IMG/VR virus record: IMGVR_UViG_3300042350_004528
Location: 1-64,000 of that record
Direction: 5' to 3' (one strand)
DNA length: 64,000 nt
Below are positions 1 through 64,000 of this stretch, in pieces (within the stretch, counting starts at the first letter, position 1; each line of letters begins with the position of its first letter). Below the pieces are notes generated by a model. That model was not told the origin of the DNA. It saw only the letters and a program-made list of their open reading frames with translations, and did no database searches. A program made the position numbers and the translations under genes.

Positions 1-14
1 TTTTAATTAGGGTA

Positions 15-46
15 CAAAAGTAATAAAGATTTTTTAAATAGTCAAG
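15..46 (-). promoter_or_regulatory. Bacteroidota-type -33/-7 promoter (CTTG-N20-TACTTTTG) for a gene beyond the left edge
   Basis: Matches the TTTG-N19-21-TAnnTTTG consensus; the same 20-nt spacer occurs at four other intergenic sites. Confidence 0.6.
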
Positions 47-404
47 TTTTTGGGCGTTTTTTTTTCAATTTTTTTTCAAACGCTACTTTAACCTCCTCAT
101 TTATAGAGTATAAGAGTCCACCATCTTTATCCACACCACTAGCTTCTATGATACCATCTTCAATTAAATCATTGAAAGTTTCACCAATTACGGTAAGTCT
201 AACAGATTTAACAGATTCATCAAACTGTTCTGAGGTTATCTCTGGGGTTTCAAGCTTTTTTAGGTTGTTGGTTGAGTGCTTTAAAAATTCATCGTACAAT
301 TTGTCAGAATCCATAAACGGATTTTCAACTTCATTAAAAAACCCCTCTTCATCAAGAAGTTTTATACAATTTTTACAGTAAATTACCGATTCAATATTAT
401 CCAT
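42..404 (-). CDS. hypothetical protein (120 aa)
   Basis: ORF on the dominant strand with a promoter immediately upstream. Confidence 0.75.
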   Translation of the reverse strand: MDNIESVIYCKNCIKLLDEEGFFNEVENPFMDSDKLYDEFLKHSTNNLKKLETPEITSEQFDESVKSVRLTVIGETFNDLIEDGIIEASGVDKDGGLLYSINEEVKVAFEKKLKKKRPKT

Positions 405-408
405 GCCG

Positions 409-440
409 CAATATTACGAAGATTTTATCAAAAAACCAAA
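409..440 (-). promoter_or_regulatory. Bacteroidota-type promoter (TTTG-N20-TAATATTG)
   Basis: Directly upstream of the ATG at 404; 20-nt spacer. Confidence 0.55.
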
Positions 441-796
441 TCAATCCCCTCTTTATTATCATAAGAGTCCATAATTTCGGTTATTTTATGATTGACCCAA
501 GATGGTAGTTTATCGTAATACTTTCTAAATAAAGTATAATCGGATTTGTCAATATCAAAAATTTCTGTTGGTGTATCTTCAAATGTGTTTTTTCTTTTTT
601 CATCAAAATACAATTCACCCACCTCACAAAAATATACCTTACTCAAGTTTGGGACTAAGTCTATTGATAAGTAAATATGTGATTTATCTGGCGATATGTA
701 GTAGATTTTTAATTTTTTGTTTTCATAGTCGTAGACTCTGAATTTATAAATAAATAAGCTGTTAAGGTATTTAACCTTTTTATCAAAGTTTCTCAT
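428..796 (-). CDS. hypothetical protein (122 aa)
   Basis: ORF with ATG start that fills the space between its neighbours. Confidence 0.7.
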   Translation of the reverse strand: MRNFDKKVKYLNSLFIYKFRVYDYENKKLKIYYISPDKSHIYLSIDLVPNLSKVYFCEVGELYFDEKRKNTFEDTPTEIFDIDKSDYTLFRKYYDKLPSWVNHKITEIMDSYDNKEGIDLVF

Positions 797-868
797 CTTT
801 TTATCATTTAGTGACTATTTATAGTAGAGCGTAAAAGATAAAAAACTTTTAAATAAATATCTCTAACT

Positions 869-1264
869 ATGATAAAAAGAAAAATTAAAGTAACCGAAAA
901 ACAGATTGAGATGCTAGCTGAATCAGAAATGGCTAAGCTAAAAAAAGAAGACATTGAAAGTATGATTGGTGATCCAGAAGATAGGAAAATTGAATACCCA
1001 AGCGCTGGTGAAATAGAAGCCATAAAAAATGATATGGACATGCCATCGGGTGATGAGAGTGATGCAATTGACCCTAAGGATATGAAAACACCACCTCATG
1101 AATTAATAGAATATTTGGATAAAATTGAAGAGGCTAAATCCATATTAAGTAAAGTTGCCGCTAAAGAGGACAACGAAAACATTAAAAACAGAATTTATGC
1201 ACATTATGAGAAAGCTCAAAAATTAGCTTTCGAATTAATAAAAGAATTTGGTATCGTTCACTAA
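869..1264 (+). CDS. acidic putative head-associated protein with N-terminal KIKVTEKQ motif
   Basis: 131-aa ORF; N-terminal motif shared with 7146..7493; followed by a terminator. Confidence 0.7.
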   Translation: MIKRKIKVTEKQIEMLAESEMAKLKKEDIESMIGDPEDRKIEYPSAGEIEAIKNDMDMPSGDESDAIDPKDMKTPPHELIEYLDKIEEAKSILSKVAAKEDNENIKNRIYAHYEKAQKLAFELIKEFGIVH

Positions 1265-1297
1265 CTGATACGTATTTTATCTTTTTTATTTTGATCA

Positions 1298-1329
1298 AAA
1301 GGTGGTTATATAACCACCTTTATTTTTTT
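1298..1329 (+). terminator. Rho-independent terminator
   Basis: Perfect palindrome AAAGGTGGTTATATAACCACCTTT followed by a T-rich tract. Confidence 0.75.
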
Positions 1330-1352
1330 ATATAATTTAGTATTTTTAAAAT

Positions 1353-1982
1353 ATGTACGAAGTGGTATTATATAATAAAGGCAAAAGAGTTAAGGTTATA
1401 AAAAAATATAACCTGTACGGTAATGCAATTAAAAAATACAGGGATTTATTATCCAAAAATACCACATTTTTTCCAAAAGAAACTTTATGGAACGGTAGCA
1501 AAACAGATTATGAATTGGTTTTAACGGCTCCACCAAAAAACAAAGCGAAAGAATTTTTCAGAAATGAACTTGGTGCTGTGGTTAAAATAAAAACATCGGG
1601 TAATTTTGTTATCAAACAGGTAACAAAATATTCAGTAGAAGAAGTTTTTAGGGATAGATTAAATAATAAAAAATTACAATTTAAAGACTTAATAAAGTAC
1701 CTACTAAAAAAATCAAATACCACTTGTGTTGTTTATGTTATAAATAACAAATTGTTTATTGAGTACTTTGAAAATGATGACGTTAATTTATATGTTTTAA
1801 AAAATTGTGATGACGCTTACAGATTGTCTGAGACAATCAAACAATTCGCCAACGTAAACGAGTTACACAACTTTATATTTTTCCAGGAGCCCACTTTAGA
1901 AAACAAAGTAAGGATCTATGATATTTTACAAGAAAAATATGGTGTAACCAGAGAATATATGTACAGATTGGGTACCAGGTAG
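1353..1982 (+). CDS. hypothetical basic protein (209 aa)
   Basis: Long ORF with an A-rich leader. Confidence 0.75.
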   Translation: MYEVVLYNKGKRVKVIKKYNLYGNAIKKYRDLLSKNTTFFPKETLWNGSKTDYELVLTAPPKNKAKEFFRNELGAVVKIKTSGNFVIKQVTKYSVEEVFRDRLNNKKLQFKDLIKYLLKKSNTTCVVYVINNKLFIEYFENDDVNLYVLKNCDDAYRLSETIKQFANVNELHNFIFFQEPTLENKVRIYDILQEKYGVTREYMYRLGTR

Positions 1983-2204
1983 TTACTTTTTAAGTTTAAT
2001 TATAAACTTAACGTTTCCAATAATTACCTCAAAAGTATTTTTAGATTTATATCCTTGCAAAGTTTTGTTATGTAAACGATAGGCCTCTTGTTGTAGGTTT
2101 TCGTGTTTAGCCTCATTTAAATATATTGTCATATCAGCTGTGGTTTTATCCCCGATAATCCCAACACATTCTTTTGATAGTTTATATAAGTCTTCAAGTT
2201 TCAT
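1983..2204 (-). CDS. hypothetical protein (73 aa)
   Basis: ATGA overlap with the upstream gene. Confidence 0.7.
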   Translation of the reverse strand: MKLEDLYKLSKECVGIIGDKTTADMTIYLNEAKHENLQQEAYRLHNKTLQGYKSKNTFEVIIGNVKFIIKLKK

Positions 2205-2422
2205 ATGTACCTAAAAAATCTTCTAAGTTTTGTTTTAAATTTTTGTAAAAAAGATGGTTCTTTCTTAATATAAGTATTGTAATCTGAGATTTTTTCACCC
2301 AAACCACTCTTCATTTGCTTGGCGAATTTTTGTTTCTCAATTTCATTTTCAATATGATCCTTACGAATTTCTTTGTCGAAAGCATCTAAATATTTTTGTA
2401 TTTCTCCTTGGTTTTCCATCAT
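2201..2422 (-). CDS. hypothetical protein (73 aa)
   Basis: 4-nt overlaps on both sides. Confidence 0.7.
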   Translation of the reverse strand: MMENQGEIQKYLDAFDKEIRKDHIENEIEKQKFAKQMKSGLGEKISDYNTYIKKEPSFLQKFKTKLRRFFRYI

Positions 2423-3015
2423 TTATAAATATAAACAGTAAAATCCTCATTACCCAAGTAATCTAAAACCAGTTTAGTTTTGGTGTACCTCTTCTTTATT
2501 AAAGCATAAAATTCTTCTGGAACAAAACTATTAAACTCGGGTATATCCAGATATTCTTTATTTAAAAAATTAAACGCAACACCTTTTTTGGATATGTTAA
2601 GAGATGCATCAATTGCTGAGAAGATTTCATCAAGCGGCATTCTAACTGTAAAAACACCCGACCCCAAAATGTAATCATATTTATCTTGAATGTCAAATAT
2701 TTCTCCAGTTGAAAAATTTACCCCTGGCTTTCTTTGTATTGCGTAAATTATGTAACTTGGGTTAATATCGACACCATTATAATTTTTTGTTGAAAAATTT
2801 TTTTGTTCCAGGTAATCGACCATGTGACCCAATCCGCAACCCAAATCTAAAATACTATCGTTTTCTGTTACACCAATCTGAAATAACGCATCAAACCTAG
2901 TATATTGCGATTCGCGATTACTCCAAGCAACAGACTCTGGGCTATTTATACTCGTTGAAAGTAAAAAGTCATTATAAAACTTTAATATTTGTTTCTTAAA
3001 TTTCGTCTTTAACAT
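2419..3015 (-). CDS. class I SAM-dependent methyltransferase
   Basis: Motif I ILDLGCGLG, GVDIN, YDYILGSG; N-terminal W-S-x3-Q-x2-RF. Confidence 0.85.
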   Translation of the reverse strand: MLKTKFKKQILKFYNDFLLSTSINSPESVAWSNRESQYTRFDALFQIGVTENDSILDLGCGLGHMVDYLEQKNFSTKNYNGVDINPSYIIYAIQRKPGVNFSTGEIFDIQDKYDYILGSGVFTVRMPLDEIFSAIDASLNISKKGVAFNFLNKEYLDIPEFNSFVPEEFYALIKKRYTKTKLVLDYLGNEDFTVYIYK

Positions 3016-3331
3016 GTCTCTCCAAATTTAATTGAATTAGGAACATTAAATACATAATACCAGAAACAATAGCCCCATCAAATAAGGTATATAGTAACAG
3101 TTCTAATAAGTTAGTATGACCATTTGAAAAAATGGAATATGATATTGAGTATTTGAAGCCCGTTGATGTTAAAAAACCAACCCAGAAACCAGTACACAAC
3201 ATACAAGTCAATAATGAGTAAATAAAAGGTACAGTACCTTTAAAAAACTCTCTAACAGGTTTAAATATTTTGCTTTGAACCAAAATGGTTGTTAACCCAT
3301 AACAACCCAATAAATAAAAAATTAAGCCCAT
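2996..3331 (-). CDS. DUF1360-like membrane protein
   Basis: Hydrophobic helices with the CMLCTGFWVG (CxxC..W) motif. Confidence 0.65.
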   Translation of the reverse strand: MGLIFYLLGCYGLTTILVQSKIFKPVREFFKGTVPFIYSLLTCMLCTGFWVGFLTSTGFKYSISYSIFSNGHTNLLELLLYTLFDGAIVSGIMYLMFLIQLNLERHVKDEI

Positions 3332-3333
3332 GA

Positions 3334-3804
3334 TTATTCGGTTTTACTTTCTTCAATATTTTCAGTAACCTCATCTTCACCACCAATAATGTTTTGGTTA
3401 GGTTCTATAAAATCTGGTTGTCCATCTTGTTGCCTTAAAGAATAAGGTGTTTCAAATTGGATCTCTTTTAACTCGTCATAACTTAAAGTTGTGAATAAAG
3501 TTTTTAATTGGGTTAATTTATCCTTAAATAAGGCCTGTTTTCTTTCAACATCTAGATTATGTTCAATGATATCAGTTAGTGCCATATAAAGCGAATTAAA
3601 GTCCAAAACATCGCTATAAATTATATAATAGCTTGCTGTGTTATTCTCGTTAGCTTTTTGTTTCTTAATGCTAATACCATCGACTGGTTTAAGAAACTCC
3701 CAATCGTTATTTAACCAAAAATCTATGATCTTGGTTGTTTTATTAACTCTAAACCCAATTATATTTTCTGGGTATTTTTCAAAAAATTCATCAATTCTAA
3801 TCAT
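3334..3804 (-). CDS. hypothetical protein (156 aa)
   Basis: Coupled ORF in the operon. Confidence 0.75.
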   Translation of the reverse strand: MIRIDEFFEKYPENIIGFRVNKTTKIIDFWLNNDWEFLKPVDGISIKKQKANENNTASYYIIYSDVLDFNSLYMALTDIIEHNLDVERKQALFKDKLTQLKTLFTTLSYDELKEIQFETPYSLRQQDGQPDFIEPNQNIIGGEDEVTENIEESKTE

Positions 3805-4019
3805 AATCCAATTCCTTTTAAAAATGAAGCAATTATCAAAGCAACAGATAACCCTAGATAAAACAATGATTTTTTATCAATTGAGTAAGGTGTTGGTTCT
3901 GGGTTATTTAAGTGCCTTATGAATAGAAATATCTGTCTAATTACCACCAAACAGGCCATAAAAAATATGACAGATAGTGTTTTATCGATTAAAACGTTAA
4001 GTGTTGCAAAAATATCCAT
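3801..4019 (-). CDS. small two-TM membrane protein
   Basis: Two hydrophobic segments; promoter upstream. Confidence 0.7.
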   Translation of the reverse strand: MDIFATLNVLIDKTLSVIFFMACLVVIRQIFLFIRHLNNPEPTPYSIDKKSLFYLGLSVALIIASFLKGIGL

Positions 4020-4030
4020 GGTTTTTCTTG

Positions 4031-4062
4031 CAAATTTAATAAAATAATTTCAATTAATCAAG
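4031..4062 (-). promoter_or_regulatory. Bacteroidota-type promoter (CTTG-N20-TAAATTTG)
   Basis: Perfect -7 element 11 nt upstream of the ATG at 4019. Confidence 0.6.
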
Positions 4063-4533
4063 TGGGTTTATAAAATATTTGTCCTGTACCTTGTATATTT
4101 CAATAAAAATATCATACTCTGATTTTGTTTTCCTTTTATTTAAAGATAAAACGTTTTCCCAAAATTCAACAATCTTGTTAAAAAGCAATTTACTTTTATT
4201 TTCGTTTTTATAATAAATTTCGGTAAAATAGTTTAAATAATAATAGTAGTGCTCTCCATTTTTTTTGAATCTGGTGTTTTCTTTTTCAAAGTTTTCCGCG
4301 TTTGTATTCCAACACCAATTAAAATGTGTCAACAAGTGTTCTTCATCAACAATTGTATCGTCACCCAAATACGTATCGTGAATCAAATGGCACAAAGAAA
4401 TAGCAAAATCGCAATATAACTCCACCCTTTCAGGTACAACTTGATTAATTGTGTTTAAATACTCTATTTGCTCAAAGCTCAGCTGCTTTGAGAAATAATC
4501 GATAAACTTTCCTATTGGCGCTCTGCGTTCCAT
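4054..4533 (-). CDS. hypothetical protein (159 aa)
   Basis: ORF with a TATTTAT motif upstream (4545-4551). Confidence 0.75.
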   Translation of the reverse strand: MERRAPIGKFIDYFSKQLSFEQIEYLNTINQVVPERVELYCDFAISLCHLIHDTYLGDDTIVDEEHLLTHFNWCWNTNAENFEKENTRFKKNGEHYYYYLNYFTEIYYKNENKSKLLFNKIVEFWENVLSLNKRKTKSEYDIFIEIYKVQDKYFINPLD

Positions 4534-4544
4534 GTTTATATATA

Positions 4545-4577
4545 ATAAATAAGGGCTTCCCGAATAGAAAGCCCTTA
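4545..4577 (-). terminator. Rho-independent terminator after the 651-aa gene; its U-tract overlaps a TATTTAT motif
   Basis: TAAGGGCTT...AAGCCCTTA inverted repeat followed by TTTATT on the minus strand. Confidence 0.65.
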
Positions 4578-4609
4578 CCTTTTATAATATTAATAAAACT
4601 TATGTAAAA

Positions 4610-6565
4610 TTAAATAAACTTTTTAGTAGAAACTTGTTTAAATAATAATTCATCTTCATTCAAACCTTTTGACTTGTTTTCGTTTACAAGTTTTTCTTCG
4701 TAAGAAAATAACGCTTTAAGTCTTTGAATGTCTTCATTAACCAGTTCTTCGTTTTCATTTACTTTACTGAAAACCGTGCTTTTTTCATAAGTTTGGCTTT
4801 TTTCAATTTGAGTTCTGTCGTGACTTGATGTGTAATCGTCATCTGTTATAAACTCATCCTCAGCCCTTTTTTTAGCCGCGTCTATTAATTTTTTACCACC
4901 TTCAGATTCGTGATCAACGTTTGCATGATCTTTTGGAGCCATACCTAATGCCTCATCTTTTATCTTATCAACTTGGTCTTTCTCTAAACCAGTTCTGTAA
5001 TCTAAATCTAAATTGTTTCTCCAACCATGTATCGTTTCATCAACGTTTTTTTCCCAGTCGTTCATTTGGTGTTTTTGATTTTTTAAATTATCAACTTTTT
5101 CTTCGGTCGTTTCTTGAGAATCCTCAGCATCTTTTGTTGCCTCAGCGTTTTCTTTTTCTGAATTTGTTTTATTTAATGAATCAACATTTTTACCTTTAAC
5201 TGGTGTATTAACTTCTTCCAAAACATCATCATCAGCGCCCAAATCTAAAGCATCGGCTGAGATAACATCCAACTCACGTTTTGATGCTAATGTTGGTTTT
5301 GCCATATCATCGCTAAAATCCTCAGAACCTTTTTCGGATCTATCTTCAATTGAGGATTCTATTTTTTCAATCTCTTTTTTCTTTGCATAAATGCTATTAC
5401 CCATATCAAAAATATCAGATAAGATATCTTCCATCATTTCAGTTGTTTCCATACCTAATTTGTTACCGAATTTCATGAAGAAACCACGTTTTCTCGGATT
5501 AACTAAATTTTCAAGCATGTTTCTATAAGACCACTCACCAGTTTGATTTAATTTTTCATAATAATCAACTGCACTTTCCTCTTCTTTTTTGGTCAAGAAA
5601 TCGGCAAATCCTTCGATTGTAACTTCGGTTTGTGGTTGGAAATAAGCCTTAAGGTCTTCAATATCCAATTTACCAACCATAGGAATGAATTTATCAACAA
5701 ATTTGCTATAACGAGCAATTTCCTGATCCAAAACTCTTTTCTTGTTTAAAAGGTATGTTGGGCTTTCGTTATCATCATCATCGTCTTCATTTTCGTTCAT
5801 TGCCATGCTTTGTTCACCAGATAAATATGATTTAATCGCATCCGCACTGTGATACATAACAGCAATTTTATCTTGTACCCAAGCTGGTAATTCAGCATTA
5901 CCATCAATCATCTTGAATACATCGGCTAAATCATCACAAATTTGTGATACTTTAACTTTATAATGCTCACCTTCTGGATAATTCCCTTCATACATTTCAC
6001 CTTCGTTTTTCTCAAAAGTTTCGGGGCTTCTATCTTGTTTGTTAGCAGTCGCATAATAATAAGCCTTACCACGTTTTTTACCATATTGGCTTTGGAAACG
6101 GCCCATAACTTCTTTATCATATTCACTTAACTCACCTTCTTCGTAGGTTTCACCCTCATCTTTTTTATTTCTGAGCATTTCAAGGTCTTTTTCATCAATG
6201 TCACCATCTTTATCTTGATCCATATATTTAGATTGGTCTGCTGATAATTTTTCATTTACCCAACCTTCCATTTTAGATGAACAATCACTTTCGTTCATCA
6301 TGCAAGATTTATACATTTCAGCAACAATTTCATCGTCTTCCATTAAAGTTGACATGATGCCTTCATAAGATTCACCCTCAGTTAATGTTTCGGGTAAAAA
6401 TCCTTCCATTTTTAATACTTCATACATGCATCCTTTCATAGCTTCATCTAGAATCATTTCTTGCATCATAGAGCGCATGGTTTCGTTAGTCATATGTTTC
6501 ATTTCTTTTATTAAATTTTCTTTTTTATTTTTTAATTCTATTGATTCATCAAGTTTCATAATCAT
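4610..6565 (-). CDS. acidic prohead core / internal head-like protein (651 aa)
   Basis: Very acidic and Met-rich; many [LMV]-x-E sites resembling T4 gp21 cleavage sites; EF-hand-like DQDKDGDIDEKD; YYATANK and LPAWVQDKI modules. Confidence 0.55.
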   Translation of the reverse strand: MIMKLDESIELKNKKENLIKEMKHMTNETMRSMMQEMILDEAMKGCMYEVLKMEGFLPETLTEGESYEGIMSTLMEDDEIVAEMYKSCMMNESDCSSKMEGWVNEKLSADQSKYMDQDKDGDIDEKDLEMLRNKKDEGETYEEGELSEYDKEVMGRFQSQYGKKRGKAYYYATANKQDRSPETFEKNEGEMYEGNYPEGEHYKVKVSQICDDLADVFKMIDGNAELPAWVQDKIAVMYHSADAIKSYLSGEQSMAMNENEDDDDDNESPTYLLNKKRVLDQEIARYSKFVDKFIPMVGKLDIEDLKAYFQPQTEVTIEGFADFLTKKEEESAVDYYEKLNQTGEWSYRNMLENLVNPRKRGFFMKFGNKLGMETTEMMEDILSDIFDMGNSIYAKKKEIEKIESSIEDRSEKGSEDFSDDMAKPTLASKRELDVISADALDLGADDDVLEEVNTPVKGKNVDSLNKTNSEKENAEATKDAEDSQETTEEKVDNLKNQKHQMNDWEKNVDETIHGWRNNLDLDYRTGLEKDQVDKIKDEALGMAPKDHANVDHESEGGKKLIDAAKKRAEDEFITDDDYTSSHDRTQIEKSQTYEKSTVFSKVNENEELVNEDIQRLKALFSYEEKLVNENKSKGLNEDELLFKQVSTKKFI

Positions 6566-7146
6566 AAATATCTTTCTCTAATTATTTTAGCGATATACTC
6601 AGGTGTTTTTTTAGTTTCATGTCCAATGTGTGAACAATATTCGTAACACTTTTCACACATACCATCTTTTGTTTCGCCAATTAATTTTATAGGTTTATCA
6701 ATGGCACCTTGTGAACAATATGGGAACGCTAAACACTTAGGTTCAATTGCAACTAATTTACCACCATTAAATGATGGTTTTTGTTGTAAATCCTGACCAA
6801 ACCATTCCATTAAGTGGTTTTCTGTTACCATCTCACCAGATTCGGTGTATAAATGTTCACTCACATAACCTTGTGGTGGTTCAACAATTTTACCAACACC
6901 ATCACCAGCAGCATTTTTTGCGCCTTTCCATCTCCATAAAACCCTTTTGTTTAGTTTGTTTTTTGATATTCTACTAAGGGGGCCAATAAAACCACCAAAT
7001 GTTGGGCTATCTGTTGATCCTAAAACACTAAGTGTGTTTGTCCCACCAGCATTTGAAGCTGCGGTTAAGCCACCAGTACTGGCACCCTCACCCTCTTCGT
7101 TTAATTTGGTTTTAACATTGTTTAAAAACTCTCCCTTGGTAATCAT
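6562..7146 (-). CDS. hypothetical head-associated protein with Cys-rich C-terminus
   Basis: N-terminal leader ending in LNE, Gly-rich segment, KCLAFPYC and CEKCYEYCSH. Confidence 0.65.
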   Translation of the reverse strand: MITKGEFLNNVKTKLNEEGEGASTGGLTAASNAGGTNTLSVLGSTDSPTFGGFIGPLSRISKNKLNKRVLWRWKGAKNAAGDGVGKIVEPPQGYVSEHLYTESGEMVTENHLMEWFGQDLQQKPSFNGGKLVAIEPKCLAFPYCSQGAIDKPIKLIGETKDGMCEKCYEYCSHIGHETKKTPEYIAKIIRERYL

Positions 7147-7493
7147 TAGTTTGATAAATTTTTAAGATCGCCAGACCAAAAACTTCTTTTAGTCCATAGG
7201 CTTTTATACAATTGAACCAATACATTTCTAGTTATTTCAACAATGTATTTTTCAATATCTTTATCGTTTTTAAATTTCTTTTTTACGATATCTTCAACTT
7301 TCTTTTCTAAATCAGAGCTTCTGTTTAAATCTAAAAAGTCTTTGATTTCTTTTTTAACAAGAGTTTTAATGTCACTTTTATCCGTTGGTGTTAAAGCCTC
7401 CGAAATAACTTCCCCGCAAGGACACACTTCACCCTCTTCTAAAACCTCTTTAAAATATGTGGTTAATTGCGATTCTGTAACTCTTATTTTCAT
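7146..7493 (-). CDS. putative head-associated protein with N-terminal KIRVTESQL motif
   Basis: Motif shared with 869..1264; TATTTAT 4 nt upstream. Confidence 0.7.
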   Translation of the reverse strand: MKIRVTESQLTTYFKEVLEEGEVCPCGEVISEALTPTDKSDIKTLVKKEIKDFLDLNRSSDLEKKVEDIVKKKFKNDKDIEKYIVEITRNVLVQLYKSLWTKRSFWSGDLKNLSN

Positions 7494-7516
7494 ACTAATA
7501 AATAGTTTAAATATGA

Positions 7517-7930
7517 TTAAAATACCACTCCAAGTATGATTGTTAGTATAACCAATACCCCTCCACCTATAATAGCACCGTTTCTTTGGTTCTTTAACGT
7601 AGTGATGTTTTTATTCAAATCTTTTATTTCGGATTCCCTCTCCACAATCACACTAGATTTTAATTGAATTATGCTGTCTTTTCTGACAACTAAATTAGAA
7701 TAGTCTAATATAATGCTATCTTGTTCTAAGCCTTTTTTTGTTAGTATTGATATGGTATCTCTGGCAACCAATAATTTTGCCTGAGTTAATTTATAATCCG
7801 AACGCATAATTAATGCGTTTTTTAATGTGGCGCATGGTACCACACAATTTGTATCATTTAAAACTGTTTGTGAATTCCCTGGCAATATCTGTGTTAGACA
7901 TAGAATTAATACGATTAATATCTTTTTCAT
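7517..7930 (-). CDS. exported coiled-coil protein with C-terminal TM helix; spanin-like candidate
   Basis: Signal peptide ending GNS|Q, coiled coil, C-terminal hydrophobic helix; overlaps the upstream gene by 77 nt. Confidence 0.5.
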   Translation of the reverse strand: MKKILIVLILCLTQILPGNSQTVLNDTNCVVPCATLKNALIMRSDYKLTQAKLLVARDTISILTKKGLEQDSIILDYSNLVVRKDSIIQLKSSVIVERESEIKDLNKNITTLKNQRNGAIIGGGVLVILTIILGVVF

Positions 7931-8192
7931 GTTGTTTTTTCTCTTTATCTAATTTATTTTTTAACTGTGATAACTCAATTTCGTATACGGCAATTTTCTC
8001 GTTTCTTTTTTCAATTGATTTCTTTAATGAATCTGCAACAAGTTCTTGTTTTGTTATTTGAGTATTTAAAGAATCCACTTTTTTATCATAGTGTGATGTG
8101 TCGATCAAACCCTTATTATGGTTATCAATTGCTAAGTATATTATAATACCAACTAAAGCTAAAATTATAAGATATGGTACGTATTTTTTCAT
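7854..8192 (-). CDS. i-spanin (Rz-like) candidate
   Basis: N-terminal TM helix plus periplasmic coiled coil, near the amidase and holin candidates. Confidence 0.55.
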   Translation of the reverse strand: MKKYVPYLIILALVGIIIYLAIDNHNKGLIDTSHYDKKVDSLNTQITKQELVADSLKKSIEKRNEKIAVYEIELSQLKNKLDKEKKQHEKDINRINSMSNTDIAREFTNSFK

Positions 8193-8194
8193 AA

Positions 8195-8710
8195 TTAGCT
8201 ACCTTGGGTTAAAGAAACTAATTTATTTCGACCTATCTGATTATCCGAAAACGACCTAGATGCGGTTTGAATCAAATTTAACAAGTCTTGATCCAACGCT
8301 ATTGTACCAGATATAACCTCAATTTGCGGTTCATCTTCATTGGTATCAAAAACAATTGATTTAATTGAATCTGTTCCAGGGTTTTTAATTGTTTCGCTGC
8401 GCATAATTATACGACTATCTTCCACGTTTATAGAAATAGTATCAAGTAATAGCCCAGATGCTTTTATAAATTCACCAATAGCTGCGGTTAATGATGTTTT
8501 TATTTCATCAGATAAACCCTCCTGACTATTTAAATAGCCAACAGTGTTAATACCGTCAAATTTAATTTCATCACCCGATTTTGTGGTTTCCTCACCGTTT
8601 TGATTTTCATCATCCGATTTAAGATTTATGTCAACCATTTCAGCCTCCATTAAAGATCTAATTTTAGCTAGTGATTTTCTAATTTGATCGTTTTCGTTAA
8701 TAATATTCAT
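8195..8710 (-). CDS. hypothetical acidic protein (171 aa), possibly head-associated
   Basis: N-terminus MNIINE...IRSLME resembles the leaders of other head-like proteins here. Confidence 0.7.
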   Translation of the reverse strand: MNIINENDQIRKSLAKIRSLMEAEMVDINLKSDDENQNGEETTKSGDEIKFDGINTVGYLNSQEGLSDEIKTSLTAAIGEFIKASGLLLDTISINVEDSRIIMRSETIKNPGTDSIKSIVFDTNEDEPQIEVISGTIALDQDLLNLIQTASRSFSDNQIGRNKLVSLTQGS

Positions 8711-8711
8711 A

Positions 8712-9314
8712 TCAATTGTTTATTAGTTTAGTTAATTTTTCGAAGTCAAATGCTGGTGTCAAATCATAGTGATTTTTACTGAAATTACTTCTGTTGAGTA
8801 TTCCCTTGAAATTCATTGGTTTATGTGCAAGAACATTATTACCGATGAAATTTTTTTCAATTGAGTATTCTATACATAAATAGTTAATTAATTCAAATAG
8901 TACAGTCATTTGCTCATCAGTGTAATCCGCCCATAGCTTTTTACCACGCCAATTTGTTTCAATAACGGCGCCTTCATATCTAATTCCACGCCAATCTAAA
9001 TAAGCATCAGTTTTTTTGTGATATTCAAGCCACCCAACATTTTCTATCGCAATTGGTATAACAGCTTTATTTATATCATCTTTATCAAATAAGGGGCTAT
9101 AATTTTTGGGATTATAGTGTTGGTATAAAATACCAGACCTACTTATTGTGTAAGCTGGAATTTTATTGTATTTTTTATTAAATCTCAGTTTTAATTTTGT
9201 GATAAAGTCATCTATCGGATAACCAGTGTTTAACAAGACTATTTGTTTCTTATTTTGTCTTGTTTTAAACACTAAGCCATCATTAATTACAAAATCAGTG
9301 TTGATGTTCACCAT
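8712..9314 (-). CDS. N-acetylmuramoyl-L-alanine amidase (Amidase_2) homolog, apparently lacking its Zn-binding His residues
   Basis: YTISRSG.LYQ, IAIENVGW, WRG...W..YTDEQ...L..L and DLTPAFDF are present; the His ligands are replaced. Confidence 0.75.
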   Translation of the reverse strand: MVNINTDFVINDGLVFKTRQNKKQIVLLNTGYPIDDFITKLKLRFNKKYNKIPAYTISRSGILYQHYNPKNYSPLFDKDDINKAVIPIAIENVGWLEYHKKTDAYLDWRGIRYEGAVIETNWRGKKLWADYTDEQMTVLFELINYLCIEYSIEKNFIGNNVLAHKPMNFKGILNRSNFSKNHYDLTPAFDFEKLTKLINN

Positions 9315-9355
9315 CTTTAAAAACTCTTATAGTATCTATAAAGTTTATTGTTGGC

Positions 9356-9410
9356 GGTGTTTCGACTAACTCTGGTTGAATTTCCGTTGGTGTTTCGACT
9401 AACTCTGGTT
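9356..9410. repeat. 22-bp direct repeat x2 (GGTGTTTCGACTAACTCTGGTT), period 33 nt
   Basis: Copies at 9356-9377 and 9389-9410; encodes PELVETP twice in the -1 frame of the upstream gene. Confidence 0.9.
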
Positions 9411-9416
9411 CAGACG

Positions 9417-10157
9417 TTAGTTTTTTTTTTCGTCATCCTCAGTAGTTTGGATAACATCTTGAATAGTCTCTTGATCATTTAAAATTTCTGGTTCTATGAC
9501 CTCGCTTTGAGGTTCTATTTCATTTATTAATTCTTCTCTGTACTGCGAATTAGCCAATGCGGTTGGTTCGTCTGAATCGTTATAGTTTTCTTCTCCGTAT
9601 TTTTCAACATTATCTTTTCTAATTTTTTCAGCGATATCCCAAACTTTTTGATTAACCTTAACTTTATTTGATTCTACAAGTTTCTCATCAACCTGAGTCG
9701 GTTCAGTTACCTGTTCCTCATTTGGTTTAATATAATCAACGAGCGATTTAATAAAACCTAAAGCTACTAACGGTAAAATTGCGCCAGACACTATCGATAG
9801 AATTCTTTTTTGAAAAATCGGTTCTTCCTCAACCAAACCAAATAATTCAATCCACGATTGATAATTTTCTAGGTGAACATAGGCAAAATAAGTATTACCC
9901 ATTGCCTGCATGGCTGTTAAAACAAAAAATAACGCCCATACAATACCCTTGTTCATTTTTTGTAATGCTATAATTGAAGCAAGAGATGCTGCGGCACCAA
10001 CCTCAAACGCAATTGCTAAAGTGATTGCTAACCAGTCTGGATTAGATAGTTTGAAAAAATCAATTACGTGTATTGTTGATATGACGGATACCATCACATA
10101 TAGCAATACAAACGTACCTATTATAAAATTCCTGGTTAATTTATTCTCACCCTTCAT
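9417..10157 (-). CDS. 4-TM membrane protein with acidic tail; holin candidate; -1 frame extension to 9295 likely
   Basis: Four hydrophobic helices; directly upstream of the amidase; ends GAA AAA AAA AAC TAA. Confidence 0.6.
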   Translation of the reverse strand: MKGENKLTRNFIIGTFVLLYVMVSVISTIHVIDFFKLSNPDWLAITLAIAFEVGAAASLASIIALQKMNKGIVWALFFVLTAMQAMGNTYFAYVHLENYQSWIELFGLVEEEPIFQKRILSIVSGAILPLVALGFIKSLVDYIKPNEEQVTEPTQVDEKLVESNKVKVNQKVWDIAEKIRKDNVEKYGEENYNDSDEPTALANSQYREELINEIEPQSEVIEPEILNDQETIQDVIQTTEDDEKKN

Positions 10158-10336
10158 TATTGATTGTTTTCTTTTTCTTTTTTTGCTATTGCAATAGCAG
10201 CTTGTTGTTTTAAATTTTTAGATTTAAACTCTTGCAGCATGTTTTTTTGATCCTCATTTAATGTGGTCTCATCTATTTGTTCGATTCTCGCATCAACCTG
10301 CGCAATCAAACTATTTAATTTTTCTAAGTTATCCAT
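10157..10336 (-). CDS. small coiled-coil protein (59 aa, absent from the ORF track): MDNLEKLNSLIAQVDARIEQ...
   Basis: Translated manually; ATG 2 nt after the ArdC stop; TAATG coupling to the holin candidate. Confidence 0.7.
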   Translation of the reverse strand: MDNLEKLNSLIAQVDARIEQIDETTLNEDQKNMLQEFKSKNLKQQAAIAIAKKEKENNQ

Positions 10337-10338
10337 GA

Positions 10339-11850
10339 TTAATATGTGATTAATTCTTTAAATCTGTTAATTATTGATTTGATTTCGTTTAAAGATTCGG
10401 CAACATTGGTTTCACCAGGGGTTGCTGCACCTTCAACGTTTGGAGCATATTTTTCAATCTGTTGAATAATAAACATTGATGTTTCTCTAATAACCTTTTG
10501 AAATGCTTTAACTTTATCTTTATTTTGTTTCCATAAAGCTAAATAGTTAATTGAGTGTTCGATAGGAAACTCATAAGTTTTCATCACAGTATAAGCAACA
10601 GCTTCAGCATGTAATTCTTTTTCCTCAGATGAAAATTCTCTACCAATAAATAATTTACCGTTAGCTAAACCTTTATTGGCTGGTTGGTGTAAGATCTCAT
10701 GCGCTAATTCATGAACAAATGTTGATAATAACCCAGCTCCAACGCTATTTGTTAATAACTCAATGTGACCACCTTTACTAACACCTCTTGCACCACCTAA
10801 ATCGTCTGATTGTTTAATTTTAATACCATTGTCTTCTGAAAAGGCTTTTAGGGCCTCAATCATCACTCTTGATTTCTCATCCTCGGTATCATCATCATTA
10901 AACCATTTTGGTGGTTCAGGTGCATTAATTTGTTCCACACCAGGTATTGGTTGTACATTTGCATTATCATAAATCGCAACTTCCGTGAATTGGCTTGTAC
11001 CTTTGAATTTAACATATCCCTTTTTCAAAGCCCAGTTCCAAAACGCATTGTGCTTTTCTTTTGGGATTGGGTTATTGGGGTCTGTAATTTTAAATGTTCC
11101 ACTTTCAGCGGCATACTCTTGTGGTGATTTCGGATGGTCTTTAATGATTCTAGCAACGTTACTTGCCAAACTACCAGTTCCACCTGGTTTTAAAATCATA
11201 ATTTTTCTAGCATCTGGTTTAGGTTCATAGCCCCTACCCAACCAATATGGTACCGAACCGAATTCTTTAGCACCTTTGGTTGCTTGTAACCATATCATGA
11301 ATGTATTGAAAAAACTATATGAATATCTACCAGTATCTAAAATATAAGCCTTAGCTGCTTTGTTAAACTCAGCGATATCATCCAATAATTTTTGATCATC
11401 CAAACTATCTGCTAACTGATCAATATAGTCGTTAATTAAGTCCAAAGTAACTTTTCCAGATTTTGATTTAACAAACTCAAGAGTACCTTTTACAGTCTCC
11501 AAAAATTCTTTAGCTTTAACCAAAGATTCAACATCATCAAATTTGGTTACCTCTGGTCTACCAGAAATGTCAGCACCTAATATTTGATTAGCAGCTTTAA
11601 CAGCATCATTAGCCATTTTAGCTATCTCATCAGCACTTTTGAATCTATCATTCCAGTACCAATGCTTTTCATCGTTATCCCAAGCAGCCCCATACTTTTT
11701 GAATACGTCTTTGGTTTTAAACGTTTCATTACCAGCTTCTCTTTTATCTGGATTATCCGATACAACAAAAATTCTTTTTTGTCCGTATCTATCGGTTGTA
11801 CTTTTTAACCCAATGGCCTCATTAGTCGTTGAATCAATTACTTTAAACAT
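10339..11850 (-). CDS. ardC: ArdC-like anti-restriction protein: DUF5710-like N-terminus, ArdC ssDNA-binding domain and zincin metallopeptidase
   Basis: KDVFKKYGAAWD...WY; YSFFN...IWLQ...W..G; HELAHEILH...ELHAEAVAY...SINYLALW. Confidence 0.8.
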   Translation of the reverse strand: MFKVIDSTTNEAIGLKSTTDRYGQKRIFVVSDNPDKREAGNETFKTKDVFKKYGAAWDNDEKHWYWNDRFKSADEIAKMANDAVKAANQILGADISGRPEVTKFDDVESLVKAKEFLETVKGTLEFVKSKSGKVTLDLINDYIDQLADSLDDQKLLDDIAEFNKAAKAYILDTGRYSYSFFNTFMIWLQATKGAKEFGSVPYWLGRGYEPKPDARKIMILKPGGTGSLASNVARIIKDHPKSPQEYAAESGTFKITDPNNPIPKEKHNAFWNWALKKGYVKFKGTSQFTEVAIYDNANVQPIPGVEQINAPEPPKWFNDDDTEDEKSRVMIEALKAFSEDNGIKIKQSDDLGGARGVSKGGHIELLTNSVGAGLLSTFVHELAHEILHQPANKGLANGKLFIGREFSSEEKELHAEAVAYTVMKTYEFPIEHSINYLALWKQNKDKVKAFQKVIRETSMFIIQQIEKYAPNVEGAATPGETNVAESLNEIKSIINRFKELITY

Positions 11851-11854
11851 TTTC

Positions 11855-12196
11855 TTATTTTTCTAATTCATTTATTTTATTTTCTAATTCTTCTTTTGGT
11901 GGAATAATGAACTGATTTTGAAAACTCATCATCTGTTCTTGTCTATTTAATTTAGACATTTCATTATTTAATTTGTTGTAAACACCAAATTCAGCTTTAT
12001 ACTGAATAATTAACATGTTATTTTCGGTTGGTATTAAAGTTTGTAAACTATCATTTTGAACCTGAAGAATATCACGTTCTTTAGTTAACCTTTTAATCTT
12101 ACCGTTTTTACTGCAATTTTGCATGGACATAACTAGTATTAAAAAAATAACACTAATCATTCCATACTTATTAAAAAAATTTTTAATTTTTTCCAT
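11855..12196 (-). CDS. membrane-anchored or lipoprotein-like coiled-coil protein, possible lysis accessory
   Basis: N-terminal hydrophobic helix followed by QNC and a coiled coil. Confidence 0.6.
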   Translation of the reverse strand: MEKIKNFFNKYGMISVIFLILVMSMQNCSKNGKIKRLTKERDILQVQNDSLQTLIPTENNMLIIQYKAEFGVYNKLNNEMSKLNRQEQMMSFQNQFIIPPKEELENKINELEK

Positions 12197-12218
12197 AATT
12201 TAGTATTTTGCCTTATTA

Positions 12219-12225
12219 ATAAATA
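12219..12225 (-). promoter_or_regulatory. TATTTAT putative late promoter element
   Basis: Recurrent intergenic motif on the coding strand; heads the ArdC/lysis block. Confidence 0.5.
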
Positions 12226-12234
12226 TTTAGAGTT

Positions 12235-13032
12235 TTATAAGAGTTCAAATAATTCCTTAGAATAGAACCTTAATTTTTTAATCGCCTTTTCTTTTATCTG
12301 GCGAACACGCTCTTTTGTTAGGTTAAGTTCCTCAGATATATCCTGTAACGTCAAGGGCTCCCCATCTAAACCAAAATACTTGGTTACAACGTATTGCTCA
12401 GAATCCGTTAAATTAGATAAAACTATTTTAAGTCTATTAATTAACGAATCATGATCGTCAGAAAAAATCAAATCGGGTCTTTTCGAATTAACATCCTCAA
12501 TCACATCGTACATCGAATTACCTTCATCGTCAAAAGGTGCGTCTAAGTATGTTATTGTTGGTAAACCAAGAATACTGGTTGGTGTTTCGTTCTCGTCCGC
12601 ACTATACTCTTTTGGAGTCTCTTTGCGCAACTTATTCATTTCGTTAATAATGTTCACTGGTAGACGAATTGCCCTAGAATTTTCGTGTAAAGATTGCAAC
12701 ATACTTTGTTTTACCCACCAAACCGCATAAGAAAGGAATCTAACGTTGGTTTGGTCATAATTGTAGCGCTCTGCGGCTTTAATTAAACCATAATTACCCT
12801 CAGATATCAAATCAGATAATGATAAACCTTGATTCTGATATTGTTTTGCCATTGATATGACAAATCTTAAATTAGAATAAATTAACAAATCTTTCGACTT
12901 TTGGCATCCAGTTTTTATTTTATCAATTAGTTTAAATTCTTCCTCACGTGTTAGTGCTGGGTATTTTCTAACATCATAAAGGTAAAGATTAATTTCGGAT
13001 TGGTCAATCCAGTGCGAGGTATCTTTGATCAT
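12235..13032 (-). CDS. RNA polymerase sigma70 factor, RpoD/SigA family, Bacteroidota-like (no region 1.1)
   Basis: NLRFVISMAKQYQNQGLSLSDLISEGNYGL, SYAVWWVKQS, region 4 LTKERVRQIKEKA. Confidence 0.95.
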   Translation of the reverse strand: MIKDTSHWIDQSEINLYLYDVRKYPALTREEEFKLIDKIKTGCQKSKDLLIYSNLRFVISMAKQYQNQGLSLSDLISEGNYGLIKAAERYNYDQTNVRFLSYAVWWVKQSMLQSLHENSRAIRLPVNIINEMNKLRKETPKEYSADENETPTSILGLPTITYLDAPFDDEGNSMYDVIEDVNSKRPDLIFSDDHDSLINRLKIVLSNLTDSEQYVVTKYFGLDGEPLTLQDISEELNLTKERVRQIKEKAIKKLRFYSKELFELL

Positions 13033-13634
13033 TCTTTTGTGTATTTTTTAAGGATTAATTTTTCTTTTTCGGTTAAACTTTCAATACCAGATTCTTTAAT
13101 TTTTTCGAGGATTGGATCAATATCGTCCATAGTAATAACATCATCTAAGTTATTCACTAAATTGGTTTCAGACTCCATCTCTTGATGCTCTTGTATTAAA
13201 CGCATAAAGGTATATTTCATTTGTTGTAGTACTTCAATAAATTCTTGCACTCTATTTAATGCTTCTGTTGGTGTTTTAAGTTCAGTCATTGGGTCATATA
13301 AATGTTTGTAATGAACTTGATCCATTGTTTTGGCATGTTTACTTTTTGAGTCAAAGATAAAAAAACTATCCATATACCCTTGATATACTCTGTTAAAAAT
13401 TTCTTGCACCTCAAACAAGTTTTTAGTGGTGTCAAATCTTATTACAATACAAGCAGAACCTATGCTATATCTGAACATAGACTTCGTGTCCAAAATAGCT
13501 TTAAACCCGTGTTTAAAGTTTTGTGGATATCTACCTAAAAAAAACATAATATACTCGTTTCTTTTAGGTTGAAATAGTTTGCTCAAACTAACGTATATGT
13601 AGTACCTAATTTTAAATAAAAAATAAGTTATCAT
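13029..13634 (-). CDS. hypothetical protein with C-terminal DUF6576-like motif
   Basis: DIDPILEKIKESGIESLTEKEKLIL. Confidence 0.65.
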   Translation of the reverse strand: MITYFLFKIRYYIYVSLSKLFQPKRNEYIMFFLGRYPQNFKHGFKAILDTKSMFRYSIGSACIVIRFDTTKNLFEVQEIFNRVYQGYMDSFFIFDSKSKHAKTMDQVHYKHLYDPMTELKTPTEALNRVQEFIEVLQQMKYTFMRLIQEHQEMESETNLVNNLDDVITMDDIDPILEKIKESGIESLTEKEKLILKKYTKE

Positions 13635-16024
13635 TCAATTACATTTTCTACTAAAGTGGATATGTTATTATCTTTTCTAACCTTAACCATATGATCGGCC
13701 CAATCCTGTATTAATGGATTGTGGCTGATAACCCAAATATGCTCGAAGAATTGTTTAAGTTTATCAAAGAATAATCCAATCTTATCCAGATTTTCATTCG
13801 ATACTTTACCAGTTACCTCATCAAATACTATGATATTTGGTTTTGGTAATGAACAAACTTTACTCAACACACATCTAAGTGCCAAAGAACTCACAGTTTT
13901 TTCATAACCAGATCCAGCGTTTAGTGGTTTTTCAACCCCAGTTGATTGGTCAACCATCCAAAACTCAACCTCACTTTTTTCATTCATTCTCATCTCCAAT
14001 ATAAACTCACATGTATCTGAAAGTAATATCTTTAAATGACTGTTTATTAATGGTATCATTGTACCCAGAACCATTTTAGAGATACCATTTTTACCATATA
14101 CATCCAAGTACACCTTGAATATATTATCAATCATCTCTTCGTTTTTAAGCTCTTTCAATAAACCATTATACTCATCGATTTTACTTTTAGATAGTTCAAT
14201 ATCTTTTTCAAGGCTTTTGATTTGCAAAGATACCATATTTTTCTCCTGATCCAAGCCATCGATCTTAAATTTTATTGTTTGAATATCGGTATCAATCAAT
14301 TTGTTTTTATCCACCATCGCTTTTATCTTACGATATTGGTTTAATTTTTCCAAACCACGGCTCAAACTATCCTCATATGCTTTAAGTTCAACTTTGGCCT
14401 TATCGACCAATAGGATATTTCTGTTATAAGAATCCCATTTGTTTTTTATCTCATCCATGTGATTCATCGAAGTTGTTATTTCAACAATTTTTTGTTTCAC
14501 AAGTTCCCATTCGGACTGTTTGCTTGAAAGTAATTTTTCGTTATCAGCAATTTCTTTTTTATGGTCAACATGATCCAAAGGTCTTTTACACGTTTGGCAA
14601 ATCTCACTGTTTTTCAACATGTCAATCGTTTGACTGGTTGAGCTTATTTCAAGGCGCAATGTAATTTCAGCTTCTGTATTTTCTTTTAGAGCCAACTTTT
14701 GTGTGCCGTAAAAATCGATATCATACTCCTCACCTGGTATCGGTATTTGTGATTCCAGTGTTTTTATTTCATTAGTTTTTTGTGTAACCAAACCTTCAAC
14801 TTTATCTATGCCAGATTGGATGGTTTCTTCATCCAATTTATACAACTCGCTATCAATATCATTATATCTTGTTTTAAATAGTTCCTCGCGTGTTTTATTT
14901 AAACCATTTATCTGTACCTTATAATTATCTTCAGTTTGCTTTTGTGAGATAATCATCAGTTCATTTTGCCCTATTTTATCATTTTCCGTATCAATTTTAG
15001 CTAAAATCTCCTGACTATTATTATGATACAACTTAGATTTTTCTTTCCACTCGGTGTGTTTTTTCTTAGCAATCTTCTCTTTTTCACGGAAAAACTCCAA
15101 ACCGATAAATCTAGTTAAAATTCTACCCCTTTCGGTTGGTTTTGTTTTTATCAGATCATCCAGGTTATCGCCCGTTGTGAGAATTGTGATTAAAAAATCA
15201 TCGTAGGTTCCGACATAAGTTTTAATCAATTCATCGGTAAATTTACGTTGTTCGCCATTGAGTTGTTTTATACCGCCTCTTGGTAATACTTGATAAAAAT
15301 CAACCTCACCCTTGCATGCATGACCATCTTTTGATTTCTTTCTACTTATGGTTCTTTTAATAATATATGTGTCACCCTCGATATCAACCTTACCCTTAAC
15401 CTCAACCAAATCATCTTCACTAAAACGATTGAAGATTTCTTCATTTTTATCCGTTTTGGTGGTTGTACCAAAGAAAAGAAACAATAATAAATCAACGGTT
15501 AATGTTGTCTTACCACCGTAATTTGGTGGGTCAGATATAACCGATGTAATGCCATTCTTGTCCTCAAAAGTTATCTTATTATTTTTACCGTATGATAAGA
15601 AATTTGAAAACTCTATTTCTTTAATTTTAAAAGTCTTATACCTATTGGTGTGTTCCTTATAATTTTCAAGTTCAAGATTAACAGATGAGTCAAGTTTCAT
15701 CAGATGTGCTAAAGATACTGATATATTATTATCTTTAATATATTGCTCAATAAGCGATTTTTGGTAATTTTCATCCAATACCAATTCGGAAGCATCGGCG
15801 GCCCCCTCAACCACAACACTTGAATTTTTAGATGTGATTGGTTTAAATATAACTTTTACCTTATTGGTTTTATATTTCGTTTGGAAATACTTCTCGATTT
15901 GCTTTTCTTTATGATTAGAATGGTTATCTAATGTATCTTCCCAAATTACCTTAATATAATTATTGCTGTCGTATATCTGTTCGTCAGCTAGCTTAGATTT
16001 TGTCGTAGACTCTGTAATCATCAT
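13631..16024 (-). CDS. sbcC: SbcC/Rad50/gp46-like recombination ATPase
   Basis: NFLSYG, P-loop NYGGKTT, zinc hook CQTC, signature GSGYE, Walker B IVFDE, ISH. Confidence 0.92.
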   Translation of the reverse strand: MMITESTTKSKLADEQIYDSNNYIKVIWEDTLDNHSNHKEKQIEKYFQTKYKTNKVKVIFKPITSKNSSVVVEGAADASELVLDENYQKSLIEQYIKDNNISVSLAHLMKLDSSVNLELENYKEHTNRYKTFKIKEIEFSNFLSYGKNNKITFEDKNGITSVISDPPNYGGKTTLTVDLLLFLFFGTTTKTDKNEEIFNRFSEDDLVEVKGKVDIEGDTYIIKRTISRKKSKDGHACKGEVDFYQVLPRGGIKQLNGEQRKFTDELIKTYVGTYDDFLITILTTGDNLDDLIKTKPTERGRILTRFIGLEFFREKEKIAKKKHTEWKEKSKLYHNNSQEILAKIDTENDKIGQNELMIISQKQTEDNYKVQINGLNKTREELFKTRYNDIDSELYKLDEETIQSGIDKVEGLVTQKTNEIKTLESQIPIPGEEYDIDFYGTQKLALKENTEAEITLRLEISSTSQTIDMLKNSEICQTCKRPLDHVDHKKEIADNEKLLSSKQSEWELVKQKIVEITTSMNHMDEIKNKWDSYNRNILLVDKAKVELKAYEDSLSRGLEKLNQYRKIKAMVDKNKLIDTDIQTIKFKIDGLDQEKNMVSLQIKSLEKDIELSKSKIDEYNGLLKELKNEEMIDNIFKVYLDVYGKNGISKMVLGTMIPLINSHLKILLSDTCEFILEMRMNEKSEVEFWMVDQSTGVEKPLNAGSGYEKTVSSLALRCVLSKVCSLPKPNIIVFDEVTGKVSNENLDKIGLFFDKLKQFFEHIWVISHNPLIQDWADHMVKVRKDNNISTLVENVIE

Positions 16025-16313
16025 TTAATGTTGCTTTTTTAAATACTTTTTTAGGTTCTTCTTTTGGTGGCTCTGGTATTTTTGGTTGTTCTGGCAAAGA
16101 TACGGGTTTTTCTGGCTCATATACCATAGGCTCTGGTTTTTTTTCCACATTTTTTACAAACTCAGGCGCTGTACCATATTTTTCCACCATAAACCCCTTC
16201 TCAAGTAACTCGGTGCAGAACAAATCAATATTTTCTATATTGTTTGCCTTACAATATAGTTTTATGTCATCGTGTAATTGTTTTTTGATATTAAGCGTTA
16301 GTGAGTTGCTCAT
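15993..16313 (-). CDS. hypothetical protein with Pro/Glu/Lys-rich tail (start moved to the ATG at 16313)
   Basis: ORF between sbcD and sbcC. Confidence 0.65.
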   Translation of the reverse strand: MSNSLTLNIKKQLHDDIKLYCKANNIENIDLFCTELLEKGFMVEKYGTAPEFVKNVEKKPEPMVYEPEKPVSLPEQPKIPEPPKEEPKKVFKKATLNDDYRVYDKI

Positions 16314-17094
16314 TTCCGTTTTCAATATCTTCAAAGTCGTTTATCTTAAAATTAAGATATTTTATTGGATTTTCAATATCGGTAAAATCATAAGACAATA
16401 CTTTATTACCATCAACTCTCAATGTATTATATCCATGCTCTGATATCGTTTCAGAAAAATCTTGTTGAATAAAGCTACCTGGCATAATCACGTGAACACC
16501 TCTTTTAGTTCGCAACACTTGTCTTTTGTGTATATCACCACAAAGAACAACGTCACAAACATTAAATTTCTCAACATCAGCGCCATGTAAGAAAGTGAAC
16601 CCTAAGTTATTTGTTGCACCATTAATAATACCATGGTACAACCCAATTTTAACTTTTTCTGGATATGTGTTTATCATCGCAGCTTCTGGAGTCATGTTGT
16701 TATCGTAGATTGAATAAACGACCCAAGCAACATTATCGTCAACAAAAACATCTGATTTAGTGTAGTATATAATGTTTTCAACATCCAGTGCGTTTATGAT
16801 TGGTGTTAATGCATCCATTCGTTCTTTATTCTGCTCAACAATATCGTGGTTTCCTGGAATAATAACAACCTTACCCGTTAGTTTTGAACATTCATTCAAA
16901 AACCACGAAACTTCATTAACCAACTCTGGGCTTATTTGATTTCTGGAGTGAACAATGTCACCAGCAATAACAATCCGATCTGGTTTAACGGATTTCATTT
17001 GGTCGATAAAATTTTCACATATCGCTCTAAATTCAATGTGTCGCTGAAAATTCCTAAAGTGAATATCAGCAATGTGTACAATCTTCTGTATCAT
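16291..17094 (-). CDS. sbcD: SbcD/Mre11/gp47-like metallophosphoesterase nuclease
   Basis: ADIH, AGD, GNHD, YHG, GDIH, PGS. Confidence 0.92.
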   Translation of the reverse strand: MIQKIVHIADIHFRNFQRHIEFRAICENFIDQMKSVKPDRIVIAGDIVHSRNQISPELVNEVSWFLNECSKLTGKVVIIPGNHDIVEQNKERMDALTPIINALDVENIIYYTKSDVFVDDNVAWVVYSIYDNNMTPEAAMINTYPEKVKIGLYHGIINGATNNLGFTFLHGADVEKFNVCDVVLCGDIHKRQVLRTKRGVHVIMPGSFIQQDFSETISEHGYNTLRVDGNKVLSYDFTDIENPIKYLNFKINDFEDIENGNEQLTNA

Positions 17095-17831
17095 TATGAT
17101 AATAGTTTAATTTTATAGTGTTCAATAAGCATTTCAGCTTCTCTTTTCATATACCCAATTGGTATCAATCTGAATGTTTGTGTAAATTTATCCCAATAAA
17201 ATAAACCACCTCTGTTAAATTTTCTACCCGTCTCTCTTTCGTACATCACACCATACACCGATAACTGCAATGTGTAATCATTATATTGGCAATGTGGTAA
17301 ATGGCTCACTGGAAAATGTAAATATTCCCCATATCTATTTTCAAACTCAAACTTTTTATTCGTTTTGAAATCCCATACATTAAACATGTTGTTCGGTAAA
17401 TCCTCAATAATGTCAGATGTACCAGCAATACCCTTTTCTGGGGTAAACTCAATTGACATTATATGTTCTGGTTTAATGTCATCATTTTGTAAAAGATTCA
17501 ACCCCTCCTCATCACAAACCATTCTAAAAGCATTTATAACGCTTCTTTCAAAATCGTCTCTAGGTGAGTATAATCTTTTTGGGGCCAATAAGAATCTTTC
17601 AAGAATTTCATGTAAGTTTGTTCCATACTCATTGGCCAATCTGTTAATCTCTCGCCATTCGGCAATAATTTCTTGTTTTGTCACACCTTTCTTCTGCGCA
17701 ACTCTTTCTGCGTGATAATCCTCATCGAATTTATCTTTGTAATTACCCAACATAGTTGTAACCGAAGTGTATTTGCAATTCGGCGCTAAATCATTCACAT
17801 ATGTATGTGTTTCTGCTATTAATCTAATCAT
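17094..17831 (-). CDS. PD-(D/E)xK (RecB-like) exonuclease
   Basis: SVTT, GTNLH, AGTSD, DFKT, QLSVY. Confidence 0.88.
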   Translation of the reverse strand: MIRLIAETHTYVNDLAPNCKYTSVTTMLGNYKDKFDEDYHAERVAQKKGVTKQEIIAEWREINRLANEYGTNLHEILERFLLAPKRLYSPRDDFERSVINAFRMVCDEEGLNLLQNDDIKPEHIMSIEFTPEKGIAGTSDIIEDLPNNMFNVWDFKTNKKFEFENRYGEYLHFPVSHLPHCQYNDYTLQLSVYGVMYERETGRKFNRGGLFYWDKFTQTFRLIPIGYMKREAEMLIEHYKIKLLS

Positions 17832-18801
17832 TTAATCTATAATTTTTTTGTTTAAGCCATGTTTTTAATTGTTCTTGACCATATGTTTGGTTGAAACTCG
17901 ACACATCATGGTCTGATGGCATCAAATTTAATAAAATTTTCTTTCTTAACCTACCAGCATTTAATTTATTAAAGATTTTTACAGAATCTTCATATGCATC
18001 TGGGTCTAAAACTATAATAATAAGGTTATTAGCCTTAAAATAAAGTTCGGAAAATAATTTATCATAAAGTTTTTTACCGAGTAATGGAATGCTATTAGGA
18101 ATTACTATGTGGTCAAAGGCACCCTCAACCAGAAATATAGCTTTATCCCAATTAATTAAATTCTCATTAAAAATTATCTCGGTTTTATCTACCTCAGGAT
18201 TGAGGTATTTGTATTTTTTTGTGTACTTTGAAATTGATCTTGTAACGAAATAGTTAAGATCACCTTCTTTATCAAAAGATGGTATAACAACTCGATTTTG
18301 GTATTTACCACCTAAGCAAAACCCTATTTGGTATTTTTCAATCATCTCATCCGTGATACCGCGACCATATAGATAAGAAAATGCGGGTTTAAAATCACGG
18401 TAATTTTGTTTACCAACTAACTGAAAATACTCACTTGGTAGTTTTAAAACTTCTTTTTTAGGTACAAATTCTTTAGCAGTGTAATAGTCGCCAGTGAATG
18501 TAAACTTGCCACCGATAAAGCGCCTTAAAAGCTCTCTATCCGCAAATTCTTTAAATAAATTATAAATTTTACCCTTGGTTCCATGTGTCTCGGCGCACGA
18601 CCAACAATTATAGACACCCATGTCATAATTAACCTCGAGATTTCCCTTACCGTCAAATTCAACACCCTTCATAGCTGAACAACTGGGGCAATCAAAAGAA
18701 ACCTGGCCTTTACTTGCATAGTGCTTCCTAGGCTCACCAAGAAATTCTTCAAGGAGTTGAATTAGTTGTTCGTGTTTTCTATCAGTGTCCAAATCGTACA
18801 T
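17824..18801 (-). CDS. dnaG: DNA primase (zinc finger + Toprim)
   Basis: CPSC...CWSC, YLYGRG, RVVIP, KYLNP, VEGAFD, LDPDA. Confidence 0.92.
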   Translation of the reverse strand: MYDLDTDRKHEQLIQLLEEFLGEPRKHYASKGQVSFDCPSCSAMKGVEFDGKGNLEVNYDMGVYNCWSCAETHGTKGKIYNLFKEFADRELLRRFIGGKFTFTGDYYTAKEFVPKKEVLKLPSEYFQLVGKQNYRDFKPAFSYLYGRGITDEMIEKYQIGFCLGGKYQNRVVIPSFDKEGDLNYFVTRSISKYTKKYKYLNPEVDKTEIIFNENLINWDKAIFLVEGAFDHIVIPNSIPLLGKKLYDKLFSELYFKANNLIIIVLDPDAYEDSVKIFNKLNAGRLRKKILLNLMPSDHDVSSFNQTYGQEQLKTWLKQKNYRLND

Positions 18802-18817
18802 TAAAGCCTATTTCAGG

Positions 18818-18849
18818 CAAAAATAGACAATTAATTTAAGAAAACCAAA
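18818..18849 (-). promoter_or_regulatory. Bacteroidota consensus promoter (TTTG-N20-TATTTTTG) upstream of primase
   Basis: Exact match to the -33/-7 consensus in a 49-nt intergenic gap. Confidence 0.7.
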
Positions 18850-18850
18850 T

Positions 18851-19450
18851 TTACTCGAAAATATTTTTAATGTGGGCGAACGACAAACAAACAGTGTAAG
18901 CGTCACTCATATCAAAATTTTCTTTTTTTAATTGGCCTTTTTTGTCTAAAAGCCAACTAATTTTTGGTTCTCGTTTGGATACCTTTTCCCAGATAACTCG
19001 TTTTTTGTCTATTTCTTTTGGATACGCCCCGAATAAAACAATTTTACCAGTTGCACCTGGTTGCATTAATTCTGGAAAAGCGTTTTTCCTCGCTTCATAT
19101 GTACTAATATATTCTGGTGTCACACCAAGTTTGTCATAGCATATTTTTGTGACCATACCATTAAACCTTAATAAAGTACCAACTGTGTTTACGTTGTTCG
19201 ATCTTAATAGTGGTTCTTCAATTAAAATGTGCTTAACATTCATTTTTGAATATTTTTCAATAAATTCGGAAAACAAATCAGCTTTTTTTATTAATTCCTC
19301 AGTTTTACTTTCTGGTGTTGGTTTTGCTTTTGGCGAAATATGTGTTAGTTCTAAAAGTTGCCCTTTACTATTAAAAAGTGCAACGCCAATTGTTTTTGTT
19401 GATACATCAAGTCCAAGTAAGTAGTAATCTTCTTGTATCTCTTTTTTCAT
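18851..19450 (-). CDS. ruvC: RuvC-like Holliday junction resolvase
   Basis: LGLDVSTKTIG, ILIEE, DMSDA. Confidence 0.85.
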   Translation of the reverse strand: MKKEIQEDYYLLGLDVSTKTIGVALFNSKGQLLELTHISPKAKPTPESKTEELIKKADLFSEFIEKYSKMNVKHILIEEPLLRSNNVNTVGTLLRFNGMVTKICYDKLGVTPEYISTYEARKNAFPELMQPGATGKIVLFGAYPKEIDKKRVIWEKVSKREPKISWLLDKKGQLKKENFDMSDAYTVCLSFAHIKNIFE

Positions 19451-19460
19451 AAAAATTAAA

Positions 19461-21320
19461 TTATAATCTTATTTTGACATTAAATGACACAACATCATAC
19501 CAATACTTTTTAATTGGTTGTGTTGGTTTACATACAGCTAATAAATTACCCTCTGCGTCATGAATGCCTAATTGTGTTATTATTATCGGATATAGGTTTT
19601 GGTCTTCAGTTTTTAAATTTGCGAAATCAGCAGTCGCAACTGTATTCATTAGCTCTTTTGCTGTATCATTTGTTGATTTAAAAAACTCATCTGACGATGC
19701 CAAACAAACAATATTTAATGATTTTTCTGTGTTGTAACTTATATATTGTGCTCCCGCATCTAAAGTATAAAGTGTTCCTCCAGTTGGATCGAACACAAAT
19801 TGTGTACTATCCCAAACAACGTTAGAATTTTCATCGAGTGTGGTGATCATTTCAGCTGGATCTGTTTTTACAAAACCTCTGGTAGTTCCAGTTGCTGGTG
19901 TTCCATTCACATCATAATTTTTATTAGCGGTAAATAATGAGGCGGTACTAGATTTTGTAACAGTTCCACTAAATACGTTTCTAAAATATGAATCGACTAC
20001 CTTTGGGTGGGTGACAACAATAAACCCTTTATCTAGTGCAACAAATCCAATACACTCATCATTATTGTAATCATACACAGCCTTTTCTTGTGAATTTGGG
20101 TTAAACACTCTTGTCCCGTCTATTAAATCTGTGTAACCAGCCGACCAAGAACCGAAGTTAGCTCCAGATGGTACTTTAATTCTATCTGAAAATAAAGGTA
20201 CAACGTTACTTTCGTATGTGGTTGTTATTAAATCTGGTCTAATCCCAATATCTTTAACAGAAAAATCAATCTCACTTAAAACTCTATCTAAGTTTCTTGT
20301 TGTTAGATTTTTCTTATTATATGTCCCATATGCTTCCAGTTGTACTGGCGTGACACCATAGGTATAAAAACCTAATCTAGCGTCAACAACATTAGAGGTG
20401 GTTCCAGTATAATAAGGTAGTTCGAATTTAACAGATTTACCATCTATTAACTCACCATATGCACCGTTAGGAATTTCAAATATCAAATATAATTCATTTT
20501 GTATCGGTAAGGCAGCTTTATTTGTTGGTGTATAGTCATACGAACCTACTGGTTGTAATGCCGTTCCGTAGTACTCACCAGTATACCCAGTTGTTGGGTG
20601 GACAACTAAATTTACGGAGGTTGCACCAGTTGTTGTGTGAGGAGTCCAAATATATTTTGTATTATCAATTATTGTATCATATGTCGTTCCACTTGTTATC
20701 GATAAAGTACCATATTGGCTCCTAGTATATTTTTTCATTTCCTCATCGGAAACTGGTAAATTTAATGATTTTAATAAGTTCGCAAAAATAGTATTAGTAT
20801 CATTTCTTTTTACAAACATACCTCGAATAAAATTTGTTGGGTATGTAGACCCAGTTACTTTATGTGTAACACTAACTATACCATCATCTAAATCAAATGG
20901 AATTGACTCATTAACAACAACAGCGCTTTCAATTGGTTTTAATACAGAGTAAACCGATGGGTTAACATCATACTCAATATAACCTCTACAATCACCCCCG
21001 AATTGGGATGTTGAAAATGACAAATCCTGATATTGTAATATCATAAAATTAGCAAAACCATCCGCCTCTTGTACAGATTCTTGTGACGTATTTTGTTCAA
21101 AACTCTGAAAAAAAGCTGGAACAGTGTTTGTTGATATTGCATTTAATTTGGTTTTTAAACCACTAGTTGATGGTACATCTGTATGTACAATTAAAACTTG
21201 TTGGTTAATTGTTGGTGTGTAGGTTGGTAAAGAATTTAAATAAAAAGTGGCCAAACCGTCAGCACCACCGTTTGTTTTTCTTCTATAAAATGGAATTCTT
21301 ACTTTTAATATTGCGCTCAT
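19461..21320 (-). CDS. virion baseplate/fibre protein with the C-terminal half of a tail-collar (DUF3751-like) domain
   Basis: ITQLGIHDAEGNLLAVCKPTQPIKK; paralogous to the C-terminus of 24260..26974. Confidence 0.65.
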   Translation of the reverse strand: MSAILKVRIPFYRRKTNGGADGLATFYLNSLPTYTPTINQQVLIVHTDVPSTSGLKTKLNAISTNTVPAFFQSFEQNTSQESVQEADGFANFMILQYQDLSFSTSQFGGDCRGYIEYDVNPSVYSVLKPIESAVVVNESIPFDLDDGIVSVTHKVTGSTYPTNFIRGMFVKRNDTNTIFANLLKSLNLPVSDEEMKKYTRSQYGTLSITSGTTYDTIIDNTKYIWTPHTTTGATSVNLVVHPTTGYTGEYYGTALQPVGSYDYTPTNKAALPIQNELYLIFEIPNGAYGELIDGKSVKFELPYYTGTTSNVVDARLGFYTYGVTPVQLEAYGTYNKKNLTTRNLDRVLSEIDFSVKDIGIRPDLITTTYESNVVPLFSDRIKVPSGANFGSWSAGYTDLIDGTRVFNPNSQEKAVYDYNNDECIGFVALDKGFIVVTHPKVVDSYFRNVFSGTVTKSSTASLFTANKNYDVNGTPATGTTRGFVKTDPAEMITTLDENSNVVWDSTQFVFDPTGGTLYTLDAGAQYISYNTEKSLNIVCLASSDEFFKSTNDTAKELMNTVATADFANLKTEDQNLYPIIITQLGIHDAEGNLLAVCKPTQPIKKYWYDVVSFNVKIRL

Positions 21321-21325
21321 TTTAA

Positions 21326-21568
21326 TTATTGTCTAATAATTTGATTTTTTATTGTAACATTTTTGGATAAAGAGTAAACATTATCATTATAATCTCCTGT
21401 CAAATCACTAACCATTTGTGTAACAAATAGATTAGCGTTATAATTAACATCCTCATCCGATATTGAAAATGAACTTGGGATGAACCCTTGCTCAAGAAGT
21501 CTTCTTCGACCTAAATCCGTTAAGTAAACTTTCATTTCAACGGTGGTTCCTGTATCTATTAAACCCAT
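21326..21568 (-). CDS. small virion protein, N-terminal half of a tail-collar-like domain
   Basis: VYLTDLGRRRL...FSISDEDVNY, paralogous to the N-termini of 23674..24258 and 24260..26974. Confidence 0.65.
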   Translation of the reverse strand: MGLIDTGTTVEMKVYLTDLGRRRLLEQGFIPSSFSISDEDVNYNANLFVTQMVSDLTGDYNDNVYSLSKNVTIKNQIIRQ

Positions 21569-21606
21569 TTTATCGTTTTTTTAATTTTAGTTATTGTTTT
21601 TTATTA

Positions 21607-21613
21607 ATAAATA
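21607..21613 (-). promoter_or_regulatory. TATTTAT putative late promoter element
   Basis: Intergenic, upstream of 21568. Confidence 0.45.
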
Positions 21614-21618
21614 GTTTC

Positions 21619-22176
21619 TTATGAAATTTTTATTGGTTTTTGGAAAACAGATTTAGTACCCACTTTATTTATAAAACTTGTAGTTGGTACTTTATTATTA
21701 AATGTACCCTGATACAATTCAGTATTTGGTACCAATGAACCAGACACCGTTAATTGTGTATTTGAATAATTATTATGTACTTTTTTATGATATAACTTTA
21801 ACGTTCTAGTGCTTTCAATATTTAAAATATGATATACATTTGGATTCATATTTAAATCATCGGCGGTGGCGTCCATAAAATAAATTAAATCGTAAGCAAA
21901 TTTGTATTTTTTTGCTAATTCATGAAATAATTTAAAGAATTCTGTTAAATCATCTAAATCAACAATTTTTTCAGCCATCACAAAAAAATCAATGTCGTTG
22001 TAAGTTGAGGCTGATTTTGTGATATATGCTAAATACCCACCAGACAAATAAACTTCAAAATTATAATTGCTGTTTAATTGTTTAAATTCAATAATAAATT
22101 GATCGTATTCGTTTTTTCTTAGGGGATCATTTATCACCACATCGGAACGATCTTTAAAATAATAAGTATATCTCAT
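21619..22176 (-). CDS. Pol-beta superfamily nucleotidyltransferase (185 aa; start moved to the ATG at 22176)
   Basis: VYLSGGY...YNDIDFFV with a third acidic residue in YDLIY; ATG 4 nt after the upstream stop. Confidence 0.7.
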   Translation of the reverse strand: MRYTYYFKDRSDVVINDPLRKNEYDQFIIEFKQLNSNYNFEVYLSGGYLAYITKSASTYNDIDFFVMAEKIVDLDDLTEFFKLFHELAKKYKFAYDLIYFMDATADDLNMNPNVYHILNIESTRTLKLYHKKVHNNYSNTQLTVSGSLVPNTELYQGTFNNKVPTTSFINKVGTKSVFQKPIKIS

Positions 22177-22180
22177 AAAA

Positions 22181-22846
22181 TTAATAACCAAAACCACTGG
22201 TACCAGATGTTGAGGGGGCCAACGATTGAGGAACATAGCCAGTGTTAATTGTGTTTATTGTAAGAACCAACGTATCGTTAATCGCTTGCGTATATTCTCT
22301 ATTAGCAAAACATTTTATATTAAAAGATATGTCAATAGTTCCTTTTGTTTTATTTGGGTTTAAATTTGATTTACCAAAGTAATGAATGTCTAATCTATTT
22401 AAATTTAAAACTGTATAACTTGCTGACATTTCTAATGATTGAAATGGATTTAAAATTATATTGGATCCGTTAACATATTCATTTAATCTACCAATAGTTA
22501 ATTTACCAATCGTTTGGCGCCTAAAACTTAAAATATAATCTTCATATGTGTAATTACCAACAACTCTTGTTTCACTTAAAACCGAAGTTAAATTCGCTGA
22601 AGGATAACCATTTTCCCTTCGCATTCTAATTGAATTGAAATATAATCCGTTAAAATAGATCGGTTTATTATTTTTATTTAAAATATAAAATAATCCATCG
22701 TTATAGGATGTATAGGATTTTCCTAATTCAGTTACGCTAACACCGTGTGTATTAATATAAAAATCAGCTTTTTTGATCATAAAATCAAAAACTGGTTGTT
22801 TTTCGTTTATCCTACTGTATAACTGTGTATATACTAATGAAGCCAT
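22181..22846 (-). CDS. putative virion structural protein (221 aa)
   Basis: Beta-rich N/T/Y composition; within the baseplate cluster. Confidence 0.6.
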   Translation of the reverse strand: MASLVYTQLYSRINEKQPVFDFMIKKADFYINTHGVSVTELGKSYTSYNDGLFYILNKNNKPIYFNGLYFNSIRMRRENGYPSANLTSVLSETRVVGNYTYEDYILSFRRQTIGKLTIGRLNEYVNGSNIILNPFQSLEMSASYTVLNLNRLDIHYFGKSNLNPNKTKGTIDISFNIKCFANREYTQAINDTLVLTINTINTGYVPQSLAPSTSGTSGFGY

Positions 22847-22847
22847 A

Positions 22848-23681
22848 TTATGAAACGTTAGAATTACTTGAAGGCGAAAGGGCTTGCTCGTAATATGTGA
22901 GCGTATTTGACATTAATTCAACCGCCTCAGATGTTGCGTATGTACCAGTACCCGCAACCCCAATATTATAATATCTTATTGTAAGTTTATAGGTTTTACT
23001 ATTTACTGCAACCTCATCAAAATTTGGGAATTCCGCACTAACCCTAAAATTATATTTTTCTGGAGCCGTTTGATAACCATTAAATAAGGTATTTACTGTT
23101 GTTGTACCAGTATATGCCATGTCCACACAATCTTCGCTATTTAATCCAGTTGTTAATTCAATACCATAACCACCAGTGCTAATCGTGCTAGTTTTGTCAG
23201 CGCCTGTAACAGCAACCCAGTTACCTCCAGAGTATTTTTCCAAATTAGAAAGTTCCATTGGTATCATATTTCCACCAATAGTCACATATAATTTAACACG
23301 TAATCTATCTAAAATTTTTTTAGTGTTTGTCGCATTTATACCTGGTAATGTATAACCACTTAATGTTGAGCCGTAAAATCTAAAATAAAATGTAAACCTA
23401 TTGTAATACATTTTATTTGCTATTAAACCATCTTTAATTGAAAATTCTGAGTATTTGTAAATTGAATTTGATTTTTGTAAAGAATTTGAACCGATAATAC
23501 TAGTGGGTTCCTGGTATCTAACATTTTTTAAATCAAATAAATTTGATTCCGCTTTATTAGCTGGGAAAAAATCATTATCAAACAATAATTGTGACGTGTA
23601 ATTAACGGTTGTTAAAGTAACATTTGGTTTATAAGTCAAATATAAACCGTTAATACCTTTTATGTTGAATTGTTTACTCAT
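22848..23681 (-). CDS. putative virion structural protein (277 aa)
   Basis: T/G/N-rich; within the baseplate cluster. Confidence 0.6.
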   Translation of the reverse strand: MSKQFNIKGINGLYLTYKPNVTLTTVNYTSQLLFDNDFFPANKAESNLFDLKNVRYQEPTSIIGSNSLQKSNSIYKYSEFSIKDGLIANKMYYNRFTFYFRFYGSTLSGYTLPGINATNTKKILDRLRVKLYVTIGGNMIPMELSNLEKYSGGNWVAVTGADKTSTISTGGYGIELTTGLNSEDCVDMAYTGTTTVNTLFNGYQTAPEKYNFRVSAEFPNFDEVAVNSKTYKLTIRYYNIGVAGTGTYATSEAVELMSNTLTYYEQALSPSSNSNVS

Positions 23682-24258
23682 TATTAATATAGGTTAATAT
23701 TTCAAGTGTTTGATTTGATGTTAAATCAGGTTCATACATTAAATATTCTTTTTGGGTTGTTGTTTTAATTCCAAATAAAGCTCTTTTATAAATTAAATTA
23801 TCTACTTTTTTACCCCTAAGTGGCACTTGAACAAAAACGTCATTTATATAATCATCATTTTGTGATGAACCGTTTGCCAAAGATGTTTTGTAACCACTTA
23901 CGTGGTTTATTGTTGGTATTGGCTGTAATGATATATTTGTTGAATTAAATACCCTTATTTTATCCCAATAAGCGCTATTTGTTGGAACGTATTCGGTTGA
24001 TGGCGATGAAGGGTTAATCGAAACTTTTTTATAAAAATTACCAGAATATTTAACAATACTTCCAACACTATAAGTTGTCCCCGTAACCCAAGTTAAAACC
24101 TCATTTTGTGAAGGATCAAAAATTTGATAATTAGCATCAGAATCCACTAAAGAGAAATATGCTATGGAATCTTTGAACCCTCCGTCAAAAAATTTTTCTT
24201 TACCTAAATCAGTTAGGTAAACCTCAAAAGTGTTTGTATTGTCGTATATAAATCCCAT
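23674..24258 (-). CDS. virion protein with tail-collar-like N-terminus and a CBM5/12-like module
   Basis: VYLTDLGKEKF; WVTGTTYSVGSIVKYSGNFY...W. Confidence 0.6.
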   Translation of the reverse strand: MGFIYDNTNTFEVYLTDLGKEKFFDGGFKDSIAYFSLVDSDANYQIFDPSQNEVLTWVTGTTYSVGSIVKYSGNFYKKVSINPSSPSTEYVPTNSAYWDKIRVFNSTNISLQPIPTINHVSGYKTSLANGSSQNDDYINDVFVQVPLRGKKVDNLIYKRALFGIKTTTQKEYLMYEPDLTSNQTLEILTYINNE

Positions 24259-24259
24259 T

Positions 24260-26974
24260 TTAAAAATCTATTGTCGCTTGTATTATTAATACATCTGAGT
24301 TATATTTTCTTGTTAGCGGCTGACTAAATTTACCGATTGCGACTAAATCACCGTCCGAATCATAAACAGCCATTTCAGTAAATGCAACTTTATCTTGTTC
24401 TGGGTTAAAAGTTGGATTTGAGGTGTTTATATATTTGTTTGGTAAAATATTACAAGTTATTAGGCTTTTGTAAATCGTTGCTTTTATATCAGTTTCTATA
24501 TTTCCAAAAAAGAAAGTTTCATCACCAAATGTATGCCCAGTAATATTACTAACTGATGGTAAAGAAATAAAGTCATTTATATCATATGTTGTACCCTCAC
24601 TAACATCTAATAAACTTTTATCTAAATTAACTCTTAAATTTTGTATGTTAGCTGCCGTTAGTGCATTGCTAATTGGGTTATTACCAGCACCAGCATTATC
24701 TAAATAAAATAATGATAATATTGATCCATCCGATGGGGTAAAAGTTAATTCAACTCGTCTTGTTGCGGTCGTACCAGTTGGTATAACCCCATAGTTATTT
24801 GCACTAATTAATTGACCATTATAAAATAAATAAACAACATTATTATTTGGTTGTTTATTTAAAGTTAAACATACAGTTGATCCAATTAAATAAATACCGT
24901 CATTAAAATCATTACCAATTGGCACCCCACCGATGGGTACTGTTATGTCTTGTCTTATAGTTGAGGATGTATTTGTTTCACCTATTAAATAATGAAACTG
25001 CATTACATCACCAGAAGTTAAAATACCCGATGTAAATTGAATAACAGATGTGTTATTTGGGCCGCTAAGTACATTTAATGGATATTTCCAATAATCACCA
25101 TCTGTACCTAAATTGGCGAATGATGAAGCTTGTTTTAAAATTAAACCATTTTGTGAAACTATAACATCACCAATTTCTTGTTCAGCTAACGTATATTGAT
25201 TTGTGACAAATGATGTTGGGTATATTGCCGTTTCATTTTTTAATTCAAAATTATCACAAAGTGATGTAATATTACTTAAACACCCAGTACCGCCAATAAA
25301 ATTATTAACATTTAAATAATTCCAATCTGCTGGGTTTGGTTTACCATTTACTGGGGTTTTTTGCCACAAAAGTAAAATAGATCCCGCTCTATAACCATAA
25401 CCTTCAGTATCATTAAAATCCATCAAAAACCCAAATTCGCTATAATTAGGGTCGCTTGAGTTTTTTGGAAACTCGAATATTACGTCTTTAACAGTACCGC
25501 TATTATTGTTTACGGTTGAATAGTTTTCACAATGTAACCCAGTTAATCCATCACTATCAGTAAATAAATAAGTAATATGTAAAGCCTCATTGTTTAATAA
25601 ACAACCTGTTAAATTAGATCCAGGGCAAACACCAGGTTCGGTTAAAGTTAATTTTGGTGTTGGTAATGTCCAATTTCTATTTGCTTTGTATGACATTACA
25701 GTTAATAACTCTTGATCCTCAATTATTATTATTTTTTGATCAATTAAAACTTTACCAACAACAGTTTTAATTGTTTCTTGATCCACCAAATCATAATATC
25801 TAATGGTATTATTTGTACCCATTGTTTTTAGTACAGAGTCACATAAAAACGTATAGCCAATTGAATCTGCTAAACTAACACCGCCAAATTGTTGTTTATG
25901 CCACATTATGTGCGGTATTTTTAATTTTAATGTATTTTTATAAAAACCTTCGGCGTAATAATTACTAACCGAGTTGTTTGTATAGTGTATAACACCAACT
26001 TTATCTATTAAATTATTTTCTAAAAAATAATCATAATTAATTGCGGTGCCCCAATAATTTCTAGATTCGGCGGTATATTTTCCTTTATAGGTTGTACTAT
26101 CTAATCCAATAACATCTTCAATTGTTAATATATTCATATTCCAAACTGGAACATCGTCATTTGATAATGTACAGTTTGAGGTAAAGTCAAGTAAACCTCC
26201 ACTCCAATACGCAATTGGAGTTTCGTTGTCATAATAATCTTTTATTGTATTTTTACCTGGATAAATAAATGCGTCAGCCAAATACGAATTAAAGTTTGGT
26301 AATTCCCTATCTAACTCAAATGTAACACCTGTGGTAAATCCAGTTGTAAAACCAGTTGTACTTCCAGTTGTTAAACCGCTTATATCAAAAATTCCATTTC
26401 CATTTATACTTTGTATAATGTACATTAAATATGGTACTGGGTAGCTCGTAATTTCTTCTGTTAATTCGTTTGAAACATATGAATTAGTGTAACCACTTGT
26501 TTTAAATTTAATAAATAAAAAATCACCTTTATTTATGCTTTCTCTATAAGAATTAACAACCGTCCTAGATGTGTCGTATAAAACAATTTCTGTCGCCGTT
26601 GTATGTGTTGAGCCTGTTAAATTACCTATTAACCAAAGAGATGTATCTAATTCTGTAACACCAGAATTTAAATTAAAATTAAAAAACCCCCTTTCTTTTG
26701 CGGCGGTATAAACTTCGTTTTGCACTGAAGTTAAAAGTGATATGGGTTGTTGATAAACCGTACCCTCATATGGTACCTGATATTGTATATCGTGTTGCCT
26801 ATCAACAGGACGTAAAACATTTATTAAAACTGGATTATCCGAACTATAATCCATTTCGCCATCACCAAGTGCAAATGTCGAAAAATTTAAACCTCCAGAT
26901 GATAAGTTTTTTCTACCCGTGTCGGTTAGTTTTAAATTTACTAAAGGGTCGGTTTTTTTTATAATGTAACTCAT
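24260..26974 (-). CDS. baseplate/tail-fibre protein (904 aa) with a DUF3751-like domain interrupted by a large insert
   Basis: N-terminal LTDTGRKNL..FALGDG; C-terminal TEMAVYDSDGDLVAIGKFSQPL. Confidence 0.7.
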   Translation of the reverse strand: MSYIIKKTDPLVNLKLTDTGRKNLSSGGLNFSTFALGDGEMDYSSDNPVLINVLRPVDRQHDIQYQVPYEGTVYQQPISLLTSVQNEVYTAAKERGFFNFNLNSGVTELDTSLWLIGNLTGSTHTTATEIVLYDTSRTVVNSYRESINKGDFLFIKFKTSGYTNSYVSNELTEEITSYPVPYLMYIIQSINGNGIFDISGLTTGSTTGFTTGFTTGVTFELDRELPNFNSYLADAFIYPGKNTIKDYYDNETPIAYWSGGLLDFTSNCTLSNDDVPVWNMNILTIEDVIGLDSTTYKGKYTAESRNYWGTAINYDYFLENNLIDKVGVIHYTNNSVSNYYAEGFYKNTLKLKIPHIMWHKQQFGGVSLADSIGYTFLCDSVLKTMGTNNTIRYYDLVDQETIKTVVGKVLIDQKIIIIEDQELLTVMSYKANRNWTLPTPKLTLTEPGVCPGSNLTGCLLNNEALHITYLFTDSDGLTGLHCENYSTVNNNSGTVKDVIFEFPKNSSDPNYSEFGFLMDFNDTEGYGYRAGSILLLWQKTPVNGKPNPADWNYLNVNNFIGGTGCLSNITSLCDNFELKNETAIYPTSFVTNQYTLAEQEIGDVIVSQNGLILKQASSFANLGTDGDYWKYPLNVLSGPNNTSVIQFTSGILTSGDVMQFHYLIGETNTSSTIRQDITVPIGGVPIGNDFNDGIYLIGSTVCLTLNKQPNNNVVYLFYNGQLISANNYGVIPTGTTATRRVELTFTPSDGSILSLFYLDNAGAGNNPISNALTAANIQNLRVNLDKSLLDVSEGTTYDINDFISLPSVSNITGHTFGDETFFFGNIETDIKATIYKSLITCNILPNKYINTSNPTFNPEQDKVAFTEMAVYDSDGDLVAIGKFSQPLTRKYNSDVLIIQATIDF
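26321..26380 (-). repeat. in-frame 12-nt tandem repeat encoding SGLT-TGST-TGFT-TGFT-TGVT
   Basis: Five consecutive [ST]GxT units. Confidence 0.8.
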
Positions 26975-26987
26975 TTACTATTTTACA

Positions 26988-26994
26988 ATAAATA
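26988..26994 (-). promoter_or_regulatory. TATTTAT putative late promoter element
   Basis: Intergenic, upstream of the 904-aa gene. Confidence 0.5.
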
Positions 26995-27008
26995 GATTTA
27001 TTTTAATT

Positions 27009-30000
27009 TTATAGTGTTGCTGTATTAATATTAATCGCTTTTACGTTAAAAATTGCGGTCGCATCTGCAACATCAGTTTTAACATCAGTTACTGAAACAA
27101 TACCATTAAGATTAATAAATATTGTTCTATTAGCGGTCACATTTTTCAACGTGATTACTCTAGTTTCTAAATTAGCTGTTTGAACAAATGTTGTCTGAAC
27201 TGTATTTGTATTTATCACTTGATTATTAACAAATAATGGTGTTGCATCAACAAAAGCAGAGCCAAATTTTGTTTGTTTTCTTTGAGTCGTGTATGTTATT
27301 TCAACCTCAAAGTTTGTTTCTGGTATAACATCATACTTAGTATCAAATACAGTGTTTTTAGTTACGCTTGTAGACGTGATTTTTTGTGCTAACGTATTAT
27401 CAGTTTGTTTAATAGTTAATGTGGCATTAGCTTGTCCATTTTGTGTAACAACAACTCTTACAGTATAAGGTAATATTTCAATATCTTCTGGTGTAAAATT
27501 CGCAGTTTGAGTTAAACCTTGTTGTCTATCTAATTTATCAATATCAGTATCAAATAAAACACCAAATATTGTTGTAGCTGTTTTCCCACATGGGTTTGAA
27601 ATTTTTAATTTTCCTATAAACTCGCCCGTTAATGGGTAACCAACTTCATCTTTTTGCGGAAAATAATCCATTATAACGTCATTACCAATAACCCTAAAAT
27701 CAACTAAACCTGTTGTGTTAGCAGAAATTCTATTTGGGTCGGTCGCATCATAAAATTTATTTAAACCAGATATTAGTTTATTATTAATTGTGGATCCACT
27801 AAATGACCTACTGGTAAATCCACTTTTTAACGTAAGATTATCTCTAAAAAAATGAAGTGATTTTTTAACTGAATTAGTTAAACTTTCTATCTTTGATTCA
27901 AATACAGTAACTCGTGTTCTATCTTTAAAAAATTTAAAATTATTTACCAAACAAAAATCAGACTCAGACCAATTAGTAGTATCTTCAAAAGGTTGAGCTG
28001 GATAAGTACCCAATGGGGAACCCCCAATAAACTTATATAAAACACCTCTATTAACTGTATATTTGTAACCTATGTATTTTGATGTGTTATCATAAGTTAT
28101 ACCAGTTGTTTCATCCGCAATAAACAACGTTGGGTTATTTTTTTCAGTATATCTACCAATTCTTTCAAACAATGGATAAATTGAAGATGAATCCGTTAAA
28201 AATGGATGATAATAAGTAAGATAATTAAACGAATTTAACGGAAATGATGGTCTTAGTTTTATATTTGTTTTATTTAATCTGGTCTGATTAAAATAATCCT
28301 TATAATTATCGGTTTCGTAATAAGTATTTGATTCTAAAAGTGCTGGATAATAAACTTCCCAGTCAACCCCAACAACTGGCGGTGTGCCAGCTGCGGCTGT
28401 ACTTATTTTTCTATAAGTTAAATCATTATGTTTTATAATGGCACCTGGTGCGTATAGCGTCCCAGAATTATATGCCGAATACGGTAGATAATATGGAACG
28501 TATGCGTCTGGCCCGTAATAACGACCAGAAAATGAACTAAAATATGATCTTAATATTTTTTTATTAATATTTACATCGTATTCGTTATAGGACACGTATG
28601 AATCATCCATAAAACAATAACCATTTATTAGAACATTGTTCCATCTACCACCAAATGTTACACCAGAAACAGTTGTACCAGTTGATATAAATGGTATACC
28701 AAATTCACTCACAGGTAGTGTTTTAGGTAATCTTGCTGCCGTTGTTGGTATCGCAACATACCCATCTAACGGAAACCAAGATCCACCAACAGATTCGACC
28801 CAGTTGGTTAAACCACCAAGTGATTTGTGATCAAATAAATCGTTAACGCTAGTTATACGCCTCCATTCGGTTGTACCAGTTGACCCACTTGTCGCAAGAT
28901 ATGGCGCGGCATTTGTATGGTCTTTTTTTGCCACAAAAAATCTATACACGGTTGGGGCTAATACTGTTTCATCGGTAACTCCAGACAAAACAAAATCACC
29001 TTTAAAATACTTTTTAGTTGAATCCCATTTTAGCGGCTTTTGATATATGAACCTAAAAAATTCGTCACTACCCCCAGGATTTGGATATGAACCTAAAATT
29101 ATATCCCCAAAATTATATTCACTTACAACCGTTGGGTCATAGCTTATAAAATTTTTATTAATATAATCCGAAACATTTGGGTTACTTGTTGTTAGTAACG
29201 GTGAGTGTTCATAACCCCATGGTGTGAAATTAGTTGGGTTATATTTTTCAATTTCAATAAAACATGATCTCGACCCCCTTGGTCTATAAATTTCGTGTAT
29301 TTCACCTTGGACGAGTGTCGAAGCTGACGTATCTTCTAATTTATAGCAATGATCAATGTTAATATCGTTAACACACACATATAACCTATAAACCGAATTT
29401 GTTTGTACAGTTTGACCCGTTGGGCTATCCACCACAATTTTATAGTCATCAATATTAACTTTTACAATATCATTTAATTCATAGTTAACTATTTGGGCAT
29501 TAAATTCTGGTACGACATCAAGTATTTTTTTATAAATTTCAGTGTTATACACATCATTCTCTAATTTGTATAAGCTATATGATGACGTACCTAATGAATT
29601 AAAAGAGTACCTTTTTTTGTTTTTAATTTCACTAATTATAGGGTTTCCATAATTAAACAGAGTATAATCATTTAATCCTAAATCATAACCTTTAAAGCTA
29701 CCTAGAGTATCTTTGGTTGCCGTACCAAGTTCAACATTGTTGTAAAAACTATACTTTGGTGAGTAAGTAAATTCTCTGTTATGCGTGTTTTGCCTAATTC
29801 TTACATTTTTACCGATTGTTATCGCATTTGTGACATCATTATTATCAGTTTGTCTAACAGAATTACCCAAATAATAATCACTAAAATTTAATTCGTGTTC
29901 GATAGTTGCGGTTTTTACACCTATGTTTTTACCGCCAGAAACAGAAACAAGGCCTGTTGTTGAAAAATTATCACTTTTACTTCTAATAGTAAAGGTGAAA

Positions 30001-33000
30001 TTAACCTTATCAAAATTTATCTTTTTATCGTATTCACTCGAGTCAAAAACAATGTTATTTTGAGAATTGGTTTCAAAATAAGATAAAAATAATTTATTGT
30101 AATAATAATTAGGATCGATCGAATGCTCAATATTTAAAAAAGGAACATTAACATATTTTTTTTCTGTTAATCTAAGTATTAAATTGTTGGTATCTAAATT
30201 TGATAAATTATAAATTGGTTTAATCGATAAACCATCTAAGTACTCACCTCTGGCCGAAAATCCAGAATTTAATAACACTCTAAATCTAGGGTCATTTAAT
30301 TGATTAAAAGAAGCCTCATCGACCTCTTCATGAATATAATCTATTTCTTCATATCTAGATAATGTGCAAGCTAAATCTATTGGTTCAATGACTAAATAAA
30401 TTTTTTCACCAGAATTAAAAAATCCAGTATATTCAAAAACATATTGTCTTAAGTTTGCATCGTCAGATCCATTAAATGTAAATGACTGGGTATCATAAAT
30501 AAAACCTAAAGAATTTATCAATTTAATGTTTATGGTTTGATTTATATTTTCAATAGATTCGAAATATAAATCAAATTTAAAACTTAAATAACTATTTTTT
30601 GCGACTAAATAATGCCCTGGTGTTGTGTTTACCAAACTTAACTCATCACCAATTGTTGTAAAATTTTCATTTAAAGATTGAATTGATATATAGTTGTTTG
30701 AATTTGGCTGTAAAAGAATACTATTTTCTAAAGTGTGAATGAACGCCCCATCATCATTTAAAGTATAAAATGGGCCTATTTTTGTTTGGTCTAACCCATA
30801 AAAACCCTCAAAGTTTACAGTCACAGAATCTGATATAAATAACTCACCGTTTATAATATTATCCTTTACTTTATATGTTGTTTGTGGCGTTGCCCCACTA
30901 AATATGTGGCCCAAATTAAGTGATTTTGTTAGATTTACAGAATATGAAGCTCTACTTGGATCTAGTTTAATTTTTGAAATATAAGCTGGATCAATATGCA
31001 TAAAAGGATCCGTTTTTGTTCTATCCTGATATCTTTCATACATACCACCAGTGGTTCCAGTTGAAATTGTTGATAAATTAACGGTCACGCCAGTAGTTCC
31101 AGGACTCACAAAAGACGCTGAATTTGCTGTTGCTATGTGTTTTAAACCAGTTGGGGTTGTAATTGGATATGTTGTACCCGTTGCCTCAAATGTATCCCCA
31201 GTAACTAAATATATTTTACTACCAACAACCAAATTTTCTTTATTTGTTGGATGTATGTTTGCGATAATTTCTCCCTTATAATATGTAAATCCAGTTGCCC
31301 ACGAAAATCTTTTTTCATATGGGGTAGCCCACTTTGATATTTCACCATAAATTAATCCTGATGGTCTTAATGGGGTGTGGTTCATACTATAACCATAAAA
31401 CCTAGGTTGTTTAATAGTTTGTGTGATACCTTCTTCATCATTATAAGTCCTAAATGTATTATGTACTAAAGCTGGTGTAATTGTCCTACCAGTAAAATCA
31501 TAGTAACAGACATGTGGCCTTGGTGGTGGGCAATCAAAATTAACCCGAATACCCAAATAGGCTAAACCACGTCCAATTGAGTTTATATAATATGATCTTT
31601 CAATTGATCTAACATCTAAAGACAAGGTATCCGCAAACGTTATAGTTCTAGAATCAACATCAATTGGTATGTGTTCCCATATCATTCTGGTATCACCAGA
31701 TGCGTTTGTTACTGTTGCTTTATTGGGTGGGTATCTACTTTCAATTGTTGACCCAGTTCCAGCCGTATGTATGTCGGGAATTGAACCCGTATCATTAAAC
31801 ATGTACCTAGTATTCAATCTATATAACTTACTATTGTATACAACAAAAACACCATATCTTTGAGTTGATGACGCATAGCCAGATTGATTTATATTACCAT
31901 TAAATAAGCTATCATCCCCGTAGTCAATACCGCTTTGCCAAATATGGAAACTACCCTCACTTTCATCGCAATACTCAAACATCGTATAGTGAACACCAAA
32001 ATATTCATTAATAGTTGGGTCTGTTCCAGTTATTTTGGTGCCTGGTTTACCAGAAATATTAAACGTTATTGGTTCACCGTCAATTTTGGCCCCAAGTTTT
32101 CCGACATTTTCTGTAACATTTGTCGTGCCAAGATAAACAGGTTTAAGTGCTTTTTGTTGAAATTCAGAACCATCTGTACCTAACCAAGATACATCATTAT
32201 TTAAACCATGTTTATATGCAAATTTATTATCTAAAAAAGTTGAATTTTGTATTTTTTTACCAGCATTAACAACGGATGTTGCTGGAACAAATTGCTGTAT
32301 TAATTTAACCCAAGAAGAATCAAATTTATTTAAAAACTCTAAACTTCTCATGCTATCAATTGGCGTGGTTGTTGTTTTTAAATAATCAAAATAAATCTTT
32401 GATAAAGTTGGATATGTTTTAATCGTTTTTCTATTTTTTGGATTTATAAACGTGTCTAACGATTTTTTAATAAATTGATTAAATGTTAAATTTGTTGAGT
32501 CAAATTTATTTAATATATTCAAATCGGAATTGACAATCCCTATATTTCTAGCGTATTGCCTATAAACAGGAATATCAAATATTCGATTTGATGATAAATA
32601 AACCTCAAGTTCTTTAGAATTAATTGATAATCTAATGTCATTTGATTCGTACTCAGTAAAACCATTTCTATCGTCTTTGTAATAGGTTGTTGGTAATTCG
32701 TTGTATACCCAACTTTTTACGTTATCGATTGTTCTATATACATCGAAAAGAAAAACGTTTTCATATTTTTTATACTGATTAACATATCTTTGGCCAAAAT
32801 CGAATCTACCAATATTAGACTTATCTTCTGTGATATAGCCCCCGTCTTCTTGATATCTAACGTTTGTTGGTACGGTTGGAAAACCTTTTGAATCAAAAGG
32901 TACTCTTTGTAATAAAATTTCTGGATCGTCAATAATTGTCTGGCCATAAATTTTATTTAAAACATCTGGTGTGTTTAAAGGTCTTTCGGCCAAATAAATA

Positions 33001-34673
33001 TACTCGTTTAACTCAAATATTTCATCAGGTAAACCCACCAGTCTCAAAATAAACTCGATAGATTTTCTGGTACCTTTTGATTTGTATAGATAAAATGAGT
33101 TAATTAAGATTCTTCTCCATAATTCAATGTCAATTTCCGCTGGTGTTGTGCCTTTTTCAACATCATCAAGTTCAGTTGAAAACAAAGAATCGATTAAAGT
33201 ATTTTCATCTTCAATTTCAAATGTATTAAAACCAAGCATTGTTGCGTAGTTTTTAATTAAAAGATCTGGAACGTTTTCGATTTTATCATAACTAACATTT
33301 CGCATAAAAGTTATGCCATCAATATATCTTTTAATATCGTCAAACGTTTTACCGTATAATTGAAATAATAAATTGGCTTTACGATCGCTAGTATCAAATT
33401 CTTTTAAGGAGTCGGTTGTTAAAAATCTTGAGATTAAATTTGTTTTAATACTATCATACGAATCAGCAAAATCATTTAAAGTCGTTGTGTAGTCATCAAA
33501 TTTACTACTAAACATATCGATGTTAAAATCATCGTACATTGGGAAAATTAAAGTTTCTTTAACAGTTCGAACTTGCCCACTGTCATCCTCTGATGGATAA
33601 ACGAACTCACTAATATATTCACCAGTATTTGGATCTTTATTTAAAAGAAACGAAGCTAAATCTGATAAATTATTAAAAAAATCATTGTATACTTTACTTT
33701 TAGGTTTTATATAAAATCTTACGTTAACAACATTGTTTACATCAACAATATCTCCAAATGGATTACCATCTACGGTTAATCGAATACCAGTCGCGTCATC
33801 ATTATTGTTTTGTGGAAATTGCGCGGAAATTATGGGATACTCAACACCGTTGTAATATAAAACATATTCTTTATGTGTTTTAGTAAAATTTCTGTATTTT
33901 GTTATAGTTTCACTATTATCCAAAGTACTTCCAGAACTATTATATTCAATACCATATGGGTTAAATAATCCATAAAGATTTACTTTAAAAGAAGATCTAT
34001 TTTCAAGTGGGTATGTTGCATAATTAGAAACAGATGGTGTTGTTATAGATATTGGTTCGGCTTTTATTGCTCCTGGAAAATTATTGTATATTTCAATTAT
34101 AACGTTTTTTAATCTTTCTTTTAAAGATGAAAATAAAACATAATTATCTAATTTTCTTCTGTCAAATAAAACTTTTACCGTTAAGTTTTCGGTTACTTTT
34201 TGTTTTAAAGCTTCCACGTATTCTTTACCCTCAAAATAGGGTAGATTTCTTTGTGCTATACTTTCAACTGTAAAACTTTTTACAGCATCGTTTTGTGCGG
34301 CCTCATTTACTTGAATTTGTAATTGTGATGCCTGCGCCCCTTGTTGTACGCTTTTTTGAATTGAAAAGTTACCTAGGGTAAAAAAAGGATCACCTTGTAT
34401 TTCGTCTTTGGCGTTCGCAAATTGTAAACCAACTAATTTACTGCCAAAAGTATCGCTACCAAAAGCACCTATTTTACCTTGTATTGTCCTATATCTCAAG
34501 GCTCTTTCATATTGTACAAAAGATGAGCATGGTACATATTTAACGTCACCATTTATGATATAAGTGCGATATCCGTCACAACCAAGTGCTTTTGACGCAT
34601 CAATTGCTTCTTGTGGTGTATCGTACAGATCCCTAATTATCTGATTATTCGTTGTAAAACTAAGATCAGCCAT
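27009..34673 (-). CDS. giant baseplate wedge protein (T4 gp7 / P2 gpI-like core) with CBM-like repeats (2554 aa)
   Basis: LYKSKGTRKSIEFILRLVG and IQQFVPA motifs; W/Y-x4-Y-x2-G-x2-[IV] repeats; DUF3721-like N-terminus. Confidence 0.75.
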   Translation of the reverse strand: MADLSFTTNNQIIRDLYDTPQEAIDASKALGCDGYRTYIINGDVKYVPCSSFVQYERALRYRTIQGKIGAFGSDTFGSKLVGLQFANAKDEIQGDPFFTLGNFSIQKSVQQGAQASQLQIQVNEAAQNDAVKSFTVESIAQRNLPYFEGKEYVEALKQKVTENLTVKVLFDRRKLDNYVLFSSLKERLKNVIIEIYNNFPGAIKAEPISITTPSVSNYATYPLENRSSFKVNLYGLFNPYGIEYNSSGSTLDNSETITKYRNFTKTHKEYVLYYNGVEYPIISAQFPQNNNDDATGIRLTVDGNPFGDIVDVNNVVNVRFYIKPKSKVYNDFFNNLSDLASFLLNKDPNTGEYISEFVYPSEDDSGQVRTVKETLIFPMYDDFNIDMFSSKFDDYTTTLNDFADSYDSIKTNLISRFLTTDSLKEFDTSDRKANLLFQLYGKTFDDIKRYIDGITFMRNVSYDKIENVPDLLIKNYATMLGFNTFEIEDENTLIDSLFSTELDDVEKGTTPAEIDIELWRRILINSFYLYKSKGTRKSIEFILRLVGLPDEIFELNEYIYLAERPLNTPDVLNKIYGQTIIDDPEILLQRVPFDSKGFPTVPTNVRYQEDGGYITEDKSNIGRFDFGQRYVNQYKKYENVFLFDVYRTIDNVKSWVYNELPTTYYKDDRNGFTEYESNDIRLSINSKELEVYLSSNRIFDIPVYRQYARNIGIVNSDLNILNKFDSTNLTFNQFIKKSLDTFINPKNRKTIKTYPTLSKIYFDYLKTTTTPIDSMRSLEFLNKFDSSWVKLIQQFVPATSVVNAGKKIQNSTFLDNKFAYKHGLNNDVSWLGTDGSEFQQKALKPVYLGTTNVTENVGKLGAKIDGEPITFNISGKPGTKITGTDPTINEYFGVHYTMFEYCDESEGSFHIWQSGIDYGDDSLFNGNINQSGYASSTQRYGVFVVYNSKLYRLNTRYMFNDTGSIPDIHTAGTGSTIESRYPPNKATVTNASGDTRMIWEHIPIDVDSRTITFADTLSLDVRSIERSYYINSIGRGLAYLGIRVNFDCPPPRPHVCYYDFTGRTITPALVHNTFRTYNDEEGITQTIKQPRFYGYSMNHTPLRPSGLIYGEISKWATPYEKRFSWATGFTYYKGEIIANIHPTNKENLVVGSKIYLVTGDTFEATGTTYPITTPTGLKHIATANSASFVSPGTTGVTVNLSTISTGTTGGMYERYQDRTKTDPFMHIDPAYISKIKLDPSRASYSVNLTKSLNLGHIFSGATPQTTYKVKDNIINGELFISDSVTVNFEGFYGLDQTKIGPFYTLNDDGAFIHTLENSILLQPNSNNYISIQSLNENFTTIGDELSLVNTTPGHYLVAKNSYLSFKFDLYFESIENINQTINIKLINSLGFIYDTQSFTFNGSDDANLRQYVFEYTGFFNSGEKIYLVIEPIDLACTLSRYEEIDYIHEEVDEASFNQLNDPRFRVLLNSGFSARGEYLDGLSIKPIYNLSNLDTNNLILRLTEKKYVNVPFLNIEHSIDPNYYYNKLFLSYFETNSQNNIVFDSSEYDKKINFDKVNFTFTIRSKSDNFSTTGLVSVSGGKNIGVKTATIEHELNFSDYYLGNSVRQTDNNDVTNAITIGKNVRIRQNTHNREFTYSPKYSFYNNVELGTATKDTLGSFKGYDLGLNDYTLFNYGNPIISEIKNKKRYSFNSLGTSSYSLYKLENDVYNTEIYKKILDVVPEFNAQIVNYELNDIVKVNIDDYKIVVDSPTGQTVQTNSVYRLYVCVNDINIDHCYKLEDTSASTLVQGEIHEIYRPRGSRSCFIEIEKYNPTNFTPWGYEHSPLLTTSNPNVSDYINKNFISYDPTVVSEYNFGDIILGSYPNPGGSDEFFRFIYQKPLKWDSTKKYFKGDFVLSGVTDETVLAPTVYRFFVAKKDHTNAAPYLATSGSTGTTEWRRITSVNDLFDHKSLGGLTNWVESVGGSWFPLDGYVAIPTTAARLPKTLPVSEFGIPFISTGTTVSGVTFGGRWNNVLINGYCFMDDSYVSYNEYDVNINKKILRSYFSSFSGRYYGPDAYVPYYLPYSAYNSGTLYAPGAIIKHNDLTYRKISTAAAGTPPVVGVDWEVYYPALLESNTYYETDNYKDYFNQTRLNKTNIKLRPSFPLNSFNYLTYYHPFLTDSSSIYPLFERIGRYTEKNNPTLFIADETTGITYDNTSKYIGYKYTVNRGVLYKFIGGSPLGTYPAQPFEDTTNWSESDFCLVNNFKFFKDRTRVTVFESKIESLTNSVKKSLHFFRDNLTLKSGFTSRSFSGSTINNKLISGLNKFYDATDPNRISANTTGLVDFRVIGNDVIMDYFPQKDEVGYPLTGEFIGKLKISNPCGKTATTIFGVLFDTDIDKLDRQQGLTQTANFTPEDIEILPYTVRVVVTQNGQANATLTIKQTDNTLAQKITSTSVTKNTVFDTKYDVIPETNFEVEITYTTQRKQTKFGSAFVDATPLFVNNQVINTNTVQTTFVQTANLETRVITLKNVTANRTIFINLNGIVSVTDVKTDVADATAIFNVKAININTATL

Positions 34674-35571
34674 TTCTTACTATGTTATTTAAAGATTTTG
34701 TCGTATCAACGGTTGTTCTTTTTCGTCTAACTTCATAAAGTTTTTTATTAACGTTATCTCTAATTTCATATAAATCATACTGAGCATATATGTTACCATC
34801 AAAATCGTAAATTGTATAGATGCCATCGTCCATGGATTTTGTCTGATCAGCGAATAATCCAATTGCTAGACTTTCGACATCATAATTAACCATTTCTAAT
34901 TCAATCATTTGTGGTGAAAAGCTGGTATTTGTTAATATCACATTTTGATCTTTTCTACCAATAAAAGGCGCTGAAGTTGGTTTAAAACTGGGGGCGGCGT
35001 TAGGTGTAACCGTACAAAATAATAAATTACCTACATTATTATAGATATATTTAATAGTTTTTTGTGATGAATTGGGGGTATTAATTTGTACTGGTTCTGA
35101 AATAAATGACGAAGTTATAATTCTGTAAAGATTTGGTATTTTTGTCCCATCGTTATTCAAATACTCAACCCTGTACCCATCTAAACCATTGTTGGTGAAT
35201 TTATTACTGAAATCAACTGGGGCTTGGTCTATGTTGAAAATTAAACCTTTAACATCTGGATATGTGGCTAACTCAGCGCAATCCTCAATTTTAACCCTAA
35301 TCTGGGCTGGTCTTAAATAAATTGTATAAAAACCTTTTTGCCCAAAAACATCTCTAGGTAAAGTTAAATTATACAAACCACCGAGTAATTCAACATCAGT
35401 ACCACCAAGTGCGCTACTAGACATCATTGGTCTAATTACCTGTGAACCAAATAATTTTGTTACGGTTTGAGCTTCAGTCGCATTTCTATTTTTAGTGTAT
35501 ATTACAATAACCTCAATGTCTGTTGGATCGACATCCGCAGGTCTTTTTACACCGTATAATCCGATTGCCAT
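34666..35571 (-). CDS. conserved virion structural protein (301 aa)
   Basis: Long coupled ORF in the baseplate cluster. Confidence 0.65.
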   Translation of the reverse strand: MAIGLYGVKRPADVDPTDIEVIVIYTKNRNATEAQTVTKLFGSQVIRPMMSSSALGGTDVELLGGLYNLTLPRDVFGQKGFYTIYLRPAQIRVKIEDCAELATYPDVKGLIFNIDQAPVDFSNKFTNNGLDGYRVEYLNNDGTKIPNLYRIITSSFISEPVQINTPNSSQKTIKYIYNNVGNLLFCTVTPNAAPSFKPTSAPFIGRKDQNVILTNTSFSPQMIELEMVNYDVESLAIGLFADQTKSMDDGIYTIYDFDGNIYAQYDLYEIRDNVNKKLYEVRRKRTTVDTTKSLNNIVRNG

Positions 35572-35574
35572 TTT

Positions 35575-36399
35575 TTATGTTGTTTTAAAATTATATCCTT
35601 TTGTGTTTATTTTATAGTATCCTAGTCCAGTTTTAGTTAATTCGTTCATATCTTTAACATTTTTAAGTTTTTTAACACGTTCAAATGCGCCGTTTAAACC
35701 CCTATCAATAAATACTTCGGATATTATTTTTGGTTCCTCAACTATACCATCATAAATTACCATGTTTGCTGTTTGAGTTTCCTCGTAATGAGATCTCATA
35801 TATATAAATCTAGCAAATCCATTTCCTAAATCAATGTATTTTATAGGATTTTCCGTATCTAAATACAAAACATATTCAATTAAACCACTATTATTTTCAG
35901 TCAAAATCATAGCCACAATATCCAAACCTGGGATGTTTAATTTAACACGGTTTCTTATATTATGATTACCATCAAAAGTTTCTTCAACCTCAATCGGAGC
36001 ATTTCCATCATCTCCAACAATTTTTTTAAAATTTAATTTTTTTAAGGGTTTTAATGATTCAGCTGATTTTATAAAATTAATTTTTTTAAAATATTTTGTT
36101 ATTAGGTTTGATTTGCTTTCTGTAAAACCAGTAACAAAGTATTTGTTTGGTGACGGTGTAAAATGATTCGTAACATCATCGTATGTTGATATTATTTTTG
36201 TATTTGTTACGTATGGTGTCACATTTTTTGTGGTGATAAATGGGTCAACTTTATTCGCTATTTGTTCAAGTTGTTGTAATTTATAATCATCGGGCACGTT
36301 GTATTCTGCATTTATATAAGAACCAGGCACAACAGTGTTGCTTTCTAAGTTAATAACTATATTATTATCAAAAATTTCTGAAATTAATACTTGTTTCAT
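35575..36399 (-). CDS. putative virion structural protein (274 aa)
   Basis: Coupled ORF; C-terminal EVFIDRG motif. Confidence 0.6.
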   Translation of the reverse strand: MKQVLISEIFDNNIVINLESNTVVPGSYINAEYNVPDDYKLQQLEQIANKVDPFITTKNVTPYVTNTKIISTYDDVTNHFTPSPNKYFVTGFTESKSNLITKYFKKINFIKSAESLKPLKKLNFKKIVGDDGNAPIEVEETFDGNHNIRNRVKLNIPGLDIVAMILTENNSGLIEYVLYLDTENPIKYIDLGNGFARFIYMRSHYEETQTANMVIYDGIVEEPKIISEVFIDRGLNGAFERVKKLKNVKDMNELTKTGLGYYKINTKGYNFKTT

Positions 36400-38915
36400 A
36401 GCATTTCATCTAATTCCGCCACGCCACCACCACTTGGTTTTTTGGGTGCGGTATATTTTGGTAGTTTATTTTTTGAAGCGGCGTCTGACGGTTTTTTAGC
36501 TGTTATGGCCGATTTAATTGGTACTACAATGTTTTTTATATCACCATCACTATTAATAATAGATATTCTTAATTTACCATTTATGACAAATTGTGAAATA
36601 TTTGATGCTAAAAATTTTAATTTTTCCCCAATGTTAAAATAAACATCTATCTTATTACTTTCATTAGGTATGATAAATTTATCACCGTTTTGTACAGCAT
36701 ATGTTGTCAGGGCGTAATCTCTTATTTCATACCTTAAATCCGTTGGATTAGCATCTAAATTGATTACCGCTTTTTCTAAAGTTAATTTGTTTATTAAAAT
36801 ATCTTTATCTGTTTGGTTAATATTTTTTTGAGCGGTTAAAATCAAAAATTGCTCAATTAATTCTGGGTTGTCTTTTGGATTTAAAATATCATTTACAGCA
36901 TCGACAACACCGTCAACAATTGAAAATAAATCCGATTGATTAGTATTATATGCAATTAATAACCCAAGCGCTGTGTCTCTAATATCATCAAATATAGCCC
37001 TATTTATGCTTTTCATAGACTCATATTTTTGAGTTAATTTATCTATATAATAATATATTTCACTATGATTTTGATCGACCTGACCTCTTAAATCCACAGC
37101 TAGCCCCGTATAATCATAATTATGTGAAGACGTTACACGAAACACAACACCTAATTTTGTAAAACATTTTGACAAAAAATTAACTATTGATTGCTCCCTA
37201 TACGACTCATCATATTGATAATAGTTTATATTATACCTTTCACTTTCTATTTGATTTAAGAGAACTTTAAAAATAAGTGGATTTTCCAAATATTTTCTTA
37301 ACACATTTTCAGTAAATTTTCCAGCATCAGTACCTGAACCTATGTTTGATTGTGAGCCATGTACTATCGTTATAGCCTCACTAACCCTATAACTTGGGTT
37401 TTCATTCCATAAACTTTGTCTTTGGTTGTAAACAGTATTTTTTAAAACTAAACTATTAAGATTTACCGTTATGTCTTTAAATTCCATACTTCTAATAGTC
37501 CAAGTTTTTGTATCAACATTTTTAAAGATAAAAGATTTGATTGGTATTTGATATGCTTTAACATTTCTATTTACAACTGGAATGTATACATTTTTTTCAT
37601 TTAACTCACCAAAAACTTCTGAAGTTAAATTATTTATATAACCATTAAATTGCTTTAAAAAGTTTTTTGTTTTATTATTAAGGAATGTTTGGTAATTATT
37701 TATTTCACCATCTGTTAAGATTGGTAAACTACTTGCGCTATTAACAAAATTAGATGTATATAAATTTTTTATTGTAAAATTTAAAGGATTAGAAATTTCT
37801 TGCGTGGTTAAAATTAATTTTGAATTTTTAGGTTTTTCATTTGGTACCACTTTGTTTTTATAGTAAGTGTCAAACTCTAACTGATACAAATCAAAATTAC
37901 TTCGCTCGCTATCATACTCTTTTGTTATTGGATTATATTCGTATATTTTGTAAGTTTTATTTTGATAATCTAAAACATATTTCAAATAGCGATTATTTTG
38001 ACTAAAGTTATCTGGATCTTGTAACCATTTTTTATTAACATCTAAATTTGATGATGGTAATAGGGATATTTTTTTACCATTTAATGCATCCCAAAAAGAA
38101 TATTTAACGTAAAATTCATTTGTTATATAATCTTTTAAAAAGAAAAATGAAAACCCATCAACACCTTCATTTAATTTAAAACAAGGTCTTTCATAATGAA
38201 AGTTTTTTGATTCATTTTTTTCCGTAATATTATACCTATCATTAATAAAAATTGGCACTGATTGTATTCTATTTTGAGACACAGCAGATGTTGAATCATA
38301 AATTTCCATTAACAAAAATGAGTTATAAAAATACGGTTTGTTTGAAAAAAGTAATGGCTCGTTTACCCATTTATCTTTTGATTGCCAAAATGGTAACGTG
38401 AATGAATTATAAAAAATAGGTATACCAGATTTAATTGGCTTTTTTAATGTGCTCTCACCAATAAAATCTCTAACAACATATGGTTTTTGTTTCAATTCTT
38501 CAAACCTAGTTAAAGTTTTTTCACTTAAAACAGCCTCTTCTCTTAGTCCATTAGCTTGTCTGGTTTCGTAGACGTTATTGAATCCTTTAGTTATTTCAAC
38601 CCCGTTAATATCAGTTAATCCGAATTTTGCTTTTGTGATATTATACTGTTTATTAAAATCAGATTCAATATATTTTTTTAAATCAGATAGTTCATTGTCT
38701 TGAACATAATGTAAAAAGAAAATATTAAAATTTATTTCATTAATATTATCTGGTTTATACTCGTAAATTTCAGTATCACTGATATCATTAATAACGGTAT
38801 TTTTTGTAAAATTTAATAAATTTTGGTTATAAAAATCCCTGTCAGACGAATAGTCTTCATTTACAATATTAGTTTGTAAAATTATATCTTCGTTTGGTGT
38901 TTTTGTTTTTAACAT
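36396..38915 (-). CDS. putative baseplate-associated protein (839 aa)
   Basis: Long ORF overlapping both neighbours. Confidence 0.6.
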   Translation of the reverse strand: MLKTKTPNEDIILQTNIVNEDYSSDRDFYNQNLLNFTKNTVINDISDTEIYEYKPDNINEINFNIFFLHYVQDNELSDLKKYIESDFNKQYNITKAKFGLTDINGVEITKGFNNVYETRQANGLREEAVLSEKTLTRFEELKQKPYVVRDFIGESTLKKPIKSGIPIFYNSFTLPFWQSKDKWVNEPLLFSNKPYFYNSFLLMEIYDSTSAVSQNRIQSVPIFINDRYNITEKNESKNFHYERPCFKLNEGVDGFSFFFLKDYITNEFYVKYSFWDALNGKKISLLPSSNLDVNKKWLQDPDNFSQNNRYLKYVLDYQNKTYKIYEYNPITKEYDSERSNFDLYQLEFDTYYKNKVVPNEKPKNSKLILTTQEISNPLNFTIKNLYTSNFVNSASSLPILTDGEINNYQTFLNNKTKNFLKQFNGYINNLTSEVFGELNEKNVYIPVVNRNVKAYQIPIKSFIFKNVDTKTWTIRSMEFKDITVNLNSLVLKNTVYNQRQSLWNENPSYRVSEAITIVHGSQSNIGSGTDAGKFTENVLRKYLENPLIFKVLLNQIESERYNINYYQYDESYREQSIVNFLSKCFTKLGVVFRVTSSHNYDYTGLAVDLRGQVDQNHSEIYYYIDKLTQKYESMKSINRAIFDDIRDTALGLLIAYNTNQSDLFSIVDGVVDAVNDILNPKDNPELIEQFLILTAQKNINQTDKDILINKLTLEKAVINLDANPTDLRYEIRDYALTTYAVQNGDKFIIPNESNKIDVYFNIGEKLKFLASNISQFVINGKLRISIINSDGDIKNIVVPIKSAITAKKPSDAASKNKLPKYTAPKKPSGGGVAELDEML

Positions 38916-40612
38916 TTTTCGTCTATATACTGATTAAATGGTTTTATTCCATTGGGGTCATTTGGGTCGTTTGTTTCACTTAAATCTACATTTCTAAACG
39001 CATCATCAAACTCGTTAATAAATTGATTACCAGCTGCTGATGTTACATCGTTTACATTTAGTGTATATTTTCTAACCGATCTAACTTCAGGTGTTAAAAA
39101 AAAGTTAATATCACAAAAAGTATAAAAAGATCCGTTCATGAAAGGAAAATCTATAACATTACCATTTTCATCAGTTATTCCTATATCAAATACATCTCGC
39201 CAAATATATTTTTCCCTTTCTCTGCTATAAATAGCATAATCTGGTTTATTCCTAACATTTTCACCGTCTTCGATATACGGTGATTTTAATTTTATATTAA
39301 TTTTTGTAAAAGGTTTGTAGTTAAATAATACATTTTTATATATGAATCTATGGCTAATGTATGAAATTTCATTTTCAGTTAAATTTTCAGTCGTGTGTTC
39401 ACAAATTGAGTGTAATAAAATATCACCAATTTTTGGTTTTGAATTAAAGCCTTTAGTATTATCAGATATAAGTTCCAATCCAAATCCATCGCCAACATTT
39501 TCAATATAATTTGAAAAATGAGACTCGACATTACTAATTGTGTTTTCAGCTGGCGCTGAGTTTTTAATAATACCAATGTATAAATCAGAAAGGGGTTCGT
39601 TTAAATTATTTCGTAGCCCAGTTATATTTAAATCGCCATTTAAGAAAAAATTTTTTATTTGCTGGTTATAATTATTAATTGAAAAGGCGCAGTCGTCTAA
39701 TTGATCCACAATAGCAATAATTTCCAAGCCTTTTACATAATATTCTAACTGTTCTTTTTCAATTATTTTTGAGACATAAAATTCTGGTCTTATTAAACTC
39801 TGTATCCTTGGTCTTGGGGTGTTAATTATACCTGGAATTTCTGATGGTTTAAAAACCAAATTTTTAATTCTTTGTTTTGCATCATTATTTGCAACTTCTG
39901 TGTTATTTACTTTAACGTTAGTAAAATCATCTATTTTTTTTGTCGAAGCTTCTTTGGCCTGTACGATTTGTTTTTTGAAAGAACGTTTAACTGGTTTTGT
40001 GTTTATATAAACCATATTTGGTCTAACATCAACAACATCATATATTTTAGAGTCTAGTAAATCATCATCTAAAGTTTCAACTTTTAATTTATCGCCGATT
40101 TCAAAATTATGGCCAAGGGGCAAAAACATGCAAAAATTATCTGAGTTAATTGAAGAATTATACTGTCTAGCTGGTAAACCTAATCTAAAATCTAAGTCAA
40201 TGATGGTGGTGTTGTTTGAACTTTTTTCTAGTTTTTTAACACCTTTAATATACTGTTGAATCCCATTGACGTCCACCTTTGATTCAAATCTTTTTGATTT
40301 TAATACCACAATTGTCCAATTATTTAAATTCATATCAAATAAATTATTATCAATTTCAATTAAACGATCGGTATTGTTTGTTAATTTTTGATGTACATTT
40401 AAATTAATAATTGGGTTTATTTTACCATATATTCTAAATTTATTAGATTCGTTTTTTTCGGTAATATATTGAGTTTGTTGTGATATATCATAAAACAAAT
40501 TGTGCTCGTATTGAATTTTTTTATTCTCTTCAAACACAACTCTAGTTTTTAGTTCTTTTCTTTTAGACCCAATAAACTTTTTTTCACCTAATATTTCTAC
40601 AATATCACTCAT
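38909..40612 (-). CDS. putative baseplate-associated protein (567 aa)
   Basis: Long ORF; WRD...G...PFMNG near the C-terminus. Confidence 0.6.
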   Translation of the reverse strand: MSDIVEILGEKKFIGSKRKELKTRVVFEENKKIQYEHNLFYDISQQTQYITEKNESNKFRIYGKINPIINLNVHQKLTNNTDRLIEIDNNLFDMNLNNWTIVVLKSKRFESKVDVNGIQQYIKGVKKLEKSSNNTTIIDLDFRLGLPARQYNSSINSDNFCMFLPLGHNFEIGDKLKVETLDDDLLDSKIYDVVDVRPNMVYINTKPVKRSFKKQIVQAKEASTKKIDDFTNVKVNNTEVANNDAKQRIKNLVFKPSEIPGIINTPRPRIQSLIRPEFYVSKIIEKEQLEYYVKGLEIIAIVDQLDDCAFSINNYNQQIKNFFLNGDLNITGLRNNLNEPLSDLYIGIIKNSAPAENTISNVESHFSNYIENVGDGFGLELISDNTKGFNSKPKIGDILLHSICEHTTENLTENEISYISHRFIYKNVLFNYKPFTKINIKLKSPYIEDGENVRNKPDYAIYSREREKYIWRDVFDIGITDENGNVIDFPFMNGSFYTFCDINFFLTPEVRSVRKYTLNVNDVTSAAGNQFINEFDDAFRNVDLSETNDPNDPNGIKPFNQYIDEKC

Positions 40613-42906
40613 TTTACAAAATAATTTTTTTCAATATCGTACAACGCATTAGCACCTTTCCATAAACCAAAATAGTAATATTTCCCTTTATAACTATTGT
40701 TTGATGTGGCACTTTCTGAATTAGTTGTTGTTATTGTTTCTTCTGGACGCTCAACGAAAATTTCAGAAGAATCTAAACTAACACTTCTAACTGAGGTGGT
40801 TTGTGTTATTTGCGATCTGATAATTGAAGCATCTCCTTTTCTATATGAAGAATAAACCTGGTCGTTTATTAAATCTGGTAAATCGTCAGTTATATCATCG
40901 ATAAAAACCTCTAAAATTGGTTCTTTACCATTATATTCCACAGAATTAATAAAAACACCGTATGTTTGATACTCATCCGCAACTTGATTATAGGCTTTAT
41001 GTACTGAAGATCCATTTGCATTTGAACCCTTTTTCTTGGCTAATTCTGTTGCATATAAACTAGCATTAAATACGGTAGTTGTATTATCACCAAAATTCCA
41101 AGTATTATTGTCACCAAAAATATTATTACCGTTGTTGATAAAATCATCGGCATTAAATAATTCTGAGTACACCGACCCTGAGTTTACACCACCATCTTTC
41201 TTAACACCTAGACCCAAATACATTTCCCAATCACCAACCCATTCGTTATATGTGTCAGTTTTATCTTTCCAAGGTTCAATTAAAAATTTATGTGCTCTTT
41301 TTAAGGAATTATCCTCATAAGTAGTATAAAATCTCGGTATTAAGATCGATCCAATAATCGTAGGTTCGTCTATGTTTGCCACTGTATTAAAATGTAAAGG
41401 AAAATTCCAAAAAACCGATGATTTATTTGGGTTATACTGTGGAAAATACCCAATAAAATTACCAGGTATTAACGCATTTGATAAAGAATGTTTTTTGTGT
41501 ATTGTTTTTACCGTATAAAACTTTCTGCGTCTGTTTAATATGTCATATTCAAATAAACCACCCCAAGTACCTTCCCAACCACCAAGCCAAACATCTCCAT
41601 TAATCGTGGATGGTATCCTAATACCTGGTAATATTTGGTTTGCAAATCCACCCCACGGTAGTCTTCTGCCTGTCCATCTATCATCGGTGTCATATATCTC
41701 AAAGGCGTAATATGCTTTTGTTGGTATTCCATTCGTTGTATCGTTTGTCGGAACTAAATCACCAAATTCATTTGTGATATAGTAATCCGTATACATAGGT
41801 AATGATAATCTGAATACCCCATTGTAGTATGAACCAGTAAATACGCCAAGTCTTTTTCTAGAACCTTGATTTAGTTTATCGTCTAATCGATAAACAACTA
41901 TTTCCATTTTTTGATATGGATATATATCACCAGTTGCGTAATTAAGTGAAGCATCGTTTGCGTGAATCTCTGGTCTTCTTGTTGTGATATTATAATTGTA
42001 ATCTGGATTTATCGTAAAACCACCACTTGGTGCATGTATATACCCAAAAAATACAGCGGTTGGTGTGTATTTAAAATTTATTTTAAAATCACACCTAGTT
42101 ATACCCACATCACATTGATCCTCATCGCCCCAAAATGGTGATACGGTTATTTGTTTAACCTGATGAAATATATTAGGCATTTCATCAATATTTGTTTTTA
42201 CTTCGACCTCAAAGTTATTATTACCCAAGTAAATAAAATTAGGCACTTTGTTCCTATTAATTGTTTGCTCTTGGGCGTCAATGGAATTACTAAGTAATAA
42301 TGATCTTAATTCCTCAATGTTGTTATTTAAAGATATTTGTTCAACCAAATCATTTGCTGTTAATTCAAAAGATTTTGTATCAAAGACATCAAAATCCATA
42401 ATGATATCATGTTGCCCAGTTGGGACGCCAAATATCATAAAGTCACCCGATTCATTTGTTGTAGTTGTGTATTTGTAATACTTTTCCATTACCTCGAGAT
42501 ACTGCGGGTAATTTGTAAAGTCACTTTCGTGTGGAAAATTACCGATTGCTTTGTGACTTGGATTTCTTTCGTTTTTAACCCTAGGGAAAAGGTTATATCT
42601 AACACCATTTGGGTAAGTGTCATTTACCGTTTCAAACGGATATAATTCCAATATTTCTGGTCTATCTTTATCTTCATCTTTTAAAGGGATAAAAATACTA
42701 ACTTTTGCGTTTTGAACACCAAATCCGCTATTTAACATAACCCTTCCAACAATAACACCAAAATTTGAGCATTGTCTAGTGTAAGCATCGGAATTGGTTA
42801 TCTTTAAACTAAGGATTTCAAGATTATCAAACTCTTGCTCTAAATTAAATTGTATTACTTTATCATCCCTAGAAAAATCTACTGGAATCCTTATGTTTCT
42901 ATCCAT
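40609..42906 (-). CDS. putative baseplate protein with carboxypeptidase-regulatory/prealbumin-like N-terminal fold (765 aa)
   Basis: GVIVGRV..NSGFGVQNAKVSIF, TNESGDFMIFGVP; follows gp6. Confidence 0.6.
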   Translation of the reverse strand: MDRNIRIPVDFSRDDKVIQFNLEQEFDNLEILSLKITNSDAYTRQCSNFGVIVGRVMLNSGFGVQNAKVSIFIPLKDEDKDRPEILELYPFETVNDTYPNGVRYNLFPRVKNERNPSHKAIGNFPHESDFTNYPQYLEVMEKYYKYTTTTNESGDFMIFGVPTGQHDIIMDFDVFDTKSFELTANDLVEQISLNNNIEELRSLLLSNSIDAQEQTINRNKVPNFIYLGNNNFEVEVKTNIDEMPNIFHQVKQITVSPFWGDEDQCDVGITRCDFKINFKYTPTAVFFGYIHAPSGGFTINPDYNYNITTRRPEIHANDASLNYATGDIYPYQKMEIVVYRLDDKLNQGSRKRLGVFTGSYYNGVFRLSLPMYTDYYITNEFGDLVPTNDTTNGIPTKAYYAFEIYDTDDRWTGRRLPWGGFANQILPGIRIPSTINGDVWLGGWEGTWGGLFEYDILNRRRKFYTVKTIHKKHSLSNALIPGNFIGYFPQYNPNKSSVFWNFPLHFNTVANIDEPTIIGSILIPRFYTTYEDNSLKRAHKFLIEPWKDKTDTYNEWVGDWEMYLGLGVKKDGGVNSGSVYSELFNADDFINNGNNIFGDNNTWNFGDNTTTVFNASLYATELAKKKGSNANGSSVHKAYNQVADEYQTYGVFINSVEYNGKEPILEVFIDDITDDLPDLINDQVYSSYRKGDASIIRSQITQTTSVRSVSLDSSEIFVERPEETITTTNSESATSNNSYKGKYYYFGLWKGANALYDIEKNYFVK

Positions 42907-42907
42907 A

Positions 42908-44728
42908 TTAAACGCCTAACAATGTGTTTTGTGTGGTTGGTATAACCACAATATCTTTTTCTGGTGTTCTTAATTGTAAAATTTGATCCGCATTTACACG
43001 AATAACCCCACCAGTTATATCAATTTCACCTGTGTTAACATTTATGTAGAGTGAATCGTCAAGTTTACTTGATGAATAATCTCCACCAACTTTGTTAAAT
43101 ACCTTAATATAGTTAATATTTAAAACACCATCAATCTGTGAAAGTTTTTTAATAACGTCCCCAACAAGATAACTTTGCCCTAACTGCATTTTATCCTTGG
43201 AAAACTCATCTCTTAATATCGCGGCAATGTTAGCAATTGCATTTATTTGCGATCCAGCCTCGCTTAAAATTGATATTTCAAACGATAAATCAATCACATC
43301 GGCTGGTTTTACAACAACATAATCATTTATCATTCTATATCTCGATAAATAATTTGCTACGTTTTCTAGAACAGTTGATGAAACAATATTTGTTAACGAA
43401 CCATTTGTATCTGTCGATAAAACACCAACGTTAATTTTATTTTGAATTTGTGAGACGCTTACTTTTGCTGGAACACCAAATTTAGCTGGCATACCGAGTA
43501 AAATGGCTTTATAATCTTGCAATGTGACAGCTCTATTTTGAGCAGAAAAATTGTACGAAATATAGTTTCTTAACTCCTCAATACTTGGAGCCTCACCACC
43601 CCCAATTGCTGGTGTAACATTTGTAACCGTTAGCGAACCTTGCACAATTGAATTAATTTGGGCCTCAGGGCCGTTCAGTTGCATAGAAACAAGTCCTGTG
43701 GTATCTATTGTACCAACACCGACATTTGTGTCCTCACCACCTCCAATCCTGTATTTAATATACATCGTTGTATTATTGATTGGGGCAAAACCTAAACCTG
43801 GGTTACTTAAAAAACTTTTAAGATTAAAAGTATTAGCATCGACAAAATCATCTAATATGTCTAAACCCTGGTCGGTCAAAGAACCGAAAGTTAACACACA
43901 AAATCCATTTGGTGTAAATTCTTTTACAAATCGCCTATCAACTTTTGTGTAGTCACCTTTATAAACACCATTTACTGGCGCCACAGTTCTGTCTTCAACA
44001 AAGATTGTATCTTCAGCCAAAGACGCAACTTCGTACCATTTATTTGTGTTTGAATTAAATTCTAAATTTGTTGGTATTGTTTGAAACGATGTACCATTTT
44101 TATGAATAATAGAATCAATAGATAATATATTATTTTCTGGCAATGTTATTTGATAAAATGATCTTGTATTTGAAATTTTTTGTGTAAAAATTCTACTTGC
44201 CCCAGCCACAACTATACCAGTTTTTGTTATCCTATATGCAGTTAAAATACCATTTGTGTAAATTGGGATTTTAGTTCTATCAATTTTACCCGAGATATTA
44301 AAATTTGATGCAAAATCAATATCATATAACAACTCGAAACTAACATCCCCAGATAAAAATTGTGAACCTGCATACATTAATGGTAAGTACCTTCTATCCT
44401 CAGCATCACCCCTAATGGGTACCTGGACGCTAAATTGACATACAGCAACGCTTGCTGATCTGGTTGGTAATTTTAAACCATACGTTTTCGCAATATTAAA
44501 AAGTGATTGTCTTTCTTGAGCGTAATCCAATACAGTTTCTTGTAAAGCCCTATCAATATGAAAATGAAGGTTATCCGCAATTGCAGCATTTAAATCTAAA
44601 AATACGGATAAAATTGACGCATCGTTGAAATTTTGCACCAAATTTGGGTAGTACTGTTTAATAAAATTGATTTGTTCGGTTTTTAATGACGAAAAATCGC
44701 GTTTACTATAATTAATTTGTTTAGCCAT
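42908..44728 (-). CDS. baseplate wedge subunit (T4 gp6 / baseplate J-like)
   Basis: YSKRDF, AQER.S..NIAKTYG, YRIGGG..TN, QNRAVTLQDY. Confidence 0.9.
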   Translation of the reverse strand: MAKQINYSKRDFSSLKTEQINFIKQYYPNLVQNFNDASILSVFLDLNAAIADNLHFHIDRALQETVLDYAQERQSLFNIAKTYGLKLPTRSASVAVCQFSVQVPIRGDAEDRRYLPLMYAGSQFLSGDVSFELLYDIDFASNFNISGKIDRTKIPIYTNGILTAYRITKTGIVVAGASRIFTQKISNTRSFYQITLPENNILSIDSIIHKNGTSFQTIPTNLEFNSNTNKWYEVASLAEDTIFVEDRTVAPVNGVYKGDYTKVDRRFVKEFTPNGFCVLTFGSLTDQGLDILDDFVDANTFNLKSFLSNPGLGFAPINNTTMYIKYRIGGGEDTNVGVGTIDTTGLVSMQLNGPEAQINSIVQGSLTVTNVTPAIGGGEAPSIEELRNYISYNFSAQNRAVTLQDYKAILLGMPAKFGVPAKVSVSQIQNKINVGVLSTDTNGSLTNIVSSTVLENVANYLSRYRMINDYVVVKPADVIDLSFEISILSEAGSQINAIANIAAILRDEFSKDKMQLGQSYLVGDVIKKLSQIDGVLNINYIKVFNKVGGDYSSSKLDDSLYINVNTGEIDITGGVIRVNADQILQLRTPEKDIVVIPTTQNTLLGV

Positions 44729-44729
44729 T

Positions 44730-45146
44730 TTATAATAATAATGTTACCGTGCCAGACGATTGAAATGTTCTTGAATTTACTGTGTAATCAAGATTTATTT
44801 TTATTGTGTGTTGTAATTTGTCATCACCAACAAATTCAATTTGATCGTAAAATTTATTTATAATGATTTTATTTATAGTTAAATTTGGTATGTATTTTTC
44901 GACAGCATCGATAATTTCATCCTCAATTTTACCCATCGTAATATCATCAAGCGGTTCAAAAATGTATTGATATAAATTGGTACCAAAATCTGGTAAATAA
45001 TACCTACTACCTCTTTTTGTTAATAAAAGATGTATTAAATTTGTTTTAACTTCTAACTCTGGTGTTGTTGTTAACTTTAAAAAATCACCATTGTCACCGT
45101 CATCAAAGGGAAAATTAACACCATATGTTGGTCTCCTAATATTCAT
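44730..45146 (-). CDS. baseplate wedge subunit gp25 / GPW
   Basis: LLLTKRGSRYYLPDFGTNLYQYIFEP. Confidence 0.92.
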   Translation of the reverse strand: MNIRRPTYGVNFPFDDGDNGDFLKLTTTPELEVKTNLIHLLLTKRGSRYYLPDFGTNLYQYIFEPLDDITMGKIEDEIIDAVEKYIPNLTINKIIINKFYDQIEFVGDDKLQHTIKINLDYTVNSRTFQSSGTVTLLL

Positions 45147-45161
45147 GATTTTTATTTATTC

Positions 45162-45168
45162 ATAAATA
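45162..45168 (-). promoter_or_regulatory. TATTTAT putative late promoter heading the baseplate operon
   Basis: Lies between the nrdA terminator and the gp25 ATG. Confidence 0.55.
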
Positions 45169-45194
45169 GTAAGAAAAATTATTTTATTGTAAAC

Positions 45195-45221
45195 AAAAAA
45201 GCCACCGTTTAGGTGGCTTTT
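45195..45221 (-). terminator. Rho-independent terminator after nrdA
   Basis: AAAAGCCACC-TAAAC-GGTGGCTTTTTT on the minus strand. Confidence 0.85.
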
Positions 45222-45225
45222 CTTG

Positions 45226-47379
45226 TTAACTTGAGCACCCAAAGCACTCAAATTGACTATTTTCTGGTTTTTTGGGTACCGCTTCAGTTGCACTACCCGA
45301 TGATAGTTTTGAGTTGTTTTCTATTTTAGATTTGGTTCTGGTATAATATGCACCAGACTTTAAACCGACTTTCCAAGCATACATTAAAGCGCTAGATATT
45401 TTAGAATATTTTGCATCAGAATGATAAACATTTAACGACTGCGATTGGTCAACATATTTGTTTCTAATCGCTGATAAATCTAATAACGTTTTTTGTGAAA
45501 TCTCCCAAACATCTTTATATCTGTATCTTATATCTTGGGGAATTTCATTGATCATTTGTACACTCCCACCATTGGCGATAATTTTATTTTTAATATTATT
45601 ATCCCATATACCTAACTCATCCAATTCATTTACAAGGTGTTTATTTATTACCAAAAATTCGCCCTGACCAACTCTTCTAGTAAATAAATTTGACGTTACT
45701 GGTTCAAACGACTCAAATACACCCAGTAATATTGCAGATGACGCTGTTGGCATTAAACCAAGTAGTAATGAATTAAGCATCGGTATTGGTTCACCATTTG
45801 ATAATGGGCTCCACCCCTCAATATATGTTTCACCTTTTGAATAAGGGCTACCATCCCACGAGGGATAATTTCTATTTTGCTCTTTAGCCATGTTCATAGA
45901 TTCAGTAACCGCAGCTTTGTACATTGTCTCGAAAATGTCAGTGTTCCATTTTTTGGCCTCCTCACTTTCAAAAGAAATCTTTTTCTTTGCAAAAAAGTCA
46001 GCTAAACCAGCTACACCAATCGCCAAAGATCTTTGATCCAACCCAGCTTTTTCACTCCAATCATCACTCCACTTATTTTTATCAATAACAGCGTTTAGCG
46101 CTCTAACCATGACTTTTGTACTCTTAGCTATACTTTTCAAATCATCGTGTTCAGCTAGGTTAATTGAACCTAATGTACATTGTGATGTATAACCTGGTTT
46201 TGATACATTTGTAATTTCAATACAAAGATTACTTTGTTTAACAACACCAATATTATTTTGCATGTTTCTTTTATTCGCATTGTCTTTAAAGAATACATAC
46301 GGTCTTCCACTCTCAACCTGAGCCTTAATAATCGCATCCCAAATTGTTTTTGGGTTTATTGGGGTGCCAATACCCAATTCAACAGCTTTATTATATAGTT
46401 CCACAAATTCATTACCCCAAGTATCATGCAGTGGTTTTAAACCAGCTTTTTCAATATCATTGGGGCAAAATAAATACCAATCTTCATTATTGGTTAATTT
46501 TTCCATAAACAAGTCGTTAACAACAACTGCGGTAAATAAATCTCTGGTTCTCATTTGCTCGTCACCGATTGGTAGCGTCAATTCTAAGAAATCCATGATA
46601 TCTCTATGCCATAAAGAAAGGTATAAAGCACAACTGCCAGAACGACTACCTTGTTTGTAAAATCTCATTTTACTTTGTACCATATCGGCTAATCTGACAA
46701 CACCACCAGCATTCCCATTAAATGAACCGACCATAGAATGGCGACTTCTCAGTGGATCGATTAACATACCAATACCAGCACCCTCTTTAGATGCGTAAGA
46801 TATTTTTGTAAGCGTATCCTCAATCCCATCAATACTATCGCTATGTAATGTGGTCAAATTACAAGAAATCATTCCATTTCTTTTGTCAATCCCCGCATTT
46901 GTGTATATCGGTGTTGCAAAGTTCATTCTTTTGTTTGTCAGTTCCTCAACAAACATTTTAAAATCTTTATCCGAACTTGATAAGTGTTTTGCCACTCTAT
47001 TATACATACAAGAGGGTAATTCTATTGGCATACTACCTTCTTTCATTGAATATTTTTTCAAGAATGTTGTTGCCGCGAAGAAATCATAGGTTAAATCAAC
47101 TGGTTGTAATTCCTTACCAATTAACTTTGACTGTCTACTCAAAAGTAATCTACCACCTAAGGTCGAATAATCTGGGTGGTTTATTACTTTGTCGGCGGCC
47201 TTAAACGCAATTAGTTCATCCAATTCGGTGGTTGTCATACCATCGTATATCAAAGGAATAACTTCTTTGAATAACGCATCACCATCAACATTTAAATCTT
47301 TTGAGTTATTTTTTATTCTGCTCAAAATTTTATTAGGCATAAAAGCCTGAAAATCACCGTTTCTTTTTTTAATCCTCAT
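45226..47379 (-). CDS. nrdA: ribonucleoside-diphosphate reductase alpha subunit, class Ia, with ATP cone
   Basis: IKKRNG ATP cone, ISC, SNLCIEI, MPTASS, YYTR, C-terminal CFGC. Confidence 0.97.
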   Translation of the reverse strand: MRIKKRNGDFQAFMPNKILSRIKNNSKDLNVDGDALFKEVIPLIYDGMTTTELDELIAFKAADKVINHPDYSTLGGRLLLSRQSKLIGKELQPVDLTYDFFAATTFLKKYSMKEGSMPIELPSCMYNRVAKHLSSSDKDFKMFVEELTNKRMNFATPIYTNAGIDKRNGMISCNLTTLHSDSIDGIEDTLTKISYASKEGAGIGMLIDPLRSRHSMVGSFNGNAGGVVRLADMVQSKMRFYKQGSRSGSCALYLSLWHRDIMDFLELTLPIGDEQMRTRDLFTAVVVNDLFMEKLTNNEDWYLFCPNDIEKAGLKPLHDTWGNEFVELYNKAVELGIGTPINPKTIWDAIIKAQVESGRPYVFFKDNANKRNMQNNIGVVKQSNLCIEITNVSKPGYTSQCTLGSINLAEHDDLKSIAKSTKVMVRALNAVIDKNKWSDDWSEKAGLDQRSLAIGVAGLADFFAKKKISFESEEAKKWNTDIFETMYKAAVTESMNMAKEQNRNYPSWDGSPYSKGETYIEGWSPLSNGEPIPMLNSLLLGLMPTASSAILLGVFESFEPVTSNLFTRRVGQGEFLVINKHLVNELDELGIWDNNIKNKIIANGGSVQMINEIPQDIRYRYKDVWEISQKTLLDLSAIRNKYVDQSQSLNVYHSDAKYSKISSALMYAWKVGLKSGAYYTRTKSKIENNSKLSSGSATEAVPKKPENSQFECFGCSS

Positions 47380-47390
47380 CTCTATTTTTT

Positions 47391-48338
47391 TTAAAAATCA
47401 TCATCAAAAATACCATCTGTTGTAGTTGGAATATCCACTCTAGTGTATTGTCCTATTCTTTGTTCAAAGAAATTATTTTTAGCGGACAAACCAATTCTTG
47501 CCATGTAATCCAAAGGGTTGTTCGTATTAAACTCTGGTTCAATACCAAAGTCCTTTAAAACAACATCAGCGACATATCTAACATATTGTACCATCATGTC
47601 TGTTGTTAAACCCATAAGACCATTTGGCATACTTTCTCTAACAAAAACCTCTTCCACCTGGCAACAAGATAAAATAATTTCACGCACTTCTTCTTTTGGT
47701 AATTTGTTTGCAACGTAATTGTTATATAAATTAACCGCAAATTCGTAATGTAATGTTTCATCACGAATAATTAATTCATTCATACCCGCCAAACCCTCCA
47801 TTTTATTTCTTGAGCGGTACCAAAAAACTCCCGCAAAAACAGAACTAAAAGAAATTCCTTCAACACAAGCAAACGCGATCAATCTATGAACAAAAGATGG
47901 GTGGTTTATCCATTTTTCAGCCCAAGACGCTTTTGCGGCAACTGATGGGCTTGTTTCCATGGAATTAAATAAATCCATCTTTTCTTTCTCGTCTTTCACA
48001 TATGACTCAATTAAAAGTGAATAACCATTAGCATGGACTTGTTCAATAAACGTTTGATGCCCATAAAAATATTGAGCTTCAAGCAAATCAACCTCGTTCA
48101 TGAAGTTTGTGGCTAAATTATCAATTACTAATCCATCTGAAATGGCGAAGAACGCTAAAATGTTTTTTAGATATTGTTTTTCAGAATCAGTTAATTCATT
48201 GTATTTGTCCTTTGATAGGTCAACTTCTTCAGCTACCCAGGTTTGTTTTTCAGCTTTTTTATAAAACTCCCATAAATCTGGGTGAGTTATAGGGAAAATC
48301 GAATACCTTTTTGTTAAGTCGTTACTTTTTAAATTCAT
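47391..48338 (-). CDS. nrdB: ribonucleoside-diphosphate reductase beta subunit
   Basis: W..EEVDLSKD, EQVHANGY (radical Tyr), VEGISF, RDETLH, NFFE. Confidence 0.97.
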   Translation of the reverse strand: MNLKSNDLTKRYSIFPITHPDLWEFYKKAEKQTWVAEEVDLSKDKYNELTDSEKQYLKNILAFFAISDGLVIDNLATNFMNEVDLLEAQYFYGHQTFIEQVHANGYSLLIESYVKDEKEKMDLFNSMETSPSVAAKASWAEKWINHPSFVHRLIAFACVEGISFSSVFAGVFWYRSRNKMEGLAGMNELIIRDETLHYEFAVNLYNNYVANKLPKEEVREIILSCCQVEEVFVRESMPNGLMGLTTDMMVQYVRYVADVVLKDFGIEPEFNTNNPLDYMARIGLSAKNNFFEQRIGQYTRVDIPTTTDGIFDDDF

Positions 48339-48363
48339 TGTTTTTTTGTGTTATTGGGTTAAA

Positions 48364-48382
48364 ATAAATATTCGCAAATATA
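48364..48382 (-). promoter_or_regulatory. tandem elements upstream of nrdB: TATATTTG (-7 type) and TATTTAT
   Basis: Both motifs in a 73-nt intergenic gap; no matching -33 element seen. Confidence 0.4.
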
Positions 48383-48411
48383 GTTAATTTGGTTTAATCT
48401 TAATAAAAAAT

Positions 48412-49842
48412 TTATTGATTTTCAGTATTATTTTCACTTCCCCTAGATTCTAAAAACCCTCTGTAAAGATTCTTACGTTTATCCACTTGTTCTTTAGCCT
48501 TTTGGCTTTCAAAACCCTTTTCAGTTAATTGATCATCGGTATTAATCTTTAACGTACCATTGTCAAATTTACAATTTGGAAAAACCATACCATCACGACC
48601 CAATCGATTCTTTAATATTGAGATTGTTGCGACACTGGCTTCTTTTTGTTCCAATGTTTTACCAATACTCATTATAAAGTGTGCAATCTGAGCTTTTTTA
48701 AGTGAACCACCCATATTTTCGGTTTTAACCACCTCAACGCTTGTTGAGGCTCGGTTACCTTGAGTTGCTGTCCAACAAGCAACACCAACCTCTTCAATCA
48801 TTGTCTCAAGAAGTCGCATAACTCTACCCTCACTAGCCCATTCATCATTTGTTGTTGAGCTGTATTCTTTTTCAAGTGAAATACAATCAATGTAATCTAA
48901 AACCAATAAATCAATTTTATGACCTCTAGAATTTAATTTCTTTATGATATTTTTGATTTTTGTTATTGTGACACCATCAGCGGGTAATTTTTGTAGGAAT
49001 AGGTTATTCTTTGGTTCTTGCCCGTTAACTTTTCTATTCTTAAAAGCCTCCAACCTAGATTTAACCCAAGAAATACCTTCTTCGTCAGATAATTTATTAA
49101 GTGGTACTTCAGTTATAAGTGTATAATGTTTTCTTTGTATTGATTTTTCTTTGTCTTCAAAAAAGACTTGTAAAACATTTCGGCCATCCTGATAAGCTTG
49201 ATTGGCGACTTTTGTTAAAAAGGTTGTTTTACCAACACCAAGTGGAGCGATAACCAAAGCGAGTTCACCACTAGCAATACCACCACCCATAATTTCATCG
49301 ATACCACTAATGCCACATTGTATTGGATCCCTGAACTCATCAGAAAGTACATTATCCATATCCTGGAAAAGTGTTATAGAATCCTGAGTGTCCTTAAAGA
49401 TCAATGCATCCTTTAACCTTTTTTCGATTTGGTCATAATCCTCAATAACACCCCTTTCAACTTTTTTAGATATTTCTTGGATTACACTTTTAAGTGATTG
49501 CATTTTACAGAACTTAACAACGTAATCTTGTATGTTTTTATTTGTAACTGTTCGGCTTTCAACCTCTTGTAGTGTATCTAAAACTTGTGTTTTAAATGTG
49601 GGGTCTGGAATTTCAACATTAATCTCAGTTCTTAAACCTGGAAAATTTATAATAGCATTATGTTTTGTATAATACTTTTTAATCAGGGAGATTATTTTTT
49701 GAAAGGCCTCGGTTTTAAAGTGAACCGTATCCAATGTCTCAACTACGGTTTCACCAAATTTTGGATCAACTATTATTTCATGAAACAAATCTAATTGGAA
49801 ATCTGGCCCGAAGTCCTCTAATTGTATAGATTTTTGTATCAT
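48412..49842 (-). CDS. dnaB: replicative DNA helicase (DnaB / T4 gp41-like)
   Basis: APLGVGKTT, LVLDYID, WTATQGNR, KNRLG. Confidence 0.93.
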   Translation of the reverse strand: MIQKSIQLEDFGPDFQLDLFHEIIVDPKFGETVVETLDTVHFKTEAFQKIISLIKKYYTKHNAIINFPGLRTEINVEIPDPTFKTQVLDTLQEVESRTVTNKNIQDYVVKFCKMQSLKSVIQEISKKVERGVIEDYDQIEKRLKDALIFKDTQDSITLFQDMDNVLSDEFRDPIQCGISGIDEIMGGGIASGELALVIAPLGVGKTTFLTKVANQAYQDGRNVLQVFFEDKEKSIQRKHYTLITEVPLNKLSDEEGISWVKSRLEAFKNRKVNGQEPKNNLFLQKLPADGVTITKIKNIIKKLNSRGHKIDLLVLDYIDCISLEKEYSSTTNDEWASEGRVMRLLETMIEEVGVACWTATQGNRASTSVEVVKTENMGGSLKKAQIAHFIMSIGKTLEQKEASVATISILKNRLGRDGMVFPNCKFDNGTLKINTDDQLTEKGFESQKAKEQVDKRKNLYRGFLESRGSENNTENQ

Positions 49843-49846
49843 GATA

Positions 49847-50311
49847 TTAAACCGCTAAATCGTACTGTAAATATTTTGTTTCTAGTCTTTCATTTTTTTC
49901 AGATAAACATTTCTGTATTCTTGTTATCATATCGTAAATATGCTCACGAATATCAACGGTATACCTTACTTTAACTGGATAAATTGTCGCATCCCATTGT
50001 CTGTACGCAATAACCCTATCATCCATTTTAACAATAATTTTCATAACATCTTTAATGTCGTTTTTTTCAAATCCAGAATTTTCATAAAAAGCTCTTGAAT
50101 TTTCTGTCATGAAATCTAAGGTTTTGTTCTTCATATGAAGTTGGATTATATGCTGATTGTAATCAATAGCATCTTTAAAGTTTAAAGAGTTAATTGCGCG
50201 ATTATTAAAGCCAATAACGTTGAAATAACGTTGGACTATAATATTGTCATTAAGGTAAATTGTAAATTCAAATTTTCTTTGCTCTTTTTTAATTTCTTTT
50301 TTTGCGTTCAT
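49847..50311 (-). CDS. hypothetical protein (154 aa) in the replication block
   Basis: Tightly packed ORF. Confidence 0.75.
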   Translation of the reverse strand: MNAKKEIKKEQRKFEFTIYLNDNIIVQRYFNVIGFNNRAINSLNFKDAIDYNQHIIQLHMKNKTLDFMTENSRAFYENSGFEKNDIKDVMKIIVKMDDRVIAYRQWDATIYPVKVRYTVDIREHIYDMITRIQKCLSEKNERLETKYLQYDLAV

Positions 50312-50315
50312 AATT

Positions 50316-51356
50316 TTAATTTTTCGTTTGTTCGTAAATTTTTTTTTCCTTGTTTATAATAGTAATAAAAGTTGACCAGAAAACAAAGAACCCGTCATCA
50401 TATTTTGGTAAAAAATTTAATAATTGGTCTTCTTTCATCATTTCCATAATCTTATTTATACCACCTCGACCTTCTGGCGACAATGGTTCGTTGACCATTT
50501 CCGTTATAGCATTTTTTAGGTCTTCTGTTACATTTGGCGTTTCTAAATTAATAACTTTACCCATAACACTAAAATAATCGGTACCATATGTCCCCCATTT
50601 CGTTTTACCCTCTTTTATTGTGAGAAGTTTTTTACTATCTGGGGATTCCGTTAATAACTCATCAACTCTGTTAATAACCCACTCATGATCTTTTGGCTCT
50701 TTTTTTAATTCAGGAAACATTTTAAGTACAGTTTCTTCACCTATCCCCTCAAGACCAGATATGTTATCTGATATGTCGCCAGCAATCATTTTAATCAACC
50801 CAACATTGGAATAGTGGTAATCAAAATAATTTTTGAAGTTGTCTTTATTGATGACAGCTTTTTTACCATACAAATACACCTTTGTATCTGGTGCAATCAA
50901 CTGAAGTAAATCTTTGTCGTTTGTGTAGATAATTTTGTTCTCATTTGATGAATTTTTAACATAATGAGCAATGCCATCATCAGCCTCGCAACCATCAATC
51001 TCAACTTGTCTTATAAACAATTCTTCAAGGTATTGTTTTATCCTGATTCTTTGTCTATCCAAGTCGTGTCGTTCATCAATAGTTACTTTATCATTCCTAT
51101 TCATTTTATAGTATGGATAGTAACCTTGACGGTAAACTTTTGAATTTTCACCCTCCCAGAAAACAACAACTTTGGTTATGCCAAAGTCCTGGTAAAATTT
51201 TTTGATTGTGTTAACAAAGTGAAATATGGCGCCAACGCTTCCGTGTTTAGTTTGCACTTGTTTGGCGCCATAAAACCCTTGTTTTAATAAAGCCTCACCA
51301 TCAATCAGTAACGTATTAATCTTCGTCCGAATAGGCAATGGCCTGTTTAACTTCAT
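50316..51356 (-). CDS. 5'-3' exonuclease / flap endonuclease (PolA N-terminal, T4 RNase H-like)
   Basis: LLIDG, YPYYK.NR, EADD, NDKDLLQL, GDISDNISGLEGIGE. Confidence 0.93.
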   Translation of the reverse strand: MKLNRPLPIRTKINTLLIDGEALLKQGFYGAKQVQTKHGSVGAIFHFVNTIKKFYQDFGITKVVVFWEGENSKVYRQGYYPYYKMNRNDKVTIDERHDLDRQRIRIKQYLEELFIRQVEIDGCEADDGIAHYVKNSSNENKIIYTNDKDLLQLIAPDTKVYLYGKKAVINKDNFKNYFDYHYSNVGLIKMIAGDISDNISGLEGIGEETVLKMFPELKKEPKDHEWVINRVDELLTESPDSKKLLTIKEGKTKWGTYGTDYFSVMGKVINLETPNVTEDLKNAITEMVNEPLSPEGRGGINKIMEMMKEDQLLNFLPKYDDGFFVFWSTFITIINKEKKIYEQTKN

Positions 51357-52329
51357 ACTCCTCTAATTCAAAATTTGTATCACCCATTTTTGATGCCCAG
51401 TAATCAGCTGTTTCTTTCTTGTACTTTTCCAAGGCTTCTTTATTATCTCGTTTATCACTTGTGATAAAACCATGTGGTGTAACTACAATTTGTGAATCAG
51501 CGTATCCTAGTCCGTTGATGTGATTCTTGTCAACGGTAACTTTTGTTCTTGTGGCAAAATTAATCTTTCTACCATTCTTAGTGGCATCAATTTTAGAAAT
51601 ACCACCATCAGCTTCATTACCAAAACGGAAAACCAATGTGGCAGCTTGGTAAACAGCCTCACCACCTTTTGGTTTAATTTTTGGTTGACCCATTGGCGAA
51701 TCTGGTAATTTAACCCAAGGTAGGTTACAGATAACCAAACCATTCAAGTATTGTGAGTTTTCTTTTCTACTGTTGTTAATTCTTTGGTTAATACCCATGT
51801 TAATTTTTTCTGCAAGAACTCCAGCGGTATGTTGTTTACCACCTTTACCCTCCCAGGTCATTTTACAAGGTACAGAACCAACTGAATCCCAGAAGAAACA
51901 AATATCATAAGGAACATTTCCTTTAGCTTGTTCATCCAACACATAATTTATGTAATCGGTAATTTGTTCCACGTATTCAAAATCATCACGATAGAAGAAA
52001 AACCCTTTCCACTCACCCTGATCATCTTTGTAACAATCCAAACCCATTAGTTTGCAATGTTCAAAACTCCATTTTTTCTCGGTAACCAAAAATATTGGTA
52101 AAATCCCTTTTTTCTGCGCATCAATGGATGATGCAATTAACGCACTCGTCTTTCCCGTGTTGGTATGTCCGAGTAACATGTTAATGTGACCCATACAAGG
52201 GCCAGGTACACCAGATGCCTCTAAAAATGCTTCACCGCAAGATAGAAACAAATCTGGTTTATATTTTGTTGTTGTACTCATTTTCTTCTGAAGATCATCA
52301 AAAGAAAATTCCTTTTTCTTTACTGCCAT
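51316..52329 (-). CDS. recA: RecA/UvsX-like recombinase
   Basis: GHTNTGKT, FFWDS, PKGGEA, KNH. Confidence 0.88.
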   Translation of the reverse strand: MAVKKKEFSFDDLQKKMSTTTKYKPDLFLSCGEAFLEASGVPGPCMGHINMLLGHTNTGKTSALIASSIDAQKKGILPIFLVTEKKWSFEHCKLMGLDCYKDDQGEWKGFFFYRDDFEYVEQITDYINYVLDEQAKGNVPYDICFFWDSVGSVPCKMTWEGKGGKQHTAGVLAEKINMGINQRINNSRKENSQYLNGLVICNLPWVKLPDSPMGQPKIKPKGGEAVYQAATLVFRFGNEADGGISKIDATKNGRKINFATRTKVTVDKNHINGLGYADSQIVVTPHGFITSDKRDNKEALEKYKKETADYWASKMGDTNFELEEYEVKQAIAYSDED

Positions 52330-52357
52330 ATTGATATATTTTTAAAAATTAATTGTG

Positions 52358-52400
52358 AAAAAAAGGGCACTATAAGAGCGTAAAATCTCCTATAATGCCC
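52358..52400 (-). terminator. Rho-independent terminator after the SSB gene
   Basis: GGGCATTATAGGAG / CTCTTATAGTGCCC stem (with G-U pairs) followed by T7. Confidence 0.8.
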
Positions 52401-52415
52401 ATATATTTGTTTTAA

Positions 52416-53339
52416 TTAGAACGGTAGATCATCAGTGTCCAACGTCATTGGCTCACCCGAATCATAACCCATACTATCATTGCCAAATGTTGTCGGTACT
52501 GGCTCACTTACTGGTTGTGAATAATTTGTGGATTGTGGTGCATATGATGGCGTACCAGCGTCATCAATTCTAGCAACAAATTGCTTTGATTCGCTATCCC
52601 AAACAGGTTCAGAACCCTCAGCAACAATTCTCAAAAACTCAATAGGTTTTTTTCTGTAAACATCTCTCCAAGTTTGTTGGTCGTTTAACCAAAGTTCCAT
52701 TTGTGCTGGATCTTGACTAACTGGTGATGTCTCATCAAAAATGATTTGTGAAACTTTTGTGTACCCTTTAGATTGGTCACGAACAACACTGATAACAAGG
52801 TCTTTTCCAGCAATAGGATTAAAGAATGCACCAGAGCCTGGATTTTTATCGTTCATGAATTTCATCATGGGTTGAATTTTGTCCATGATTCCTGAACCAT
52901 CATTTACTTTAGGGAATCTCCAGAATTTAACTCCCTCGTGTTCTTTTCCACGTTCAATACCTCTAACGATATAGAAGTCACGTGAACGGTAATTGCTTGC
53001 GATTTTTTTATCTTCAGCATCACCCTTGATTAAAAGTTTGTACATGTCATTAAGAGGTGATTCTTCACCGTCTTGAGCTGGATCGTACAGTTTATTCCAT
53101 TTTTTACCAATCTTAAGATTGTGGAATTTAATGATGTCGTACCATTTACCCTCAGTATCCAATGGTAAAATTCTAAAGACACGTTGTCCTGAATTTTCTT
53201 TTTCACCCAATGCTAATGTAAAGTACTTGGTTAAGTCAACCTCTTTTTTTTCTGTGGTTGTTGCAGAGTTTTTTGATTTTTCGTAGTCGGCCAGTGAGTT
53301 TTGAACAGCCTTGTTCCAATCGATGTTTTTAAAGTCCAT
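52416..53339 (-). CDS. single-stranded DNA-binding protein (gp32-like)
   Basis: FRILP, aromatic OB-fold-like core, GKDL, acidic tail ending DDLPF; adjacent to recA. Confidence 0.85.
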   Translation of the reverse strand: MDFKNIDWNKAVQNSLADYEKSKNSATTTEKKEVDLTKYFTLALGEKENSGQRVFRILPLDTEGKWYDIIKFHNLKIGKKWNKLYDPAQDGEESPLNDMYKLLIKGDAEDKKIASNYRSRDFYIVRGIERGKEHEGVKFWRFPKVNDGSGIMDKIQPMMKFMNDKNPGSGAFFNPIAGKDLVISVVRDQSKGYTKVSQIIFDETSPVSQDPAQMELWLNDQQTWRDVYRKKPIEFLRIVAEGSEPVWDSESKQFVARIDDAGTPSYAPQSTNYSQPVSEPVPTTFGNDSMGYDSGEPMTLDTDDLPF

Positions 53340-53367
53340 AATTAAAAAATTTAAGTTTATTATGGTA

Positions 53368-53399
53368 CAATATTAGGCAACGATTTTCAAAAAGTCAAG
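53368..53399 (-). promoter_or_regulatory. Bacteroidota-type promoter (CTTG-N20-TAATATTG) upstream of the SSB gene
   Basis: Same architecture as the sites at 15, 409, 4031 and 18818. Confidence 0.6.
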
Positions 53400-53417
53400 T
53401 GCCAGACAAAAAAAAAT

Positions 53418-53702
53418 TTACGTGTTGAAAAGTTGTCTCTTTACTTTTTTACCCACCAACATTACCCCATGTGGGCTTGTTGTGACTGATACAGAGTTTA
53501 TTGAATACTGATTCAATACGAAAGCCCCAGGTAAAACCAATTGGGTACCGTTAACAGTTAAAGTGGTGACATCATCATAAGCACCTAAAAAAATTATACT
53601 ATGTATTGAATATGTGTGACCAGTGTCGGCTGCTTGAAGTGCCGCGATCGATTGTGTTCCGCCAGATGTTATTTTTTCTGTATATAATTCAGCTTGTATC
53701 AT
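53418..53702 (-). CDS. small beta-rich hypothetical protein, possibly structural (94 aa)
   Basis: ATGA overlap with the upstream gene. Confidence 0.65.
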   Translation of the reverse strand: MIQAELYTEKITSGGTQSIAALQAADTGHTYSIHSIIFLGAYDDVTTLTVNGTQLVLPGAFVLNQYSINSVSVTTSPHGVMLVGKKVKRQLFNT

Positions 53703-54400
53703 AGTCTGTTAAATGGGTTTTCTGTTGGTATGTTAAAGCTCTTTTTAATGTCCATATCACTATAATCGTTCATTATGGTATCAAACATAGACATTTTAGA
53801 TGAATTTTCCAAATCAGTCTGCGTTTTAGCCCCAGTACCTTTATTATAATCATCAATTGATACATTAAATGGGTAAGAATCTTGGGCCAAAGCCTTTCTT
53901 CTCTCTTCTTCAGTTGGTGGCCTCATAAGCTCAACTTGTTTCGCTAAAGATTCCATTTTACCGATTAAATCATCCATTTTGGTTAAATTTGTCTCTATTT
54001 CGGAAACTTTACCCATAATGTCGTTGATTTTTTCTATACCACCAGCTAAACCTTCAATTTTGCTCTTGATATCGTTTGTGCTATTCACCAATTCTGTCAC
54101 ATCAACCTCAGTAACATCTTCAGCTGGAGCTGGCTCTTCCACTGGTGCATCAACTGGTGCATCCGTAGCAACGTCTGTTGGTTCTGTTGCCATTGGTTCC
54201 TCAGCTGGTACCTCAGCTGTCGCATCGACAGCAGCGTCAACTGGAGCTGCGTCAATTGGCTCTTCAGCTGGTGCAACTTCTTCAGCTTCATTATAGAATC
54301 TATAAGAAACCTCGTCAATTGCCATTTTATCTTGATATGCTATAATAGCATTAAAGCGATTAATTTCGCTTTCCAATACGGTATTTAATTTCTTATTCAT
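53699..54400 (-). CDS. scaffold-like acidic protein with Pro/Ala/Glu linker and coiled coil
   Basis: N-terminal EINRFNAIIAY motif, low-complexity linker, heptad region. Confidence 0.6.
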   Translation of the reverse strand: MNKKLNTVLESEINRFNAIIAYQDKMAIDEVSYRFYNEAEEVAPAEEPIDAAPVDAAVDATAEVPAEEPMATEPTDVATDAPVDAPVEEPAPAEDVTEVDVTELVNSTNDIKSKIEGLAGGIEKINDIMGKVSEIETNLTKMDDLIGKMESLAKQVELMRPPTEEERRKALAQDSYPFNVSIDDYNKGTGAKTQTDLENSSKMSMFDTIMNDYSDMDIKKSFNIPTENPFNRL

Positions 54401-54615
54401 CTTAGAAACATTCTATTTGAGTGGCTAATCGGTGTTTCTTCTCTTAAAAGTTCTCTACCATCTTCAACCACTAATTTTTTTTCGATTATTTTTCTTTCAA
54501 TTAAACCATCAGCGGTTTTTATATAACAAACACCAGATTTTAAATCACACACTTCTTCACCAACCTTTGGTTCGCTCCCTAAAAAATCATTGATTTTATT
54601 GTTTATGTTATCCAT
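54397..54615 (-). CDS. hypothetical protein (72 aa)
   Basis: Coupled ORF; TATTTAT upstream at 54629-54635. Confidence 0.7.
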   Translation of the reverse strand: MDNINNKINDFLGSEPKVGEEVCDLKSGVCYIKTADGLIERKIIEKKLVVEDGRELLREETPISHSNRMFLR

Positions 54616-54628
54616 AAATTGTTTTCTT

Positions 54629-54635
54629 ATAAATA
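54629..54635 (-). promoter_or_regulatory. TATTTAT putative late promoter element
   Basis: Intergenic, 13 nt upstream of the ATG. Confidence 0.5.
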
Positions 54636-54701
54636 TCAGCTAAATGATAAAAGTTATGTGAATGTTTTTAATTTAGTGGGGTGTCTTTGTTTTAATTTTT
54701 A

Positions 54702-57700
54702 TCATACCAAACTATTAAACTCACTAGAAGCGGTATTATATATTGATAATTTAGAGTTGTAAGTTTGACTACCCTTAGTATACTGAGCTTTAGCCACTGG
54801 ACTCCACCATGAATTTATATATGTGGATGTCCATTTATCAGGATCGCTACCACTAAACCCTTTGGCTTTTACTCTGTTAGCCATAAAATCTAAAAATGAT
54901 TCATCATTGGCAAATATAGCGAAGGATCTCCTATTACCACCGCTATCAATACGACTATACTGACCTATAATACCAGGTGCCCCCCATCTACCACTATCTG
55001 TTTGTACACCAGCATAATTATAACCACCAGCAGAATTAAATGATTTACCAGATTTTGAAGCCTCCGCAACCATAATTGCAAACACAGCTTTACCTAAATC
55101 ACTACCGTATTTAGTGTTTAAATAATTAACCGCTGTTTTATACGGTAATTTATTTGAAGGTGGTGGTGGGTCGGTAAACGGTAGTTCTGGGTATGATGTT
55201 TTATAATTTGTTGCTACGGTTGTATTTGAAGCAACTGGTTCAAATCTTAAAATAACAGTTCTTGTTGGATTAGCTATTTTACCATCATTATCTATTGTTA
55301 ATGTAACCCCATTTGAAAAATTACCATTCTTAACTTTATCTGAAAGATTACCACCAATAACATTTACAGTTTTACTACTTTGATCGATATTTGTAACACA
55401 ATCACAGTGTGAATTTCCAACAGAATCCCAATCATTTAATTGAACAACTATTTCTTTGTAATTTGAATCCTGGGCGTAGCAAAGAATATCGCCAATCTGA
55501 ATAGGTGTATCTTTGCTTGAATAAGCTTTCCAAGAAGTTTTTGTTTTCCTAATTGTGTTCACATAAACATTATGACTAGCGCTATAAGGAAAGTCACTTG
55601 GTTTTGGCGCCGCTGTTTTAATAATGTAACTTATAAAAGCGGCTGACCAAGGATCGCTTGAACAATTAAATGACGTCCAATTAACAGCCGCCCAATATTC
55701 TTTTAATAACGGTTGTGCATCTTTATCACATTCTGTTAAATTAACCCATTTTTCTCTTTCTTGATCAGCGACTCTAACCAATTCATTTACGAATCTAACA
55801 GCTTCAGTTGATTGGCCTGAACTAGTTTGTGGCGTATAAATATTTGTTAATTGTTCTTCTCCAGCCGAATCTAATTTATACTCACTATTAGCCTTTGTAC
55901 TTAATTTTATATTACCAAAAGATCCATTAGAATCGCTTGAGAAAAACGCAATTTTATAATCGTCAGATGAGCCTTGAACGGCGCCAAGATATTTTACTTT
56001 AATTCCAGATTCGGTTGATTTTTCTATTGATTTATTTTTTTCTTCCCACTCTTTATGTTTTTTATCAAAAATAGCGGTGTATTGCTCGTAAAATCTTTGA
56101 TTTACAGCGCTATCACTACCTAGATCTTCATATTGTACATTGCCTTTTTGATCGTTTAAATTAAATTCGTGTATTACGTCTGTTGACCCAACATCATTAA
56201 CAGATATACTTTGTGGATTACTCAATAATCCATAATAGATTGCTTCTTTTGCATAAATCCCGCTCGATGTGGTTGGATTTCTCGGTACTTTACTCCATAT
56301 ATCGTCTTTATCAGCGGTGTAGCTGCCAGATGTGTTGTCTTTTAAATATTGTATATATTCAGATTCGGTTCGTTTACCATCTGAAATAAATAACATAAAC
56401 TTTGCTGCGGCTGGGCTACATTCATCTAAAAAGTCTAATATGTCTTTAATTTGATCGAGACTCTTTTTTATTGGTTCTGGTGAACCGCTTGTTTGTGTTT
56501 GTGTGGTCGTATTTTTAATATTTGCGGCTTCAAAATTATTTATTACCCCGTTAGTGCTTAACGATTTAAATAAATCATAAACATCCGAATGTACTGTATC
56601 AGTTTCATTTTTCACACCAATTCCATATAATTCTGTGTTTGCAAAAATAGCGCTGTCTTTACTATCAAAGAAAAATGTCGCCGTTTTTATTGGAATCTCA
56701 CTACCCCTTTTATCCAGTTCGGTTTCCATACTAAACGCAAGTCTATCGCTATTATCTGATATCGTGGCGCCACTTTCATTTACAGCTTTTAAATCAAATA
56801 CGGTACCGTCAAATAATTTTGACTCATTTAATGTCGTATTACTATTTGTCTTAGCCTCATTACCAATTTTATTTAATAAATCACCCAACTCACCAACTAA
56901 AGAAAAAGATGCGTTTTCTTTAAACACTTTTGAAAGTGATAAAGCACTTCCACTATACCTACTGTCGCCGCTAGATGCTTTTTGATTCATTATACCGATT
57001 GCTACGGTTTTCATATTTTTTACAATTTCTTTTGGTGAATCTGTATTGCCTAATAAGGCTTTTGAATAATTGTACAATACGTTTACCAAACCAAGATTTG
57101 CATCATTTTTAGCGTTACTTTTGGTCACACTAAATATAAAAGCACCAATAACTTGTATTCCAGAAAAACTATAATATTTAGTTGAATCGCTACTTAAACC
57201 TTGTAATACGCTACCAAATGGGTCGTTACTATCACTATCATCACTATAAATTTTTCCTGACGTGTTTGGTATACCTTCAGTAACTATCGTATTTACACCA
57301 ACCGCCGCATCAACTAAAAGTTTTGCGTTTTTTCTCATTAATGTTAAAAGTTCCCTTCTAACATCAATTTTTGATGCTATTGGTTGTCTTGCACCTTGAA
57401 ATGTAGTAATCATTGTGTTTGGTTGTATGTCATGGGCAACATTTGTAATCCAATATGTTCCATGGAACAATGGTACGTTTCTAAGGTAAAAATAACTTAA
57501 TGGTTGTATTGTTGAATTACCTAAACTAGTTACCGTGCATGTAAATGCTCTTTTTTCTAGAATTGGGAATAAATTTGTTGTTTGTAAAGTTGTTTCTGTT
57601 TTATTAACAACATCCACCCAAGTTCTTATACTTTCTTCTGTATCATAAAATTCAGCGGTATTTAGTTGTACGCTAGTAAACATTTGTTGTTTTTGGCTAC

Positions 57701-60700
57701 CAAAATCAACGGTAAAGCAAGTTACGTTTGATTTTTTAACATCATCTGGTGCATTTTCTGATTTAATAGAAATTTCTTTATTATCATCATAACCAATATC
57801 TAAACAAAAGGAATTTAAGTTATCATTTTTCATTGATTGAACGACACCTTCGTTTGTATCTAATTTAGAACCTATGGTACCTAATTGAAAAATGTAACCT
57901 GGATACCCAGTTAAACCACCAAATTTTTGTGATTGTCTACTAGATGTCCCCAATAAATCCGTATCAGTATGTACGCCAAATAATTGATCAACAATATCAT
58001 AGATCGATTCATCATCGTCATTTGTTGCCGATATTGCACCATTAAGATTTATATAATTTGGTATTTGTTGAAACATAAACCCATTGGCTTCAGCTAAACC
58101 ACTAAATAAATTTGAAAAACTTTTGTTTGTTAAATTGTCAATTGTTAAATATTGGTCATCTTGGGCTTTGTTTGGGTTTTTATCAAAATCAGCGTACAGA
58201 TTTTGATAAAAAAACGATAAATCGGCAAGTACATTAACACCAATATCATTATTACCTCTGTCGACTACCTTAAAAATTTCATATAAATCGTAATTCGTAT
58301 CTTCTTTTTTATTATCATCACAATATCCAGGATCTATTGAATAATTGTAAAATAATTTATTATTAACTAAATCCGAAACTTCTAATGTTTTAATTTCTTG
58401 AATTTTAGTTGGTAAAAATATCGGTGAGCTTCTATTTTCTTCAACAAAACTGGTCGATATTTTTTCATACATTGATTTTATATTATAGTAAGTTCGTTTT
58501 TTAATTTCGTCTTTTAAATTTTCTTCTTCAGATTCTACTGTATATGGATTATTTGCATCATTAGGTAAAGTTTTAGCTTCCATAGCTTCACTAAATTGAT
58601 TCAAAAATGAATTTAACCCACCAACCGTTGAGTTGTATATTTCGGTGTTGAAGTATTCAAAAAAAGAATTACAACTTGATTCTAAATCCGCTACCTTATA
58701 CGCATCAAATTCTGTATATTTTGGAGTTTCCTCTTCAATCTCAAGATTATTTTGTGATGGGATATTTGGATTAAAAGGAGGGACATATACTGTCGCATCA
58801 CGTGGATTCGAATTATTACCTTGAAGTCTTAATACATTTTTAGTTCTTGTATTAAAAGATACTTTATTACCGTATGATTCTAAAAATTTATTCATTGATA
58901 TAATACCATTGTTAGGTAAAAAATCGTAGTTTAAACTATATCCCGTATATCTTATGTAAGATCTTAATAACTTTAATAACTGTTTATAATTATTTTTAGT
59001 ATATTTTATGTTTAAATATTTAAAAAAAGTTTTTACACAATCAAAATAAAAATTATTAAAATTTTTATCAGATGTATCAGAGCTTGTATTTGCGATCAAA
59101 TGATGTAATCTACTATACAAATAAGATTTATTTAATTCTTCTATTTCTACTTTATGGGAAGGAGCATCAACATTTTCGTATGGCGGAACATATTGGTCGG
59201 AAAATAATATTCTTCTAGCAATTAATTTATTAAAATTTTGATCTGTAACACTGCTATCTTTTAATGCGGTTTTTAATTCATCGTAATTTGATGCATTTGT
59301 AAATAACACTTCTGGTGATGAATGAAAATTATGTAGGGATAATTGAAAATCACCCAGTTTTGTAACAGAATCGATTGTTGATTTATTTGCTATTGTTATA
59401 TCATAAGAACAAAATTGATCGGCGATAGATTCACATCTTTTTTTCTGAGTTTGCGTTAAAACAACATTAAAAAATTTGGATATGTTTGCTTTAGCCACAA
59501 ATTCATAATTATACATTGAATTACCAATTAACATATATGAGATTTCGTCTGTGGTTAGCTCTATACCCGTTTTAGGGTCTTTAAATTTACCGCTAGTTAC
59601 AGCTTCCTTTATATGTTCAGATGCCAATATTGTTGATGATTTAACTAATGAGTTTAAATTAAATGTGTTTAACGTATTATTTGGTGTTAATTTTGCAAAT
59701 TCCTGAAATAAAGTTGAAAATTCTTCTAATTTTTCAATGTTAACTGAATCTAGTATTCTACTAAAATCGTAGTTATTTATATAACCAGATTCAATAAAAG
59801 ATGTTAAATCTTCATAATCTGATAATTGTGGTGTTGTGTTTCTAAAATAACTTATATTATTTTCACCTGGATAAATTGATAATGTAACACCATCTTCAAA
59901 ATCATATGTTTTTTTATCATCCGTACTTTTATCCATACCCAAATGCGTACCTAAACCAGTACTTTCAAACCATAAAAATCTTGTTGTATTTTTTAATATT
60001 AAAGAATTATTAAAGTTAGAATTTTTTAAAAACAAAAACCTATCAAATCCGCTATGCACTAAAACTCTACTCAACGTTGGGTCATATCGGTATGATGTAG
60101 CATCCGCTCTTGACTTAAAATTGGTGGCCAACACTTCACGTTGATTCCCATCAAATAATGGGTCTACTACTTTTCCTTTTGTATTATGTCTACCATCCAA
60201 ACCAATTGTGGTATTTTGCGGATTCCAAGTTGGTTTATCATTTATGGTGTAAAAATATTCGGCCTGAGTTGCCTTATTGTTTTTATTCCTAATACGATAG
60301 CCATCATAATCATAAATACCCAAATCTTCCCCACCTTCTTTTGAATACAACAATAATAAATTATTTGGTGTTAAAAATCCACCAGCAGATGGATACAACG
60401 CAAATATACCAAAGGATGTTGGGCTAATGTTTTTATAAGAATTATCAACTTTTAAATTTATTTTTTCGATATCCCAAATTTTGTATAAGAAATTTGTTAA
60501 ACTATTTATTTGCTCATCTTTTGTTGAATTTTTATCATTTAAAGAAGACATTAAAGTGGTGTCAGATAAAACTGAATTTTGATATGATCTGAACCCATCG
60601 TCACCAAACTTTAACCTATGTATCAAATCATACGCATGTGGTGTAACTGTTTGGTTACCTATTTTATCTTTTTTAATAACCTCCCTGAACGAGGTAAAAA

Positions 60701-61931
60701 ATACGTGTGAAACCAAAAAATAAAAATCGCATAATTTTTGATCGGTAGATGAAGAATCGTTATAAGCACTTTCAATATTATTAACTTCACATAATGATTT
60801 TATAGCATCTTTTAACAACGCTTTAGTACCAAACTGACCACTTAAATAAGCCGCTTTTAGTTTTGAATAGACGATAAAAGATTTTATATAACCAGTTAAT
60901 AAAGTATTTTCGTTTGTGTTACTTTTTTTGAGTTCTTTGGTTGCTGACTTTAAATCAGAAACTAATTGATTTAAGTCATATGGTACGTTTTTCACGCATA
61001 AATTTCTATAAAAAGCGGTAAATTCAATAAAATCAGAATTATACGTTTTAAAAGGTTTTAATATACCAGTATAACCCCCAGCTAAAACATGCTCAACACC
61101 AGGTTGCCTCTCTATTTTTGACCCATTCAAATAATCACCAAATAATGTTTTATTATACTCATTAAGAAACTTATTTTGTATACCATACCCTGTTGACGGG
61201 ATTATTGATTTGTCGTTAATTTTTACAGTTTCAATTATATCACCACCATCATTATTAACCCCAGTTTTTATTAAAAATTCTGAATCACCCAGTCCCTGAA
61301 ACCTATTAAAAATTTCAACATGTGGAAATTGTATTGTCTCGGTGAGCCTGCCACCAGAGCTTTCAGATGAATAGCTACCCGCTTTTCTAGTGTATCGTTT
61401 TAAATCATATATATCACGAACAACTGTATCCTCATCAACTCTTTTAATATCATTAATTCTACTAAAAACCTGAGAATCGCTTTGGTCAGTTATTTCCAAC
61501 TTGTTTTCTTGAAAATAATATAAACCACCTAATAATAAAACAATTGGGTAAGGTATTTCAACAAGTTCTTGATTTTTGTTAAATATTGATATTAATCTTT
61601 TAGGATTTAACGCAAAATCAGTTGATTTTATCAGGGTGGCCCCATATGATTTTAAAAACATAAGTGCCATTTCGGGGAAAAAGTTTGTATCACCTTTATC
61701 TATTCTTGAACATAAAGAATCTGGCATAGCCGATGTGTTAAGTATAGACTTGTATCCAGCAAAAAACTTACTGTTTTGTAATTGATATTCAATGTCCTCT
61801 TTAATTGCAGCTGCTAATGTATCATTTCTTTCAAAAAACGGCTCAAATTGACCACCACTAATGTTACCATTTTTAGGTTCACAAAAGTTATAATAATTAC
61901 AATAATTTTCTAAATGTTTATTAAACTCCAT
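54702..61931 (-). CDS. giant baseplate hub-like virion protein with C-terminal DUF2272 (CHAP-like) and GH73-like glucosaminidase domains (2409 aa)
   Basis: Hub motif LGNSTIQPLSYFYL.NVPLFHGTYWITNVAH; PWSAAFISY, GDILCY, SHCD, IGGN; AIMVAE..YNYAGV...FAIF. Confidence 0.75.
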   Translation of the reverse strand: MEFNKHLENYCNYYNFCEPKNGNISGGQFEPFFERNDTLAAAIKEDIEYQLQNSKFFAGYKSILNTSAMPDSLCSRIDKGDTNFFPEMALMFLKSYGATLIKSTDFALNPKRLISIFNKNQELVEIPYPIVLLLGGLYYFQENKLEITDQSDSQVFSRINDIKRVDEDTVVRDIYDLKRYTRKAGSYSSESSGGRLTETIQFPHVEIFNRFQGLGDSEFLIKTGVNNDGGDIIETVKINDKSIIPSTGYGIQNKFLNEYNKTLFGDYLNGSKIERQPGVEHVLAGGYTGILKPFKTYNSDFIEFTAFYRNLCVKNVPYDLNQLVSDLKSATKELKKSNTNENTLLTGYIKSFIVYSKLKAAYLSGQFGTKALLKDAIKSLCEVNNIESAYNDSSSTDQKLCDFYFLVSHVFFTSFREVIKKDKIGNQTVTPHAYDLIHRLKFGDDGFRSYQNSVLSDTTLMSSLNDKNSTKDEQINSLTNFLYKIWDIEKINLKVDNSYKNISPTSFGIFALYPSAGGFLTPNNLLLLYSKEGGEDLGIYDYDGYRIRNKNNKATQAEYFYTINDKPTWNPQNTTIGLDGRHNTKGKVVDPLFDGNQREVLATNFKSRADATSYRYDPTLSRVLVHSGFDRFLFLKNSNFNNSLILKNTTRFLWFESTGLGTHLGMDKSTDDKKTYDFEDGVTLSIYPGENNISYFRNTTPQLSDYEDLTSFIESGYINNYDFSRILDSVNIEKLEEFSTLFQEFAKLTPNNTLNTFNLNSLVKSSTILASEHIKEAVTSGKFKDPKTGIELTTDEISYMLIGNSMYNYEFVAKANISKFFNVVLTQTQKKRCESIADQFCSYDITIANKSTIDSVTKLGDFQLSLHNFHSSPEVLFTNASNYDELKTALKDSSVTDQNFNKLIARRILFSDQYVPPYENVDAPSHKVEIEELNKSYLYSRLHHLIANTSSDTSDKNFNNFYFDCVKTFFKYLNIKYTKNNYKQLLKLLRSYIRYTGYSLNYDFLPNNGIISMNKFLESYGNKVSFNTRTKNVLRLQGNNSNPRDATVYVPPFNPNIPSQNNLEIEEETPKYTEFDAYKVADLESSCNSFFEYFNTEIYNSTVGGLNSFLNQFSEAMEAKTLPNDANNPYTVESEEENLKDEIKKRTYYNIKSMYEKISTSFVEENRSSPIFLPTKIQEIKTLEVSDLVNNKLFYNYSIDPGYCDDNKKEDTNYDLYEIFKVVDRGNNDIGVNVLADLSFFYQNLYADFDKNPNKAQDDQYLTIDNLTNKSFSNLFSGLAEANGFMFQQIPNYINLNGAISATNDDDESIYDIVDQLFGVHTDTDLLGTSSRQSQKFGGLTGYPGYIFQLGTIGSKLDTNEGVVQSMKNDNLNSFCLDIGYDDNKEISIKSENAPDDVKKSNVTCFTVDFGSQKQQMFTSVQLNTAEFYDTEESIRTWVDVVNKTETTLQTTNLFPILEKRAFTCTVTSLGNSTIQPLSYFYLRNVPLFHGTYWITNVAHDIQPNTMITTFQGARQPIASKIDVRRELLTLMRKNAKLLVDAAVGVNTIVTEGIPNTSGKIYSDDSDSNDPFGSVLQGLSSDSTKYYSFSGIQVIGAFIFSVTKSNAKNDANLGLVNVLYNYSKALLGNTDSPKEIVKNMKTVAIGIMNQKASSGDSRYSGSALSLSKVFKENASFSLVGELGDLLNKIGNEAKTNSNTTLNESKLFDGTVFDLKAVNESGATISDNSDRLAFSMETELDKRGSEIPIKTATFFFDSKDSAIFANTELYGIGVKNETDTVHSDVYDLFKSLSTNGVINNFEAANIKNTTTQTQTSGSPEPIKKSLDQIKDILDFLDECSPAAAKFMLFISDGKRTESEYIQYLKDNTSGSYTADKDDIWSKVPRNPTTSSGIYAKEAIYYGLLSNPQSISVNDVGSTDVIHEFNLNDQKGNVQYEDLGSDSAVNQRFYEQYTAIFDKKHKEWEEKNKSIEKSTESGIKVKYLGAVQGSSDDYKIAFFSSDSNGSFGNIKLSTKANSEYKLDSAGEEQLTNIYTPQTSSGQSTEAVRFVNELVRVADQEREKWVNLTECDKDAQPLLKEYWAAVNWTSFNCSSDPWSAAFISYIIKTAAPKPSDFPYSASHNVYVNTIRKTKTSWKAYSSKDTPIQIGDILCYAQDSNYKEIVVQLNDWDSVGNSHCDCVTNIDQSSKTVNVIGGNLSDKVKNGNFSNGVTLTIDNDGKIANPTRTVILRFEPVASNTTVATNYKTSYPELPFTDPPPPSNKLPYKTAVNYLNTKYGSDLGKAVFAIMVAEASKSGKSFNSAGGYNYAGVQTDSGRWGAPGIIGQYSRIDSGGNRRSFAIFANDESFLDFMANRVKAKGFSGSDPDKWTSTYINSWWSPVAKAQYTKGSQTYNSKLSIYNTASSEFNSLV

Positions 61932-61936
61932 CTGTT

Positions 61937-64000
61937 TTATATATTAAAAGTTGTTGTGAAATCTTCAATTGGTTTAGTTATTCTAAAAAATGGCTGATAC
62001 TCTCCCATGGATATATAATCATCTGTTATTGTATTAAACGTTAGAGATGGTAAGTCTTCAGATCTAGCATAATTTAAACTCCTACTTAAATCCGAATTAA
62101 TCGATATATTTTTTAAATTTTCATTCATTGAGGCGTAAAAACCACCAAATACATTATTATTACCTTTTAAAAAAGTAGGTTTATCTTTATATTTTTCATT
62201 GTCAACAGAATTAACTATTAAATCAATTTTTAAATCACAATAATAATTAGTGTTAGGTTTTAAATCAATATAATGTTTTATTTCGGTTGGTTTTTGATCT
62301 GAATGTATTGAATAAAGATTTATATTATTATTTGTTAATTTATAGGTTATTTTATCATATAAAAAATTATTACCCACACCAATTAATTTACCAGTACCGT
62401 CATCTCTATTAGCTGGCGATTTAAGTACATTATTTAATTTACTAATACTCGCATTATAATTCGATTGTGTGTATGTATTACTAGTATAATTAGATAGTTC
62501 TGTAAAAATTGGTTTAAGTACCGATTTTGCATTTTCAACTGTCCCATCACCAAATTTAATGTATTTTAAGCCAAAATTTCCAACATTTGTGTAATTAACA
62601 CCGTCTTCCGTTAACGTTCTTGTTGCTCTAGCTAAATCATTTGCTATGACAAATTTATTTTGATCGCTAGCCATTTTATCAAAAACATTTTTTGTCACAC
62701 CAACAATCTCAAATTCAGCAAGTTTTTGTGCAACGTTTGATCCAAAGTTAGTTATAGACCTATATGGTAAACCAGAATAAGCTGAAAATAATGAGTATTT
62801 ACTATATAACTCACCTAAAATTCTACTAGTTTCTTTAGATGGGTATACCGCTAAATCTGGCTCACCGAGTTGAAATAGCGATAGTATATTAGTTGGGTTT
62901 GATTGTTTTACCCCTGTTTTTTGTGGACTCGCAAAAGCTTTGATTCTATCCAAAGCTTTATAAATTTCTTCAACAAAATTAACTTCAAACCATTCATTAT
63001 TAATTGTTTCATTACCTGGATATGCCAATGTTACCCTTTCAGTGCTTTTACCATTAATATATTCTGTTTTTGTTTTGTAATAATTTGGAAATGGCGTGTG
63101 TATTATGTTACCAAATTCTTTCTTGTAATCACTAAATTTTTTTTGAATGTTTATTCTTTGTGTATTTGTTTCAAGTTGTCTTAAAGCACTTCTACCCGTA
63201 ATATCCAATAGTATTAAAAATGTTTGCATATTATTGGATAAAATCCTTAATATGTTACTCATATTTGGTTTATAACCCAAAGTTATACCGATATTATTAA
63301 TTTGTTCTGTTATAAAATTTTCTTCAACAGTTGCCTGTAATTTTGATATATTTTTAAAAACAATTGACATCATTTCATTGTAATTATCTAAAAAAACAAC
63401 ATTTTTAATATCTTTTGCGTCTGTACCGTTATATAAAAAAATATCAAGAGTTAATATTTTATCTATCTTAAAGTTTTTGGTTGATGTGTATTTTTTAAAT
63501 AGTAAACTATTGGGGTCGCTTTCTGGGTTATTTGTAAACTGTACTTGTTTAATTTCGTTTATTAAATCATTTGCAAATGTTGTTTCCCCGCCAGACGATG
63601 TTTTAATATTGGCTATATTTTTTATAGCCTCGTTCATCGTGTTAAGATATTGAAAAAGTTGCGTTGGGGATTCGTTTTGTTCAACAACCACAAAACTACC
63701 ACCCTCTTCTGGTATTGGTTGATATAGGATTATATTATTTTCACTAGTGACTATTTTATAATTATCTGGCGAATTTGATATAAAATTTCTAACTGAAGGA
63801 TCGTAATTCTCTAATACGTTTTTTTCTTTTAATAGAATTTCATTATAATCGATAGCCTCATCGGTTCTAATTGTGTTAATAACATCCGCTGGTATTTTTT
63901 TTAACGCCTCAGCTAAATCAAATAATGTGGGGTAACTATCTATTATGTAATTTTCATATTGTTGAATATTATTATTAACCGATTCTTTTATTTTTTGATT
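61937..64000 (-). CDS. large virion (hub-region) protein, 5'-truncated by the window edge (at least 687 aa)
   Basis: The frame stays open from 63691 to 64000 on manual translation, so the GTG start in the track is not the real start. Confidence 0.75.
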   Translation of the reverse strand, partial: NQKIKESVNNNIQQYENYIIDSYPTLFDLAEALKKIPADVINTIRTDEAIDYNEILLKEKNVLENYDPSVRNFISNSPDNYKIVTSENNIILYQPIPEEGGSFVVVEQNESPTQLFQYLNTMNEAIKNIANIKTSSGGETTFANDLINEIKQVQFTNNPESDPNSLLFKKYTSTKNFKIDKILTLDIFLYNGTDAKDIKNVVFLDNYNEMMSIVFKNISKLQATVEENFITEQINNIGITLGYKPNMSNILRILSNNMQTFLILLDITGRSALRQLETNTQRINIQKKFSDYKKEFGNIIHTPFPNYYKTKTEYINGKSTERVTLAYPGNETINNEWFEVNFVEEIYKALDRIKAFASPQKTGVKQSNPTNILSLFQLGEPDLAVYPSKETSRILGELYSKYSLFSAYSGLPYRSITNFGSNVAQKLAEFEIVGVTKNVFDKMASDQNKFVIANDLARATRTLTEDGVNYTNVGNFGLKYIKFGDGTVENAKSVLKPIFTELSNYTSNTYTQSNYNASISKLNNVLKSPANRDDGTGKLIGVGNNFLYDKITYKLTNNNINLYSIHSDQKPTEIKHYIDLKPNTNYYCDLKIDLIVNSVDNEKYKDKPTFLKGNNNVFGGFYASMNENLKNISINSDLSRSLNYARSEDLPSLTFNTITDDYISMGEYQPFFRITKPIEDFTTTFNI

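What the first reader, a model, noticed from the sequence alone, without database searches (positions are those of the whole stretch)
9295..9431. Probable -1 frameshift or transcriptional slippage extending the holin candidate
Seen: the gene ends G-A10-C-TAA, which contains the slippery heptamer A AAA AAC. The -1 frame continues for 41 codons (LTSEPELVETPTEIQPELVETPPTINFIDTIRVFKDGEHQH) to a TGA at 9295, overlapping the amidase start. This fills an unusually long ~100-nt gap. It also matches the Pro/Glu-rich composition of the upstream tail and contains a duplication with a 33-nt (codon-multiple) period, which suggests selection for coding. Established: X XXY YYZ heptamers promote -1 ribosomal frameshifting, and runs of 9 or more A promote RNA polymerase slippage. 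Inference: 246- and 287-aa isoforms may act like a holin/antiholin pair made by recoding, and only the long form would be translationally coupled to the amidase.
Basis: partly seen in the sequence, partly recalled or inferred. Interest (0 to 1): 0.75.

Follow-up and report, generated by a model that had tools for sequence, protein, structure and literature searches.

The report
Conserved poly-A frameshift in phage gene
A run of ten A's at the end of a membrane-protein gene in a 299-kb lake phage is a conserved slippage site: it probably lets some of the product continue in the -1 frame, regain the family's usual C-terminal tail, and end just inside the neighbouring cell-wall amidase gene.

Summary
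The gene at 9417-10157 (- strand) ends GAC GAA AAA AAA AAC TAA. The -1 frame is open for 41 codons with no start codon, and its TGA (9295-9297) lies 20 nt inside the amidase gene.

Comparison shows this is a conserved recoding site, not an error.
- In 24 distinct related loci, an A9, A10 or A11 run (always preceded by G) sits 0-3 codons before the stop. In every one the -1 frame carries that clade's conserved C-terminal motif.
- 63 relatives have the same motifs in frame, and none has a lysine run there.
- No in-frame A10 or A11 occurs in 127 homologue ORFs.
- The exact 246-aa product is called on 19 contigs from four assembly sources.
- An A9 elsewhere in this genome reads in frame.
- The A-run state marks three clades that stay intact through deep divergence.

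Neither a downstream nor an upstream RNA structure is conserved. Run length (at least 9) is conserved, but the last heptamer base is not. I therefore favour RNA-polymerase slippage (+1 A), with -1 ribosomal slippage as co-mechanism or rival.

The holin/antiholin reading is untested. The protein matches no known family and is unusually conserved for a holin. There was no direct RNA or protein evidence.

The parts
9417..10157 (-). 0-frame gene for the short isoform (246 aa). It has an N-terminal membrane domain with 3-4 hydrophobic helices (residues ~11-140) and an acidic tail (net charge -18).
   Evidence: The homologue family has 4559 hits and 881 clusters at 50% identity. There is no Pfam, PHROG or NCBIfam match.
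9421..9430 (-). A10 run (T10 on the + strand), flanked by G (9431) and C (9420). This is the proposed slippage site.
   Evidence: In 24 distinct related loci it is conserved as A9, A10 or A11, always preceded by G.
9420..9426 (-). Heptamer A AAA AAC in the X XXY YYZ phase of the 0 frame. This is the possible ribosomal -1 slip site.
   Evidence: In relatives the last base varies among C, T and G.
9417..9419 (-). 0-frame stop TAA, one codon after the run.
9433..9435 (-). TGA in the -1 frame just upstream of the run. Together with the 0-frame TAA it confines any frame change to the run.
9298..9420 (-). -1 frame extension of 41 codons with no start codon. It gives a 287-aa long isoform.
   Evidence: It is open and homologous in the 93% relatives L002 and L247, and identical in L246.
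9307..9348 (-). Conserved C-terminal motif INFIDTIRVFKDGE within the extension. The family pattern is [IT]xF[LIF]xx[IV][KMR]VF..G.
   Evidence: The same motif sits in the -1 frame in 10 A-run lineages and in frame in L003, L005, L038 and L060. Variability by codon position is 0.32 / 0.29 / 0.48.
9295..9297 (-). TGA stop of the long isoform, 20 nt inside the amidase gene.
9356..9410 (-). Two perfect 22-nt direct repeats (9356-9377 and 9389-9410) with 33-nt spacing. They encode PELVETP twice in the -1 frame.
8712..9314 (-). Downstream gene, 200 aa, Amidase_2-like (probable endolysin). Its ATG (9312-9314) lies inside the K-D-G codons of the extension.
   Evidence: PF01510, E 1.7e-4, 22.4 bits, below the 26-bit cut-off. 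Orthologues in L236 and L240 carry an unmarked PF01510 hit.

Best explanation
The A10 run is a programmed recoding site. Standard decoding gives a 246-aa membrane protein that ends ...DDEKKN. In a fraction of expression events the frame moves by -1 inside the run. The protein then continues for 41 residues (287 aa in total) and regains the conserved C-terminal motif that in-frame relatives carry. Translation ends 20 nt inside the amidase gene, where termination-reinitiation can couple amidase synthesis to the long form.

The most likely mechanism is slippage of the host multisubunit RNA polymerase on the T10 template, giving A11 mRNA. I put this at roughly 55% as the main route. A -1 ribosomal slip on A AAA AAA or A AAA AAC may contribute or be the alternative.

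Shown: the anatomy and its conservation. Inferred: that the long form is actually made, its proportion, the mechanism, and the coupling.
For: 1. In 24 distinct loci from viral and metagenome contigs, G-A9/A10/A11 lies 0-3 codons before the stop. In all 24 the -1 frame is open for 16-123 codons, and in the 23 whose extension is complete it ends in the clade's own conserved tail. The tails are ...VF.DG.....HPQIMPGV.. and ...PGTGNRYFKRG..G. The +1 frame closes quickly in all of them.
2. Among the top 120 protein clusters, 47 end right after the lysine run. Another 63 carry the VF or PGV tails in frame, and none of those has an internal KKK.
3. Across 127 homologue ORFs, 24 of 26 A>=9 runs sit at the frame break. 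No in-frame A10 or A11 occurs.
4. On a tree of the N-terminal domain, the A-run state forms three clades of 26, 17 and 4 clusters. At least three changes are needed, so the site is stable over deep divergence.
5. The tail motif varies most at third codon positions of the -1 frame: 0.32 / 0.29 / 0.48.
6. The 100-123-codon extensions of L019 (A11) and of L281, L284 and L309 (A9) align as proteins.
7. This is not an assembly error. The exact 246-aa product is on 19 contigs from NCBI, JGI, Logan and ENA, and relatives are on 8, 21 and 13 contigs. A Logan DNA contig reads A10. An A9 inside a 544-aa ORF of the same genome reads in frame.
8. No conserved hairpin lies downstream or upstream. Run length >=9 is conserved while the heptamer's last base is not. 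This pattern is expected for polymerase slippage. Precedents are Citrobacter tssM1 A11 (PMC4256274) and T. thermophilus dnaX and Shigella spa13 (PMC5009743).
9. The genome has a sigma-70-type factor and no RNA polymerase beta-subunit match. This points to host RNA polymerase.
10. The long-form stop overlaps the amidase ATG in all amidase-linked lineages.
Against: - There is no direct evidence that the long form exists.
- The one RNA-library contig (X25) covers 9257-9407 and stops short of the run. The raw-read DNA runs had no coverage.
- Between the window and its 93% relative, constraint on the extension is weak: pN/pS is about 0.45 from few sites.
- Part of the motif (K-D/N-G) is also constrained by the embedded amidase start codon.
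- Logan and assembly contigs drop minor variants, so low-level A11 DNA cannot be excluded.
- Every run of 9 or more A's also contains an in-phase A AAA AAA heptamer, so the comparative data do not separate transcriptional from ribosomal slippage.
Confidence: 0.78

Rival explanations
1. Purely ribosomal -1 programmed frameshifting on A AAA AAC (or A AAA AAA), with uniform A10 mRNA. The adjacent 0-frame stop may help by slowing decoding.
For: - An in-phase X XXY YYZ heptamer is present here and in all 24 loci.
- L011, L081 and L277 have A AAA AAG, the E. coli dnaX heptamer (PMC5009743).
- A stop follows within 0-3 codons.
Against: - No conserved downstream structure. Z-scores are mostly between -1.4 and +0.5, and the two folds near -2.8 are unrelated to each other.
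- No conserved upstream SD-like element or hairpin.
- The conserved feature is a run of 9 or more A's, longer than a heptamer needs.
- The heptamer's last base varies (C 11, T 7, G 6).
- In E. coli, A AAA AAC and A AAA AAA are far less shift-prone than A AAA AAG (PMC5009743).
Confidence: 0.25
2. Sequencing or assembly error: the true genome has A11 and a single 287-aa ORF.
For: Homopolymers are error-prone. One extra A would restore the frame here and in every related locus.
Against: - The identical truncated product is called on 19 contigs from four sources. Relatives are on 8, 21 and 13 contigs.
- No fused form appears among near-identical clusters.
- An independent Logan contig reads A10.
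- An A9 in a 544-aa ORF of the same genome is in frame.
- In-frame relatives have no A-run at all, rather than an A-run of in-frame length.
Confidence: 0.04
3. DNA-level phase variation: replication slippage makes a heritable mix of A10 and A11 genomes, so the long form comes from a subpopulation of phages.
For: A 10-nt homopolymer is mutable. Contigs report only the majority allele (notes).
Against: - Across 24 distinct loci and dozens of contigs, no assembly carries the in-frame length.
- The out-of-frame state persists through deep clades. That argues for selection on that state rather than free switching.
Confidence: 0.05
4. The extension is a dead remnant. An ancestral frameshift truncated the protein, and the downstream motif is kept only as the amidase's translation-initiation region.
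For: - The amidase ATG sits inside the K-D/N-G codons.
- Constraint is weak in the window-versus-L002 comparison.
Against: - The -1 frame stays open in all 24 loci, up to 123 codons, at about 7% stop frequency per random codon (base composition).
- The pattern is protein-like: motifs are kept through synonymous change, and third positions are the most variable.
- The same holds in clades whose downstream gene is not an amidase (L244, L245).
- The mutable A-run itself would not be preserved.
Confidence: 0.06

Closest known systems
Citrobacter rodentium tssM1 (and Yersinia pseudotuberculosis tssM): transcriptional frameshifting at an A11 run just before a premature stop (PMC4256274)
   Same: A long A-run sits immediately before the 0-frame stop of a membrane-protein gene. 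Added A's in the mRNA restore the conserved C-terminal part. The result is two length variants from one gene. No SD-like or structural stimulator is nearby.
   Different: That case is a bacterial secretion-system gene, with the mechanism and the need for both forms shown by experiment. This one is a phage gene of unknown function, supported only by comparison. Its extension is short (41 aa) and ends inside the next gene.
Shigella spa13 slippage with downstream effect on spa32 (reviewed in PMC5009743)
   Same: Slippage gives a C-terminal extension whose coding end overlaps the start of the next gene. The slippage influences that gene's expression.
   Different: The proteins are unrelated (type III secretion). 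Coupling here is inferred from a 4-20 nt stop/ATG overlap conserved in relatives, not measured.
Thermus thermophilus dnaX (A9 transcriptional slippage) and E. coli dnaX (A AAA AAG -1 ribosomal frameshift)
   Same: An A-rich slip site makes two isoforms with a shared N-terminus. The A9 length matches the shorter runs seen in this family.
   Different: In dnaX the shifted product is the shorter one. E. coli dnaX needs an upstream SD-like element and a downstream hairpin, and none is conserved here.
Phage C-terminal extension by -1 frameshifting: lambda gpG/gpGT tail chaperone (PMC5009743); T7 capsid 10A/10B (from my own knowledge)
   Same: A phage gene in which a minority of products are extended in the -1 frame.
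   Different: Those cases involve structural or assembly proteins with ribosomal heptamers of 7 nt. This is a membrane protein in a putative lysis cassette with a 9-11 nt homopolymer.
Lambda S105/S107 holin-antiholin (from my own knowledge)
   Different: Lambda uses dual start codons at the N-terminus, whereas here the difference is at the C-terminus. This protein belongs to no known holin family, has no dual-start motif, and has a far more conserved membrane domain than holins usually do.

Membership tests
Programmed transcriptional slippage sites (bacterial RNA polymerase type) | Homopolymeric A or T run about as long as the RNA:DNA hybrid (9 nt or more) on the coding strand | tested here: met
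   A10 at 9421-9430. Relatives have A9, A10 or A11 in 24 loci.
Programmed transcriptional slippage sites (bacterial RNA polymerase type) | The shifted frame encodes a conserved, functional continuation, and the run is conserved among relatives | tested here: met
Programmed transcriptional slippage sites (bacterial RNA polymerase type) | mRNA is heterogeneous in run length while the DNA is uniform | tested here: inconclusive
   DNA contigs are uniformly A10. The only RNA-library contig ends at 9407, before the run. The raw-read runs had no coverage.
-1 programmed ribosomal frameshift cassettes | X XXY YYZ heptamer in the 0-frame phase | tested here: met
   A AAA AAC at 9420-9426. An in-phase A AAA AAN is present in all 24 loci.
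-1 programmed ribosomal frameshift cassettes | Stimulatory element: a downstream hairpin or pseudoknot 5-9 nt away, or an upstream SD-like sequence | tested here: not met
   No conserved structure in 12 downstream and 10 upstream folds. Upstream sequences differ between lineages. No Rfam match.
-1 programmed ribosomal frameshift cassettes | A trans-frame protein is produced from unedited mRNA | not testable with these tools
   Needs mass spectrometry or reporter assays.
Holins | Small phage membrane protein with one or more transmembrane helices | tested here: met
   3-4 hydrophobic segments in residues 11-140. At 246/287 aa it is large for a holin.
Holins | Encoded next to the endolysin in a lysis cassette | tested here: inconclusive
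   True in this clade: an Amidase_2-like gene follows, then spanin-like genes. In other clades the downstream gene is an unknown 348-371-aa protein or an aminotransferase-like gene.
Holins | Sequence membership in a described holin family | tested here: not met
   No match in Pfam, PHROGs or NCBIfam. The only atlas lead is a weak one to DUF2637 (score 0.76).
Holins | Forms membrane lesions and sets lysis timing | not testable with these tools
   Needs expression and lysis assays.
Amidase_2 (N-acetylmuramoyl-L-alanine amidase) endolysins (downstream gene) | Match to PF01510 above the gathering score | tested here: inconclusive
   The window protein scores 22.4 bits against a 26-bit cut-off. Orthologues in L236 and L240 carry unmarked PF01510 hits. 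No sequence match in the PDB.

The most novel reading that the evidence does not exclude
Polymerase slippage on a conserved A9-A11 run acts as a built-in ratio-setter for a lysis module. It fixes the stoichiometry of tail-less and tailed isoforms of a membrane protein. Because only the tailed form terminates at the amidase start, it also meters endolysin translation. Lysis timing in a large clade of freshwater jumbo phages would then be tuned by transcriptional infidelity. The device arose or was lost at least three times in the family.
Probability: 0.25. Interest if true: 0.75.

Novelty: new member of a known kind. Interest (0 to 1): 0.6.

Why it matters
Recoding at homopolymers is well known, but nearly all documented phage cases are ribosomal frameshifts in tail chaperones or capsid proteins. 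Here a very mutable A9-A11 run has been kept at a frame break through deep divergence in a family of uncultured freshwater jumbo phages. The family has 881 clusters at 50% identity, and the site marks three clades with three different C-terminal tail types. No cultured member exists and I found no paper on it.

This has three consequences.
- It corrects the annotation. Dozens of database proteins ending ...EKKN are truncated calls, and the apparent 'intergenic gaps' after them are coding.
- It gives a clean natural series for asking what sets slippage efficiency: A9, A10 and A11, three flanking bases, and in-frame sister clades as controls.
- It offers a testable link between slippage and expression of the adjacent cell-wall amidase.

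Tried and rejected
The two raw-read DNA runs had no coverage of this phage. The RNA-library contig X25 covers only 9257-9407. There is therefore no test of run-length heterogeneity in DNA or RNA.
- Complex prediction with the amidase and the 41-aa extension peptide gave no verdict (score 0.00). This counts neither for nor against binding.
- Pfam, PHROGs and NCBIfam on the membrane protein and on 28 family members found nothing. The PDB sequence search of the amidase found nothing. Rfam found nothing relevant.
- The promoter and terminator scan found no site in the 9315-9416 gap on the - strand. The idea that the gap holds a regulatory element gets no support.
- Other homopolymer sites in the genome that looked like frame breaks are ordinary gene ends followed by the next gene's ATG. 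These include 50339-50347, 47385-47392 and 164088-164097. The genome is not riddled with homopolymer frameshifts.
- IMG/VR scans with P0011, P0047 and P0062 mostly returned loci already held. DNA for the A-run lineages had to come from the look-up of encoding contigs and the metagenome scan.
- Literature searches found no report of this family or of slippage in a phage lysis gene. GenBank phages hold one unannotated uncultured relative without the site.
- I did not build the fused 287-aa sequence for searches, because it cannot be given by reference.

Full report
**Observation**

The window is the first 64 kb of a 298,833-bp metagenomic virus record. The DNA comes from lake-water samples, and the genome is 34% G+C.

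On the - strand a 246-aa ORF (9417-10157) ends GAT GAC GAA AAA AAA AAC TAA. The A10 run is 9421-9430, flanked by G (9431) and C (9420).

- The -1 frame reads LTSEPELVETPTEIQPELVETPPTINFIDTIRVFKDGEHQH (9298-9420) and stops at TGA 9295-9297.
- That stop lies 20 nt inside the next gene. This is a 200-aa Amidase_2-like protein (8712-9314; PF01510, E 1.7e-4, below the cut-off).
- The extension has no ATG, GTG or TTG.
- A -1-frame TGA (9433-9435) sits just before the run, and the 0-frame TAA sits just after it. The run is therefore the only place where the frame could change.
- The 33-nt-period duplication is a perfect 22-nt direct repeat.
- The genome has only three A/T runs of 10 or more.
- Other apparent frame breaks at homopolymers are ordinary gene ends followed by the next ATG.

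**Is the extension coding? Comparative evidence**

The protein belongs to a large uncharacterised family. It has 4559 hits in the 90% clusters and 881 clusters at 50% identity. There is no cultured member; the only GenBank phage hit is an unannotated 462-kb uncultured phage.

Of the top 120 clusters:
- 47 end right after a lysine run (...EKKN, ...EKKNLN, ...EKKKL, ...EKKKD).
- 52 end with an in-frame ...I[MK]VF..G.. tail.
- 11 end with an in-frame ...PQ[IV][ML]PGV.. tail.
- None of the 63 in-frame proteins has an internal KKK.

I fetched DNA for the truncated forms. In 24 distinct loci:
- A G-A9, G-A10 or G-A11 run lies 0-3 codons before the stop.
- The +1 frame closes quickly.
- The -1 frame is open for 16-123 codons and, wherever the contig reaches its end (23 of 24; L296 is cut off), finishes in that clade's conserved tail.

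The tails are ...NF[LI]..I[KMR]VF.DG.. in the amidase-linked clades...HPQIMPGV.. in a second clade, and ...PGTGNRYFKRG..G in a third.

Across 127 homologue ORFs, 24 of the 26 A>=9 runs sit at the frame break. No A10 or A11 is ever in frame.

The motif region varies most at third codon positions of the -1 frame: 0.32 / 0.29 / 0.48. The 100-123-codon extensions of L019 (A11) and of L281, L284 and L309 (A9) align as proteins.

On a tree of the N-terminal domain the A-run state forms three clades of 26, 17 and 4 clusters. At least three changes are needed, two of them forced by well-supported branches. A highly mutable homopolymer has thus been held in the out-of-frame state through deep divergence. 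Sister clades make the same tail without it.

**Is it an error?**

- The exact 246-aa product is recorded on 19 contigs from NCBI, JGI, Logan and ENA. The 93% relative's cluster is on 8 contigs, all 246 aa. Two more distant A-run lineages are on 21 and 13 contigs.
- No fused form appears among near-identical hits.
- A Logan DNA contig matches the window exactly over 8712-10157.
- An A9 inside a 544-aa ORF of the same genome reads in frame.

A systematic loss of one A in every assembly of every lineage is very unlikely. I could not inspect raw reads. The two raw-read runs offered had no coverage, and the single read-laying run is spent. Minor DNA heterogeneity therefore remains untested.

**Mechanism**

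Both classical routes fit the anatomy.
- Every run contains an in-phase A AAA AAA/N heptamer.
- Every case needs a -1 shift, which is equivalent to one extra A in the mRNA.

Three observations favour polymerase slippage.
- The conserved feature is a run of at least 9 A's, which is the length of the RNA:DNA hybrid. A heptamer would need only 7.
- The heptamer's last base is free (C 11, T 7, G 6).
- Twelve downstream and ten upstream folds show no shared hairpin, and most z-scores are near zero. No conserved SD-like element lies upstream.

The same reasoning was applied, and then confirmed by experiment, for the A11 run before the premature stop of Citrobacter tssM1 (PMC4256274). In E. coli, A AAA AAC and A AAA AAA are much less shift-prone than A AAA AAG (PMC5009743).

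The genome encodes a sigma-70-type factor 2 kb upstream of this gene and has no RNA polymerase beta-subunit match. Host RNA polymerase is therefore the likely enzyme. The T7-type polymerase search was uninformative, because its control did not ring.

I put transcriptional slippage at about 55% as the main route, ribosomal -1 slippage at about 25%, and the non-recoding explanations together at about 15-20%.

**Consequence for the neighbouring gene**

In all amidase-linked lineages, whether A-run or in-frame, the long form's stop lies 4-20 nt past the amidase ATG. The ATG is embedded in the tail's K-[DN]-G codons. No SD-like sequence precedes it.

In A-run lineages the 0-frame stop lies 45-102 nt upstream. 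L236 is ambiguous: the script picked an upstream ATG (38 nt), while the gene caller's start gives the usual overlap.

Only ribosomes making the long form arrive at the amidase start. This is the arrangement described for Shigella spa13/spa32 (PMC5009743). The coupling itself is inference.

**What is the protein?**

It has 3-4 hydrophobic helices in residues 11-140 and an acidic tail with net charge -18. The genes around it look like a lysis cassette. The amidase follows, then a 112-aa protein with an N-terminal membrane helix and a coiled coil. That gene overlaps a 137-aa protein with a signal-like N-terminus and a C-terminal membrane helix.

'Holin' is not established, for four reasons.
- No known family matches. 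The only atlas lead is a weak one to DUF2637.
- The membrane domain has more than 60 invariant columns, including polar residues.
- Its dN/dS is 0.01 against a 93% relative.
- Other clades are followed by unrelated genes.

A test of whether the tail peptide binds the amidase gave no verdict.

**Verdict**

The finding is real. Its central interpretation, recoding at the A-run that extends the protein, is strongly supported by comparison but lacks direct RNA or protein evidence. It is a new member of a known kind (programmed slippage at a homopolymer). What stands out is its breadth and stability in an uncultured jumbo-phage family and its position in front of a cell-wall amidase. The holin/antiholin idea remains speculation.

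Noticed in passing
window 1-126, and genome G000 298689-298833 (outside the window): The last 145 nt of the contig are a copy of its first 126 nt followed by 19 nt, AATGATACGGCGACCACCG. From memory this looks like the start of an Illumina P5 adapter. The end of the record therefore contains non-phage sequence, and the 126-nt overlap suggests a circular or terminally redundant assembly.
   Followed up: partly
window 7517-8192 (- strand): Two genes overlap by 77 nt downstream of the amidase. One is 112 aa with an N-terminal membrane helix and a coiled coil (7854-8192). The other is 137 aa with a signal-like N-terminus and a C-terminal membrane helix (7517-7930). They look like a spanin pair, which would make 7517-10157 a lysis cassette.
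   Followed up: partly
window 9722-10157 (- strand), residues 1-145 of the membrane protein: The membrane domain is extraordinarily conserved. dN/dS is 0.01 against a 93% relative, with pS of 0.33. More than 60 columns are invariant across 28 diverse members, including the polar residues H30, E52, K67, N69, Q84, N88, Q116-K117-R118 and D141. This is unusual for a holin and suggests a specific binding or transport function.
   Followed up: partly
window 9257-9407: A 151-nt contig from a riverine metatranscriptome library (X25, depth 2) matches the extension and the amidase start exactly, but stops 14 nt short of the A-run. It may be RNA or carried-over DNA.
   Followed up: no
genome G000 76190-77126 (outside the window): A T9 run in the sense of the - strand (76422-76430) lies in the overlap of a 251-aa ORF and an 89-aa ORF. 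The second ORF has its own ATG upstream of the run, so this may be a plain overlap or a second slippage site.
   Followed up: partly
L019, L281, L284, L309, L313 (related loci): A third clade of the family has a 100-123-codon -1 extension after an A9 or A11 run. Its conserved blocks are SF.VYDKNTHQY.PAL, FND.VRI.VP and PGTGNRYFKRG. I saw no in-frame version of this tail among the fetched loci.
   Followed up: partly
window 12235-13032 (- strand): A sigma-70-type factor gene (regions 2 and 4) lies 2 kb upstream on the same strand. In several relatives it sits two genes before the membrane-protein gene.
   Followed up: no
L326 (LR756500.1 140250-143726): The only GenBank phage record with a homologue is a 462-kb uncultured phage. 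Its protein has a K/E-rich coiled-coil tail and no A-run, and an aminotransferase-like gene follows it. The link to an amidase is therefore clade-specific.
   Followed up: partly

Follow-up and report, generated by a model that had tools for sequence, protein, structure and literature searches.

A Thr-Gly-x-Thr motif over-represented on the outer tail proteins of an uncultured freshwater-type jumbo phage and its relatives, a possible modification tag

Why should the outer tail proteins of a phage carry about seven times too many copies of one four-residue motif, [S/T]-G-x-T? The question was raised by a 64,000-nucleotide stretch of DNA (positions 1 to 64,000 of IMG/VR record IMGVR_UViG_3300042350_004528, hereafter the window) from an uncultured freshwater-type jumbo phage. 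The original prediction was that the motif is strongly enriched only in outer baseplate and fibre proteins, that it varies freely at x and is scattered over unrelated folds, and that it marks sites where a phage-encoded system decorates exposed virion proteins, by glycosylation or another modification. We first asked whether the enrichment is real, then whether it is shared by relatives, and finally what might read it. The features of the window are collected in Table 1.

Table 1. Motif-bearing and control features of the window, with [ST]GxT counts observed and expected
Positions	Strand	Feature	Observed	Expected	Further observations
27009..34673	-	2554-aa giant outer baseplate/fibre protein	19	2.6	Across 50 aligned family members, motifs concentrate in residues ~900-1300 and ~1600-2300 and are nearly absent elsewhere
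30888..31757	-	Motif-dense segment 1 of the giant protein (residues 973-1262)	9		In the AF2 model sites are mostly in coil, several with the final T starting a beta-strand
27789..29420	-	Motif-dense segment 2 of the giant protein (residues 1752-2295)	9		TNF/C1q-like and CBM-like jelly-roll matches somewhere in the modelled fragment (residues 940-2100), not localised within it
24260..26974	-	904-aa outer baseplate protein	10	1.4	120 homologs average 7.4 against 1.2 expected; AF2 pLDDT 82; Foldseek gives only a weak match to the Klebsiella phage KP1 baseplate cup
26321..26380	-	Tandem (TGxT)x5 array, residues 199-218 of the 904-aa protein, encoded by a 12-nt DNA tandem repeat, in a low-confidence loop	5		pLDDT below 50 at residues 205-211; most relatives have 2 copies
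19461..21320	-	619-aa protein	7	0.9	Orthologs in relatives are also enriched
22848..23681	-	277-aa protein	2	0.5	
23674..24258	-	194-aa protein	1		Motif lies inside a CBM_5_12-like hairpin (below Pfam's threshold)
21326..21568	-	80-aa protein	1		Motif at residues 6-9
53418..53702	-	94-aa ORF next to the hub gene	2	0.2	Absent from the original prediction
54702..61931	-	2409-aa hub protein (DUF2272), negative control with similar Ser/Thr content	1	1.7	29 [ST]G dipeptides
42908..45146	-	gp6-like and gp25-like inner baseplate genes, negative controls	0		The gp6-like neighbour has 0 or 1 in the related loci where it is listed

The observation is confirmed and is stronger than first described, the manual counts of the original prediction being exact for every protein it listed. 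In an unbiased scan of about 48,000 tripeptide and gapped patterns, TGxT was the top outlier (27 observed, 3.3 expected, p = 4e-16) and SGxT ranked third, whereas other T/G combinations were only mildly raised (about 12 against 3.3). The excess is not owing to whole-protein or local composition, as local block shuffles of 8 to 100 residues gave 6.2 to 9.7 motifs against 40 observed (9.7 for the 8-residue blocks), and mirror and permuted forms of the motif sat at expectation. Codons vary, Ser uses both codon families, and a T-ending bias at the first codon is a general effect before Gly codons, hence the signal is at the protein level rather than a DNA repeat or recombination signal. Position 0 is S or T, position 1 is G, x is free, and position 3 is T but not S (TGxS, 0 observed against 2.6 expected), D or N at position 0 is not enriched. 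T4 fibre proteins lack the excess, hence it is not a general property of phage fibres.

The restriction to outer baseplate and fibre proteins was, however, too narrow. Besides the 94-aa ORF within the window, further motif-rich proteins were found in the same phage outside it, including a 2485-aa giant (8 against 1.75 expected), a 491-aa neck-region protein (8 against 0.57) and, mildly, the sheath (4 against 1.1). A putative tube protein had none, and beta-rich proteins of 974 and 932 aa showed no excess. Non-virion proteins were not significantly depleted of the motif (3 against 5.5 expected), so avoidance in cytoplasmic proteins is not supported.

The enrichment was detected in all 69 related IMG/VR loci carrying the module, down to 29–35% identity, and is replicated in hundreds of homologs. 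In alignments, x is the least conserved column (0.20–0.23), against 0.38–0.50 for positions 0, 1 and 3 and 0.25–0.35 for the immediate flanks. Individual sites turn over while the load is maintained, the motif occupying 111 alignment columns in 113 homologs, with a hyper-rich clade (15–18 motifs) having gained scattered point sites. Motif load also rises and falls together across unrelated virion proteins of one genome (Spearman 0.74 between two proteins across 18 genomes). At least two verified lineages, independent on the tree, are depleted across the whole module, while a syntenic relative with similar GC is rich throughout, and the tree requires at least four switches. The contigs of the depleted lineages are jgi Ga0643543_0000010, logan ERR4067840_178899, jgi Ga0502773_0000146 and logan SRR22868765_211740. 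Megablast and tblastn searches with the module found no cultured relatives, and PHROGs and Pfam gave essentially no annotation of the module proteins.

The motifs do not map to one repeat fold. Two of the motif-bearing families share no profile similarity (hhalign of A1 against A2, probability 0.2%), and flanking positions carry little information. In two AF2 models the motif Gly is in coil at 21 of 25 sites, as read from secondary-structure strings rather than coordinates, with several sites in low-pLDDT loops. The contexts vary, including coil, strand end, helix start, a low-confidence loop and one tight hairpin. W-started CBM-like contexts account for 2 of 40 motifs and collagen-like GxTGxT for 2 of 40, the tandem array has a period of four rather than three, and CBM5/12 hairpins, collagen-like GxT and the flavodoxin loop together explain at most about 7 of 40 sites.

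Walking about 60 kb past the window revealed a glycan cluster of about 12 kb between the DNA polymerase and PhoH genes. It includes at least six glycosyltransferase-like genes, NeuB-like, PseF-like and NeuD-like genes of a nonulosonic-acid pathway, an RfaE-II-like gene and an O-methyltransferase. A 408-aa glycosyltransferase of this phage has only relatives of 26–35% identity. The cluster could serve other targets. Phage glycosyltransferases often act on DNA or host glycans, and a dUTPase and an HD-like protein sit inside the cluster.

We then compared cluster content with motif load. The one motif-depleted phage inspected for this region (L087) lacks, in the sequence up to NeuB, a single GT2 gene (GT2_5, 223 aa, PF13712) and its 282-aa neighbour but keeps the rest of the cluster, although relocation of GT2_5 beyond NeuB is not excluded. 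All 13 syntenic IMG/VR loci with an enriched proxy protein have GT2_5 and the 282-aa gene. However, two motif-rich loci (L193 and L228) have no GT2_5 within 10 kb, locus L223 has GT2_5 with a weak proxy, and L087 itself retains a 545-aa protein with 4 motifs against 0.55 expected. The link rests on one loss, and wider sampling does not establish it. The nonulosonic-acid, Maf-like and GT29 genes do not track the motif, the nonulosonic-acid and Maf-like genes being absent from the syntenic region near the polymerase in motif-rich loci L092–L100 yet present in depleted L087. A 205-aa ORF inside the module (weak SidM_N hit) was rejected as the modifying enzyme, as its homolog is present in one depleted genome (L014) but absent from another (L015) and from a motif-rich one (L017).

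Taken together, the interpretation of the original prediction is partly supported. Several of the checks set out with it came out in its favour, namely survival of the enrichment after composition-preserving shuffles, the lack of a single repeat fold and a sugar-nucleotide and glycosyltransferase cluster elsewhere in the genome, and the genome-level gain and loss of motifs fits a trans-acting reader. We suggest that [S/T]-G-x-T is a short linear motif kept by selection in exposed loops of the distal appendage proteins (the outer baseplate and fibre proteins, the second giant protein, the neck-region protein and probably the outer sheath domains) and read in trans. The most likely reader would be a phage-encoded cytoplasmic glycosyltransferase that O-glycosylates one of the hydroxyl residues before or during assembly, giving the tail appendages a glycan coat. 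The analysis itself establishes the motif, its specificity, its loop location, its conservation footprint, its turnover, its coordinated gain and loss across proteins of one genome and the large phage-encoded glycan cluster. That the motif is modified at all, that the modification is a sugar and which enzyme adds it are inferences, with no direct evidence of modification, and GT2_5 and the 282-aa protein are the only candidates with any comparative support. A modification sequon is the best reading, held tentatively, and is unproven. No sequon of this form turned up in the searchable literature.

If the motif is a modification site, phage virion glycosylation would not be confined to a few actinobacteriophages but would be a widespread, sequence-predictable feature of abundant aquatic phages, sitting on the proteins that contact the host. 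This would affect how host range, adsorption, particle stability and defence evasion are understood, supply a portable sequon-and-enzyme pair for engineering, and give a function to some of the many unexplained glycosyltransferases in large phage genomes. In its furthest form, which is unlikely on present evidence but not excluded, the motif would be the acceptor sequon of a phage-encoded O-glycosylation system coating the tail appendages of a very large clade of aquatic T4-like and jumbo phages, freshwater and marine, with sequon number tuned lineage by lineage like a viral glycan shield, and would be the first defined glycosylation sequon for bacteriophage virions. Even if structural or a binding loop, it is a strong conserved signature which, in the genomes examined here, distinguishes the distal appendage proteins from the inner baseplate, hub and non-virion proteins in sequences that otherwise lack annotation.

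Among the alternatives, a structural micro-motif survives best, although we consider it unlikely. It would be an S/T-capped Gly turn leading into a beta-strand that begins with Thr, favoured in the beta-rich appendage domains of this phage lineage without any trans-acting reader. About a third of modelled sites (7–8 of 25) have [ST]-G-x in coil and T(+3) as the first or second strand residue, and an aromatic residue follows the motif in 10 of 40 cases against 0.8 expected. Where the motif is lost, G is most often replaced by N, S, T or D and position 0 often by N, as expected at turn positions, and one or two sites sit in CBM5/12-like hairpins. A loop-to-strand motif is therefore not excluded. 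Against this, the structural contexts vary, the families have no detectable common fold, and T4 fibres and the beta-rich hub, gp6-like, 974-aa and 932-aa proteins lack the excess. Furthermore, whole-module loss occurs with folds and synteny retained, no strongly enriched turn-equivalent pattern replaces the motif ([STDN][GN]xT is only about 1.5–2x in depleted genomes), and D or N at position 0 is not favoured although Asx turns are structurally equivalent.

Two further readings appear improbable. The motifs could be small ligand-binding loops making anion, phosphate or glycan contacts, giving many weak adhesion points for host surface polymers whose number would change with the host. TGxT is the core of a known phosphate-binding loop (PMC7084853), the motifs lie on distal, receptor-facing proteins with CBM-like and TNF-like jelly-roll domains, and coordinated change with lineage could reflect host switches. 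However, a four-residue loop in varied contexts is unlikely to form a defined pocket, and the sheath and neck-region protein also carry the motif. Alternatively, the motif could be read by something other than a modifying enzyme, such as an assembly chaperone or decoration protein docking on it, or its frequency could be shaped by a host protease or defence sensor differing between host lineages. The coordination and independent losses require only some trans-acting factor, and no enzyme could be firmly tied to the motif. Yet no candidate partner was identified, the small ORFs within the module vary in presence and do not track the motif, and dozens of copies per virion protein is unusual for a docking site. 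An artefact of Thr/Gly-rich low-complexity sequence or of a DNA repeat is refuted, since 35 motifs against 7.8 expected remain without the tandem array, alongside the pattern scan and the replication in relatives.

The features of this phage (a contig of about 299 kb, gp6, gp25 and sheath genes, a sigma-70-like factor, PhoH and multiple glycosyltransferases) match those of moraphages, freshwater jumbo phages of 200–307 kb with T4-like structural genes, a sigma factor, PhoH and several core glycosyltransferase groups (PMC12619734), and a homolog lies on a 307,114-bp contig, although this comparison rests on such features alone and not on a marker-gene phylogeny. In mycobacteriophages, phage-encoded glycosyltransferases decorate structural virion proteins, with a proposed role in shielding exposed surfaces (Freeman et al. 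2023, as summarised in PMC12619734). There the glycans are reported at the C-termini of capsid and tail-tube subunits, whereas the candidate sites here are internal loops of baseplate, fibre and neck appendage proteins defined by a four-residue motif, the putative tube protein has none (the capsid protein was not reached), modification is inferred only, and the hosts are predicted Bacteroidota rather than Actinobacteria.

The Bacteroidota general O-glycosylation sequon, D-(S/T)-(A/I/L/V/M/T), belongs to the predicted host phylum and also targets Ser/Thr, but is periplasmic and is not enriched in these proteins (19 against 20.0 expected). The flavodoxin FMN phosphate-binding loop, (T/S)-x-T-G-x-T (PMC7084853), contains the T-G-x-T core and was the only TGxT motif found in our literature search. 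It is a single catalytic-site loop in a strand-loop-helix context, whereas here there are dozens of copies in varied loops, only 3 of 40 have the extended form and only one site (residue 160 of the 904-aa protein) has that context. Cytoplasmic O-glycosylation of flagellins with nonulosonic acids by Maf/FlmG-type enzymes (PMC7591256, PMC13317340) would likewise be a Ser/Thr-directed modification of a surface appendage protein, and the phage has NeuB-like, PseF-like and NeuD-like genes and a weak MptE/DUF115 (Maf-type domain, PF01973) hit. However, the literature searched described no strict sequon for flagellins, the nonulosonic-acid and MptE-like genes do not track the motif across relatives, and the MptE-like protein is only 220 aa. 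Maf proteins are about 600 aa. N-glycan sequons (N-x-S/T) on viral surface glycoproteins differ in chemistry and motif, a phage has no secretory pathway, and N-x-S/T itself is at expectation here (79 against 74.9). Nevertheless, as in the glycan shield, [S/T]-G-x-T is a short motif with a free middle position, located in loops predicted here to be exposed, whose positions turn over while their number is maintained or expanded in lineages.

The 64-kb window has a GC content of about 31% with almost all genes on the minus strand, and corresponds to roughly the first 64 kb of a contig of about 299 kb from an uncultured jumbo myovirus (IMGVR_UViG_3300042350_004528). It encodes gp6-like and gp25-like baseplate proteins, ribonucleotide reductase, a DnaB-like helicase, a UvsX-like recombinase, a gp32-like protein, a primase, a sigma-70-like factor with regions 1.2, 2 and 4, and a 2409-aa hub protein with DUF2272. 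No cultured relative was found.

We first recounted the [ST]GxT motif in each protein, and every count in the original prediction proved exact. As the motif had been chosen after the data were seen, we then scanned about 48,000 contiguous and gapped tripeptide patterns. TGxT was by far the strongest pattern in the outer proteins (27 observed, 3.3 expected, p=4e-16) and SGxT was third, with nothing comparable in the other window proteins. Shuffling within blocks of only 8 residues still gave 9.7±2.9 motifs against 40 observed, the mirror motif and five permutations sat at expectation, and without the tandem array in the 904-aa protein the count was 35 against 7.8.

Observed and expected numbers of [ST]GxT motifs in window proteins
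Protein	Observed	Expected
2554 aa	19	2.6
904 aa	10	1.4
619 aa	7	0.9
277 aa	2	0.5
194 aa	1	0.2
80 aa	1	0.07
2409-aa hub	1 (among 29 [ST]G dipeptides)	1.7
gp6-like	0	0.4
gp25-like	0	0.1

Codons within the motif vary freely, including both Ser codon families. T-ending codons are preferred at position 0, however this reflects a strong codon-context bias across all coding regions of the window, where codons before a Gly codon end in T 70% of the time against about 40% otherwise, hence the signal is at the protein level. The motif is also sharp: position 0 takes S or T but not D, N or A, position 1 takes G, position 3 takes T and not S (TGxS 0 observed, 2.6 expected), and position x is free. T4 baseplate and fibre proteins showed no comparable excess.

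The enrichment extends well beyond this genome. The 904-aa protein has more than 360 homologs, of which the 120 listed average 7.4 motifs against 1.2 expected, and the giant 2554-aa protein has 52 homologs, most with 9 to 31 motifs against 1.2 to 3.5 expected. All 69 module loci recovered from IMG/VR are enriched, including those with only 29–35% identity (for example 18 vs 2.2, 22 vs 2.9 and 20 vs 2.5), whereas the adjacent gp6-like protein is at or near zero in the loci where it is listed.

Within the same phage but outside the window, three more proteins carry the motif. A second giant protein of 2485 aa, without family annotation, has 8 motifs against 1.75 expected, all in its last ~730 residues (residues 1761–2297), a 491-aa protein between the gp13-like neck gene and the DNA polymerase has 8 against 0.57, with homologs enriched across distant relatives, and the 1030-aa sheath has 4 against 1.1. 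The tube, the inner baseplate proteins and the 932-aa and 974-aa proteins have none. The 974-aa protein is encoded by the last ORF of the window, which is cut off by the window end, and its gene is followed by a 106-aa gene and then the 2485-aa gene. The 932-aa protein has a peptidase/endolysin-like domain at residues ~726–844 and is probably a tail-associated lysin. Pooled inner virion proteins (7 vs 6.2) and non-virion proteins (3 vs 5.5) were at expectation.

Locations of features in the window and in further retrieved loci (L018, L024, L026 and L027, same phage outside the window; L087, motif-depleted relative; L089, another relative)
Sequence	Coordinates	Feature
Window	12235-13032	Sigma-70 family factor
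Window	21619-22236	205-aa ORF, overlapping its neighbour by 56 nt
Window	23674-24258	194-aa protein
Window	26321-26377	12-nt tandem DNA repeat encoding (T-T-G-x)n
Window	28374-31856	Giant protein residues 940-2100
Window, continued in L018	61937-64000; L018:7071-9995	974-aa protein
L024	10001-12799	932-aa virion-module protein
L024	12816-20273	2485-aa giant protein
L026	8060-9535	491-aa protein
L027	4480-16750	Glycan cluster
L087	20433-22511	692-aa fusion of GT8 and GT29 domains plus a different methyltransferase
L089	3468-6344	958-aa SNF2 helicase
Protein P0202	–	1392-aa polymerase homolog

Positions flanking the motif carry little information, apart from a tendency for an aromatic residue to follow it. 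In the giant 2554-aa protein the motifs are confined to residues ~900–1300 and ~1600–2300, which does not simply follow sequence divergence. AlphaFold models of the 904-aa protein (pLDDT 82) and of residues 940–2100 of the giant protein (pLDDT 75) place the motif Gly in predicted coil at 21 of 25 sites, in varied contexts that include plain loops, a low-confidence loop holding the tandem array, two strand ends, one helix start and one tight hairpin. In 7–8 of these sites the final Thr is the first or second residue of a beta-strand. The tandem array is present as two copies in most relatives and five in the window's clade, hence copy number varies, probably by slippage. The two families share no profile similarity and their fold matches differ, with the one weakly matching a phage baseplate-cup protein and the other matching TNF/C1q-like and CBM-like jelly rolls. 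Residues 56–79 of the 194-aa protein also match CBM_5_12 weakly (21.7 bits, cut-off 26.2), the match starting at its TGTT motif.

Across both families, positions 0, 1 and 3 are more conserved (0.38–0.50) than their immediate flanks (0.25–0.35), and x is the least conserved column (0.20–0.23). Individual sites are kept in only about 40–60% of homologs, the motif occupies 111 alignment columns, and one clade reached 15–18 motifs through scattered point gains. Motif load in the 904-like and giant proteins correlates across 18 genomes (Spearman 0.74), in which the pairing of the two proteins was inferred from the sizes of their contigs and confirmed directly for three genomes. In two lineages that are independent on the family tree every module gene is depleted (locus L014: 3, 1, 0, 0...; locus L015: 5, 1, 0, 0, 0, 0, 3), whereas a syntenic relative with similar GC is rich throughout (locus L017: 27, 11, 1, 2, 0, 1, 9). 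The tree needs at least four switches between rich and poor. A relaxed turn-equivalent pattern is only 1.5–2x enriched in the depleted genomes, hence the motif is lost there and not replaced. This combination points to a factor acting in trans on the motif.

To find such a factor, we searched for modifying enzymes. No glycosyltransferase was found among the window ORFs scanned, which left out about 20 small ORFs. The 205-aa ORF has a weak SidM_N (AMPylation domain) hit below threshold, however it is variably present in relatives and does not track the motif. Walking along the genome by exact protein matches reached a glycan cluster of about 12 kb between the DNA polymerase and PhoH. This includes a 408-aa glycosyltransferase (PHROG 7162, E=3e-45), GT2_5 (223 aa, PF13712, with a confidently predicted GT-A fold common in phages), a weak MptE/DUF115-like protein, a PseF-like cytidylyltransferase, a GT29 sialyltransferase-like protein, an unknown 282-aa protein and two more GT2-like proteins, with an HD-like protein and a dUTPase embedded among them. 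The remaining members are a faint aminotransferase hit, a NeuD-family acetyltransferase, an O-methyltransferase, a NeuB-like synthase and an RfaE-II-like nucleotidyltransferase. In the wider set of relatives, the L089 SNF2 helicase had LAGLIDADG/Hom_end hits and one polymerase homolog had intein-type Pfam domains, both of which look like intein or homing-endonuclease insertions in replication genes.

We then compared cluster content with motif load. The phage whose 904-aa homolog has no motif (L087, 201,916-bp contig) keeps most of the cluster but lacks GT2_5 and the 282-aa gene, at least up to NeuB where the locus ends, and its GT8–GT29 fusion and different methyltransferase replace the GT29/GT2 part. 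An intermediate phage and a rich phage have both genes. Using the 491-aa protein as a local proxy for motif load, all 13 syntenic IMG/VR loci with an enriched proxy carry GT2_5. However, in a wider metagenomic sample two enriched loci with full flanks have no GT2_5 within 10 kb and one locus with GT2_5 has a weak proxy, and L087 itself still has a 545-aa protein with 4 motifs against 0.55 expected. The GT2_5 link is therefore only suggestive. The MptE-like, cytidylyltransferase and NeuB genes are missing from several enriched phages, hence the nonulosonic-acid branch does not track the motif.

The observation is thus confirmed and extended, as a highly specific, clade-wide protein motif concentrated in predicted loops of distal virion appendage proteins, whose evolution looks like that of a motif read in trans. 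The proposal that it is a modification sequon, probably a glycosylation site, is partly supported: it remains the best available explanation and gains from the discovery of a large phage glycan cluster, but is unproven. The motif, its spread and its pattern of loss are results of the analysis, whereas its covalent modification, the nature of any modification and the enzyme responsible are inferred or, in the last case, not identified on present evidence. No matching sequon was found in the searchable literature. A structural loop-to-strand capping motif is the main rival, and ligand-binding loops and a non-enzymatic reader are lesser ones. An artefact is excluded.

Some of the proteins and the phage as a whole can be compared with described systems. 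The model of giant protein residues 940–2100 contains a predicted TNF/C1q-like jelly roll resembling the Bacillus exosporium proteins BxpB/ExsFA and the binding domain of the cyanophage A-1(L) short tail fibre, in addition to its CBM-like matches. One homolog lies on a 307,114-bp contig, and although membership is an inference only, the features of this phage fit the freshwater ‘moraphage’ lineage, which has predicted Flavobacteriia hosts and four core glycosyltransferase groups (PMC12619734).
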